From Octopus sinensis (lineage: Eukaryota), in contig NW_021833297.1 of the NCBI RefSeq assembly GCF_006345805.1, positions 11,559-75,558 of the forward strand: DNA of 64,000 bases, written 5' to 3'. Below are positions 1-64,000 of this stretch, piece by piece; within the stretch, counting starts at the first letter, position 1; every line of letters begins with the position of its first letter. The position numbers were made by a program, and so were the translations under genes. Below the pieces are notes generated by a model, which saw nothing but the letters and a program-made list of their open reading frames with translations, had not been told where the DNA came from and ran no database searches.

Positions 1-76
1 AACTATTTATTAAAATTTTATGTATTGATTAGTCTTTCCTTGTTTGTTTTGCAAATAGTGGTTTTGTCTCTAATAA

Positions 77-127
<51 letters not shown>

Positions 128-732
128 ATATATGTATATATATATATAATATATATATATATATTATAGATGTATATATATATATGTATATATATATAAT
201 ATATATTATATAATATTAATATATATATATACTATATAATATACATACACACATACAACATATATGTGTGTGTATGTGTGTCTGTACATACATACCTACA
301 TACATACTTATATATAATAATTATATATATAGGCGCAGGAGTGGCTATGTGGTAAATAGCTTGCTTACCAACCACAGGGTCCAATCCAAGTGTCTTCTAC
401 TATAGCCTCGGGTCGACCAAAGCCTTGTGACGGATTTTGTAGACGGAAACTGACAGAAGCCCGTTGTATATATGTTTATATATATATGTGTGCTTAATCA
501 AAACCAAGGAGTCATATCTGTTTATTTGTATCATTTTCTACATATCTGCTCACTTGGATTTCTCTTATAACTCGTTAACCAACTGACTTGGGATCCGGTA
601 AAGTTTTCCACATGTAAGTCCAAATTTTTTGAACGCAGCTAAGTGTTTCCTATATAGAGGTTCCCTTGACATCTGTATACGCTACACACATAAAAATATC
701 TGAGTATATCCTTATATACATTTATATCCTTA

Positions 733-1126
733 CTAGCAGTATCGCCCGGCGTTGCTCGGGTTTGTAAGGGAAATAACTATATAAGCATTTTTAGAGAGTT
801 ATAGCCAAAAAATAGCAAAAAATGCATTAAAAATGGAAAAAAAATGAGGGTAAATTTTTTTTAATCGTTGACTCATCGTAGACCTTTTTAGAGAGTTACT
901 TCCCTTATATAATAGCGAAAAAATTGCATTAAAATGGAAAAAAACGATGGTAATTTTTTTTTAATCGTAGACTCATCGTAGACGCGCGCTAATACCCCGA
1001 AGGGCTCGATATGAATCACAACTATAAGATACCCGGTTTTGGTTAAACTGCACCGCAAAATGTGGGGGTAGTTAGGAATCTAAATCGTAGGAGACAGACA
1101 CACAACTTGACTTTTATATATAAAGA
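733..1126 (-). mobile_element. Non-autonomous Helitron family H1, copy 1
   Basis: Reads 5'-TCTTTATATATAAAA...CCCGAGCAACGCCGGG(hairpin)..CTAG-3', inserted between A and T with no TSD. Confidence 0.8.
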
Positions 1127-1375
1127 TATACATTATATCCTTATATACATTTATATCCTTATATAGATTATTTCCTTATATACATTTATCATATCCTTCA
1201 CTCACTTCACTTCCCCCCCCCCCTCTAGTCGTGCAAAACAGTTCATCATTTCTCTGCCTCAAATATCATTGTATTTCATATCTCAATCCTTCCTCTCTAG
1301 AAATGTTTTGGTCGGAACAGACTAGATACATCAAATGCTCAGATACTGAAAATACTCCAGTTTCCTTCCTTTCCC

Positions 1376-1411
<36 letters not shown>

Positions 1412-1736
1412 TTTCTTTTTCTTTCTTCTTCTTTCTCTTTCTTTTTCTTTCTTTTTCTTTTTCTTTCTTTCTGTCTTTCTCTCTTTCTTTCCTCATATCT
1501 TTTCTATTTCTTTCTTTCTATTTGTGTGTTGGTGGTGTGTCACCAGATATTTGAGAAATGAATCCGGTTCTAGCAAGAGACCTCAATTTCATCGAATGTG
1601 CTTCGAGCTATGTTCTATTGTCTAAAATTTCATTGGGCAAACAGCCAGACATAATTATAGATCATACTCGTCGTTGTGGTCGACGTTGTTGTTGTAGAAG
1701 CTCCCCTTATTCTTCTTCTTCTTCTTCTTCTCTTCT

Positions 1737-1780
<44 letters not shown>

Positions 1781-3628
1781 TTATTTTTCATCTTTTTCTC
1801 CTTCTTCTCTTCTTCTTCTTCTTCATCTCTCTTCTTCCTCTTCATCTTTCTTCTCTTCTTCCCTACTTCTTTTTCTTTCTTCTTCTTCTCTTCTTCTTCT
1901 ACTTGTTCTTCTACTTGTTTTCTTTTTTTCTCATCTTCTTTGGTTCAAATCTTCTTTCTTCTCCTTCTTCGTCTCTTCTTACTTCTTTTCTTCTTCTTCT
2001 TCTCCTTCTTCTTCTTCTTATTCCTTGCGGTATTGAATTCCGTCTCTTTGAGTCGGAGTACAAATCCCGCCACTGTATACTTTGCATTTCACCCGTTCGG
2101 GGGAGTGGGGTGGCGATGAAGTGGAGGATCATCATCAACGCTTCCACTACCATCACCACCACAACCACCACCACCACCAACAACACCACTACCACGTAAA
2201 ACATCTCCAAAGCTACTGCTATCGAGGCCGATTTCACTATGGCTACTGAGTCTATTACCGCCAAAGGCACCAGCTGCATTTGCTAAGATAATAAGGACGG
2301 TTGTAGTAGGGTGGCTGTAAATTCCACAAAAAAACCATGACAAACCGGCGTTACAAAAAGAGCTGCGAGAAGAAAGGAAACACGTCCAGAAGAAAGGTAA
2401 GTCGCTCTGGCCGAGCCATTGTAGGTCATGCGAGAAAGTAACATATTCAAACTAATTTGCCAATACCTATGTACAAAGATGTTAAGAATAGAGAATCTGG
2501 TGTATATAAAGACAGGAAGATATCCGGAGATTATGTGAAGCCGAAAGTCTTCCGCGACTTAAGTAGGTAATATCGAGCCTTTGGGAGTAGACTTACTACG
2601 TTTTGGGAGTATTCTAAGAGAACTTGTCTTCGTTAAAGGGTGCTGATACCAAATATGTGACTATATTAGTGTAACGAAATAATCTTGTTCTGAGATACAA
2701 TTTATTCCTGATTTTGTTGGTGTATCCTCTCGTTCATTGAAATTAAGAAACTCATTCACAACCTACATAGTTAAGACAACTTTGTATCTCTTTAAAGGAA
2801 TCTCTTTCTGGATACACCCTCACTCAAAGCAAAACATATACACCACAAGTTCTTTAATGCGCGTAGTGTTTAAGCAAGTTATTTCTGACTAAACATTACT
2901 TATAACATCAAATGACACAACCAAGAATATGCACTCTTACAGTGACTCCTCTCAAAAGTGATTCCGTCATCCATAAGCCGTGACATACGCAGTGACATTA
3001 ACATTACCTAGTATATATATATATATATATATATAATATATTATATATTATATAATATAGGTCATATGGTTGCTGGCAGTTAGTTCTGCTCTTAAAAGGA
3101 TTTTATCCTTTATATATATACTGTTAAGTATTTACGTGTTGAAAGAAATTATCTTTCTACTTCATATATATATTATAATATATAATAATCTATTATATTA
3201 TATTATATTATATTATATTTAAAAATCTCTCAGTGAGAGTTATGCAGTAACAGCACGATAGAGTGATGGCTTGTTGCCCACTTAATGTGGTAGTCCCACG
3301 AAAGGGAAGAAGGTTACTGTGATTTAGCCCCAAGAAACGCTGTTTGAAAACTTACGGACGCAGAACGCGTCTTTCGCAGCCAACTAGAAACGGTGTTTCT
3401 TGGGGGCAAAATAAGAATATCATTTTTCTCTTTCTTTGGACTTCTACATTAAGTCAGCAACAGGCAATAATATAAACACACATACGCACACATATTATTG
3501 CTCGCAACAAATATTAGGTATAGGAGCAATAATTCTTTGGATGATACCATCCCTTAATGAGGTTAATTTAACCTCTAACATGCATTATTATTTGCATATA
3601 TATATATATGTATATATATACTATGATA

Positions 3629-3661
<33 letters not shown>

Positions 3662-3679
3662 TAAGTATCATATATTTAA

Positions 3680-3731
<52 letters not shown>

Positions 3732-3821
3732 ATGCCACACAATCTATATATACTTACATATATATATATATATATATAAGTATATAATAAGTATATATAT
3801 GTGTATATATATGTGTATGTG

Positions 3822-3858
<37 letters not shown>

Positions 3859-5049
3859 TATATATATGTGTTTGTGTGTATATGTATATATATATATAAG
3901 CGATAGTCTTCTTATTTACCTAAAGCTCTATTCTATTTATTCATTTACCTACTTTATCACTGATTCTTTTGACCACTCCCCTAAGAAAGACAGTTTGTGC
4001 CCTGCCTACCCCAAAAAGTCCCCCACCACCACCCCTTTAAATCTGCCTAAATGTATAAATGCCAAAACTATTCTTGACACCAAGCTTCCTGATGATTTCA
4101 TTTGAATGAAACAGTTCTAGTCCGTAGAAGCTCCTTCTGTATATATATATATATATAATATATATATTATATATATATATATATATATTAACTTGATATA
4201 TATATATAAAGTTAATCCAAAAGAAAAGCACAGAAAAAAAACACAGCAACGCGAGGACGTGGACAATTAAAGTATTATTTGACGCTCAGGAAAGAAGGGA
4301 AGGAGGGTTTAACGTTTCGAGCGGAGCTCTTCGTCGGAAAGAAAGGAGAAGGAAAGATCCCGAGAAGGGAAGACAGAGGAAACAAATTTTTTGCTGGTGG
4401 TGTTCAAGAGATCACATGTTGAAATATATACATATATATATATATATATAAGTATATATTGATTATGTGCATATACATGTATCTACACACACATGTGTAT
4501 GCGTCTGAGTGCAGCTTGTTGCCCAAAATTTTCTTGGGGAAATTGCATCGACTGAAATCTTTTGGAAGACTGCCGAATGAGCTGCACCATCATCATCATC
4601 ATCATCATCATCATCATTATGACGATAACGACTACGATGACAATAGCAACGACGATATCGATGATGATGATGATGATGATGATAGGGATGATGAGAATGA
4701 CGATGATGGGGACGATGATGATGGGGAGGAGGAGTATGATGAGGATGATCACAATGATGACGATGATGATGGTGGTGTTGATTATAATTCCTATATATGG
4801 CATTTTGACATTCACTGTTTTATGTTCAATATAAATGATTTTGTTCGTTGTTTTTTTTTCTATTTTCTGTGGCGTAAATTCTTCGTGTTTCATTTACAAG
4901 GAAAGTCATGAAGAGAAGAGAAATGCAGAGGTGGAAAGAAACACAGAAATGCATAAATAATTAATTCTATGAGAATTATACATACCATACAGACGTACTG
5001 AAACGAACGCGACTAAATACAGACATGTCTTGTATGATTATATATATTT

Positions 5050-5447
5050 GTATACACATGCACACACATTCATCTAAATATGTCTATGAAGACAGACAAA
5101 TATAGTAATATATATATAGTATATTTATACAGCATATAAGTTTATATGTATACATGTAGATATATAAGTATATACGTATAAGTATATACATATAAGTAAT
5201 ATGTATATATGTATATATATATATAATATATAATATAATATTATATAATATATATATATATATTATATATATATATATATAAGTATATATAAGTATATAC
5301 ATGCACACACATTCATCTAAATATGTCTATGAAGACAGACAATATAGTATATATATAGTATATTTATACAAGCATATAAGTATATATGTATACATGTAGA
5401 TATATAAGTATATACGTATAAGTATATACATATAAGTATAATATGTA

Positions 5448-5515
<68 letters not shown>

Positions 5516-5720
5516 CTAAGTATATATAAGTATATACATGCACACACATTCATCTAAATATGTCTATGAAGACAGACAAATATAGTATATATATAGTATA
5601 TTTATACAAGCATATAAGTATATATGTATACATGTAGATATATAAGTATATACGTATAAGTATATAAGTATATACATATAAGTATATATGCATATATGTA
5701 TATATATATATATATATATA
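5050..5720. repeat. About 240-bp tandem triplication in TA-rich DNA
   Basis: catctaaatatgtctatgaagacagaca recurs at 5071, 5314 and 5551. Confidence 0.85.
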
Positions 5721-6136
5721 TAAGTATATGTGTGTGTATATTGATGGGCATATGTCTGTATACATGCATGTCTCGTGTGCATTGATGTAACAGTATTTTG
5801 ATATTGTTTTTGATAATGATGAGTAAACGTGCGCATTTATTCGCATTCGTGAGTCTTATATGATGAAGTTATATACATAAACACACACATGCAAGGGCAC
5901 GAAGTTTGTATGTGTACTGAGATTTCAAGTGTATGTGTGTGTGTTTATGTGCAGCTATGTGTGGCATTGTATGATTGTGTGTGTATGTATGTGTGAGTAT
6001 GCTTGAATGTGAGTGTGCGTGTACGTATATGCTTACATACGTGTATATTCACATCTACAAATATACATTCTTGTCTCTCAATCTGTATCTTTATCTAATT
6101 ATCTCATCAATACCATGTACACAGACAATACCCGTA

Positions 6137-6192
<56 letters not shown>

Positions 6193-6265
6193 GCATATAT
6201 ACATATGTATATACGTATGTATATGTATGTATATATATATATGTGTATATATATATATATGTATA

Positions 6266-6318
<53 letters not shown>

Positions 6319-6417
6319 GTATTCATATATAATATACATGAAAATATAAATATTATTAAAATAATATTAATATCCAACAAGAATAAAGCAACATATTGGT
6401 AGAATTATAAATATATA

Positions 6418-7428
6418 CGATGACCACCCTTGCTAGCTATGCAGATGACACAAAAGTCTCCCACGCAATACAAAACCCTGAAAATATTGCGCATCTGCAA
6501 CATGAGCTGGACACAATATACAGGTGGGCTGAGGACAACAACATGCAGTTTAATGCAGGTAAGTTCCAGGCCCTGCGCTACTGGCACACAAAGGTAAATG
6601 ACGTGAAGACTGGATACACTGGCCCAGGAAGAATTGCAATCCCTGAGTCAAAATCAGTGCGTGACCTGGGCATTGACATGAGCAATGATGCATCTTTCCA
6701 AATGCATATTGCTAATCTGGTGATAAAATGCAGACGGCTAGCTGGATGGATTCTCCGAACTTTCAGAACAAGAGAGAAGGAGACACTGATGGTCCTATGG
6801 AAAACATTTGTCCTCAGCCGCTTGGACTACTGCTCCCAACTTTGGTCACCACACAATATAAAACAAACAGCAGAACTCGAAGCAACTCAGAGAAGCTACA
6901 CAAAGAAAATCGTCTCAATGCAAAATGTCAGCTACTGGGAAAGACTGAAGGTATTAAACCTCTTCTCCCTGGAGCGGAGGCGGGAGAGATATGTAGTGAT
7001 ATACATCTGGAAAATCCTGGAGGGTCTTGTCCCAAACTTTGGCATTCAAAGTTACTCCAACCGCAGAACGGGGCGCCGCTGCGTGGTGCCAAGGATTCCA
7101 ACATCACCATCAAAATACAGGTCCAGATACTGCAACAGCTGGGTTTCAGAGGACCACAGCTCTTAACATCCTCCCTAAATGCCTGAGAGACTTACATGGT
7201 GTGGATGTGGGTTTCTTTAAAACTAAACTGGATCTCTTCTTGTTGGGAGTCCCAGATGAACCCACCTCACGACAGGAGACACAGATGCGGGCAGCAGCAT
7301 CGAACTCCCTTGTTGATCAAGTGCCACGTATCAGAGGTGGATTCACAAACTAGTGTAGCTCATTCAGCGGTGGTGCCCCAGCATGGCCGCGGCCTTCGGG
7401 CTAAAACATTTTTAAGGATTTAAGGATT
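6418..7428 (+). mobile_element. 5'-truncated CR1/L2-group LINE (3' half of RT + 3'UTR)
   Basis: YADDTK, LQHELDTIYRWAEDNNMQFN, SRLDYCSQLWSP and SYWERLKVLNLFSLERRR motifs; frameshift near 7140; tail ...taaggatttaaggattt. Confidence 0.9.
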
Positions 7429-8033
7429 TATATTTCTTTACTACCCACAAGGAGCTAAACACAGAGGGAACAAACAAGGACAGTAAAATGGATTAAGTCG
7501 ATTACATCGACCCCAGTGCGTTACTGGTACTTAATTTATCAACCCTGAAAGGATGAAAGGCAAAGTCGACCTCGGCGGAATTTGAACCCAGAACGTAGCG
7601 GCAGACGAAATACGGCTACGCATTTCGCTCGGCGTGCTAGTGATTCTGCCAATAGGCGCAGGAATCGTTGTGTGGTAAGTAGCTTGCTTACCAACCACTT
7701 GGTTATGGGTTCAGTCTCACTGCGTGTCACCTTGGACAAGTGTCTTCTACTATAGTCTCGGGTCGACCGAAGCCTTGTGAGTGGTTTTGGTAGACGGAAA
7801 CTGAAAGAAGTTCATCGTATATATGTGTGTATATATATGAGGAGTAACGCTGCGATGGACTAGCGTCCCGTCCAGCTGGGGAACATATACGACATTGAAA
7901 CCGGGAAACGGGCGCATGAGCCCGGCTAGGCTTTAAACATATATATATATATATATATGTAGGTCCCGGGTTGAGTCGGAGTTAACCACAGTAAATAAGG
8001 TACCCAATACATAGCAGAGTAAAGTAATTTATT

Positions 8034-8137
8034 TTATAGAAGGAGCTTCTACAGGACTAGAACTGTTTCGTTCAGATGAATGAGCTTCCTGAAGATTTCA
8101 TCTGAATGAAACAGTTCTAGTCCTGTAGAAGCTCCTT

Positions 8138-8143
<6 letters not shown>
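8034..8143. repeat. Near-perfect fold-back palindrome (47-bp arms, 16-nt spacer)
   Basis: ttatagaaggagcttctacaggactagaactgtttcgttcagatgaa and its reverse complement, one mismatch; single-arm copy at about 4083-4128. Confidence 0.9.
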
Positions 8144-8180
<37 letters not shown>

Positions 8181-8781
8181 GATGTCTTCTTACAGTTCCC
8201 GTCTACCAAATCCATTCAGAGGACTTTGGTCGGCAGGGGGCTATCGAAGAAGGCACTAGAATCATGTGGTTGTGAAGCAAGCCTATTGTCACACAGCTAT
8301 GTCTGCATATTGGTTATACTTTTAGAGTAAGAGTGACAGTGACGTCGAAGTTTCGGCATGCTCGCCTCCGTCGTAGTAAGCCGAAACTTGGAAATCACTA
8401 ACAGTCCCTTTCTTGTAAATATATATAAGAAAATTTGGGTATGTGTACGCGCGTGTGAGTGTGTGTTCAAACGAAGAAAGAGAACACTCACTATATTGTC
8501 TAGTTTTCATACAAATTTGCCTTCTGACTCAAGCGTACATTTCTCGGTGTTCGCTTATACGGGTAAGATACGGCGGATAGTTGAGAAATTCGATATAAAT
8601 GAAGTTTTAAATGCATGCGACTTGACCGTTGGCTTTCTATTGGTCGTTCGTGAAACTGGTCCTCGTTAGTCTAAGGAGGTCCTGTGAGGGAAATGGTTGC
8701 AAGCTCTTGTAATAAGACAGTGATATTCTGCTACTAGAATTTTAAGAAAAGCTGCTGGCCGACATTATCTTCCTTTAATTA

Positions 8782-9326
8782 AGGCGGCGAGCTGGCAGAA
8801 ACGTTAGCACGTCGGGCGAAATGTTTGCGGTATTTCATCTGCCGCTACGTTTTGAGTTCAAAATCCGCCGAGGTCGACTTTGCCTGTCATCCTTTCAGGG
8901 TCGATAAATTAAGTACCAGTTACGCACCGGGGTCAATATAATCGACTTAATCCGTTTGTCTGTCCTTGTTTGTCCTCTCTGTGTTTAGCCCCTTGTGGGT
9001 AGTAAAGAAACAGGTATTTCGTCTGCCGCTACGTTCTGAGTTCAAATTCCACCGAGGTCAACTTTGCCTTTCATCCTTTCGGGGTCGATTAAATAAGTAG
9101 CAGTTACGCACTAGGGTCGATATAATCGACTTAATCCGTTTGTCTGTCCTTGTTTGTCCCCTCTGTGTTAACCCCCTTGTGGGTAGTAAAGAAATAGATA
9201 TTTCGTCTGTCTTTATGTTCTGAGTTCAAATTCTGCCGAGGTCGACTTTGTCTTCCATTCTTTCGGGGTCGATAAATTAAGTACCAGTTCGGGCCTTGTG
9301 CCTAGAGTAGAAAAGAATAGAAAAGA
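8782..9326 (+). mobile_element. tRNA-SINE family A head-to-tail trimer
   Basis: One full unit plus two 5'-truncated units; the whole array is flanked by a 15-bp direct repeat ATCTTCCTTTAATTA (8767-8781, 9327-9341). Confidence 0.85.
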
Positions 9327-10463
9327 ATCTTCCTTTAATTAGAGGTTGTACTTGTTATTTTACTTTCTTTTTGAGATTTGCTTGCTTTACCATCCGGGTC
9401 ATTTGCTTGAAATTGTCTCCGGGTAAACGTTTCTTTGAGATTATGAGGGAACTATTTCAAATTTCTTTTTTTCTTATGGGATACCACACGCTGATTTTAT
9501 ATATGTATCTACTTTCTAATCCATCACTAGAGTTACAGTAGAAAAGACATAATCTTGGTTTCTCTATTTGCTTATAAAACGGAACCGGAAAATACAGATT
9601 ACCCTTTCTCGAGCCAAAAAGGGCTTAGATATGTTGCTCTTCATTGAATTTATTAGCAGATGAAAGACAGTGGTTACCTCGGTGGGATATGAACTCGTAA
9701 ATTTAAGAGCTGAAACTAAATACCACAAGACATTTCTACCGACGCCTTCACGATTCTATCAATTCAACAACACCGGTTTCAAAAGAAGCAATGTAACGTC
9801 ATATCAAATTCATTTACAATTTAATCAATCCATACTAACCTACGTGCATTCAAAAATCATTTGATTACAGCACATCAAATGATCTTTGGCTGCATACATT
9901 TCACTCATATACGACTCTAAATAAACTGAAAAGGTGGCAATCTCTTATAAAAGCAAATTTTATGTTATTTCTTCTTCCTTTTACAGTCGCTATAAGAAAT
10001 ATAGTGAACCAGCCAATAACTTGCTCGTAAAAAGTAACTAGATGAACTACTGGTACGATATTGTTTCTATGCCGTTTCTGTGACCTGTCTTCTCTATGGC
10101 CAAATACCTGTAAATTGTTCTTACTTTCTTTGCAGTGTTCTGTGCTTTATCAAGACATTTAATCTTTTCTTAGGAAGTTAAGTTTCTAGTTGTTTGTGTG
10201 GAGTTGAAGCAGTTGTGGTGTTGAAGCATTAGTTTTTTGGTTGAAATTGCAGAAATTGAAGAAAAATAAAACAACAAATATCTTACAAACTATAGAATTT
10301 TCTTAATAAAGCCAAGAGAAAAAGATGTTTTATAAACATATTCTACCAGTATAGGAAGTTTAAAATTCTTTAGTTACCTAGAAATTATGTTAAAATCTGC
10401 CGTTCAAACTGAAAAGATCCTAACATTAAAAATAGATATTTTAGTGCTGCGATACCTTGATAT

Positions 10464-10843
10464 GTGGAGGCGCAATGGCCCAGTGGTTAGGGCAGCAGAC
10501 TCGCGGTCATAGGATCGCGGTTTCGATTCCCAGACCGGGCGTTGTGGGTGTTTATTGAGCGAAAACACCTAAAAGCTCCACGAAGCTCCGGCAGGGGATT
10601 ATGGTGATCCCTGCTGTACTCTTTCACCACAACTTTCTCTCACTCTTACTTCCTGTTTCTGTTGTACCTGTATTTCAAAGGGCCGGCCTTGTCACTCTCT
10701 GTGTCACGCTGAATATCTCGAGAACTACGTTAAGGGTACACGTGTCTGTGAAGTGCTCAGCCACTTACACGTTAATTTCACGAGCAGGCTGTTCCGTTGA
10801 TCGGATCAACCGGAACCCTCGTCGTCGTAACCGACGGAGTGCT
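10464..10843 (+). mobile_element. tRNA-SINE family C (GGAGGCGCAATGGCCCAGTGG...GGTTTCGATTCCC...ACCGACGGAGTGC)
   Basis: Clear A box TGGCCCAGTGG and B box GGTTTCGATTCC; about 380 bp. Confidence 0.88.
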
Positions 10844-13030
10844 TCCATCCACCTTGATATATATATAGGGTCGTGCAAAATCACAAACTATTCATTCAAA
10901 GTCTTTTTGTGATTTGTTAGTGTCCCTGCGAATTTTCACCATTTTGATTCCCTTATTGCTTATTTATTTCTTTAATTATTTGTTTTTCTAGTGGACGGAA
11001 CGGATCGATATCGTAGTCTAAGTAGAAGACGCTTATTTTCTCTTTTGAGCTTCTGTCATCTTTAGTTGTTTTTTTTTTTTTTTTTTTTTTTTTTGGTGGT
11101 TAACTCTTCGAGAAATTTCTGAGTAGAACATTTGTTTGGCATTACAGTGGAAGTATGTTGTTTGAAGTTGCAACGTTTGGTGTGATGTGACTATTATTCT
11201 TGTTGATGTTGCTGCTAATTACACTGTGATATGTTGCTCTTTAATGATTTATGTTGGATGCAAATCATTCCTGCTTTTGTACTTTCTCAGACTATTTATT
11301 CATTTATTTATTTATGTATTTTTATTACTTCCTTGTTTAATTATTTAGTGCAAAATTTAATTTTTCTTGTTTGTGGTTTTGGTTCGTTTTGTTTTCGACA
11401 GTCTTTGATTGTTTTTTTAATGTTGTCTATTTTTTTATTCGTAATTAGGGTGGTATTTTTATTTTGTTTTGTTTCGTATTTTTTATTATTTTGATTTGCA
11501 TTTTTTTTTTCCTAGAGTGCCTATTGTTCTTTTAGCGAATATATATACCGCAGTGTTTATGTGTAAAATCGTGGTGTGTTTAAATCTGAAAAAAATTCCA
11601 TTGTTAGAACGTGCTTCGTTGTGTCTGTTTTGAAGTTTGTAGAAGTGTTTGAACTATTTTTCTCTCGCGTGTGATTAGGTTACCATTATAATTAATAGGT
11701 GACCCGAGAAAAACTGGAAAATTGCTTACGAAGGTATGTATTTTAACCTCCTTCTTTGATATGTACGCTGCGAATATAATTAATAGATGACTCGAAAAAA
11801 CGTTGAGGAATCTTTTACTAAGGTATATAAGAAAAAATGACGATGTCTGGAGCGAGCGATTTTTGAAGTTGGTTTGGTGAAGAATGTACGTAAGTTAGTA
11901 CGGGTTGATTAAATTATAAAAGAATTTTAGTTACGACGCTGTTAAGTCACCTCTTATGTTATATGTATTATTTGTGATCCAGGAAATGCTAATCGCATTG
12001 AATTCTTCCCTAAGAGTGGTCTTTGTGTGTGTGAGTGCACGTGGCTTAGTGGTTAGGGTATTCGGCTCACGATAGTAGGGTCATGAGTTCAATTCCCGAT
12101 GGCAGATTGTGTTCTTGAGCAAGACACTTTATTTCACATTCATTTTAATCCATTCAGCTCCCAACAAAGAGTTCTACTTTGTAAATCAAAGGGCCATCCA
12201 TGTCGCATTCTGTGACACGTTGAATCTCCCTGACAACTAGGTTAAGGGTTCACGTGTCTGTGGAGTACTCAGCCATTTTCACATTAATTTCATAATGATA
12301 TTGGATCAACTGGAATACTCGTCCTCGCAACCGACGGAGTGCTAGTGATGAGTGAGTGGTTACCTACAGGCTTCCTCGTCGGCTGCATCGTAGTAGCAAG
12401 TGGTGGGCAGAGATGAAAATCATGTACCAATGATGATAGTATTGAAGATACTGGTAATGATGGCGATGGGGAAGCAGATATTCAAAGACGTCACCACAAC
12501 GTTACTCACGTAGATGCGGATGCTTGCAGTTACTATTCTTATATTCTTTTACTTGTTTCAGTCATTTGGCTGCCGCCATGCTGGAGCGCCACCTTTAGTC
12601 GAGCAAATCGACCCAGAATGAAAGGCAAAGTTGACCTCGGCGGAATTTGAACTCAGAACGTAACGTCAGACGAAATCCCGCTAAGCATTACACCTAGCAT
12701 GCTAACGATTCTGCTAGCTCGCCGACCTATGATCCAATATGAAATTGGCTTCAAATTTTGGCATACGGCCAGCAATTTCCGGGGAGTGGATAAGTTGATT
12801 ACAAAGATCTCCAGTACTTGACTGGTATTTATTTTACCGATCCCGAAAGGATGAAAGGTAAAGTCGACCTCGGCGGAATTTGAACGTAAAGACAGACAAA
12901 ATGCTGCTAAATATTCTCCAACGTTCGCTTACGATTTTGTCTTCCCGCCACCTATAGATCAAATATAATATTACTGTATTTTGGCGTTTTGTGGTTCGAT
13001 GTGATGTACTTAAATATATTGCTGTCTTTA

Positions 13031-13262
13031 AAGGCGGCGAGCTGGCAGAAACGTTAGCACGCCGGGCGAAATGCTTTGCAGTATTTCATCTGCCGTTACG
13101 TTCTGAGTTCAAATTCCGCCGAGGTCGACTTTGCCTTTCATCCTTTCGGGGTGGATAAATTAAGTACCAGTTATGCACTGGGGTCGATGTAACCGGCTTA
13201 ATCACTTTGTCTGTCCTTCTTTGTCCCCTCTATGTTTAGCCCCTTGTGGCAGTAAAGAAATA
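13031..13262 (+). mobile_element. tRNA-SINE family A (GGCGGCGAGCTGGCAGAA...GAGTTCAAATTCC...AAAGAAATA)
   Basis: A/B-box head, full length. Further copies at about 7430-7652(-), 12610-12950(-), 17400-17556(-), 20880-21030(-), 28260-28400(-), 29440-29640(-), 41548-41760(-), 42975-43160(-), 43849-44060(-), 44140-44330(-), 62510-62700(-), 63718-63932(-). Confidence 0.85.
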
Positions 13263-13580
13263 TATATTGTAATCTTTAGTTGTTGTTGTCGTGTTGTTGT
13301 CGATGTCGTTGTTCTTGCTGTTGCTGTTACTGTTGTTGTTCTTCTTCTTCGTCTTCTCCCATTTTTCGTATGTAGACTCAAGTTGGCTACGGTCAAGCGC
13401 CGATGAAAGATGTTCAAGTCGTAACTATCCAACTGTTGTGTACCTCGAACTGCATTGCCTAACATCTCCATGTATTTTCTTAAACGACGGACTTTAAAGA
13501 CATTTGAAGTAGACTTTATTCCTATTTCTAGAAAGTCGGTCGTTTTCTCACTTGTATTGCATTTCTTAATGTGCTGTTTG

Positions 13581-13963
13581 GTGGAGGCGCAATGGCCCAG
13601 TGGTTAGGGCAGCGGACTCGCGGTCGTAGGATCGCAGTTTCGATTCCCAGACCGGGCGATGTGAGTGTTTATTGAGCGGCGAAAACACCTAAAGCTCCAC
13701 CAGGCTCCGGCAGGAATGGTGGTGATCCCTGCTGTACTCTTTCACCACAACTTTCTCTCACTCTTACTTCCTGTTTCTGTTGTACCTGTATTTCAAAGGG
13801 CCGGCCTTGTCACTCTCTGTGTTACGCTGTATATCCCCGAGAACTACGTTAAGGGTACACGTGTCTGTGGAGTGCTCAGCCACTTGCACGTTAATTTCAC
13901 GAGCAGGCTGTTCCGTTGATCGGATCAACCGGAACCCTCGTCGTCGCAACCGACGGAGTGCCT
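13581..13963 (+). mobile_element. tRNA-SINE family C
   Basis: Near-identical to 10464-10843. Confidence 0.88.
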
Positions 13964-14546
13964 CCATAATGTGTTGTTTTGTTATGTTTTCTTTTTCTAA
14001 CAGAGATAATATTTTTGGTACATACTTGACGCATCGGTCCAGTTCTCTGTGCCTTGAGATCAAGTGGTACTGGGGACATTTTTATTTTTGATTATTTAGA
14101 ATATCAGTCAAACGCTGAGATCCACACTCTCTCTCTCTCTCCTCTCTCTCTCCTCTCTTTCTGTCTTTCTCTCTCGTATCTATCTATCTATTTATCTGTC
14201 TATCTATATATATATCTTGCTATCGCTTTCTTTCCTTCTTTCTCTTTTTCACTCTCTATTTCTATCCTTTTCTCTTTCTCTCTGTCCTTCGCTGCTCTCT
14301 CTCTCTCTCTCTCTCTCTTTCTAACTTTCTGTGTAGTACCTGTAGCTTCAAAACTGATCCTAAAAATGTAGTGTGCCAATCTTACTCATCTCGAGAATTA
14401 CATTAAGTTTACACCTGTCTGTAGAATGGTCAACCATTTAAAACTTAATTTTACGGGCAAGAATTCTGCTAGTCAAGGAGGTTGAATGCTCATCGTTGTG
14501 TCCACCGAAAACATCACCACATTTATCATAATCATCATCATCACCA

Positions 14547-14785
14547 TCATCATCATCGTTTAACGTCCGCTTTCCATTCTAGCATGGGTTGGACGGTTCA
14601 ACTGGGGTCTGGGAAGCCAGAAGGCTGCACCAGGCCCAATCTGATCTGGCAGTGTTTCTACGGCTGGATGCCCTTCTTAATGCCAACCACTCCGTGAGTG
14701 TAGTGGGTGCTTTTTACGTGCCACCGGCACAAGTGCCAGACGAGGCTGGCAAACGGCCACGATCGGATGGTGCTTTTTACGTACT
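14547..14785 (-). mobile_element. Retroposon 3' end with (GAT)n tail
   Basis: catcatcatcgtttaacgtccgctttcc...ttctacggctggatgcccttc; simple-repeat tail on the minus strand. Clade not determined. Confidence 0.55.
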
Positions 14786-15433
14786 TATATATTTTCATGA
14801 AAATAAAACATGATTTTAAAAATGGTTTAACAGCTATTTCTAGCAAACCAATCTACCACAGAGAATTATCATTCCTATTTATGAGTGCTGGAAAATTGTC
14901 TTCTCATTTGGTAATTGACATTGGCATAAATTCGTTGGAAGCAATAACACACTTCGGTTAATGTTCTTTGATCAAAGAACTAAGCATAATATATATGTTA
15001 ACGAATACAGCGCTACTTGTAGCTACACACACCTAAATCAGATACGACCCGTATAACTTGCCACCCACGGAGATTCAGATAAATATATTTTCTAGAGTTT
15101 TTTTATCGTGAATTCTCCATCTTTACCTTTTAACAAAATTCATTGTGTGTCATTTCATTTTTTTTTATTTCTTATTTTTCATATTTTTTAAATTTTTGCG
15201 TAGTTCATAATTTTGGTTTCCTTGTTTGCGAAGCCATCATGTACGATATATATGTATATATATATACACATATACACACACAAAAATATACATTTACATA
15301 TGTATCATATTACATAAAAGGGCGGTTTTATTTTATTAGTTGTATCCACATTAATTTATATGTAAGTATATATTTATACATGTTTATATGTTATATATAT
15401 ATTAACCCACACACATACATCCATGCATATATC

Positions 15434-15498
<65 letters not shown>

Positions 15499-16421
15499 TA
15501 TATATATATATATATACGTGTGTGGTATGTGCGTGTATGTATATGTGTGTGTATGTGTGAGTGGGCGTAATCCATACATATAAACATTATCAGTTTTCTC
15601 ATGTGTGATAAGATATTCAAATACAAACGAAGTGCCTATTTCTGTTTTTTACAGGTACAGAGAATTAACCATAAATCTGTGCCTGTATGTATGTATAAAT
15701 CACATTATATATATATAATCTATATATATATATATATATATTATGTGTGTGTGTGTGTGGTGTGTTGTGTGTGATGTATGTGTGTGTGTGTGAGTGTGTG
15801 TGTATTTACATATATGCACGAAGATAGAAGTTCCTGTGACTGATCACATCATTACGTATTTACTATATATATATATAATATATATATATATATATAATAT
15901 ATATATATGCTTCTATGCGTGTCGAGAGAGAAATAAAAATTCATTTTTTTAGAATCTAAGTAAGATTGTATGCGTATATATACGTGTGCGTGTGTGTGTA
16001 TGTGTGTTTGTGTGTGCATGTATGCTTATATACATTAATACACCTATGTCTTGAGGATTTGAATGATTTTGGCACCTTTGTATTTTTTTTTAGCAAGTCA
16101 GCTAATGCAAGGGCAAGCAATTCAATAACAGATATGCATGTATGTAATTATGTATATATGTACGTATGGATGTATACATAATTATATATATGTATATATA
16201 TATATATAATGATCAATGTATATATATAGATATATATATATATATATATATATGATGATCAATGTATATATATGCAGATATATGTAAATATATATAAATA
16301 TATATATATGTATATATATATTCGTATCTCTCTCTCTCTCTATCTATCTACCTATCTATCTCTCTATCTATCTACCTATCTATCTATCTATCTATCTATC
16401 GCACTCTCTCTCTCTCTCTCT

Positions 16422-16471
<50 letters not shown>

Positions 16472-16655
16472 CAAAATACATCTAACAAGGAAAATGTAGG
16501 ATATAAACACCGAACATGCATACACAAATACACTACACAGAGAGTGCTATGCACACATGTAAACACACATACACACACAGACACATATATATGTAAGTAT
16601 GTACGTGTGCCTATATATGTATGTATCCGTGTATATATGTTTGTATGTATGTATT

Positions 16656-16687
<32 letters not shown>

Positions 16688-17257
16688 CATACATACATAT
16701 ATATATATATATACATGTGTGTGTGTGTGTAGTATATTTACATATACCCTGACAAATACACGTGTGTGCACACTTATATAGGACGGAACATAAAGGATAT
16801 GACAATGTAATAAAGCATATAACACAGTAATATCACTTATAATCTAACAGAATGTAATAAAAATAAGCATTGATCGATTCTCACCATTAGCTAAGCCCAC
16901 CCAGAAATAATTATGCGATACGACATAAAATTTTACAATAATACATTGATATAGCTCACCACATCACAATAAAGCCACCGATACAGAAAATCCTTAAGTT
17001 TATATGCATAATGGTAAGTTTATTATGTATTATGGAATGAAAATAATAAAAGGAATGATTTTGGGAAAAATTGTATATGATGGTATAATAGAATGGTGTG
17101 AATAGTACACATTGGTATGGAATGGTTATAAGGAATAGGAATTTTATTGGAAAAAGGAAAAGGAAAACAGTCAGAGAAAATCGAAAAATATAAAGAAGAG
17201 AAATGAAATAGAAGGAAAGTGAACAGGAAATGAAAAATAGAAAATATAGAAAGCATA

Positions 17258-17325
<68 letters not shown>

Positions 17326-17555
17326 GTAGCAGAATTTTTTTACAAATTAATATGAATGATGAAGGTGGTGGTGCTGATTATGATAATAATGATAAAACTT
17401 TCTACTATAGGCACAAGGCCTGAAATTTTTACGCCAGTACTCTACTGATACTTAATTTATCGACCCCAAAAAGATGAAAGTCAAGGTCAACCTCGGCGGA
17501 ATTTGAACTCAGAAAGTAAAACCGGCGAGCTTAACGATTCTACCAGTTCGCCGCC

Positions 17556-17627
<72 letters not shown>

Positions 17628-18154
17628 TCAACAACAAAAGGAGAAGGAGTAATAATAGTAGTATAAAGATTTATTGAAATTTTCTCAAAGCAATTATATA
17701 TTTTCGTATTATATTCACACTTTTTATAGTTTTTTGTGCTTTATTATTATTTATATATTTCTTTCTATATTTTTTCCACAAGAAATTTTTTTGTGATATA
17801 TTCTTACATGAATTTTTTTTTTCAATGCGTGTTTCTTTAATTTAGTTATTTTTTATGAGAATACGCAGTCTTTTAGATTTCTTTAAAAATCGTAGTTTTA
17901 CATTTAGATTTCTTTAAAAAATTATTTGCGTCCATTTGTATATACATATATATAATGTATATATATATATATATATTATATATATATATATTATATATAT
18001 ATGTATAAATATATTGATATTATAGAATAGTATATGAACGCTTGTATGTTCGTGTGCACATGTGTTTATATACATACGTACATACAAATATATATATGTG
18101 TGTGTATTATGTACATACAGCCATTTATTGTTTATCATTTGTGCGTAGGTGCCC

Positions 18155-18189
<35 letters not shown>

Positions 18190-18216
18190 CAGAGAGAGAG
18201 AGAGACAGAAAGATAG

Positions 18217-18251
<35 letters not shown>

Positions 18252-18678
18252 AATAGATAGATATCAAATGTAGGTAGGGAAAATCCAGTCTGTGTCCTCT
18301 TAAAGTACATGTGCTTATTCTATTTATTCTATAGTTACAATCCAATATGTAGTTGTGGTATTGATGTGAGATACACATTAGAGTTGAAAATTATGGAAAT
18401 ATTATTTTCGGAGTTATATAACAATACGGGAAACATCAATATTTTTCAGTACTATTTATTCACTTATTACACATGTTTCGTTTGCGAATGATAATCACAG
18501 AATTGTACATGCTGGATAAAGATGTAAGAAATTTACTATTGGAAGTTCTTCAGAAATAAATAATATAATATATTATGTAGAAATAATTTATAATATGAAT
18601 TTTGTTGCATATTGACTTAGCATGTATAACTTTCTGATTTATATTAGTAAAAGAAACATGTGTAATGGTGAATAAATA

Positions 18679-18760
<82 letters not shown>

Positions 18761-18826
18761 AGTATATATATGTATATATATGTATATATATATATATATG
18801 TATATATATAGTATGTATATATATAT

Positions 18827-18887
<61 letters not shown>

Positions 18888-19454
18888 ATATAAGCAAGGG
18901 CAAAAGAAAATATTTCTATGCCAATATGCTGATAACAGACTTTAAATCGTCAATTTCCACATATTATTATATACCCACTACAGAGATACGTTGTGCTGAA
19001 ATCGAGGAAAGCCAGCCAACAGAATTTTTTTTTGAAAGTTCGTTATTTCTATATTGAATCAATTTCGGAATTAATCTCATAATAGATATTTTCCTCATCA
19101 GTAGAAAATACGAATAGAATTAAATGAAATACTTACATGCGCCCATGGAAAAAAAGCCGAAGCAAAGATCATGTGTACACATAAGTACCCCAGATATATC
19201 TAAATATAAACTCCTTTTGTTAGCCTCAGCACACGTATGAACTGTTCTCCACCACAGCTTATAGTCGTTTCCAGTCCCTATAGCGAATAGTAATAAATGT
19301 ACTACTGATATAGGATGAAGTTTATTTACAGAAAAAAATTTCATCAAAAAATGTGGCAGCATATTAAAATTTTAACCTTGAAGGTATTTTAATATGCTGC
19401 CACTTTTTTGATGAAATTTATTTTTGTAAAAAAACTTCATCCTATATATATATA

Positions 19455-19500
<46 letters not shown>

Positions 19501-19596
19501 CATATATGTACACATACACATATAATTGTATTAGAAAAATATTCGAAGTATCAGCAGGATGTTTCTTTGTGAAAACTTCAGCAAAGAGATCTGTCA

Positions 19597-19898
19597 TCTT
19601 TATATATAAAACTGAAGTTGTGTGTCTGCCTGTCTCCTCCGATTTAGATTTCTAACTACTCCCACATTTTGCGGTGCAGTTTAACCAAAAGCGGGTATCT
19701 TATAGTCGTGATTCATGTCGAGCGTCTGGGTATTAGCGCGCGCCTACGATGTGTCTACGATTTAAAAAAAATTTACCATCATTTTTCCGCATTTTTAATG
19801 CATTTTTTGCTCGGTTTATATAGGGGAAGTAACTCTCTAAAAATGCTTATATAGTTATTTCCCTTACAAACCCGAGCAACGCCGGGCGATACTGCTAG
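19597..19898 (+). mobile_element. Non-autonomous Helitron family H1, copy 2 (shorter)
   Basis: a|TCTTTATATATAAAA ... cccgagcaacgccggg cgatactgCTAG|t; lacks the internal duplication present in copies 1 and 3. Confidence 0.8.
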
Positions 19899-22180
19899 TT
19901 TAGTATAAATCAGTATCAGAGCAATAATATATCCTGTGAAATGACGAACAAAACGACACATGAAAAATATAAATACCTGTACACTGTACAGTAACAGTAC
20001 CGTTTTTATAGCCATTGGCGTTATCAAGGATTGAAACTGGAATCAATAAATAACAATCCCAGTATTGTTTTTTTGTATACGTAAATCCTTACAATAAAAA
20101 CACCTAATCTGCTATAGCAGTTTTTCTTTAATCCAATATTTGCACCGTAATTATTTATAGCTTCATCTACTTCGAGTTCCATCATAATAACAACCACCGA
20201 TTTATGAAGAAATTATATATTTTATAAACGCTGCTAGGATATTAGTGACAGGAATTAATATTGCAAAATTATTAAGAAAATGTTTTTGTGTAACGTTTAA
20301 CGATGTTCTAAATGAAATTGAATAAATCAACTGATTTTCAAATATAACTTTCAAGTAAAAACAACGATAATTGTTGTGATTGCTGAAATTTTCCTCTTGA
20401 CCAACCAACCATATGTAGTGAATGAGTATTTAATTTTAGTAGGGAAGTTGTTCATTTAAAACTGGTTGTTCTGTGTCGAGAATGTTCTATGATTAAATAG
20501 CAAACCGATCAATGAGTTGAATATATTTTAATAACTGATGTAGGGAGAAAGTGTAGTATTTGTAAGATATTTCAGAGTTTCTGACGTTGATGAAAGACAC
20601 GGGGCCTCCGTCGGTCAACGCTGATCATACTTTTGCTCATGTATTCGCAAGCCTGGGTAATTTATATTTGTATTTATTTATTTATTTATCAGGAAGGCAA
20701 TCAGTACTTCATGCATGAAAGTATTTTTTTTCCGCATTAATCCCTGCTTATCTAAAGAAAAATCCGCTGAGTTCGGTCCATATAACTAGAAACTAATATC
20801 GCTCGAGTTGCTGCTGAGAGAATATAAGGACTTAGAACAGATCCCGCAAGGTATCTCTCTCGGCTCTCTAACAGTTTCGCTAATCCAACGCTCTGGATTG
20901 GTACTTATTGTCGATCCCGAAAAAGTAAAATGTACAGTGAACTTGGTATGATTTGAACTTAGATCCCAGAGAGCCGGAATAAATACTGCGAAACATTCTA
21001 ACCAATACTCTAACGACTCTGCCAGTTCGCCAGGACGAGATGAAATTATGTTTAAATTGGATGATGGCTCGATTGCTCATAACATAGTGGACTCTACTAC
21101 AGGTAACCCTAAGAACAGATACTGGTGTTAGACTGGCGTCCGATTAGGTCTTCATTTCAAGCATAATAGCGAGTTTGTCAAATGGTGTTTGAGCGCTGTT
21201 ATCAGCATTTCGAGCAACGGAAGTACTATCATTAGAAGTGAAGTGTCATTTTAAAAGAACTCAATATCAACAAAATGAACAGTTAAGAGTTTGATAAAAG
21301 AGATTTTACCGCACTGGGGGTTTAAATGAGAGAGACCAGAGTTGATGGATTAGAGAATTGGTTGAGAGACTAGATTGTATTGTGTTAGATGAGAAAAATT
21401 AGGCTTAATGAGAGAGTTAATTGAGAGCGAGTTAAATTCAGCCCTTACATCTCGAGAAAATGCATTAAGGTTTTCTCGTGAATTTATGGTTGTTTTTTTA
21501 AAAATAAATTAGGAAGTTTAGGGAAGAAATTTTCATTGCAATTTTCAACTACTGAAGTAACTGCATAGAAGTTCGTTCATTCATTCTGTAGTCTTCATTT
21601 TAAAACAAACAGGGACTTGACTGTAACTCGCAACATGATAAATGATACACGGATGCAACTTCAGTGCCCTATTTGGATCTCATTAAAAAAATGCAAGGAG
21701 CTTAATTAGTGAAATGTAATGGCTCATTGAAAGAACATTGCTTTCTGATGCGTTTATGCTCCGAATTTTAGAGGGGTTATGCTGCTGTTTGTTGTCGACC
21801 GATGAAAATGAAGTCCTCGCTCTAGCTTTTTCTCTCTCTCAATCTTGAGAGAGAGGAGGAGGGAGAAATAGGTGGAGAGAGAGAGAGAGAGCGGATTGTT
21901 TTATTCAGTAGATTGAATGATTCAGACTCTCACATGCTGAATGAAATAGTTTTCAGTCACATGATTAAATAGATTACAGGATAAAAATAACAATATTCGA
22001 TATTGAATGTTTTATTTTTTCTATGTTATGTTAATGCTTTTTTTTTCATAGCGTGACCCCCAGCATGGTATAACCTCTAGCTCAAATAAGAATTGCAAAG
22101 CGGAAGTATATTGATAGGACCTCGCAATTAAATCATTTGTGTTATGTAGTTAAGTCCTTTTTACACCCTGAGTTCAAATA

Positions 22181-23424
22181 CAGGGGTTGGACAAAATAGT
22201 GGAAACACCTTAAAATTTCAAACAAATTTATTTTAATATGAGGTTGGACTGCCTTTGTTAGTATTTACAGCTTGAATTCTACGAGGTATAGACTCGTACA
22301 GTTTGAATTGTTTCCAAAAGAATTTTTGTCCATTCTTCAGTTAAAACAGTCTCCAGTTCTTGTAATGATGATGGTAGAGGATATCGACTCCTTGCTTGTT
22401 TTTCTAAAATGCACCATAAATGTTCAATAATTTTGAGATCTGGGGACTGTGGTGGCCAGATAAGATGTTCAGCTTCACTCGAATGTTCCTCGTGCAATTC
22501 AGTAACAACTTTAGCTGTGTGAATTGGTGCATTATCATCCTGAGTTATTGCGTTTCCCTCCGGATACAGTTCCGCAACCATAGGATGAATTTGATCAGAT
22601 AAAATGCATAAATAGTCTTAACTATTAATTCTGCCATGAAGGGAAACCATTGGGCCGGCAGATTTTCAAGATATAGCCTCCCAGATCATCACATGTTTAA
22701 CAGTTGGAAGAAGGCAGTCTGGGTCAAATGCCTCTTTTGGCTGTCTCCTCCCGTATATTCGGCCGGTAGTCGGAAATAAGGTAAAGGATGACTTGTCCGT
22801 GAAAATAACATTCTTCCACTGCTCTAGGGACCAATTCTGTAGGTTTCTACTCCACTCTAAACGCTTTGCAACGTTTGTTTTTAAAAGTAGTGGTTTTATG
22901 ATTGCAGACCTCCCGTGAAATCCAGCTCCCTGCAAGCAGTTTTGTGGAAACTGGATTCTCGAGGTGGTCATTAAGCTCTGCAGTAATTTGGGGGGCTGTA
23001 CTTTTGTGATCCTTTCTAACAATTTGCATAAGAGTGACGATCCCTATCTGAAAGTTTTGGTTTTTTTCCGTAGTTTTGTTTCGAGGAGGAGGTTTTCCCT
23101 CTTTCTCAAAGGCTGTTATTACTTTCGAGTACTTCTTGATATACCAAACATTTTGACTGTTTTCGTATGGTAGACCTTAGCCTGCCATACGAGCACCAAC
23201 AATTTGGCGTCTTTGAAAGTCCGAGAGATCTGTCATTTTAATGAATTTTAATTACCTTTTTCTGATGATATCTGAAAAGAAACAGCAATTTTAGCAAAGC
23301 ATATTAAGAAACACTAATAATGAATAAAGAAACATAAAAATAAACAAGATCTTGACGGTTTTATAGATATCTCAAAGTTATGATGCAACATGCTAGCTGT
23401 TTCCATTATTTTGTCCAACCTCTG
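22181..23424 (-). mobile_element. Tc1-family DNA transposon relic
   Basis: About 26-bp TIRs (CAGGGGTTGGACAAAATAGTGGAAAC / GTTTCCATTATTTTGTCCAACCTCTG) flanked by TA. Frameshifted transposase with VIFTDKS, QDDNAPIH and WPPQSPDL.IIE motifs. Confidence 0.93.
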
Positions 23425-23984
23425 TATACTCAATACAAACTTTAATATATTTCTAATATCGATAAAATAAATAATACCAGACAATTTTGTTTCAATTACG
23501 CTCTTGCCCTTAATATATGAGGTTGTGAGCGTATATTAGAAGATATTTATTATGGTAATAATGCTTTAAAATGGCGGATGTTAGTGTTACAAAGCGGAGC
23601 CTGTCGGAATGTATCATATATTAAAACATAATACCTATTATAACATTGTGGCTTTTGTTATATGTAGATTAACAAGAAGCAAAATGTTACGATGTGGAAG
23701 GATATAGTGTTCGGCTATTAACCAGGCTTATTATAAAACTCATATCTCTGTTGACAATATGAATAACCGATATGATCACTTTAAGCTCTAACACTACCAC
23801 CGGCCTCGGTGCAGTCAGCTGGCGGTGATTGTGATGGTGGTGGTGGTGGTGGTGTTTGTGCTGCTGTTGTTACTGTATGTTTATTTGACCGGTTATTCAT
23901 TTGGATGCAACGCTTTGATCTATAACTGAATCATATGGCGACAGCAGACGAAAGACTTACGAGCAGATATGTACATGTATTTAA

Positions 23985-24214
23985 GGGCGGTGAGCTGGCA
24001 GAAACGTTAGCACGCCGGGCGAAATGCGTAGCCGTATTTCATCTGCCGATACGTTCTGAGATCAAATTCCGCCGAGGTCGACTTTGCCTTTCATCCTTTC
24101 GGGGTCGATAAATTAAGTACCAGTTACGCACTGGGGTCGGTTTAATCGGCTTAATCCGTTTGTCTGTCCTTGTTTGTCCCCTCTGTGTTTAGCGCCATGT
24201 GGGTAATAAAGAAA
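23985..24214 (+). mobile_element. tRNA-SINE family A
   Basis: Full copy; 15-bp direct repeat CAGATATGTACATGT at 23964-23978 and 24215-24229. Confidence 0.85.
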
Positions 24215-25068
24215 CAGATATGTACATGTGTATATATACACACACATATATATGTGAGTATACACACACACATATATATACAAACATGTATATGCACACA
24301 CATATGTGTGTGTATGTATATGCATATGAATATATGTATATATCTGTTGCTTTTTCACACAAATCAAAATGCAAAGAGATGTTTATAACATACAACTACA
24401 AACACCCACTCCTACACTCCTCTATTCATGCATACATTGTCACATAATCTGTATACAGTGATACACACACACACATATGTACACTCATACACTCTCGCAC
24501 ATTTACATACTATATCTACCCCGATAAGCATACTCCAATAAGCACACTAACACATTTAGATACTTACTCTTTTACTCTTTTACACTTTTACTTGTTTCAG
24601 TCATTTAGTTGAGGAACTCGACCCCAGGACTTATTCTTTGTAAGCCTAGTACTAATTCTTTCGGTCTCTTTTGCCGAACCGCTAAGTAACGGGGCGTAAA
24701 CACACCAGCATCGGTGTTGCAGGGACAAACACAGACACACAGACATACACGCACATACATATATATACATATATACGACGGGCTTCTTTCAGTTTCCGTC
24801 TACCAAATCCACTCACAAGGCTTTGGTCGGCCCGAGGCTATAGTAGAAGACACTTGCCCAAGGTGCCACGCAGTGGGACTGAACACGGAACCATGTGATT
24901 CGTAAGCAAACTACTTACCACACAGCCACTCCTACGCCTATACATATTTGCAGAAAAACACAAAACCCCATCAATCTTCACGTCCTTGCACGCACTCACC
25001 CGCTATCACACAAGGATGTCGATGATCTCGGGAGTTCCAACAAAACCTAAGATAAATTTTAAAATGAG

Positions 25069-25100
<32 letters not shown>

Positions 25101-25104
25101 GGGA

Positions 25105-26155
25105 TAAGATGGAATGGACCCAAAATGCTGATACTGCGACGATGGGATTGAAACAGTGGATCACCTAATCTCTGAGTGTGTGGCTTAAACAGCTGTAGAG
25201 TACAAATCAAGATATGACAGAGTTGGCCAATATCTACATTAGATAACGTGTCGGTATTATAAAAGGCGGCGAGCTGGCAGAAGCGTTAGCACGCCGGGCG
25301 AAATGCTTAGCGGTATTTCGTCTGCGTTACGTTGTGAGTTCAAATTCCGCCGAGGTCGACTTTGCCTTTCATCCTTTCGGGGTCGATAAATTAAGTACCA
25401 GTTACGCACTGGGGTCGATGTAATCGACTTAATACCTATGTCTGTCCTTGTTTGTCCCCTCTGTGTTTAGCCCCTTGTCGGTAATAAAGAAATAAGTATT
25501 ATAAAATCAAAACTGCTGGCAAATGATACTAGCAAAACCCTGAGGCTATTGCTGAGGGAGAAGATGTAACGTAACAATTCTTTGAAACTTTCCAGTATGT
25601 ACAGACCGAAATATCAAAGCGAATGGACGACATATTGTTTTGAAAGACCAAAACAATGAAGTCTGTTTATTGATTGATATGAATATACCCTGTGACCATA
25701 ATATCTTGGCAAAAGAATTTGAAAAGCTCAGAAAATATAAAAGTTTGCTTATCGAAATTGAAAAGATGTGGCATTTCAAGACGGTTACAATGGTAGCGAT
25801 TGTAGGTGCGCTTGAAATTATCAAACAAGGAACTGAAAATTATTTAAGAATGATCTCTGGCTTACCACCCATGCAAGAAGTGCAAAAGACTGTCTTAAGT
25901 GGTACGTCACACCTACTGAGAAGAGCTGTAAATTGTCTTTCCTTTTTACTTTTTATCTTCTTTGTTTACTTTTTTTTTTTTTTATTTTTTCCTTTTTTCT
26001 TTTTGTCTTTCTTCCCTTTCTTCTATCACGTGACTTTGCAAATGAACAATCTGGCGTGTTTGTTTTAATGGCCTACAAATGTATACAGTGCGTTTCTCTG
26101 CCCTAGGTGTCAGGAAGACACTCGGCAAGAAATGGAAATAGAATTGAAAGACCAG
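25105..26155 (+). mobile_element. R4/Dong-type (restriction-like endonuclease) LINE 3' fragment, interrupted by a SINE
   Basis: Decayed CCHC knuckle (C..C...IETVDHLISEC..EYKSRYDRV) and RLE domain (TDRNIKAN..IVLKD..VCLLIDMNIPCD.N..KE.EKL.KY..L..EI.KMW). SINE at 25265-25495 with an 11-bp TSD GTATTATAAAA. Confidence 0.85.
25265..25495 (+). mobile_element. tRNA-SINE family A inserted in the R4/Dong fragment
   Basis: Full copy with an 11-bp TSD. Confidence 0.9.
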
Positions 26156-26297
26156 TAATTTCTAGGGGATGTGGAAGTCGATCACATCGGCCTTAGTACT
26201 CTAATTGTATTACTTTATCAACCCCGACGTTTTGTCCGGCCTGCTAACGACCCTACAAACTCACCGTCTTATATAATAGTAATAATAATAATAATAA

Positions 26298-26376
<79 letters not shown>

Positions 26377-27129
26377 TGTAGTAGTTGTTGTTGTTGTTGT
26401 TATTGTTGCAATCTATCCTATAATCGAATAAAACATGATTTAAAAAAATGTGTATGCAAATTTTACTCCAGAATTCTAAAACGAATAAGGAAATTTCAAA
26501 ATTCAAGTTTATATGTAGTTTTTTCTTTTTTAAAAAATATGGGTTTCTCTTCTTTTCTCAGTCAAATCATAAAACTCATTCCTATTCACCACGATATCTA
26601 CTTCCTGTCTTCATTTTTTAAAAATCATGTTCTTTTTCACTTCCGGTCGACATTAAGATATCACATGATGCGTATACAATTTTCACATTAACGTCTCATA
26701 CATGCAAATGCACAGTAATCGTTAATAAATCATAACAAAATACCAACAAAAGGAAAATAATTATGACATTCATTATAATTTTTGCCTTTATATTTATTAT
26801 AAAATTTAATTATGGCAATAATGTACAAATACGAATTCCTTTTAACATGTCATTTTGATTCAGTTAATGAATGCTATGAATAATGATAAAGATTCAGCTA
26901 TAATAATTTCAAACAAATCGGGTTAGTTTAGCGCGTGACTGGAACGAAAGCAAAGTGAAAACACGAAGGAAGGAAACAATGAAATATACTTCGTTTCTGT
27001 ATAATTTATAAATGTAATTTGAATATATTAGGGACCAGCGGTGAACGGCTTATACTGAGCAATGTATATAGATACGTATATGGTGTGTGTGTGTTTGTAG
27101 ATGTGTGTGTTTGTAAATGTGTGTGCGTG

Positions 27130-27166
27130 TATGCGTGCATACATATATATATATTTATATATATAT

Positions 27167-27213
<47 letters not shown>

Positions 27214-27221
27214 ATATTATG

Positions 27222-27264
<43 letters not shown>

Positions 27265-27782
27265 TATATACATATATATATACATATATATACATATACA
27301 TATATATACATATATATATATATATATTTATATACATATTATATATATATATATATAAATATACATATATATACATATATACATATATATACACACAATA
27401 TATATATATATAAATATTATATATATATAAATATTATATATATATATATAAATATTATATATTATATATAAATATGATTATATAATATATATACATATTA
27501 TATATATATATAAATTATATATATATATATATAAATTATATATATATATATAATTATATATATATATAAGTTATATATATATATATATATAAATTATATA
27601 TATATATATAATTTATATATATTATATTTATATATATATATATATTAATTCTATATATATATATATAATATATATTATATATAATTTATATATATATAAT
27701 ATATATATATATATTATAAATTATATTTATATATAATTTATATATATATATATAATTTTATTTATATAATTTTATATAATTA

Positions 27783-27835
<53 letters not shown>

Positions 27836-27912
27836 ATATTTATATATATATATATATATATAATTATATATTTATATATAATTTATATATATATAATTTT
27901 ATATATATAATT

Positions 27913-27970
<58 letters not shown>
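27130..27970. repeat. Long degenerate (TA)n tract, representative of many microsatellites
   Basis: Direct inspection. Other long tracts include (TCT)/(TTA) 1700-2030, (CAT)/(GAT) 4588-4780, (TAG) 26290-26400, (TATG) 28870-29020, (TG) 34790-34950, (TTA) 37735-38670, (TA/CA) 40020-40500 and (GATA) 51045-51135. Confidence 0.95.
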
Positions 27971-27971
<1 letters not shown>

Positions 27972-29713
27972 ATAAAGTTAATCCAAACATGAAAATACAA
28001 AGAGAAAAACACAACAACGCGAGGACGTGGAGCAAATATAGTATTATTGGACGCTCAGGAAAGAAGGAAAGAAGGAGGGTTTAACGTTTCGAGCGGAGCT
28101 CTTCGTCGGAAACATAGGAAAAGGAAAGATCCAGAGAAGGGAAACATATATTTGCACATTCATTGTATTAAAATCTCTCTCTACAATAGATGGAAGGCCT
28201 AAAAGTTTGCGGGAGCGGATTTGACGACTTCAGCAAACCCATTATTTAATGAATACATATTTTACCCCTTACTCTCCCCACAAAGGATGGAAGGCAGAGT
28301 CGGTCTCGACGGAAGTTGAACTCTGAACGAAAATACAGACGAAATGTCATTCAGCATTTCTCTTTCATTTTTAAATAAGGATTCTGCAAGCTCTGCGCCT
28401 TCTTCGTTGTATTATTATCAATACAGTGTAATATTTCAATGAAAGACTGTACGTAAGAGAAAATACGTTGTGCGACAATATTTCATGTAATGTATGTATA
28501 AAATACTATATATAACATTATTTAATGATTGATTACTGCTTTGTCGTTAGCAAAAGTTTCCACATTTAACATGGCTTAACATTATTTGTTTATTTATTAT
28601 ATCATAAGCATATTGTAGAAATTGAGAACAATTTGTCGTTTACATTTCCGCTTCCGTTTCGTGTTTTCTTCTTTGTTCTTTTACATTTGTTTCTTTGCGT
28701 GTATGTGTTTTAAATTCCTGTTTTAGTTTGCGATTGAATAAAAAGTAAAATTTGAAATGTGAAAATGCAAAATCGAAACAAATGTAACTACGTATTCTCC
28801 AAAAATGTATAGGAAATACAAACATACATACATGCATACGTACGTACGTATATACGTGCGTACGTACGTAATATATGTATGTATGTATGCATGTATGTAT
28901 GTATGTATGTATGAATATATGTATGTATGTATGTATGCATGTATGTATGTATGTATGTATGTATGTATGTATGTATGTATGTATGTATGTATGTATGTAT
29001 GTATGTATGTATGTATGCAGGAGACAACCAATGTGTAGATTATATATGCAAGCACGTTATAAATATACTTGTTCGTATACATTAACATCGATAAAATCTA
29101 ATGTGTATGCATACTGCAGCAAAAATTTGTATAGATTATTATGAACGTAAAAATTAAAAATTTTATTTCTGATATAGCAGAACAGACGTGAATTTTTTGG
29201 GTGGGGCTTCATCTTGAGTTATGTTGTTCTAGTAACTGTGGGGGTATCATTATTACTACTAGTGAACCAAGTCTTTATAACAAAAATTTAGTTCTATGAT
29301 TACAGATGTCTCTAATCTGAGTCACTTCAACCACCATGAAGTCTTTACTATCATCACTGAGCTTCGTCATTGCAATCACCATTGAGTCGTTGTAACCATC
29401 AATGAGTAGCTTTAATTATTATCCTTTTTATTATAGTCACAAGGCCTGAAATTTTAGCGAGGAGGCAAGTCGATTATATCCACCCCAACCCTGAAGCAAT
29501 GCTTATGTTATCGACTCCAAAAGCATTTAATGCAAAGTTGACCTCGGCAGGATATGAAATCAGATCTTAAAGAACCGGGCGAAATGATGGTATTTTCTCT
29601 GATGTGCTAACGATGCACTCATCTCACGCCTTTGAGCTGGTAATATATTACCATCAGGCCTTCCATCTATTGTAGAGAGGATTTTAATACAACGAATGTG
29701 CAAATATATGTTC

Positions 29714-29749
<36 letters not shown>

Positions 29750-29763
29750 TATATATATATATA

Positions 29764-29796
<33 letters not shown>

Positions 29797-29874
29797 GTGT
29801 ATATATATATATAAATTATATTACCACTGATGTGTGCCATTAGAATCACGACTGACCTTTCACAACGATTATTG

Positions 29875-30095
29875 TGTCAAAATCGTTAGCACGCCGGGCG
29901 GAATGCTTAGCGGTATTTTGTCTGCCGTTACGTTCTGAGTTCAAATTCCGCCGAGGTACCCTTTGCTTTTCATCCTTTCGGGGTCGATAAATAAAGTACC
30001 AGTTACGCACTGGGGTCGATGTAATCGACTTAATCCGTTTGTCTGTCCTTGTTTGTCCCCTCTATGTTTAGCCCCTTGTGGGCAATAAAGAAATA
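29875..30095 (+). mobile_element. tRNA-SINE family A
   Basis: 13-bp TSD ACAACGATTATTG (29862-29874, 30096-30108). Confidence 0.85.
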
Positions 30096-30717
30096 ACAAC
30101 GATTATTGAGCTGTTTACTTCTGATCATTATCGAGTTTTGTCTTAAAAACCACCATTGAGCCTTTACAACCATCGCTGAATATTTACAACAATTATTGAG
30201 TCTTTACAAGTATCATTGAACCGCTTCATTATAATCACTACTGAGCCTTGTCATTACAGCCGTCACTGAGCTGTGTCTTTACAACAATCGTTGAGTTTTC
30301 ACCAGCTTCATTGAGCTGTTGTTTTGTTATGATAACCACTTACAACTACACACTTTCTTGTCATTGAAACCATCGCTGAGTTCTGTCATTAAAACCGCCA
30401 TTAAACAGTTTTATTATTACGAACAGCACAAAGATGTAATAATAAAGCCATAAAGTAACCAGAATTAAGCTGCTTTATTAGATCAACCGCCGAGATCTTT
30501 CATTGCAATCAATTGAGTTAGCGTTACAAGCACAGATTATTTGCTTTATTACAACTAACATTGATCTGTGTCATTCAAGCAACTACAAACAAAGCTACTT
30601 CATTAAAACAGGCATCAAAATATGTTATTTCATCCAATACGGATCTCTCGTTGCAAGTATCGTTGAATTGTTTCCTTAAAAACAAAGTTCACCTGTCGCT
30701 TGGCGTAAGGTGTAGCT

Positions 30718-30855
30718 GTCATTATTTATTCCGCTTTTTCCATTTCCATCTACTTTTACAGAAACCGCACATTTATATACTACATCCATTACATTACATC
30801 TGCCGTTAATTTTACAGTGGTTTTTATCCCTATAATTACATTAGACTGTTTCACT
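30718..30855 (-). mobile_element. Second Penelope GIY-YIG fragment
   Basis: Near-identical to 33200-33320; reads CNYRDKNHCKINGRCNVMDVVYKCAV and retains the KINGRC segment deleted in the other copy. Confidence 0.75.
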
Positions 30856-31404
30856 TAGAACCAATACGAGTTGTGTCGTAAAAGCGGATACAGAGGTACT
30901 GGTGCAAATACGGCTGTGCTTACAAGATGTTACAGTCATGATTTGAAACATCATTGAGCTACTTCATGGCCCCCAATTCTTTAAAAGCCTCGCTGAACTA
31001 ATTTTTAAGATCACAACTTAGCTCCGTCTTTATTGCCAACACTGAGCAGTGATTTTACAAACATCACTAAACGAAGTCTATTATCAACACATGACACGCA
31101 CACACACACACATACGCACACACACACCGACAAAGATACATACATACGTGTATGTATGTATTTGTGTATCTGTGTTTGTCCCCCCACCATCACCTGACAA
31201 CCGACGTTGGTCTGTTTACGTTCCCGTAACTTTGCCGTTCGGGAAGAGAGACCGATAGAATAAGTTCTAGGCTTACAAAAAATAAGTCCTGGGATCGATT
31301 TGTTCGTCTAGAGACGGTGCTCCAGTATAGTCGCAGTCATATGATGATAAGTAAAATAATAAAAGTATATGTATGAATTTATATATAAATAATATAAATA
31401 TACA

Positions 31405-31623
31405 TACTCTTTTACTCTTTTACTCTTTTACTTGTTTCAGTCATTTGACTGCGGCCATGCTGGAGCACCGCCTTCAGTCGAGCAACTAGACCCAAGGACT
31501 TATTCTTTGTAAGCCCAGTACTTATTCTATCGGTCTCTTTTGCCGAACCGCTAAGTAACGGAGACATAAACACACCGGCATCGGTTGTCAAGCAATACTA
31601 GGGAGACAAACACAGACACACAA

Positions 31624-31654
<31 letters not shown>

Positions 31655-31826
31655 CATATATACGACGGGCTTCTTTCAGTTTCCGTCTACCAAATCCACT
31701 CACAAGGCATTGATCGTCCCGGGGCTATAGTAGAAGACACTTGCCCAAGGTGCCACGCAGTGGGACTGAACCCTGAACCATGTGGTTGGTTAGCAAGCTA
31801 CTTACCACACAGCCACTCCTGCGCCT
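31405..31826 (-). mobile_element. tRNA-SINE family B (GGCGCAGGAGTGGCTGTGTGGTAAG...CCAGCATGGCCGCAGTC...GTAAAAGAG)
   Basis: Full copy with an internal (TA)/(TG) tract. Others at about 331-480(+), 7653-7830(+), 24570-24939(-), 31140-31350(+), 35190-35540(-), 50600-50780(-), 56480-56690(+), 56905-57310(-). Confidence 0.85.
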
Positions 31827-31950
31827 ATGATGATAAGTAAAATACATGTTTTATTTTATTTATTAGGGAATTAAAATTCCGGATTACAGGGGTTCAAATT
31901 ATTCTCAATGAGGAAATATATATTTTTTCTGTTTAGACATAGTAGTCCCC

Positions 31951-34696
31951 TTCATCTCACCATATAAAAGAATTTTAATTTAATTTAATACTTACTACTC
32001 ATTTCTCAGCTACACGTGTTTCTTGAGGTTATTTTACAGTTCCTTAAGCACGCAATGTTTTACAGGAACCTTTTTTAAAATGTAACCCCAATCATCAGGC
32101 CTCTAAATAAACTTTATCATAGTACGATACCAAAAACTATATTTTAAATTTAACATATAAGTATGTGTATGTGTAAATAGGTTCGCCGGACCTTACTGCG
32201 CAAGCCATAATTTAATTCAAATAAAAAATAACAAATAAAAAAAAATACGAATAAAAAATAAAAATTTACAAAAACTAAATTCTCACGTAACTTATGTCTG
32301 TAATCATTCCTATAAAATTAATAGGAATAAATATAAAATATATACTTGTGATGATATAATAATGAAAGCAATGACAAATAAATATATTCGAATAAAAATG
32401 AAAGCAATGACAAATAGATATTTTCGAATGACAAAAGAAAATTTACAAATGATGCGAATGATAAAAATTAAAAATTAAAACTTTACAGAGTAGAAATATC
32501 TTAAGTGTAACGTAAAAGAAATGTCGTAAAAAATATGTACAAACTATCGTTGACTACCATTGTCCTACTACGTAATAATTTCGGCTTGACGTCACAAGGT
32601 TCGTCGAACAACTACACTCCTACCTACTTCCTGCTTCTTTTAAACTATTACTTAATTAGCATATTAACTTAATAGTAACAATGGTCCAGGAAATAAAAAA
32701 ATGCATCATGGGAGTATTACTTTTTTTAATTTCGTATTATTTCCACCCTTTGTTCACTCACACCGCACTACTATACCTCCTCACATCGAATGGTAACTTA
32801 ATTTAAACTAGTACGTTCATATTAAATAATAATAGTAGTAATAATACTTACGCTTTAAATTTAGGGCTAGACGTTAATAATTAAGCATTTCAGTCTGTTT
32901 ACATTTTATTTTTCTATCCTTCTGAGCGTTTAGAAGTCCCGTTTTGGCCCATAATCTCTCCATGAATTCATGGGTACATAACAGACGTGACCTATTTTCC
33001 AATTCTATACAATTTCGTTTTACTTATTATATCCCACTTCAATCCATAATTGATTTCTTTCGACTTTAACCTCCAAACGTATTTACTTAACCCTGCCGAT
33101 TTCATTAGTTTCTTATTTTTAAATGAATTCATATGCTGTGCTATTCGTTGCTTAATTTTATTCGATGTCGACCCACTATACGTTCTATCTAGATAATTTT
33201 CAATATCCGTATTATTTATTTCGCTTTTTCCATTTCCATCTACTTTTATTGAAACTGCACATTTATATACTACATCCATTACATTACAGTGGTTTTTATC
33301 CCTATAATTACAACTATTACGGTCTCCGACACTCCTATTCAGATACATATTTAATTTATCCTAGTAATATTTATTCAGCCTATACTTATTTATTGATGAA
33401 ATAATGTTCCCTACATTGTTAATAGTTGAATACCTCACTCCTATATTATTTTTAGAGAATATTTCCATATATTTCTTATTTTCCTTAATAAATGATTCTA
33501 TTGTATTAGTGATATCTTTAATGATATTACTTTTAACTTGAGTACCACATGGGACTATCAACCATATTATTTTATTATTATTTTTATTTATGTTTATATT
33601 ATTAATCCCCGTATCTTTATTTACACAAGTCTTGTTACTATCTTCTATATTATTTAAAGTATGGTCTCCATTATGATTTTCGTTTAATTTTAAATCCTTC
33701 CCCATTAAACCAGACCTATCCTTATACTTTATACCATTTGTATTTTTCCTGTTTTTTTATGTGTTTTATCATCTTGAATTCCATTAAATTACGGTGTGTT
33801 ATCCTATTATGACTATTATACATATCATTTTTCTTTTTCTTTTTATTATTATATACATTCCTATTCTCGTCTACATTTACATTTATGTTACTCCCTATAT
33901 TAACATTATTTAGGTTGTTTACATTTTTGTATTTTATATAATTATTACTATTTATATTCTTATTATCGAATTTAATTTCTTCCTTATATCCAGCCTTCCT
34001 TAATGATTCATTTTAGTAGTCAACGTGTTTTAGAAAGCTCTCATAATTCGAAGAGAGCATTGATATCCTTTTCCCTATGTTATCTATTAACGTTACCCTT
34101 AAGTTATTTTTACTCTGTAAATTTTTAATTTTTAATTTTTATCATTCGTATCATTTGTAAATTTTCTTTTGCCATTCGTTCTATAGTTTTTATTCGAAAA
34201 TATTTATTTGTCATTGCTTTCATTTTTATTCGAATATTTTTATTTGTCATTGCTTTCATTATTTTATCATCACAAGCATATATTTTATTTTTATCCCTAC
34301 ATATTATTAATTTTATATGAATATTTACAGACATAAGTTACGTGGGAAATTTTAAATTTTTATTCGTATTTAAAAAATTTTTATTCTTAATTTTTATTCG
34401 TATTTTTTTTATTTGTTATTTTTTATTTGAATTAAATTATGGCTTGCACAGTAAGGTCCGACGAACCTATTTACACATACACATACTTATATGTTAAAAT
34501 TAAAATAGAGTATTTGGTATCGAACTATGATAAAGTTATTTAGAGGCCTGATGATTGGGATTACATTTTAAGAAAGGTTCCTGTAAAACACTGCGTGCTT
34601 AAGGAAACATAAAAGAACCTCAAGAAACACGGGTAGCAGAGAAATGAGTAGTAAGTATTAAATTAAATTAAAATTCTTTAAATATGGTGGGATGAA
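31951..34696 (-). mobile_element. Penelope-like element: GIY-YIG endonuclease/linker remnant with about 560-600 bp inverted repeats
   Basis: 33705-33361 linker (IIW..VP....VKSNI...IFSKNNIGVRYS..NNVGNIISS); 33348-32992 GIY-YIG (CNYRDK..C..VVYKC, TYSGST..KQR..QH, LSKYVWRLK). Arms 31951-32512 and 34091-34696 are reverse complements. Confidence 0.85.
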
Positions 34697-34777
34697 ATAA
34701 AAAATATATACATATATATACATATATACATATACATATATATAAGTGTGTGTGTGTGTCCATGTGCATACACACAC

Positions 34778-34889
<112 letters not shown>

Positions 34890-35808
34890 TGTGTGTGTGT
34901 GTGTGTTGTGTGTGTGTGTGCGTGTGTGTATGTGTGTGCGTGTGCGTGTGTATAAATATATTTTATAATTATAAATATAATTATAATTAGTCTAGCAAAA
35001 TTGCTTCACCACATACCGAAATTTAGAAAGAGCATTTAAATACATTTCTACTATTCTACAAGAGGCATATAAGTATATTAATGCGTGCATATATGTGTGT
35101 ATGTGTATATATGCATATACATGTGTCTGCTTGTGTGTGTGTGTGTTTTCACACATGCTTTTGCGTTTTTGTATAAACTTTTATTTTATTTTATTCTTTT
35201 ACTTGTTTCAGTCATGTGACTGTGGCCATGCTGGAGCACCGCCTTTACTCGAGCAAATCGACCCCAGGAATTATTCGTTGTAGGCCTAGTACTTATTCTA
35301 TCGGTCTCTTTTGCCGAACCGCATAGTTACAGGGACGTAAACACACCAGCATCGGTTGTCAAGTGATGTTGGGGAGACAAAAACAGGCACACAAACATAT
35401 ACACACAGACATATATAAATACATATATACGACGGAGCTTCTTTCAGTTTCCGTCTACCAAATCCACTCACAAGACTTTAGTCGGCCCGAGGCTATAGTA
35501 GAAGACACGCAATGGAACTGAATCCGGAACAATGTGGTTCGTATATTTTTTTATATATTTTCTCTTTTCTTTCTATATTCTTTTGTATATATGCTCGCAA
35601 GAAAAAATATTTTGCTATTAAAGTAACCAGTAAAACATACATTTTTCAGTTTGAAAACGGCTCATATCAGAGTAACACACTGTAAACATTTTTAGTAAGA
35701 TTAAAATAAAAATGATCCCCTCAAAAGAAGCCATCTCTACTTATTCTTTCAAATATATATAGTATACTGAACCAAGAGCTTTCTCTTTATTATTCTAATA
35801 TATATATA

Positions 35809-35852
<44 letters not shown>

Positions 35853-36619
35853 TTATATATATATATATACCCACACATAACCAACACATGCATAGTGCAT
35901 ATATGTTAAAGCTACGTCAGAAAAAGGATTACTTTTCTATTTCACTTGCCTTTACCACCGCTCGCGTATGTTAACTTCATGTAATATTAAGTTTTCCGAA
36001 AGGAAGGCTCTTAGTGTTCATTCGCTCCGCAAAAAATAACAGCCAAATTTCTCACAAAACCGCACGCTGTTGTCTTAGATTATAAAAGAACATAGATCAG
36101 AAATAGATTATATGCATTTACGTATGTTTGTGTGTACGTATACATGTATGTTGTATGTATGTATGTATGTATGTATGTATGTATGTATGTATGTATGTAT
36201 GTATGTATGTATGTATGTACGTATGTCTGTATGTATGTATGTATGTATGAACGTAGGTCTGCATATATGAATTCGTATATATCTATCTATTTGTCTGTCT
36301 GCCTGTCTATTTCTCTTTATATATCTATCTTTCTATTATCTAGCTCTCAATCTCTCTTTTGTATGCATGTATGTATATACAATATCTAAGTATGTATGCA
36401 TATAGGTATCTATGTAACTATCTATCTATCTATCTATCTATCTGCATAAATAGGTATCTATTTATAGATGAATCTATGTATCTATCTAGCAGTATGTGTG
36501 TGTGCGTGTGTTTATTTGTGCATGTGTGTGCAAGTGAATCATAGATAGACTATATATGCACAAACAGTTCGTCTTGCTAATATTGTTTTATCATCATCAT
36601 GATCATCATGATCATCATG

Positions 36620-36656
<37 letters not shown>

Positions 36657-37546
36657 ATACAGAAAAAAATTAAGAAAACGCCCGAAGACAACACAAAGTT
36701 CTTTCATATTATTTACTTTTATATAACTTTGAATTTTTCTTGTAAATGTTTAAAAATTATTAAATACTTCAAAGCTATTTATTTCAATATATCTTACAAA
36801 AGTATTTACCGAACACTTTTTTCATTTCTCTTTCATATTATATATGTATATAAAGTTGATTTAGAAAAGGGACACATCAGGTTGTTTTTCAGATATTGTT
36901 CCACGTATTTTATAAAAAAAACTAATGCGCGTAGATATATTTAGATTAAAATACTTTTATATATATTATGGCAATTATATTGGTGTATTTTTTAATTCTT
37001 TTTATCTCTGTTTTCGTTTTTAATTATTGACGCTCAAGCTTGAAAACATAAATATATTTAAATCCAGTCTTTTGTTGGATCTATGAATCTTCATATATCA
37101 AAAATTACACTGTAGAAGTTCTTACTGACAAACAAAGGATTTTTATAATATTATTATGGGTAACAATCGAAAGAATTACATGTAATTTGTGTTTAATATT
37201 TATTATTTATTATATTATATTATTATGAGAATATAATATAGTGTTATATAGGGTGAGTTTACGAGAAAAACAAAAGACGAAGACAGGAGGTGTGCAAAAC
37301 AAACAGATGTATTAGTATAACGCTCAGTAATAGGAAAAATATTTTACGTTTCGAGCCTACGCTCTTCTACAGAAAGGTACACAGAAAAAAACAAGGAGAG
37401 AAAAAATGTGTGTAGTGGCTAACGATCTATCATGGAGTCTATAATATAGTATTGTAGTTCTATATTTAAGAAATGAGGGATTATGTGCATTATTTACATT
37501 ATTTAATTTGACGGATATTTGTCCTCATCTTGTTTGTAGTTAACGC

Positions 37547-37582
37547 AACGTTTCGGCTGATGTACCCTCCAGCCTTCATCAG
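37547..37582 (-). ncRNA. Minimal type-I hammerhead-ribozyme-like motif (Penelope-type)
   Basis: CUGAUGA-A-GGCUG(loop)CAGCC-GAAAC-GUU with palindromic AACGUU stem III; stem I is short and imperfect in this copy. Confidence 0.6.
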
Positions 37583-37744
37583 GTGTGTTGGGGAAATTTC
37601 GAACCTGTGATACATGTGCCTCGTGTACCCTTATCAGACAGGGTAGTCATGATGTGTAAATTGAGCTTCGTGTATTTGTACCCTAGCGTCATTTTGATGG
37701 CAAGCGATACTCTCTAACTAAAAAAAAAAAAAATAATAATAATA

Positions 37745-37803
<59 letters not shown>

Positions 37804-37817
37804 CATCATCATCATCA

Positions 37818-37868
<51 letters not shown>

Positions 37869-37884
37869 TATTATTATTATTATT

Positions 37885-38432
37885 GTCATTGAGTGAAAGA
37901 GCAGTGCATGCCATCAAAGTGACACTGGGGTAAAATATACGAAGCCCAGTATACCCAACTTGACTACCCGTCTGATAAGGGTAAACTAGGCACATGCATT
38001 ATAACCGTATGTGCGCGACATGGTGATCTCATATCAAGATAAACAGCACATGACCTTACAGGTGGGGCCCAGCTAGAATTTTCTTTTCGTTGAATAACCC
38101 ATCCCGCTCAAAAGGTCCCTGAATAATGGTTCTTTAAGGATGTTGAACGAAACACCCATGTTTCCAGAGGTGAATTATTCAAACCCCAAAGAATTCCCTC
38201 TCAACACACAGCTATGATGCTCCCCACTACTTCTGCTCGTGATCAAAGATGCACATATCGTCAGTCACTAAGGGACATGCTCAACTGGTTAAGGTCAAAC
38301 AACTGACAAGCAAATCTGTGGTATTGAGCAGAATATTTGCTGTATCCGATCTTTTATACCAAGACAATACAATGTACATGATCAGCTAAGATCAGAAGCA
38401 ACGAGAACCACTGCCTGGTACTGCATCGGGGC

Positions 38433-38437
<5 letters not shown>
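37885..38437 (-). mobile_element. Non-coding retroposon embedded in (TAA)n
   Basis: About 550 bp element flanked on both sides by (TTA)n; second copy at 44911-45370; inverted partial copy at about 37608-37716. Confidence 0.75.
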
Positions 38438-38488
<51 letters not shown>

Positions 38489-38508
38489 TATATTATTATT
38501 ATTATTAT

Positions 38509-38547
<39 letters not shown>

Positions 38548-38562
38548 TATTATTATATATTA

Positions 38563-38610
<48 letters not shown>

Positions 38611-38639
38611 CATCATCATTATTATTATTATTATTATCA

Positions 38640-38670
<31 letters not shown>

Positions 38671-39190
38671 AAATAATGAGAAGAATGAGGAAAAGAAGAA
38701 TAAAGTTGACAATGAAGAATTAAAAGTTGGTGATGATGATGATGAGGAAGAGAAGGAGGAGTAGGAGGAAATGAGTGCGCTCTTCGCAATATGATTAATT
38801 TTCAGCAGAGTGATTATGAAGGGTTGTAAGGAGTTGTAAGGGACGGGTTATCATTGGCATGTAAGCACTGGAGTGTACAAGAAGTTAATGGACGATAATG
38901 AGGTGATAATGAGGTGATAAAGATGTGATAACGAGGAGGTAATGAGGCGAAACGGATACGTTAATTAATTTTGCCACAATCAATAAATACTATGTGGTTC
39001 ACTTTGTTATTGCTGACCAATTTCCGTGTAGGGGTACAAAACAACAAGGAAGAATAAAGGTTTCTTGACCAGTGCATGTATTACTTCAGTCTGGCCTATC
39101 CTTAATGCATCATGGCTGATGTCTCGTAGCGTGGTGCATTTAGGGGTATTGTATGTCAAACATGCATGTATATATATGTGTGTTTAAATA

Positions 39191-40010
39191 TACGTTGTCT
39201 GATCAATAAGTATTCGGACTGTTACCATAGTAACGAGCTAAAGTGCGCTCTAATTTTTAAAATTTTAGCTTATTTCTACTGTCTACTACTTGAAGTGCTT
39301 GGAAGGAAGGTGTGTAGCGTGTGATCGTCGCACTGATCACAACAGAGTAGGTTGAGTTGAGAAACTGCATCAAATTTTGCCAAAAGCTTGATGATATCTG
39401 CTCAGAGGCCTTCGCAAGGTTTTCAAAAAGTTTTCATCGTTCTCACTGCAGTCAAGGAGATCTTGGGCAATAGAAACCCGAGGGCCTTTTGGGCCAGCTG
39501 AAAGCAGCATTGGCACAAATTTTATAGACACACGTCTCATACCCAAATCTTCAGTAATAATGGACTGCACTGAACCATAACTAATCTGCACATCCCCTGA
39601 TAACTCACGAATGGTGATTCGACCATTTTCCCTCATAGTTGCACGCATATCAGTGATGTTTTTTTCTCAGTTCTACTGGTTGTGGGTCTTCTACTACGTT
39701 CGTGAATATCGACATTTTTTCGGCCCTTTTGGAAACGTCTGAACCAATCGTACACTTGAGTGCAGCTTATACGCTTCTCCCCATACACTTTCTGCAACTT
39801 TGCGTAGGCCTCTGAGCGGTTATCACCTCGACAACTTTCTCTGTCCTGATCAATACGACGATCACACGCAGCACACCTTACTTCCAAGCACTACTTTAAA
39901 CGTCGGAAGTGAGCTAGAACGTCATAACTTAGTGCACATGCACAGTAGAGTTTCAGGTCAATATGTGCTGAGCGGCTTCACTCTGCGTGCATTAGCTTTG
40001 TTGCTATATA
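39191..40010 (-). mobile_element. Mariner-type transposon relic (internally deleted)
   Basis: HTH fragments ([28 protein letters not shown]; ITIRELSGDVQISYGSVQSIITEDLGMRRV..KFVP). Left end TA-cgttgtctgatcaataagt; sub-terminal inverted copy 39280-39340 vs 39845-39900. Small fragments of the same element at about 42377-42480 and 61930-62030. Confidence 0.82.
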
Positions 40011-40080
40011 TGTCTATGTGTACAGACAAACACACACACATATACATGCGCATATATATATATATATATATATACACACA

Positions 40081-40145
<65 letters not shown>

Positions 40146-40184
40146 CATATATATATATACATATATATGTATATGTATATATAT

Positions 40185-40217
<33 letters not shown>

Positions 40218-40333
40218 CATATATATGTATATATATATATATACACACACACATATATATATATATATATACATATATATGTATATATATATACACACAC
40301 ACACATATTATATATATATATAACATATATATG

Positions 40334-40369
<36 letters not shown>

Positions 40370-40409
40370 TTATATATATATACATATATATGTATATGTA
40401 TATATATAT

Positions 40410-40479
<70 letters not shown>

Positions 40480-40864
40480 TATGTATATGTATATATATAT
40501 AAAAAACATATACACGCACTCATACACACATACAATCACACAAACACTCAAACTCGCACACAACACACACATGCATACACATTGCTTTTTCTTGATATCA
40601 AGACTTCTAGTGAAGGTGCTGAGGTACCACTACGATATGAGACGTACCATAGGGATTTAAACTTGACGGAGATCATCCATCTCCAGATCTGGTGACAGCC
40701 TATCTGTTCTTCTTTTCCTCTTTTTATTCTTTTTCTTTTCTTCTTCTTCTTCTTCTTCTTCTTGTTCTTCTTCTTCTTCAAGAGAGAGAGAGAGAGAGAG
40801 AGAAGGGAGAGAAAGTTGGGGAGAGTATTAGAAAGAAAAGTTGTTGTTGTTGTTGTTGTTGTTT

Positions 40865-41165
40865 GTTCCTTCTCGAGTCATGCCTGGCTCATAAGGGCCG
40901 GTTTCCCGGTTTCCTTGGCGTATAGGTTCCCCCCACCTGGACGGGACGCCGGTCCGTCGCAGGTGAGCTGCAAGTTGCAGGAGGAAAGAGTGAGAGAAAG
41001 TTGTGGCGAAAAAGTCAGCAGAAGTTTCGCCATTACCTTCTGCCGGAGCCGCGTGGAGCTTAGTTGTTTCGCTCTAAAACACATACATCACCCGGTCTGA
41101 GATTCGAACCCACGATTCCTCGACTGCGAATCCGCTGCTCTAACCACTAGGCCATATTCCTCCAC
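40865..41165 (-). mobile_element. Family C-head SINE with alternative tail 2
   Basis: Shares head and acaactttctctcactc body, then a cgtcccgtccaggtgggg...gaaaccggg tail ending in (CAA)n; similar tail at about 7840-7935. Confidence 0.7.
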
Positions 41166-41490
41166 CAGAAAGAAAAGTGGAGAGCAATAGTTTATGTCCA
41201 TGCACAGGATTGGTGCTTTAGTGATCTACCCGAAGTTTCTGTGTAGCCACGTTTTCAGTTATCGTAGGTATTCTAACTCATAATTTTCAACCACTACCAA
41301 CGGCGGGCCGTTTGGCATTTGAGCGTATTCTTTGACGATCACTGCTTTCATTTCATTTACCGCTCTCGATTTTTGCAGGGTAAGCCAATAGTTGTTAAAG
41401 AAATGAAAACAGATATCGAATAGGAATGAAGCCAAATACAAATTGGGAGAATACGTGTTATTTGCGATTCCTCTTTTGAGCAGTGTGATG

Positions 41491-41539
<49 letters not shown>

Positions 41540-42170
41540 TGATGATGATTTCAAATTTTTGCCACAAGGGCTGATTGGGCGAAGGGTTTAACTTGATTAC
41601 ATCGACGCTGGTTCGTAACGGTGCTTATTGAATAAGTACCCCGAAAGGATGGAAAGCAAGGTCGACTTCGGCGGAATTTGAACTCAGAATATGCAGGCGG
41701 ACAAAATATCGCTAAGCATTTTGTCCGGTATGCTAACAATCCTACAAATTTGCTGTCTTAATGAAGCTTAAATATATCCTAATATATAAACTGGTACTTT
41801 GACATTTACTAGGGCAATCAACGGAACAGCCTGCTCGATAAAAAATTAACGTGCAACTGGCTGATAATTCTACAGATACGCGTTCCATTCACATAGTTCT
41901 CAGGGAGATTCAGCATGACACTGACATACTGACAAGGCTGGCCCTTTGAAATACAGATACGACTCGATTTTACCAGCTGAGTGGTCTGAAGCAACGTGAA
42001 ATAGAATGTCTTACGCAAGGATACAACGCGCTGTTGGGAGTCGAACTCGTGAATCGGCTACTCTAACCACAAAGCCACGCGCCTTCACTGTATTGTCTAC
42101 GCTATTCATATACATACCACCAGCCTCTCCTAGTCATTTCTTTCAGGTCATTTCATTTTAAGGTGTCCTT

Positions 42171-42208
<38 letters not shown>

Positions 42209-42578
42209 TGTGTGTGTGCGTGTATGTGTGTGTGTGCGTTAGCGTGTGTGTGTGTGTGTGTGCTTTAAAAATGTATTTTTCTTTATTTCAATAATTTGCA
42301 GGCGAGAAACTGAGTCGATATCATCGACCACAAAATTTGATTTTCTTTATTTTATCGAACCAGAAATATTGAAAGAAATTTGCGTAGGCCTCTGAGCAGT
42401 TATCACCTTGACAACTTTCTCTGTCCTGGTCAATACGACGATCACACGCTACACACCTTCTTCCAAGCACCGCTTTAAACGGCAGCAATTTGAACTCAAT
42501 TTGAACTCGGTGCAATTTGAACTCAAAATCTAAGGATTCGGAATAAATATCCTGAAGCAATTTTACGACGCTCTAGTG

Positions 42579-42798
42579 CAGTGCTTTTCAAACTTTTTGC
42601 TGGAGCGGAAACCCCAAGGAAACATTCCACTGGCTCGAGGAACCCCTGTGTAATAATTTAATTGTCTTATGCAAATATATCTGCACAGGAGAATTAAAAA
42701 TTACTGCCGATTTTAGCAGTTTTGTAACTTCTTGCGGAACCCCTGGACAGTACTGGCGGAACCCTAATGTTCAGCGGAACCCTGGTTGAAAACCACTG
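42579..42798. mobile_element. hAT (Charlie-like) MITE
   Basis: TIRs CAGTGCTTTTCAA.. / ..TTGAAAACCACTG with an exact 8-bp TSD CTCTAGTG (42571-42578, 42799-42806). Confidence 0.88.
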
Positions 42799-43354
42799 CT
42801 CTAGTGACTCATTGTGCTTCCTGTCTTCATATACTAGCACTTTGCATGGTGGATTGTATCATTCATATCGACTTTTCTCCTAACACAGCCATAATCCAAT
42901 ATTTGAAACCGTATTAAAAATAATAGAAAAATCATAACTAAATAATACTTCCAGATGTTGACACAAGACCAGCAACTTCGGAGTAGGAGATAAGTTGATT
43001 ACATCGACAATAGTACTCAACTGGTACTTATTTAATTAACCCCGAAAATATGAAAAGTAAAGTCAACCTTGGCGGAATATGAATTCAGAATAGAGCGACG
43101 GCGAAATGGCGCTAAACACTTTACCCTGCGCAAAAACGATTCTGTCAACTCGCCGCCTTATAAATTATAGTAGAATAATAAAAACAAAGACCATATTTGT
43201 TTAACGGCTTTATTTCATTCCGTGTCTACCTTTTCTTTAAAGATATGCATGTTTATTGATTTTCTTTATATCTTCTTTGTATCCCAAGCACCAGATGAGA
43301 GCGACTGTAGAAACACGGTAGTCTGCGTTAAAGAGAGGTCGCTTCATGTAACGT

Positions 43355-43656
43355 TCAGGAATAAAAGCGATCCATGCTACCACCTAGAAAAGAATTATGG
43401 AAGTTGCTGCCCAACGTTCCTCCATTGGCTTGGGCCAAAGCGATTCTCTGCGACTTCACACCTTCTCCCAGCATTTTATAGGAATTCGCCATCATCATGT
43501 ACGCTTTGAATTGATTGTACATAGATTTAGTCAGCAGTTCTTCTAGCATTTTCTTCTTGTTGTCATTTTTCGAGTCGGATTTTCCGCCATGTCCGCGATC
43601 CATACCGCTACGCCAAAAAGAATCTGGTCCATCGTTGTTCCATCTTTTGTCACCGT
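43355..43656 (-). CDS. Terminal coding exon, copy A (distal): (D)GDKRWNNDGPDSFWRSGMDRGHGGKSDSKNDNKKKMLEELLTKSMYNQFKAYMMMANSYKMLGEGVKSQRIALAQANGGTLGSNFHNSFLGGSMDRFYS*
   Basis: Same acceptor context (AG at 43658-43657), phase 1, open frame to TGA. Own AATAAA at 43257-43252 and 43214-43209. Differs from copy B only by substitutions and one 3-nt indel; 127 aa if joined to exon 1. Confidence 0.72.
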
Positions 43657-44080
43657 CTGTTAAATTTTATTGAAAAATACAATAATAATAATAATAATAA
43701 TAATTATAATAATAATAATAATAATAATAATGACAATAATAACAATAATAATAATAACAATAATAATAATAATAATAATAATAATATTGATGATGATCAT
43801 GATGATCATGATAATAAAATAATAATAATAATAATATAATAATAACGATTTCAAATTTTGGCCACAAGGGCTGATTGGTGGAAGGGATTAACTTGATTAC
43901 ATCGATGCTGGTTCGTTACGGTACTTATTGAATAAGTACCCCGAAAGGATGGAAAGCAAGGTCGACTTCGGCGGAATTTGAACTCAGAATACGCAGGCGG
44001 ACAAAATATCGCTAAGCATTTTGCCCGGTATGCTAACGATCCTATCAATTTGCTGTCTTAATAACAACAACAACAACAAC

Positions 44081-44137
<57 letters not shown>

Positions 44138-44512
44138 CCTTTTTACTAAAAGCACAATTTCTGAAATTTGGTAGAAGAGGACTAGTCTATTATATTGACC
44201 CCAGCGTTTCACTAGTATTTAATTTTTCGACCCTGAAAAGGTGTAAGGCAAAATCGACTTTGGTGTAATTTGAACTCAGAAAGTAGCGACGGGCGAAATG
44301 CCGGGAAATATTCTACCGACTCACCACCTTATAAATTAAATTTAAATAATAAAAACAAAGAGCATGAATATTTAACGGTTTTATTTCATTCCGTTTCTAC
44401 TTTTACTTTATAGATATGTATGTTTATTGATTTTCTTTACATCTTCCTTATATCCCAATCGACTACTGAAACACATTAGTCTGTGTCACAGGAATATGTC
44501 TTCATGTAACGT

Positions 44513-44811
44513 TTAGGAATAAAAGCGATCCATGCTACCACCTAGAAAAGAATTATGGAAGTTTCCGCCTAACGTTCCTCCATTGGCTTGGGCCAAAGCG
44601 ATTCTCTGCAACTTCACACTTTCTCCCAGCATTTTATAGGAATTCGCCATCATCATGTACGCTTTGAATTGAGCGTACATAGATTTAGTCAGCAGTTCTA
44701 GCATTTTCCTTTTATGGTAACTTTTCGATTCGGATTTTCTGCCGTGGTCACGGTCCATATCACTATGCCAAAAAGAACCTGGTCCATCGTTGTTCCATCT
44801 TTTGTCACCAT
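44513..44811 (-). CDS. Terminal coding exon, copy B (proximal): (D)GDKRWNNDGPGSFWHSDMDRDHGRKSESKSYHKRKMLELLTKSMYAQFKAYMMMANSYKMLGESVKLQRIALAQANGGTLGGNFHNSFLGGSMDRFYS*
   Basis: aatttaacAG acceptor at 44813-44812, phase 1, open frame to TAA. AATAAA signals at 44428-44423 and 44385-44380 followed by a GT/T-rich tract. Splicing to exon 1 gives 126 aa. Confidence 0.8.
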
Positions 44812-44838
44812 CTGTTAAATTTAATAATAATAATAATC

Positions 44839-44910
<72 letters not shown>

Positions 44911-44912
<2 letters not shown>

Positions 44913-45370
44913 GAGTGAGAGAGCAGTTCATGCCATCAAAGTGACACTGGGGTAAAATATACCAAGCCCAGTATACCCATCATGACTACCTGTCTGATAA
45001 GGGTACACTAGGCACTTGCATCACAACCATATGTGCGCGACATGGTGCTCTCATATCAAGATAAACAGCACATGACCTTGCAGGTGGGGCCCAGTTAGAA
45101 TTTTCTTCTGGTCAAGTAACCCATTCCGCTCAAAAGGTCCTTGAATAAGGGTGGTTTAAGGATGTTGAACGAAACACCCATGTTTCCAGAGGTGAATTAT
45201 TCAAACCCCAAAGAACCCATCTCAACACATGCCATGATGCTCCCCCACTACTTCTGCTCGTGATCAGAGATGCACATATCATCAGCCACTAAGGGACATG
45301 TTCAACTGGTTAAGGCCAAACAACTGACAAGCAAATCTGTGGTATTGAGCAGAATATTTACTGTAGCCCT
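44911..45370 (-). mobile_element. Second, 5'-truncated copy of the (TAA)n-embedded retroposon
   Basis: Colinear with 37890-38350; (TTA)n on both sides. Confidence 0.75.
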
Positions 45371-45380
45371 ATTATCATTA

Positions 45381-45434
<54 letters not shown>

Positions 45435-45570
45435 ATAATAATAATAATATAATGATAATAATATTAAAGGTGAAAAATTGAATAATAATTTGATTAATAT
45501 CAATTTAAAACCAGTGGTGTAGCATATAGAAAATTCTGAAGATTCACAAAAATTATATTACATACATATA

Positions 45571-45782
45571 AGGTGAATGACCTGTAAGTGGACATCCATT
45601 ACGCTAGAAGAAGATCCGCTTTGGCCTTACCACAAAGAAAGGAATGTTCTCAAGAAAATTTAGCAAATGCCTTCTAGCGTTTGGTATATTTTCTTGAGAA
45701 CATTCTTTTCTTAGTGGTAAGACCATAGGGGGTCGACGGTCGACTTCTAGCATATGGATGTCCATATAGTGGTCATCCCTCT
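45571..45782. mobile_element. Fold-back/MITE-like palindromic element
   Basis: Long imperfect arms (e.g. ggacatccattacgctagaag / cttctagcatatggatgtcc; cttaccac..gttctcaagaaaat / attttcttgagaac..gtggtaag), flanked by TA. Confidence 0.6.
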
Positions 45783-46003
45783 TATATATATGTATAGGGG
45801 GAATTCACGAAAAACAAAAGACGAAGACAGGTGTTATAGAAAACAAATAGATGTATTAGTATAACGCTCAGGAATTGAAAAAAGTCTTTAACGTTTCGAG
45901 CCTACGCTCTCCCACAGAAAGTAACAATGAGAGAAACAAAGAGACAAAAAATGTGGGTAGTGGCTACCGATCTATCATGGCGAATATATATATATACATA
46001 CAT

Positions 46004-46062
<59 letters not shown>

Positions 46063-46501
46063 ATATATACATGGTTCAAAGGTACAGAAGACAAAAGACA
46101 AAGACAGGTGAGGGAACAATAAGTAGCTAAATCAGTTTGACTGAAGCGAGAAATGGAAGGGTCTTTGACTCTTCGACGCTGCGCTCTTCATTAGAAAGCG
46201 ACGAGGGGAAATAGAGAGAAAAAAAAACAGCGCAGGGAGAAAAAATGCGTCGGGCTTAAAGGTTAGGCATGCTGGAATGCTGAACAGAAGACAAAAGAGA
46301 GAAAATAGCAAATTTATTAACTTATGAAATGTATACGAACTTTGAAAGTTCGAAAAGTTCAGAGGGTACAAGAAGTGGTAGATTTGTATATTTATCAACA
46401 ACAATATATATATATGTAGATATATGTGCGTGTGTGTGCGTGTATACATATATATGTTTATATACATGCATATATATACATATATACGTATGTGTATGTA
46501 T

Positions 46502-46548
<47 letters not shown>

Positions 46549-46586
46549 TATATATATATATATAATATATATATATAATATATATA

Positions 46587-46639
<53 letters not shown>

Positions 46640-46653
46640 CATACATACATAAT

Positions 46654-49600
46654 GTTCGTCCTTCGGTTCGAAGATGACCAACTGACATCATCTGATGGAA
46701 CTGCCGCCATGAGACCGGAGGTGGCTGGTGAGGCCAATCCGGGCAAGGAAGCCCCTCCCACAGGTGGGGCAGAAGTGGGTAGGGGCCGTGCTACTGGTGC
46801 AGGCGGCTCTGGCTTTACGCATCTGACGTTTCTGCTCCGCTGACCGAATCCGTCCCTCCTCGGCTGTCCCTGCTCCCACGGTGATTGCGCTGCGCCAGGA
46901 TGAGCGGTTGGCAGCAAGTGTCTCCCAGGTCTCTGTTCCGATGGAGAAGTCTTTGAGAGAGACCTTGAGACTATCCTTGTAGCGCTTCTTCTGCCCTCTG
47001 ACTTTGCGCCTGCCCTGGCCGAGTTCACCGTAGAAGAGCTGTTTTGGGATGCGAGTGTCGGACATGCGGGAGACGTGGCCCGCCCATCTCAGCTGGGCCT
47101 TGCGCATGATTGTGATGGTGCTAGGGAGATCTGCCTGCTTCAGAACTTCCGTGTCTGGGACTTTGTCCTGCCAGCGGATGTGAAGGAGGTTCCGAAGACA
47201 CCTGAGATGGAAGTGGTTTATCTGGCGCTCGTGCCTTCGGTAAGCAGTCCACGTCTCGCAGCCGTATAGTAGGGTGGTAAGCACGACTACCCGGTAGACT
47301 TTCAGCTTGGTGTTGAGGCTGATTCCTCTCCGCTCCCAGACTTTCTTTCGCAGTCTCCCAAACGCGCTGCTTGCCTTGGAGATTCTGTTGGTGGTTTCAG
47401 CATCTATGTTGGCATTGCAGGAGAGAGTGCTGCCCAGGTAGGTGAAGTTTTCCACCACTCGTAGGATCCGTCCGTTCACCCTTATCTGAGGCTCATGGTA
47501 TTGTTTGTCGGGGGCTGGCTGAAACATCACTTCGGTTTTCTTGGCACTGATGGTGAGACCGAAGTTGTCACAGGCTGATGAGAACCTGTCCATCTCGAGC
47601 TGCATCTCCTGCTCATCGATTGCATTAAGGGCGCAGTCGTCAGCAAAGAGAAAGTCTCTGACGACTGTCTCCCTCACCTTTGTGACAGCCTGCAATCTTC
47701 TGGAGTTGAAAAGTTTCCCGTCTGTCCTGTACTTGATGTCGATACCGGACTTGCAGTCCCTAAAGGCGTCGGACAGCATTGCCGAGAACATGATGCTGAA
47801 CAGTGTTGGGGCCAGGACACAGCCCTGCCTGACTCCGTTGGTCACCTGGAAGGCTTCAGATGAGTTGCCGTCTTCAAGGACTCTGGCTGTCATTCCGTCG
47901 TGGAACTGGCGGACAATTGCAATAAATTTGCTGGGGCAACCAAATTTTCCCATGACCTTCCATAGTCCCTCCCGACTGACTGTATCAAAGGCCTTGGTGA
48001 GGTCAACAAAGGTCATGCAGAGGTCAAGGTGCTGCTCCATGCATTTCTCTGGAGCTGGCGAGCGGCGAATATCATGTCAGTGGTCCCTCGACCCGCGCGA
48101 AGCCACACTGGCTCTCAGGGAGAAGGTCTTGCTCCAAGTGTTCCAGAAGGCGGTCAAGCAGGACCCGGGCCAGATCTTGCCTGCTATGGACAAGAGGGAG
48201 ATACCTCGGTGGTTGTCGCAGGACTGCCGATCTCCTTTCCGCTTATAAATGTGGACGATTGTTGCGTCCCGTAAATCTTGAGGGAGTTGTTCCCTGTCCC
48301 ACATCGACTGGAACAGGCTGGTGAGCTGACTGATCATGGTGGGGCCGCCCGACTTGAACACCTCTGCAGGGATGGCGTCAGAGCCTGGAGCTTTGCCGGT
48401 GGACATTTTTTTGATGGCTCTGCTCACTTCCTCGACTGCAGGGGGAACAGCCAACTCGTGGTCTGTCGGCACCTTGGGGAGTCGTGCGATGGCTTCCTCG
48501 TTGATCTGGGCTGGTCGGTTGAGCACGATGTTGAAATGCTCCGCCCATCTCTCCAGAATCAGCCTCTTGTTAGTCAGGAGTGAGGTTCCATCCGAGCTGA
48601 GCAGGGGGGTTGATCCAAAGGAGAACTGCGGTCCATAGACAGCTTTCAGCGCCTCGTAGAATTTCTTGGTGTCGTGTTTGTCTGCGTATCCCTGAATCTC
48701 ATCCGCCTTGGCGCTTAACCATGCGTCTTGCATGAGGCGGAGTTTAGCCTGGACTGTGCTGCGAATGTTGTTGAAAGCAGCCTTCTTTGCCGTGCAGGTG
48801 GTGTCATTTTGGTGAGCCCGCAGCAGACGGCGTTTCTCTTCCAGGAGCTTTTGGATTTCCTGGTCGTTTTCGTCGAACCAGTCCTGGTGGTTCCTCGTAA
48901 CTTGGCCCAGAGTTTCAAGGGCGATGAATGAACCGTGTCCCTGAATGATTCCCACTGCTCATCGATGCTGGACTGGTCACTCCGAATGTCCAACAGCTTG
49001 CTGTCCATACGTGACTGGAGATCTTGTGCAGTCAGCTGGTTCTTTAATTTCGTGATGTTAAGCTTCCTCGTCACTTTCTGACCCTGTGGTCTTCTCTTAG
49101 GTCGGATGTAGAAATCCATCCTGGAGATGATGAGCGATGGTCCGTCCAGCAGTCAGCTCCGCACATGGCTTTGACCAGTCTCACGTCCCGCCTGTCTTTC
49201 GCCCTGACGATGACGTAATCTATCAGATGCCAGTGTTTGGAGCGTGGATGCATCCATGATGTCTTGTTGCGTGTTGGCAGACGGAACAAGGTGTTGGCGA
49301 TGGTAAGATCATGAGAGGCACACGCACGCAGGATTAGCTGCCCGTTGCTGTTGCACTTTCCGATTCCTTGCTTTCCCAGTACGCGATGCCAGGCTTGGTG
49401 GTCAGTCCCGACACGGGCGTTAAAATCCCCAAGGAGGATGAGAACCTGTCCTTAACTTCTTCAGGGTTGGTCATGGTGGGGGCGTAAGCACTGATGATGG
49501 TCGCACTAGTCTTGTTTCCAAGTGGGAGCTGCATCTTCATCAGCCGATCGTTGATACCCTCGGGGGGGGGCTTTCCAGTTTACGCACGTGTACTGACTTA

Positions 49601-50558
49601 ATGGCAAAACCAACACCAGCCTCACGACGCTCTTCGCTGCTGCGACCACTCCAAAAGAAAGTGTAGCCGCCGCCTGTCTCTGTCAGCTGGCCTTTGTCCG
49701 CAAGGCGGGTCTCGCTCAGTGCTGCAATATCGACATTGTATCGGCTCAGTTCTCTGGCCACCAGGGCAGTTCGTCTCTCTGGTCTGTCCGCTTTGGTGTT
49801 GTCAAGCAGAGTTCTCACGTTCCAAGTTGCGAAAGTGAGCACCTTTGTTTGTTTTCTTCTTTCTTTGTTTCGACCGCTTGGAAAGGATCCCCGCCAGCCG
49901 CGGTTTGCTGACCAGGGTGAGGTGAGGCAGGCTATGTTTAGGGCAACCTTTTCTAGCCCCGTCCTCATGCTGGGGAGGCGAGCAGAGCGATCCTGAAGAG
50001 GGCTGCTCGGTCACTCAGGAGGCTGCCGGACTCCACTGCTGCCTCAGTTCAGTGAGGGGCGACCACATGTCCTGAGCCGCCTGTGTGTGGGTTCATGACT
50101 GCAGCTCCCAGTGTATCCTCACCTGCTACTTCGCCGTTTCCCCATCGCCACAGGACTTTGGGATGGTGTCATGACGTCATGATGTCGTGACATGCGTGTG
50201 AATTGGATTATAGTGAGGGTGACTTGCGAAGGATCAGCCTCACTCTCTCGTCCTGGTGCGCCGGATCCAGTGGCAAGACAAAGTCAAGACGACTGGGGGT
50301 AGACCAAGATGCAGGAGCTGCCGGAAGGTGGCACGCATGGCGCAATCCAACCTCCTTAGGGGCTCCACTCCGGATTTTGACTCGTGAGAGAGTTCCTCTG
50401 CCCTTTGACAGGTTTTGTTTTTAGTCCTGCTGGGTGTCCAAATCACCCTCCTCACCAAGAAATCTTGGTGGGGTTGCCAGTTTAGTCGCCAACGACCCGA
50501 CCATGTAATAGGTTGTACTGGGTTACATGTTACCAGTAGCTCCAAGCGGAGACCTGAC
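46654..50558 (-). mobile_element. Near-full-length RTE-clade (BovB-like) LINE, disrupted, intronic
   Basis: APE endonuclease motifs ([33 protein letters not shown]), RT (FVDLTKAFDTV, GVRQGCVLAPTLF, FLFADD), C-terminal [18 protein letters not shown]. About 590 bp 5'UTR. ORF is split by several frameshifts and an apparent deletion near 49440; flanked by (CATA)n. Confidence 0.95.
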
Positions 50559-50779
50559 ATAAACATACATACATACATACATACACACATACATGAAATA
50601 TATATATGCATATAGACGACGGGCTTCTTGCAGTTTGCGTCTACCAAATCCACTCTCAAGGCTTTGTCTCACCCGAGGCTATAGTAGAAGACACTTGCCC
50701 AAGGTGCCGCGCAGTGGAACTGAACCCGGAACCATGTAGTTGGTAAGCAAGCTACTTACCACAAAGTCACTCTTGCGCC

Positions 50780-50825
<46 letters not shown>

Positions 50826-50828
<3 letters not shown>

Positions 50829-51043
50829 CTTTACTGCCCAGAAGGGGCTAAACATAGAGGGGACAAACAAGGACAGACGAAGGGATTGAGTCGATTATAT
50901 CGCCCCCAGCGCTAAACTAGTACTTTATTTATCGACCCCGAAGGGATGAAAGGCAAAGTTGACCTCGCGGAATTTGAACTCAGAACGTAACGACAGACGA
51001 AATACCGCTAAGCATTTCGCCCGGCACGCTAACGTGTCTGCCA
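50826..51043 (-). mobile_element. tRNA-SINE family A (intronic)
   Basis: Reverse complement of the family A consensus. Confidence 0.8.
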
Positions 51044-51054
51044 TAGATAGATAA

Positions 51055-51119
<65 letters not shown>

Positions 51120-51147
51120 GAGATAGATAGATATATACATACATACG

Positions 51148-51180
<33 letters not shown>

Positions 51181-51433
51181 AAATATATATATTATACATT
51201 ACATTCTGCGGATTCTCGATAAGAAATTTGCTCCACCGTCTAATCATTTTCAGGTATTTATTGATATATGTGTGTGTATTTGTGTGGGCGCGTGTGTTTG
51301 TGTGTGGGTGTTTGTGTCTTTCTGTCTCTTTATCTGCCTGACTGTATGAATTATGCATCTAATTCTCTACTTGTGCTCTTGTGCATGTATATATATATAC
51401 ATATGTATTTGTGTGTGTGTGTCTGTGTGTGTT

Positions 51434-51488
<55 letters not shown>

Positions 51489-51610
51489 GTGTATGTATAT
51501 AACTATAGATATATATGTATGTATGTATGTATGTATTTATGTTTGCATGTATGTACATGTAAGCATATTGATACATCCTAACGCACATACAAACGGGAAA
51601 TATAACTTAC

Positions 51611-51692
51611 CGTATCCCCCTAAGAAGTCGAATGCTTCAGATGTCAGCACAGACGCAGCTAGAAAGCAGAACACAATGCTTAACGAGTTCAT
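51611..51692 (-). CDS. Coding exon 1 of an unnamed secreted peptide-precursor-like gene (signal peptide + FDFLGGY)
   Basis: ATG at 51692-51690; 27 codons MNSLSIVFCFLAASVLTSEAFDFLGGY plus 1 nt, then GTAAGT donor (51610). Hydrophobic core and S-E-A (-3/-1) cleavage pattern; TATA box about 75 nt upstream; phase-1 donor matches the acceptors at 44811/43656/63586. Confidence 0.85.
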
Positions 51693-51732
51693 ACTGAGAG
51701 CAGTGTTGATTGTATTCGAACCAATGGACGAA

Positions 51733-51890
51733 TGATGGATAACGATGCGATTATAACTGTATTTATAATAGTTACGCAATAATAGTTAGATTAAACAATA
51801 TTAGCAGGTAATTCCTGCTAGACAAAATATAGATATGATAATATATGCAGGAGATTAATCTCGGACAGGTGAGTCAACAAAGCAGATGGT
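51733..51890 (-). promoter_or_regulatory. Core promoter of the secreted-precursor gene
   Basis: TATAAATA (51767-51760) lies about 31-34 nt upstream of an Inr-like CCATCATTC (51738-51730). Nearby: palindrome TAGCAGG-taatt-CCTGCTA (51802-51820), palindrome GAGATTAATCTC (51851-51862), CAGGTG overlapping TGAGTCA (51866-51876) and CAGATG (51883-51888). Confidence 0.6.
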
Positions 51891-52446
51891 ACTTTGTTGG
51901 TAATGGAGTATATACAAACACGTTGATAGATCGGTTGGGAGAAGATTTGAAGAAAACAGACGATCAGATTGTAGTGGTTGGAGATTGAACAAAAACAGAC
52001 GATAAACAAAAAGGAAAGCGAACAATGGGGAAGGAGAAACGAGGACAAATTTAAGAGTGAAGGAGAGAAAAACTGAGGTTAGGGGACCACGGGAACTAAA
52101 GTCTTTTGTAAATAATATCCCATCATGTAGTTTAAATTGTAAATACAAAAAAAACTGTTCACGGCATTTAACATTATATACACTAATTGATAGTTACGGA
52201 TAATTTCTTCTGCTTATTTTTGTTTTAACTGGCATTGTTATATTTTGCTACATGTGTGAGGTAAATGATCCACGAGGGTTGCAGTTTGTTGCTGAATGTA
52301 GGTCGCAACAACTGAGTCATCTGCAAGTAAGGTGTCGCTGATAAGCGATTTGTAGATTTTGGTTTTTCGTTTTGACATTGAAAAAATTGTAAAGTCTATT
52401 TTCGGATCTAATGTACAGGTAAGCTCTCCCTCTCTCTCTCACACAC

Positions 52447-52514
<68 letters not shown>

Positions 52515-52877
52515 GCAATGCAAAGAACATAATGTAGGTGGTCCCGATGAAAGAGCAAGGTTCATCGGTCTGAAGAAGAAAAGCACCTTGAAACAGAACC
52601 CAGAATATTCTACATGACATGCGCACCATCGTTAATTATAGAATGGTGGTTGTCCACCAATTCATCTACTTTTGAGTTGACCATAAGTAATAACTGTAGC
52701 AACCTCCTGTTGGATATAGAAATCTATAACAGGATTAGGAATTCAACAGGGTTCGTCGGTTTCACTAAGAATGCAAACAGCAAGCTAAAGGTTATAAAAA
52801 CTAAACAGTAGTGAACAACAACATTACTGTTTGACCAGAAGCATCAAATAGTAAGGTGTGGATTTGGTTTCTTGGAA

Positions 52878-53250
52878 ACACTCCGTCGGTTACGACGATG
52901 AGGGTTCCGGTTGATCCGAATCAACGGAACAGCCTGCTCGTGAAATTAACGTGTAAGTGGCTGAGCACTCCACAGACACGTGTACCCATAACGTAGTTCT
53001 CGGGGATATTCAGCATGACACAAGAGTGACAAGGCGCGCCTTTTGAAATACAGGTACAACAAACAGGAAGTAGAGTGAGAGAAAGTTGTGGTGAAAGAGT
53101 ACAGCAGGGATCACCACCATCCCTTCCGGATACTCGTGGAGCTTTAGGTGTTTTCGCTCAATATACACTCACAACGCCCGGTCTGGGAATCGAAACCACG
53201 ATCCTACGACCGCGAGTCCGCTGCCCTAACCACTGGGCCATTGCGCCTCC
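52878..53250 (-). mobile_element. tRNA-SINE family C
   Basis: Reverse complement of the family C consensus. Confidence 0.88.
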
Positions 53251-53459
53251 TAAGGTTTACCTTCTGAGATTATCTGAGATTTTCTCACTGAATATTAAAT
53301 ATATTTTAGCAAATGACCAACACTATCACTATGACTCACATTGTCCTCTCCAGCATGTACACATTTCTTAGAAGTGCTTGGGTTACCTCAGGTGTATGGT
53401 GGATGGCTACGTGTCCAAAGACTTCCTCCGTGCAAAATGATAACAGGGAGAGCATGAAA

Positions 53460-53713
53460 ACACTGGGCAATCGCACCAAGTGAAGAGAGGCTCTTACAAC
53501 TGACACCAGGCATTGGCACCAAGCGTAGAGAGGCTCTTACATCTGACACTAGGCATTGGCACAAAGCGTAGAGAGGCTGTTACATCTGACACTAGGCATT
53601 GGCACCAAGCGTAGAGAGGCTGTTACATCTGACACTAGGCATTGGCACCAAGCGTAGAGAGGCTCTTACATCTGACACTAGGCATTGGCACCAAGCGTAG
53701 AGAGGCTCTTACA
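53460..53713. repeat. 43-bp minisatellite, about 5.3 full units plus a degenerate leading unit
   Basis: GAGAGGCTCTTACATCTGACACTAGGCATTGGCACCAAGCGTA starting at 53485, 53528, 53571, 53614, 53657 and 53700. Confidence 0.95.
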
Positions 53714-54229
53714 CTTTATAATTAGAAAGGGAAAATAGTGGATATTGCAGCAGATAAAAAAAAACATCGCAGAAACGACTGTTCCTACACAGACTCGGAA
53801 CTTCACACAAATGAGACCTCTTCGATAATAATTGTCATTCTTACATGGGACGCTACAGCCCTGAGAAACAGACTAACAGGACGTGATAATCACAGTTAAC
53901 CTTGATCGACGGGGGCGTTTAGGTTACATGATTATCTACCATATCTTATCTCTCATCGATGGTAGCCATACAGTTCAAGTAATTTTGTATACGTGTTTTA
54001 TTTCGTTCACAACTTGATAGAAGTGGCATTGCTAGGTTTTAATTTTGTGGTGGGATTATGGTTTACTGAATAGGATATCACTACAATCTGGGACATGCAA
54101 TATCGATACGGTCTTGTATGCATATAGTATTTAGAATTCACTGGATGTTGTATTGTAATATTCCAGTACTAACACTATGACCGGGCTGCTAGTGCATGCA
54201 TATACAGCTGCGTGCGTGCGCACATACAC

Positions 54230-54526
54230 GCGAGTACTGTCCAACTTTCCGACCAATCACATACAGCTAGCTGGCATTCAATTGACGTATCAAGTTTCGG
54301 GCATTTTGATTGGGTTTTGGATAGAAAATTCACAAAAAAGTCGCTTCTATTGATTTTTTAATGGCTTTGCGGGGTGACTGGGAAATGTAAAGATGTGCAC
54401 GACCACCCTTGGACAATTTTGAATGACCATAGAAAGTGCGGGCCCTCTAACTGAAAAATTGTGGATTTGTATAAAGGACACGCACATACACACAGACAGA
54501 CATTTTGGCGTTTATATATAGAGAGA
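54230..54526 (-). mobile_element. Possible second Helitron-like family (5' part)
   Basis: 5' end a|TCTCTCTATATATAAAC followed by CTGTCTGTGTGT microsatellite; no clear 3' CTAG terminus in this orientation. Confidence 0.35.
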
Positions 54527-55209
54527 TATGTGGGTCAGCTAAGAGTTCGAACATGTAGCAATTATGCATTCGCGTATATGCTTTAACTTTAACGACTTGT
54601 GTTCGACATCTTGATACTACATTTTTACATTAACAGTAGAAGGTAATAGAGATTGAGAGAAAAAAACAAAACAAACAGAAATGAAAAGAAAAGGACAGAA
54701 ATATTAAAATGTAGTGCTTAACAGATATGGCGAGAAGCTGAAGTTAAATACTATATTAAACAATCCACAATCAAGCGTGGCTCGCTTGTAAACAATAATT
54801 GTAAACGACAAACAATTTTCCATTTAACGTTAACTCATCTCTGTCTATTTCAATCTCATACCAACCGATGTTTACTCTCCATTAACGTATTTGCCAATGT
54901 AAACAGATACATGTCAACTTTAGATTTCTCACGGGAAGGTTTTAATAACAAAAGATCTTCAACGAATTTTATTGAAACTTCCAATAGAGACTAGATTTTC
55001 TAAACTTGTCAAAAATTGACTTGAGTTAAATCCTACGTTATATGTGACCCTGCTCGGAAAGTCCAACAAAAAATGTATGTGATGGTGGTGCGGGGTCGGA
55101 TTATATTTTTTGGCTCTCTACAGATTCATTTTATCGTTTTCGTTTAAACATTTCTTTTACTAATTGGTCATTGAACTGCTGCCATGCTGGAACACCCCGC
55201 TCGACATTT

Positions 55210-55600
55210 TTTTACAAAAGTATTTTTTACAGCGCAGGAGTGGCTGTGTGGTAAGTAACTTGCTTACTAACCACATGGTTCCGGGTTCAGTCCCACTGCG
55301 TAGTACCTTGGGCAAGTGTCTTCTACTATAGCCTCGGGCTGACCAAAGCCTTGACAGTGAAAGAAGCCCGTCGTATATATGTATATATATGTGTGTGCGT
55401 TTGTTTGTGTGTCTGTGTTTGTCCCCCTAGCATTGCTTGTCAACCGATGCTGGTGTGTTTATGTCCCCGTCACTTAGCGATTCGGCAAAAGAGACCGATG
55501 GAATAAGTACTGGGCTTACAAAGAATAAGTCCCGGGGTCGAGTTGCTCGATTTAAGGCGGTGCTCCAGCATGGCCGCAGTCAAATGACTGAAACAAGTAA
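55210..55600 (+). mobile_element. tRNA-SINE family B
   Basis: Head, body and tail match the family B consensus, with an internal deletion. Confidence 0.85.
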
Positions 55601-55906
55601 AGACTATATTAAACCCCATCACATCTTTCAGGCTTGTATTTGCTACATATTTTATCGAAATTATTTGAAATATATTAAAACTGTTTAAACTGTGTGCATT
55701 TTCCTTCTTTTCTTACACACACACACACATACACACACATATATATATTTGGAATTCACAGAGTAACAAAATAAAAGACGAAGACGGGTGTGTAAACAAC
55801 AAACAGATGAATTAGTTTAACGCTTGTGAAGTGAGAATGTCTTTTACGTTTCGAGCCTGCGCTCTTCAACAGAAAGGAACACAGAAATAAGCTCAGAGAG
55901 AGAAAG

Positions 55907-56015
<109 letters not shown>

Positions 56016-56370
56016 TGTGTGTTGTGTGTGTGTGTGTGTGTGCGTGTGTGGAGGCGCAATGTATATATAAGAAAGTAAGAAAATGGAAATATAGTGATGA
56101 GCAACAATTGACTTACATCAATTATTATTTATTAATTGAATCCAAACAGACTGCATCCCATCTAACAGCTGTTTCTGCTTCCAATATTGTATGGTATAAC
56201 CCTTGATATGCTAAAACTATTTATCATATGTTCCTATAAAATCAATCATAGTACTTCATCTGCGTGAAGAATAAATAAAAAAGAACCTAGAAAAGAAAAA
56301 GGAAAAGTTGGATATGGTTGTAATCAGACCAATTCCAGTTTGCTTGTGTATCTCTTTGGGAGGTTCATCT

Positions 56371-56402
<32 letters not shown>

Positions 56403-56416
56403 CATACATACATACA

Positions 56417-56478
<62 letters not shown>

Positions 56479-57338
56479 TATATATTCGTGTGTGTGTCTC
56501 CTGTTTGTCCGCCACCATCACTTGACAACCGATATTGGTGTGTCTACGTCTCCGCGGTCGGCAATAGAGACCGATACAATAAGTACTAGGGTGACAACAA
56601 ATATGTCCTGCGATCGATTTCTTCGACTAAAGGCGGTACTCCAGCATGAACGCCGTCAAATGACTGATAGAAGTAAAAGAATAAAAGGATACACACACAC
56701 ATATACACACACACACGCGCATATATATATATATAATAATTATATAACAACAAAAGAACGAATGAGACATCGATATATTGTAGATAGAGGAATTTATCTA
56801 TAAATATAATATGTGACGATTGGTTGTCATAATAAAACTCAGTGTTTCAGTTGCCGGGACTGAAGTCTCCCCCGGCATCTCATCAGTTATTAAGACAAAC
56901 AAGAACTCTTTTGTCCTTTTACTTGTTTCAATCATTTCTCTGCGGCTATGCTGGAGCATCGCCTTAAAGAGCTTTAGTCGAAGAAACCGACCCCCGGACT
57001 TATTACACATAAGCCTACTTCTTATTCTATCGGACTTCCTTGCTGAACTGCTAAGTTGGAGGACGTAAACACACCAGCATCAGTGTTTTCAAGTGATGGT
57101 AGGAGGAGAGGCACAGGCCCAAAGGCACACACAGAGATACACACACGTATACGACGGATTCCTTTCAGTTTCCGTCAACCAAATAGATTCACAAGGCTTT
57201 GGTTTGGCAGATGCAATAGTAGAACACACAAGGTATCACGGAGTGGGACTGAAACCGGATCCATGTGGTTGGAAGGCAAGCTTCTTACCACACAACCACA
57301 CCTGTGCCTATGAATGCGTGTGGATATATATATTTATA

Positions 57339-57454
<116 letters not shown>

Positions 57455-57467
57455 GTGTGTGTGTGTG

Positions 57468-57838
57468 TGGAAGCGCAATGGCCCAGTGGTTAGGGCAGCG
57501 GATTCGCGAAGGTCTATCGCGGTTTCGATTCCCAGACTGAGCGTTGTGAGTGTTTATTGAGCGAAAACACCTAAAGCTCCATGGGTATCCGGTAGGTTGT
57601 GGTGGTGAACCCTGTTATACTTTTTTACCACAACTTTTTCTTACACTTTCTGCTTGTTTCTGTTGAATTTCAAAAGGCCAGCCTTGTCTCACTCTGCGTC
57701 ACGCTGAATCTCCCCGAGAACTATGTTATGGGTACACGTGTCTGCGGAGTGCTCAGCCGCTTACACGTTAATTTCACGAGCAGACTGTTCCGTTGATTGG
57801 ATCTACTGGAACCCATGTCGTCGTAACCGACGGAGTGC
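57468..57838 (+). mobile_element. tRNA-SINE family C (more diverged)
   Basis: Same head, body and tail as the other family C copies. Confidence 0.82.
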
Positions 57839-57850
57839 GATAGTCTATAT

Positions 57851-57904
<54 letters not shown>

Positions 57905-57986
57905 GTACATGCCTGCTCACATACACACATATGGATATATTTGATATATGGATGTATGCATGCCTGTGAGCAGGCATGTACATATG

Positions 57987-58124
<138 letters not shown>

Positions 58125-58226
58125 CACACACAAACACACTCGCACATACATGCATAAATGTATATACACATATATAGATCGATGTATACAAGATGTAAAC
58201 ATATACAAATTTATGAGTTTAACGTA

Positions 58227-58267
<41 letters not shown>

Positions 58268-58944
58268 GCAAATGTGGTGTGTTTATAATTTATTGTAGTA
58301 TATGTTATACACGTTAAATAATAGTTCATTAGTATATCTTGGATGAACTCCTATTGTTCTGTGTTCTGTCGTCTGAAAAATACTTAAAAAGAGACATTGT
58401 CTTACGATGTTGCAAATTACACTCTTTTGAAGAAAGGTTATTGTAGTTTGTATATTATGAATTATAAACATATTATATAAACATTTTAAGCGCTCGATGA
58501 CATTATCGTTAGAGTCAACACCACCACCACCACCATAACTACCACCACTATGCAAGTTGCTGTAACGCATTAATTACAATTGTTTGTGTTGTAGTATTAA
58601 ATTCGAGCATTAAAAGAAAATAAAAATCAGGGGATGAAATATAATGGCTTTTAGAATGAAACAGGGTTTGCAATACGTTCCTCACCGTGTTAAACTCAAG
58701 CAAATACGACATGTATATGAGTGTGTATGCGTGTGTATATGCATATATGTATGTCATTATTCAGTTTATTCCAAGATTTCCTGCCAATAGAGAAAGAACC
58801 GGTTTCCAATCCAGATCCAAGGCCCCTTCATTGGAATTTCAACATCAACAACAGGGCATTTTTGTTTGTTAGAATGTCATTATTAAGTTTATTTGAAGAT
58901 TTCTTGCCAATAGTGAAAGAATGGGTTTCTAACCTAGATCGAAG

Positions 58945-59160
58945 TTTTCTTCATTGCCTTTCCCTCTCGGTTTTAAGTAGGTCGGCAGTGCAATCTTCAC
59001 TATGGAATCAGCTGATAGCCGGATCCGTCCTACACGCGACAGCAGCTGTTCGGCATAAACCCACAGGTCAGCAATACTCCGGCACTGGACGAGTGCGTGC
59101 AGAACGTTTTCGTCGTCCTGAACGCACCTCGGGCAAGCCCGGCTGACGGGCACTTCCGTG
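58945..59160 (-). mobile_element. L1/Tx1-type LINE C-terminal fragment
   Basis: Translates as CPRCVQDDENVLHALVQCRSIADLW, a CCHC knuckle followed by LW as in L1/Tx1 ORF2 C-termini. Confidence 0.6.
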
Positions 59161-59173
59161 AATACACACACGA

Positions 59174-59206
<33 letters not shown>

Positions 59207-59444
59207 CACAACACACACACACACACACACATACACACACACACATAGAACACATAGTGAGGGTATATTAATCCGGGCAAAATACTTCATAAGCTCTCTG
59301 TTGGTACATCAGGCTAACAATATTGTTTAGATTAGTGAAGAATTATGGTTCTTCCCAATTCTATATTGTAAGTCCGTGGATTTGGTTCAGATAAACTTGT
59401 TTTTCTTCTTTTCTTGATTTTTCTCTAAATCTTTGAGACCGCCC

Positions 59445-59774
59445 CCCTCGGTCACGACACTGACCATGGGATTGCACCTAGAAAGTTACCCTCTGAGGCA
59501 CAAGTCTGGGCAAGGTTGTTTATGGACCAGCAGTCCCTCACGCATACAAGCATCCCCTCTCCACGCCATATGTGTTATCCAAGGGAAAGGCAAAGGGGCC
59601 GATACAGCTTGGCACCTGTGGCGTCGCAACTCATTTCTACAGCTGAGTGAACTGGAGCAACGTGAAATAAAGTGTCTTGCTCAAGAACGCAACACGCAGC
59701 CCGGTCCTGGATTCGAGCTCACAACCTCACGTTCGTGAGCTCGACGCTCTAACTACTGAGCCATGCGCCTTCAC
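59445..59774 (-). mobile_element. tRNA-SINE with CORE-like central domain
   Basis: tRNA head then TTCTTGAGCAAGACACTTTATTTCACGTTGCTCCAGTTCACTCAGCTG. Related bodies carrying the family C tail occur at 12031-12343(+), about 41815-42088(-) and about 61225-61520(-). Confidence 0.7.
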
Positions 59775-59786
59775 TAAACTTGTTTT

Positions 59787-60023
59787 TAGAATCGTGGTCA
59801 TTCCACATAATTCCTTTATTAAAGTAAATGTGGCTTACAGCTGTTTCCAGTAGTCATTATAGATAGGTTTACTCCATTGGTCTGTTGTTCAACTGCGATA
59901 AATTGAAAAGCCGAAGAAAATTAATGATACCTACGTCAGAAGCTCTGACGAAGGTATCACTGGAAACAGCTGTAAGCCAAATTTACTATCATAAAGAAAT
60001 TATGTGGGACGACCATTATTCTA
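59787..60023. repeat. Fold-back palindrome interrupted by about 74 bp in the left arm
   Basis: Arms 59787-59851 + 59926-59940 versus 59944-60023, 3-nt loop. Confidence 0.75.
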
Positions 60024-60130
60024 TCTTGTCTATTATTAAAAAAAACACTCACATACATACACACTCACACACACACATACACACATACACACACACATAC
60101 GCACACACAAAGGCACACACATATATATAT

Positions 60131-60440
60131 GTGGGGCGCAATGGCCCAGTGGTTAGGGCAGCGGACTCACGGTCGGAGGACCGCGGTTTCGATTCCCAGG
60201 CCGGGCGTTGTGTGTGTTTATTGAGCAAAAACACCTAAAGCTCTACGAGGTTCCAGCAGAGGGTGGTGGCGACTCCCTGCTGTACTCTTCCGCCGCAACT
60301 TTCTCTCACTCTTTCTTCTGTTGGCTTGCTCGCTTAGCCAGCGGGTTGGCGTCATTTGAAGGCTAAAACAATGCGAAGCGCATTGTGACCAACGATGTGT
60401 TGCAACATCTGATAGCCTGGTCGGTCACGTGATCACGTGA
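60131..60440 (+). mobile_element. Family C-head SINE with alternative tail 3
   Basis: Same head and body, then an unrelated tail ending gtcacgtgatcacgtga. Confidence 0.7.
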
Positions 60441-61068
60441 TATACATATGTATATGTATATATGCGGTCACAGGAGTGTGACGAAAGGACTCTGGCCGAA
60501 AGAAGATTAAGATTAATGTAAAAAATAAATAACACTGAAGCAAAATAACACCAAATATATAGTGCGTGTGTTTTTATTGGCTAAACTGGCAATATGACCA
60601 TTCCGAAATATAACAATAGAACAATATATATATATATATATATAATATATATAATATATATATATATATAACATTATATATATATATATATATATAATAT
60701 ATAATATCTATATATATTATATATATACTCGTATGATGAGTCACTCCGTTATTCGATATACTCCCATAAGTATGAACATATCTACATATATACATTTAGA
60801 CATACATGATTTCAACTGAGGAAAAGAGAAAGCAACTGAAGTCTGTGTGCGAGTTTGAGTGTATGTGTGATTGTATGTGTGTATGAGTGCGTGTGTATAT
60901 GTATATATGTATATAAATTTAGATTCAGATGAATATGGTACTTAAGTTAAATGCACCAAAATTTTGTATGGTATTATCCATATAAATTCATGGGGTGATT
61001 ATAGTCAAAATAAGCAACAAGTATATCTGAGGTATTACCTCGGTTATACTTGCTGCTTATTTTGGATA

Positions 61069-61106
<38 letters not shown>

Positions 61107-62129
61107 CAAAATAAGAGGACCAAATATCGTTAAGCATTTTGCCCGGTATACTAACGATCCTACCAATTTGCGGTCTTAATAAAACTTAAATATATCCTAA
61201 TATATAAACTGGTACTTTGTCATTTACTAGGGCAATCAACGGAACAACTTGCTCGAAAAACAAATTAACTTGCAAGTGGCTGATAATTCTACAGATACGC
61301 GTTCCATTCACATAGTTCCCAGGGAGATTCAGCATGACACGGACATACTGACAAGGCTGGCCCTTTGAAATACAGATACGACTGGATTTTACCAGCTGAG
61401 TGGTCTGAAGCAACGTGAAATAGGGTGTCTTACGCCAGGATACAACGCGCTGTTGGGAGTCGAACTCGTGATCTTGTGATCCTGAATCGGCTATTCTTAC
61501 CTCTTAGCCACGCGCCTTCACTGTATTGTCTACGCTATTCATATACATACCACCAGCCTCTCCTAGTCATATCTTTCAGCTCGTTTCTTTTTAAGGTGTC
61601 CTTCATATGTGTGCGTGTATGTATGTGTGCGTGTGCGTGTGGGTGTGGGTGTGGGTGTGCGTGTGTCTGGGTGTGTGTGCATGTGTGTGTGTGCGCGTTT
61701 GTGCGTGTTTGTGTGTGTGTGTATGTGCGTGTATGTGTGTCCGTGTATGTGTGTGTGCGTATATGTATGTGTGTGTGTGCGCGCGCGCGTGTGCGTGTGT
61801 GTGTGTGTGTGTGCTTTAAAAATGTATTTTTCTTTATTTCAATAATTTGCAGGTGAAAAAGTGAGTCGATATCATCGACCACAAAATTTGATTTTCTTTA
61901 TTTTATCGAACCAGAGATGTCAAAAGGAATTTGCGTAGGCGTCTGAGCAGTTATCACCTTGACAACTTTTTCTGCCCTGGTCAAGACGACGATCACACGC
62001 TACACACCTTCCTTCTAAGCGCTGCCTTAAACGGCAGCAATTTGAAATCAATTTGAACTCGGTGCAATTTTACTGAAAATCTAAAGATTCGGAATAAATA
62101 TCCTGAAGCAATTTTACGACGCTCTAGTG

Positions 62130-62341
62130 CAGTGCTTTTCCAACTTTTTGCTGGAGTGGAACCCCAAGGAAACATTCCACTGGCTCGAGGAACCCCATTT
62201 AATTGTCTTATGCACAAATATATGCACAGGAGAATTAAAAATTACTGCCGATTTTAGCAGTTTTGTAACTTCTTGCGGAACACCTGGCACAGTACTGGAT
62301 GAAACCCTAAGGTTCCGTGGAACCCTGGTTGAAAACCACTG
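62130..62341. mobile_element. hAT MITE, paralogous copy in the duplicated block
   Basis: Same TIRs and the same TSD CTCTAGTG (62122-62129, 62342-62349). Confidence 0.88.
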
Positions 62342-62717
62342 CTCTAGTGACTCATTGTGCTTGCTGCCTTCATGTACTAGCACTTTGCATGGTGGATTGT
62401 ACCGTTCATATCGACTTTTCTCCTAACACAGCCATAATCCAATATTTGAAACCGTATTAAAAATAATAGAAAAATCATAACTAAATAATACTTCCAGATG
62501 TTGACACAAGGCCAGCAACTTCCAAGTAGGAGATAAGTTGATTACATCGACAACAGTACTCAACTGGTTCTTATCTTATTAACCCCGAAAATATGAAAAG
62601 TAAAGTCAACCTTGGCGGAATATGAATTCAGAATAGAGCGACGGCGAAATGGCGCTAAACACTTTACTCTGCGCAAAAACGATTCTGTCAACTCGCCGCC
62701 TTATAAATTATTGTATA

Positions 62718-63103
62718 CTAGCAGTATCGCCCGGCGTTGCTCGGGTTTGTAAGGGAAATAACTATATAAGCATTTTTAGAGTTATAGCCAAAAAAATCCA
62801 TTAAAAATGGAAAAAAAAATATATATAAAATTTTTTTTAATCTTTGACTCATCGTAGACATTTTTAGAGAGTTACTTCCCTTATATAATAGCAAAAAAAT
62901 GCATTAAAATGGGAAAAAATGATGGTAAATTATTTTTTAAATCGTAGACTCATCGTAGACGCGCGCTAATACCCAGAAAGGCTCGATATGAATCACGACT
63001 ATAAGATACCCGGTTTTCGTTAAACTGCACCGCAAAATGTGGGAGTAGTTAGGAATCTAAATCGTAGGAGACAGGCGCACAACCTTACTTTTATATATAA
63101 AGA
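62718..63103 (-). mobile_element. Non-autonomous Helitron family H1, copy 3
   Basis: Same termini as copies 1 and 2; absent from the paralogous site at about 43160-43180. Confidence 0.85.
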
Positions 63104-63283
63104 TAATAAAAACAAAGACCATATTTGTTTAACGGCTTTATTTCATTCCGTGTCTACTTTTTCTTTAAAGATATGTATGTTATTGATTTTCTTTATATCT
63201 TCTTTGTATCCCAGCACCAGATGAGAGACTGACTTAGAACACGGTAGTCTGCGTTAAAGAGAGGTCGTCGCTTCATGTAACGT

Positions 63284-63586
63284 TCAGGATAAAAGCGATC
63301 CATGCTACCAACTAGTAGAAAAGAATTATGGAAGTTGCCGCCTAACGTTCCTCATTGGCTGGGGCCCAAAGCCATCTCTGCAACTTCACCACTTCTCCCA
63401 GCATTTTATAGGAATTCGCCATCATCATGTACGCTTTGAATTGAGCGTACATAGATTTAGTCAGCATTTTCCTCTAGCATTTTTTCTTCTGGTCATTTTT
63501 CGAATCGGATTTTCCGCCATGTCCGGGATCCATACCGTTACGCCAAAAAGAATCTGGTCCATCGTTGTTCCATCTTTTGTCACCGT
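63284..63586 (-). pseudogene. Terminal exon copy C, frameshifted as written (pseudo-exon or sequencing indels)
   Basis: Homologous to copies A/B with intact acceptor (63588-63587). A -1 indel in the A-run near 63480 gives TAG, and several further 1-3 nt indels occur at 63310-63395. Any partner first exon would lie beyond 64000. Confidence 0.7.
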
Positions 63587-63613
63587 CTGTTAAATTTTAT
63601 TGAAAAATACAAT

Positions 63614-63650
<37 letters not shown>

Positions 63651-63949
63651 TAATAGTAATAATAATAATAATAATAAAATAATAATAATAATAATAATAT
63701 AATAATAATGATAATAATGTTTTCAAATTTTGGCCACAAGGGTTGATTGGGGGAAGGGATTAACTTGATTACATCGATGCTGGTTCGTAACGGTGCTTAT
63801 TGAATAAGTGCCCCGAAAGGATGGAAAGCAACATAAATCGACGAGGCGGAATTTGAACTTAGAATATGCAGGCGGGCAAAATATCGCTAAGCATTTGGCC
63901 CTATGCTAACGATCCTACGAATTGCTGTCTTAATAACAACAACAACAAA

Positions 63950-63980
<31 letters not shown>

Positions 63981-64000
63981 TAATAATAATAATAATAATA

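What the first reader, a model, noticed from the sequence alone, without database searches (positions are those of the whole stretch)
43200..44813. One first exon, two intact tandem terminal exons: possible alternative-last-exon diversification
Copies A and B are about 1.15 kb apart. Each has its own acceptor, open frame, stop and poly(A) signals. Between them lie only (AAT)n and two SINEs, with no second signal-peptide exon or promoter visible. The coding parts differ by substitutions and one in-frame 3-nt indel, even the stop is swapped synonymously (TGA/TAA), while the 3'UTRs carry non-triplet indels; this pattern suggests both are maintained. I count about 14 amino-acid changes, mostly between the KR site and the second basic cluster. 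If both splice to exon 1, one promoter makes two variant precursors by poly(A)/acceptor competition.
Basis: partly seen in the sequence, partly recalled or inferred. Interest (0 to 1): 0.78.

Follow-up and report, generated by a model that had tools for sequence, protein, structure and literature searches.

The report
Octopus gene with duplicated alternative last exons
A small octopus-specific secreted-protein gene has one first exon and two tandemly duplicated, intact last exons, the layout already annotated as two isoforms in a sister species, so this is a real but fairly ordinary case of alternative last exons made by exon duplication.

Summary
The window is Octopus sinensis contig VCDQ01002531.1. 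It carries the two-exon minus-strand gene LOC115230163.

- **Exon 1:** it occurs once in the window, about 51740-51611. It has a TATA box, a signal peptide and a GTAAGT donor.
- **Terminal exons:** B (proximal, 44811-~44360) and A (distal, 43656-~43190) are homologous. Each has its own AG acceptor, open frame, stop codon and two AATAAA signals.
- **Differences:** A and B differ by 14 amino-acid substitutions and one codon indel. Only SINE-like repeats and microsatellites lie between them.
- **Conservation:** the arrangement, spacer included, is colinear in O. vulgaris and O. bimaculoides.
- **Annotation:** RefSeq lists exon1+proximal and exon1+distal as isoforms X2 and X1 of O. bimaculoides LOC106884277. 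In O. sinensis and O. vulgaris only exon1+A is annotated. Use of B in this species is therefore inferred, not shown.
- **Selection:** B is under purifying selection (omega about 0.3-0.4). A evolves close to neutrally (about 0.75-0.9).

It lies upstream of exon 1 at the contig end and is frameshifted. It probably belongs to a tandemly duplicated upstream gene.

The protein family is restricted to octopods and has no known function. I rate this a new member of a known kind, of modest interest.

The parts
51760..51767 (-). TATA box (TATAAATA) of the single promoter, about 25-30 nt upstream of the inferred transcription start
   Evidence: Read directly. The promoter block is conserved in O. vulgaris and O. 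bimaculoides. The O. vulgaris model and the cDNA L006 start at 51740 and 51718.
51611..51740 (-). Exon 1: about 48 nt of 5'UTR, then ATG at 51692-51690. It encodes the signal peptide MNSLSIVFCFLAASVLTSEA followed by FDFLGGY and the first base of a split Asp codon. The donor GTAAGT starts at 51610 (phase-1 intron).
   Evidence: tblastn gives 100% identity to residues 1-27 of XP_029656235.1, and this is the only significant hit in the window.
46688..49968 (-). LINE-type retrotransposon remnant (endonuclease and reverse-transcriptase ORFs) inside intron 1. It accounts for most of the extra intron length compared with O. bimaculoides (6.8 kb against 2.86 kb).
   Evidence: ORFs of 450, 292, 134 and 142 aa with RT-like sequence. 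The element is present at 97.9% identity in O. vulgaris. Family naming is from inspection only.
44822..44915 (-). (AAU)n/(AUU)n inverted microsatellite that folds into a long hairpin ending about 11 nt upstream of B's acceptor
   Evidence: RNAfold gives -70 kcal/mol for the 201-nt upstream piece in O. sinensis. The hairpin is also present in O. vulgaris and absent in O. bimaculoides.
44360..44811 (-). Terminal exon B (proximal). CDS 44811-44513 encodes 98 codons plus the split codon and ends in TAA. AATAAA signals are at 44428-44423 and 44385-44380, followed by a GT/T-rich downstream element. With exon 1 it would give a 126-aa precursor.
   Evidence: The exon is intact in O. vulgaris (without the 3-nt deletion) and in O. 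bimaculoides, where it is isoform X2. Omega is 0.43 against its ortholog.
43657..44359 (-). Spacer between B's poly(A) site and A's acceptor: SINE-like repeat 44140-44335, (AAC)n/(AAT)n 44060-44137, SINE-like repeat 43850-44060, and (AAT)n 43670-43840. It contains no exon-1-like sequence.
   Evidence: It is colinear end to end with the O. bimaculoides spacer at 84.6% identity.
43190..43656 (-). Terminal exon A (distal). CDS 43656-43355 ends in TGA. AATAAA signals are at 43257-43252 and 43214-43209. With exon 1 it gives the annotated 127-aa protein XP_029656235.1.
   Evidence: 100% match to P0001 residues 28-127.
42945..43172 (-). SINE-like repeat directly 3' of exon A. It is paralogous to the SINE directly 3' of exon B (44140-44335) and so is part of the roughly 1.15-kb duplication unit.
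   Evidence: Self-blast 43020-43720 against 44211-44871 gives 80.5% identity.
63103..63586 (-). Copy C: a third terminal-exon copy, closest to A, with about nine small indels that break the frame. It lies about 11.4 kb upstream of exon 1 and 414 bp from the contig end.
61117..64000 (-). Segment colinear with 41699-44129 (A and its flanks), interrupted by a roughly 390-bp repeat insertion at 62716-63105. The junction at about 61116/61117 lies inside a truncated SINE. I infer it is the start of a second tandem copy of the whole gene, with a period of about 19.4 kb.
   Evidence: The junction is also present in O. vulgaris (L005 1-704 matches 61414-60692). The window end is the contig end.

Best explanation
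This is O. sinensis LOC115230163. It is a two-exon, minus-strand gene for a small secreted protein found only in octopods. The protein has a signal peptide, a short FDFLGGYDGD-KR segment, a variable charged linker, and a conserved Met-rich helical C-terminal domain.

**History.** A segment of about 1.15 kb, holding the whole terminal exon and the SINE on its 3' side, was duplicated in tandem. This happened after the split from Argonauta and before the O. sinensis/O. bimaculoides split.

**Mechanism.** The single exon-1 donor (phase 1) now faces two equivalent terminal exons. Each has an AG acceptor, a stop codon and its own poly(A) signals. Splicing to proximal B with cleavage at B's site, or skipping B to splice to distal A, gives two mutually exclusive mRNAs. 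These encode precursors of 126 and 127 aa. They share residues 1-38 and differ at 14 positions plus one codon, mostly in the linker.

**What is shown**
- the anatomy of the locus;
- its conservation in three species;
- the exon1-to-A gene model in O. sinensis and O. vulgaris;
- both models in O. bimaculoides;
- purifying selection on B.

**What is inferred**
- that B is actually used in O. sinensis;
- that the choice is regulated by competition between the two acceptor and poly(A) pairs.

In O. sinensis and O. vulgaris, B's acceptor has lost 4 nt of the T-tract and sits next to a long AAU/AUU hairpin. This may bias usage toward A.
For: 1. There is one exon 1 and no other exon-1 or promoter-like sequence in the window.
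2. Both terminal exons have an acceptor, an open frame, a stop and two AATAAA signals. The split codon G|AC or G|AT gives Asp in both.
3. P0001 (XP_029656235.1) equals exon 1 plus A at 100% identity, so the model splices across B.
4. O. bimaculoides has the same layout. Exon 1 is at 10001-10081, the proximal exon at 12943-13242 and the distal exon at 14010-14309 in L001. Two annotated 127-aa isoforms share exon 1. No N-run lies between the two exons.
5. The spacer is colinear between O. sinensis and O. bimaculoides. The 3'UTR and flank tree groups A with the distal copy and B with the proximal copy. The duplication therefore predates the species split, and all six copies are intact.
6. The CDS is more conserved than the UTR and flanks between the paralogs (91.6% against 82% and 81%).
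7. For B, omega is 0.43 (bootstrap P = 0.025). The B-clade branch sum is 13.5 synonymous to 16.5 nonsynonymous changes, omega about 0.29.
8. A rough neutral expectation for staying intact is about 0.08 for the A clade and about 0.04 for the B clade.
9. A spliced cDNA of a close paralog (L006) shows that this exon-1-to-terminal-exon junction and the second AATAAA region are used in vivo.
10. The Argonauta hians ortholog has the same two-exon structure, with a single intact terminal exon of this kind within the 10 kb of flank sequence examined.
Against: - No transcript, protein model or database entry joins exon 1 to B in O. sinensis or O. vulgaris.
- The RefSeq and ENA annotations of these two species list only the A form.
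- In O. sinensis, B has lost one codon of the otherwise invariant LEE(L/M)LTK motif.
- In O. sinensis and O. vulgaris, B has a shortened T-tract and a hairpin at its acceptor.
- A's omega (0.75 pairwise, about 0.9 summed over branches) is not different from 1. Selection on A's coding sequence is therefore not demonstrated.
- I could not inspect the RNA-seq support behind the O. bimaculoides X1/X2 models. That RefSeq isoforms need transcript support rests on my knowledge of the NCBI pipeline, not on a test here.
Confidence: 0.65

Rival explanations
1. In O. sinensis and O. vulgaris only the distal exon A is used. B is a silent or nearly silent exon copy on its way to decay, kept intact so far by recency, by gene conversion from A, or by chance.
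For: Only exon1+A is annotated in both species, and the exon1+B protein is absent from the protein collection. B's acceptor lost 4 nt of the T-tract and abuts a -70 kcal/mol hairpin in these two species only. O. sinensis B lost a codon in a conserved motif. Synonymous divergence between A and B drops tenfold in the C-terminal half (pS 0.038 against 0.355), which is compatible with a gene-conversion tract.
Against: Of the two lineages, B is the better conserved (omega about 0.3-0.4). It is intact in three species. Its poly(A) signals and downstream element are conserved. Its ortholog is an annotated isoform in O. bimaculoides.
Confidence: 0.22
2. A and B are terminal exons of two separate transcription units. 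One of them has its own unrecognised promoter and first exon, so this would be a tandem gene pair rather than alternative last exons.
For: The family does duplicate whole genes. Copy C with a variant exon 1 (L006) and the degenerate second gene copy in Argonauta show this.
Against: The 700-nt spacer consists of two SINE-like repeats and microsatellites. It holds no exon-1-like or promoter-like sequence in any of three species. Both exons start in phase 1 with a split codon and cannot start translation of a secreted protein on their own. Gene models in three species join the single exon 1 to A or to the distal copy across B.
Confidence: 0.05
3. The tandem copies are an assembly artefact, such as two haplotypes or mis-joined reads placed in tandem.
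For: The contig is a 75.6-kb unplaced contig that ends inside a duplicated segment. Its last 900 bp show an abnormal excess of small indels.
Against: The A/B pair, with the same spacer, is present in three independent assemblies of three species, two of them at chromosome scale. A and B differ by 15% over the unit, far above the divergence expected between alleles.
Confidence: 0.01

Closest known systems
Octopus bimaculoides LOC106884277, isoforms X1 (XP_014791054.1) and X2 (XP_014791055.1)
   Same: It is the positional ortholog. It has the identical two-exon plan, the same phase-1 junction and two tandem terminal exons 1,067 bp apart with the same SINE and microsatellite spacer. Both exon1+terminal-exon products are annotated.
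   Different: Intron 1 is 2.86 kb instead of 6.8 kb, because the LINE is absent. There is no AAU/AUU hairpin at the proximal acceptor. No C-type copy lies within 10 kb upstream. In O. sinensis only the distal isoform is annotated.
Tandemly duplicated, mutually exclusive terminal exons, for example Drosophila pipe, and the 3' variable regions of PGRP-LC (reviewed in PMC9013439)
   Same: Homologous terminal exons arranged in tandem. Each has its own 3' splice site and 3' end, and each is joined to common upstream exons so that one and only one is used.
   Different: pipe has eight clusters encoding enzyme-domain variants. Here there are two copies that encode nearly the whole mature protein. The competing RNA structures shown for PGRP-LC are not demonstrated here.
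Drosophila hydra: recurrently duplicated alternative first exons flanked by the DINE-1 transposon (PMC9013439)
   Same: Exon-level tandem duplication in which an interspersed repeat directly flanks each exon copy. Here a SINE-like repeat sits directly 3' of A, B and C.
   Different: In hydra the first exons are duplicated. Here the last exons are. The Argonauta paralog P0007 does show a duplicated first exon.
Calcitonin/CGRP (CALCA) type alternative last exons in peptide-hormone genes (from established knowledge, not tested here)
   Same: A secreted-peptide precursor gene in which shared 5' exons encoding the signal peptide are joined to one of two terminal coding exons, chosen by competition between 3' splice site and poly(A) site pairs.
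   Different: The CALCA alternative exons are not homologous duplicates and encode unrelated peptides. Here the two exons are 85% identical paralogs, and the prohormone nature of the protein is unproven.
Tandem duplicated exon substitutions (mutually exclusive internal exons; PMC9741552, PMC8373072)
   Same: Isoforms that are identical except for a homologous region supplied by one of two tandem exon duplicates.
   Different: Those are internal exons chosen by splicing alone. Here the choice also involves polyadenylation, and most of the protein is swapped.

Membership tests
Alternative last exons created by tandem exon duplication | Two or more homologous exons adjacent in tandem on the same strand | tested here: met
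   A and B are 84.8% identical over 552 nt, 1,155 bp apart, and both on the minus strand.
Alternative last exons created by tandem exon duplication | Each copy has its own 3' splice site, in-frame stop and poly(A) signal | tested here: met
   Both have TTTAACAG|A acceptors in the same phase. The stops are TGA and TAA. Each has two AATAAA signals and a GT/T-rich downstream element, conserved across species. This is sequence-level evidence only.
Alternative last exons created by tandem exon duplication | A single shared upstream exon and promoter, with no first exon between the copies | tested here: met
   There is one exon-1 hit in 64 kb. The spacer holds only repeats, and the same is true in O. 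vulgaris and O. bimaculoides.
Alternative last exons created by tandem exon duplication | Transcripts joining the shared exon to each of the alternative exons | tested here: inconclusive
   Exon1+A is a RefSeq or ENA model in O. sinensis and O. vulgaris. Both forms are annotated in O. bimaculoides. Exon1+B is not found for O. sinensis or O. vulgaris. Raw RNA-seq data cannot be reached with these tools.
Alternative last exons created by tandem exon duplication | Both copies kept by selection | tested here: inconclusive
   B: omega 0.43 (P = 0.025), and 0.29 summed over its clade. A: omega 0.75-0.9, not significant. A is nevertheless intact in three species, with a rough neutral probability of about 0.08.
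Neuropeptide or prohormone precursor | N-terminal signal peptide | tested here: met
   MNSLSIVFCFLAASVLTSEA|FD has a 13-residue hydrophobic core, with S and A at positions -3 and -1. It is conserved in Octopus and Argonauta. This was judged by inspection; no predictor was run.
Neuropeptide or prohormone precursor | Conserved basic cleavage sites flanking a conserved short peptide, often with a Gly amidation donor | tested here: not met
   KR (KK in the Argonauta ortholog) and KKK/KRK sites exist. However, the segment between them is the most variable part of the protein (pN/pS about 0.8). No Gly precedes the basic sites. FLGGY is deleted in O. vulgaris exon 1. The conserved part is a 60-aa helical C-terminal domain.
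Neuropeptide or prohormone precursor | Homology to a described peptide family | tested here: not met
   There are no Pfam hits and no significant PDB hits. Only uncharacterised octopod proteins appear among 1.84 billion representatives and in the 5.8-billion-sequence search. No paper contains the peptide strings or the gene IDs.

The most novel reading that the evidence does not exclude
An undescribed octopod-only family of small secreted proteins may diversify its products mainly by duplicating single exons next to interspersed repeats. In Octopus the terminal exon is duplicated, and in an Argonauta paralog the first exon is. Whole-gene tandem copies and gene conversion add a further layer. 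In this reading, the distal exon A (omega about 0.9, with four replacements in the otherwise frozen helical domain) evolves under diversifying rather than relaxed selection. One promoter would then produce two functionally distinct secreted ligands, and a lineage-specific AAU/AUU hairpin at the proximal acceptor would tune their ratio.
Probability: 0.2. Interest if true: 0.5.

Novelty: new member of a known kind. Interest (0 to 1): 0.3.

Why it matters
If both exons are used, this is a clean, young and evolutionarily dated example of how a tandem duplication of about 1 kb, flanked by a SINE, turns a two-exon gene into a two-product gene without duplicating its promoter. It occurs in a lineage-restricted secreted-protein family of unknown function.

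It has practical value for cephalopod annotation:
- B is an unannotated coding exon in O. sinensis and O. vulgaris.
- An upstream paralog appears to be missing from the O. sinensis assembly.

The mechanism itself, alternative last exons arising from tandem exon duplication, is well known, and the two isoforms are already in RefSeq for O. bimaculoides. The conceptual gain is therefore modest.

Tried and rejected
- **Pfam scan of both exon products:** no family.
- **PDB sequence search with the family profile:** only chance-level hits, E at least 0.36.
- **AlphaFold2 with a 5-sequence alignment:** mean pLDDT 47, pTM 0.24, with one long helix at residues 56-104. The model was too poor for a fold search, so none was run.
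- **Rfam on 41000-46000:** nothing.
- **ARAGORN on the SINE region:** no tRNA-like gene.
- **Literature searches** for the LOC and XP identifiers, for SRR11869390, and for four diagnostic peptide strings: zero papers.
- **Spliced exon1/terminal-exon junction** (degenerate 33-mer) searched in genome contigs and metagenome contigs: zero hits.
- **Exact look-up** of the hypothetical exon1+B protein and of the internal-Met ORFs of A and B: not in the collection.
- **Assembly artefact:** rejected, because three assemblies agree.
- **Hidden first exon in the spacer:** rejected; the spacer holds only repeats and is colinear across species.
- **Reflectin-like (Met-rich, MD motifs):** considered from memory only and dropped. 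The protein has a signal peptide and no database similarity supports the idea.
- **CDS-only NJ tree:** poorly resolved, probably because of conversion or homogenisation. Orthology therefore rests on position, flanks and the 3'UTR tree.
Full report
**Identity of the window.** The window is 100% identical over 28,338 bp to Octopus sinensis assembly GCA_006345805.1, contig VCDQ01002531.1 (75,558 bp). Window position w equals contig position w+11,558, so window base 64000 is the last base of the contig. The feature reads on the minus strand.

**Check of the observation.**
- Copy A (distal) starts after the acceptor AG at 43658-43657 and runs in frame to TGA at 43357-43355.
- Copy B (proximal) starts after AG at 44813-44812 and runs to TAA at 44515-44513.
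- Both begin with two bases (AC or AT) that complete a split codon, so the preceding intron is phase 1.
- Both carry two AATAAA hexamers (A: 43257-43252 and 43214-43209; B: 44428-44423 and 44385-44380), followed by a GT/T-rich stretch.
- The two units are 84.8% identical over 552 nt.
- By region, the CDS is 91.6% identical with one 3-nt gap. The 3'UTR is 82.1% identical with one 13-nt gap. The downstream flank is 80.7% identical.
- The proteins differ by 14 substitutions and one missing codon. Ten of the substitutions fall in residues 39-62.
- The spacer holds (AAT)n and (AAC)n runs and two dispersed SINE-like repeats, with 14 and 7 other copies of at least 100 nt in the window.

**The rest of the gene.** A protein search with exon A returned four clusters.
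- P0001 is O. sinensis XP_029656235.1 (LOC115230163, 127 aa). Its residues 28-127 are exon A at 100% identity.
- Its first 27 residues (MNSLSIVFCFLAASVLTSEAFDFLGGY) map once in the window, at 51692-51612. The exon's last base, 51611, starts the split codon, and a GTAAGT donor follows it.
- A TATAAATA box lies at 51767-51760.
- No other exon-1-like or promoter-like sequence exists in the 64 kb, at protein or DNA level.
- The annotated transcript therefore splices from exon 1 across B to A. The intron is 7,954 nt to A and would be 6,799 nt to B.
- Intron 1 contains a LINE remnant with endonuclease and RT ORFs at 46688-49968.

**Comparative evidence.**
- P0002 and P0003 are O. bimaculoides LOC106884277 isoforms X2 and X1. 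Both are 127 aa, have the same first 27 residues, and have different last exons.
- In the O. bimaculoides chromosome (L001), exon 1 is at 10001-10081, the X2 exon at 12943-13242 and the X1 exon at 14010-14309. None of the N-runs in L001 lies between the two terminal exons.
- O. vulgaris (L005) has intact B (17721-18020, without the 3-nt deletion) and intact A (18872-19171). Its only model, CAI9732541.1, uses A.
- The whole stretch from B's stop to A's acceptor is colinear between O. sinensis and O. bimaculoides (753 columns, 84.6% identity), SINEs included.
- A neighbour-joining tree of the 3'UTR and flank groups A with the distal copy and B with the proximal copy.
- The duplication therefore predates the split of these species.
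- The Argonauta hians ortholog (P0010, L007) has the same two-exon, phase-1 structure and a single intact terminal exon within 10 kb of flank. The duplication is therefore younger than the Octopus/Argonauta split, unless a copy was lost there.

**Selection (Nei-Gojobori).**
- sinB against bimProx: dS 0.162, dN 0.069, omega 0.43, bootstrap P(dN >= dS) = 0.025.
- sinA against bimDist: dS 0.121, dN 0.091, omega 0.75, P = 0.31.
- Parsimony counts over branches give 13.5 synonymous and 16.5 nonsynonymous changes in the B clade (omega about 0.29). The A clade has 8 and 30 (omega about 0.9).
- The stem of the sinensis/vulgaris A lineage includes four replacements in the otherwise invariant helical domain: A75N, S93G, L96S and G111S.
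- By segment, the linker evolves nearly neutrally in both copies. The C-terminal domain is strongly constrained over longer distances (pN/pS 0.2-0.35 against the outgroup contig L003, P down to 6e-6).
- Between sinA and sinB, synonymous divergence is 0.355 in the 5' third and only 0.038 in the 3' two-thirds. This suggests a gene-conversion tract in this lineage. In O. bimaculoides the values are 0.30 and 0.23.
- A rough neutral simulation gives probabilities of staying intact of about 0.08 for the A clade and about 0.04 for the B clade.
- In sum, B is demonstrably maintained. A is expressed, but selection on its coding sequence is not demonstrable.

**Third copy and a probable second gene.**
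- Copy C (63586-63103, minus strand) is 92.7% identical to A but has about nine small indels, several of them adjacent -1/+1 pairs.
- It sits in a segment (61117-64000) colinear with 41699-44129. A 390-bp repeat insertion at 62716-63105 interrupts this segment.
- The junction at about 61116/61117 falls inside a truncated SINE next to an (AT)n run. The junction is also present in O. vulgaris.
- C lies upstream of exon 1 and so cannot be a terminal exon of this gene.
- A 557-nt contig in a Campylobacter fetus assembly (L006; protein MBK3487724.1) is a spliced octopus cDNA. It has the same 5'UTR, an exon 1 with I6V and D22N, and an intact terminal exon.
- That exon's 5' half carries C-specific sites. 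Its 3' half matches O. vulgaris A.
- I infer that the whole unit of about 19.4 kb is tandemly duplicated in the sinensis/vulgaris lineage. The contig breaks inside the second copy. C's frameshifts may be consensus errors: the ratio of gap openings to mismatches is 0.53 in the last 900 bp, against 0.15 in the adjacent block and 0.06 for A against B. This last point is not proven.

**What the protein is.**
- There are no Pfam hits and no PDB hits. The structure model has low confidence and shows one long helix at residues 56-104.
- A profile search of 1.84 billion representatives and a second word-indexed search found only octopod proteins:
  - the Argonauta ortholog P0010;
  - an Argonauta paralog, P0007;
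  - a second Octopus paralog, P0008/P0011, which is misleadingly named 'transmembrane protein DDB_G0274347-like'.
- The invariant core is [LV]E.(L/M/T)(L/I)T(K/R)..Y..F.AY..MA..Y..LG..V.
- Prohormone features are incomplete. The signal peptide and basic sites are present. However, the inter-site segment is the most variable part, there is no amidation Gly, and FLGGY is deleted in O. vulgaris exon 1.
- I call it a small secreted octopod-specific protein of unknown function.

**Mechanism and its limits.**
- The layout is the classical one for alternative last exons. One donor faces two complete terminal exons. Terminal-exon definition at B competes with skipping to A.
- Tandemly duplicated, mutually exclusive terminal exons are documented, for example in Drosophila pipe and PGRP-LC (PMC9013439).
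- In O. sinensis and O. vulgaris, but not in O. bimaculoides, B's acceptor lost 4 nt of the T-run. It is also preceded by an (AAU)n/(AUU)n hairpin.
- This could explain why only A is annotated in these two species. It is speculation.
- Direct evidence for exon1-B transcripts in O. sinensis could not be obtained.

**Verdict.** The architecture and its conservation are solid, and the orthologous locus is already annotated with both isoforms. Use of B in this species and selection on A remain open. This is a new member of a known kind, and interest is modest.

Noticed in passing
window 63103-63586 (minus strand), within 61117-64000: A third terminal-exon copy, C, closest to A (92.7% identity). 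It is frameshifted by about nine small indels and lies upstream of exon 1, 414 bp from the contig end. The segment is colinear with 41699-44129. The junction at about 61116/61117 suggests a tandem duplication of the whole gene with a period of about 19.4 kb. The second copy would run off the contig.
   Followed up: partly
L006 (GCA_016612875.1, JAENPS010000051.1, 557 nt): A contig in a Campylobacter fetus subsp. venerealis assembly, annotated as hypothetical protein MBK3487724.1, is a spliced octopus cDNA contaminant. It holds the 5'UTR, an exon-1 variant and a C-type terminal exon. It gives in vivo evidence for the splice junction and for an intact C-type paralog.
   Followed up: partly
window 46688-49968 (minus strand): A LINE-type retrotransposon remnant in intron 1, with endonuclease and reverse-transcriptase ORFs of 142 to 450 aa, in the same orientation as the gene. 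It is shared with O. vulgaris and absent from the much shorter O. bimaculoides intron.
   Followed up: partly
window 44822-44915: A perfect (AAT)n/(ATT)n inverted microsatellite that would form a long RNA hairpin ending about 11 nt before B's acceptor. It is present in O. sinensis and O. vulgaris. In O. bimaculoides the site holds (TCT)n followed by (ATT)n instead.
   Followed up: partly
L005 about 10100-10130 (O. vulgaris exon 1), compared with window 51627-51613: O. vulgaris exon 1 has a 15-nt in-frame deletion that removes FLGGY from the segment after the signal peptide. This N-terminal peptide is therefore dispensable in one species.
   Followed up: no
window 43355-43560 compared with 44513-44715: Synonymous divergence between A and B is ten times lower in the C-terminal two-thirds (0.038) than in the N-terminal third (0.355). 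The 3'UTR is again diverged. This is probably a gene-conversion tract in the sinensis/vulgaris lineage.
   Followed up: partly
L008 10043-10129 and 10416-10502 (Argonauta hians paralog P0007): The first exon and about 45 bp of upstream sequence are tandemly duplicated with a period of 373 bp. Both copies are intact and have GTAAGA donors. This mirrors the Octopus terminal-exon duplication.
   Followed up: no
L007 13253-13340 and about 14440-14640 (Argonauta hians): Downstream of the Argonauta ortholog lies a degenerate second gene copy. Its exon-1-like piece has GTG instead of ATG and an early stop. Its terminal-exon-like ORF is very divergent, about 30% identical.
   Followed up: no
window 62716-63105; also 731-1128 and 19596-19908: A dispersed repeat of about 390 bp is inserted in the 3' flank of copy C, relative to A's flank. 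Two other copies in the window are 87-90% identical to it.
   Followed up: no
window 44668-44670 region (B: ATGCT---AGAACTG): The one-codon deletion in B, which removes one E of the conserved LEEL motif, is specific to the O. sinensis assembly. O. vulgaris B still has the codon.
   Followed up: yes
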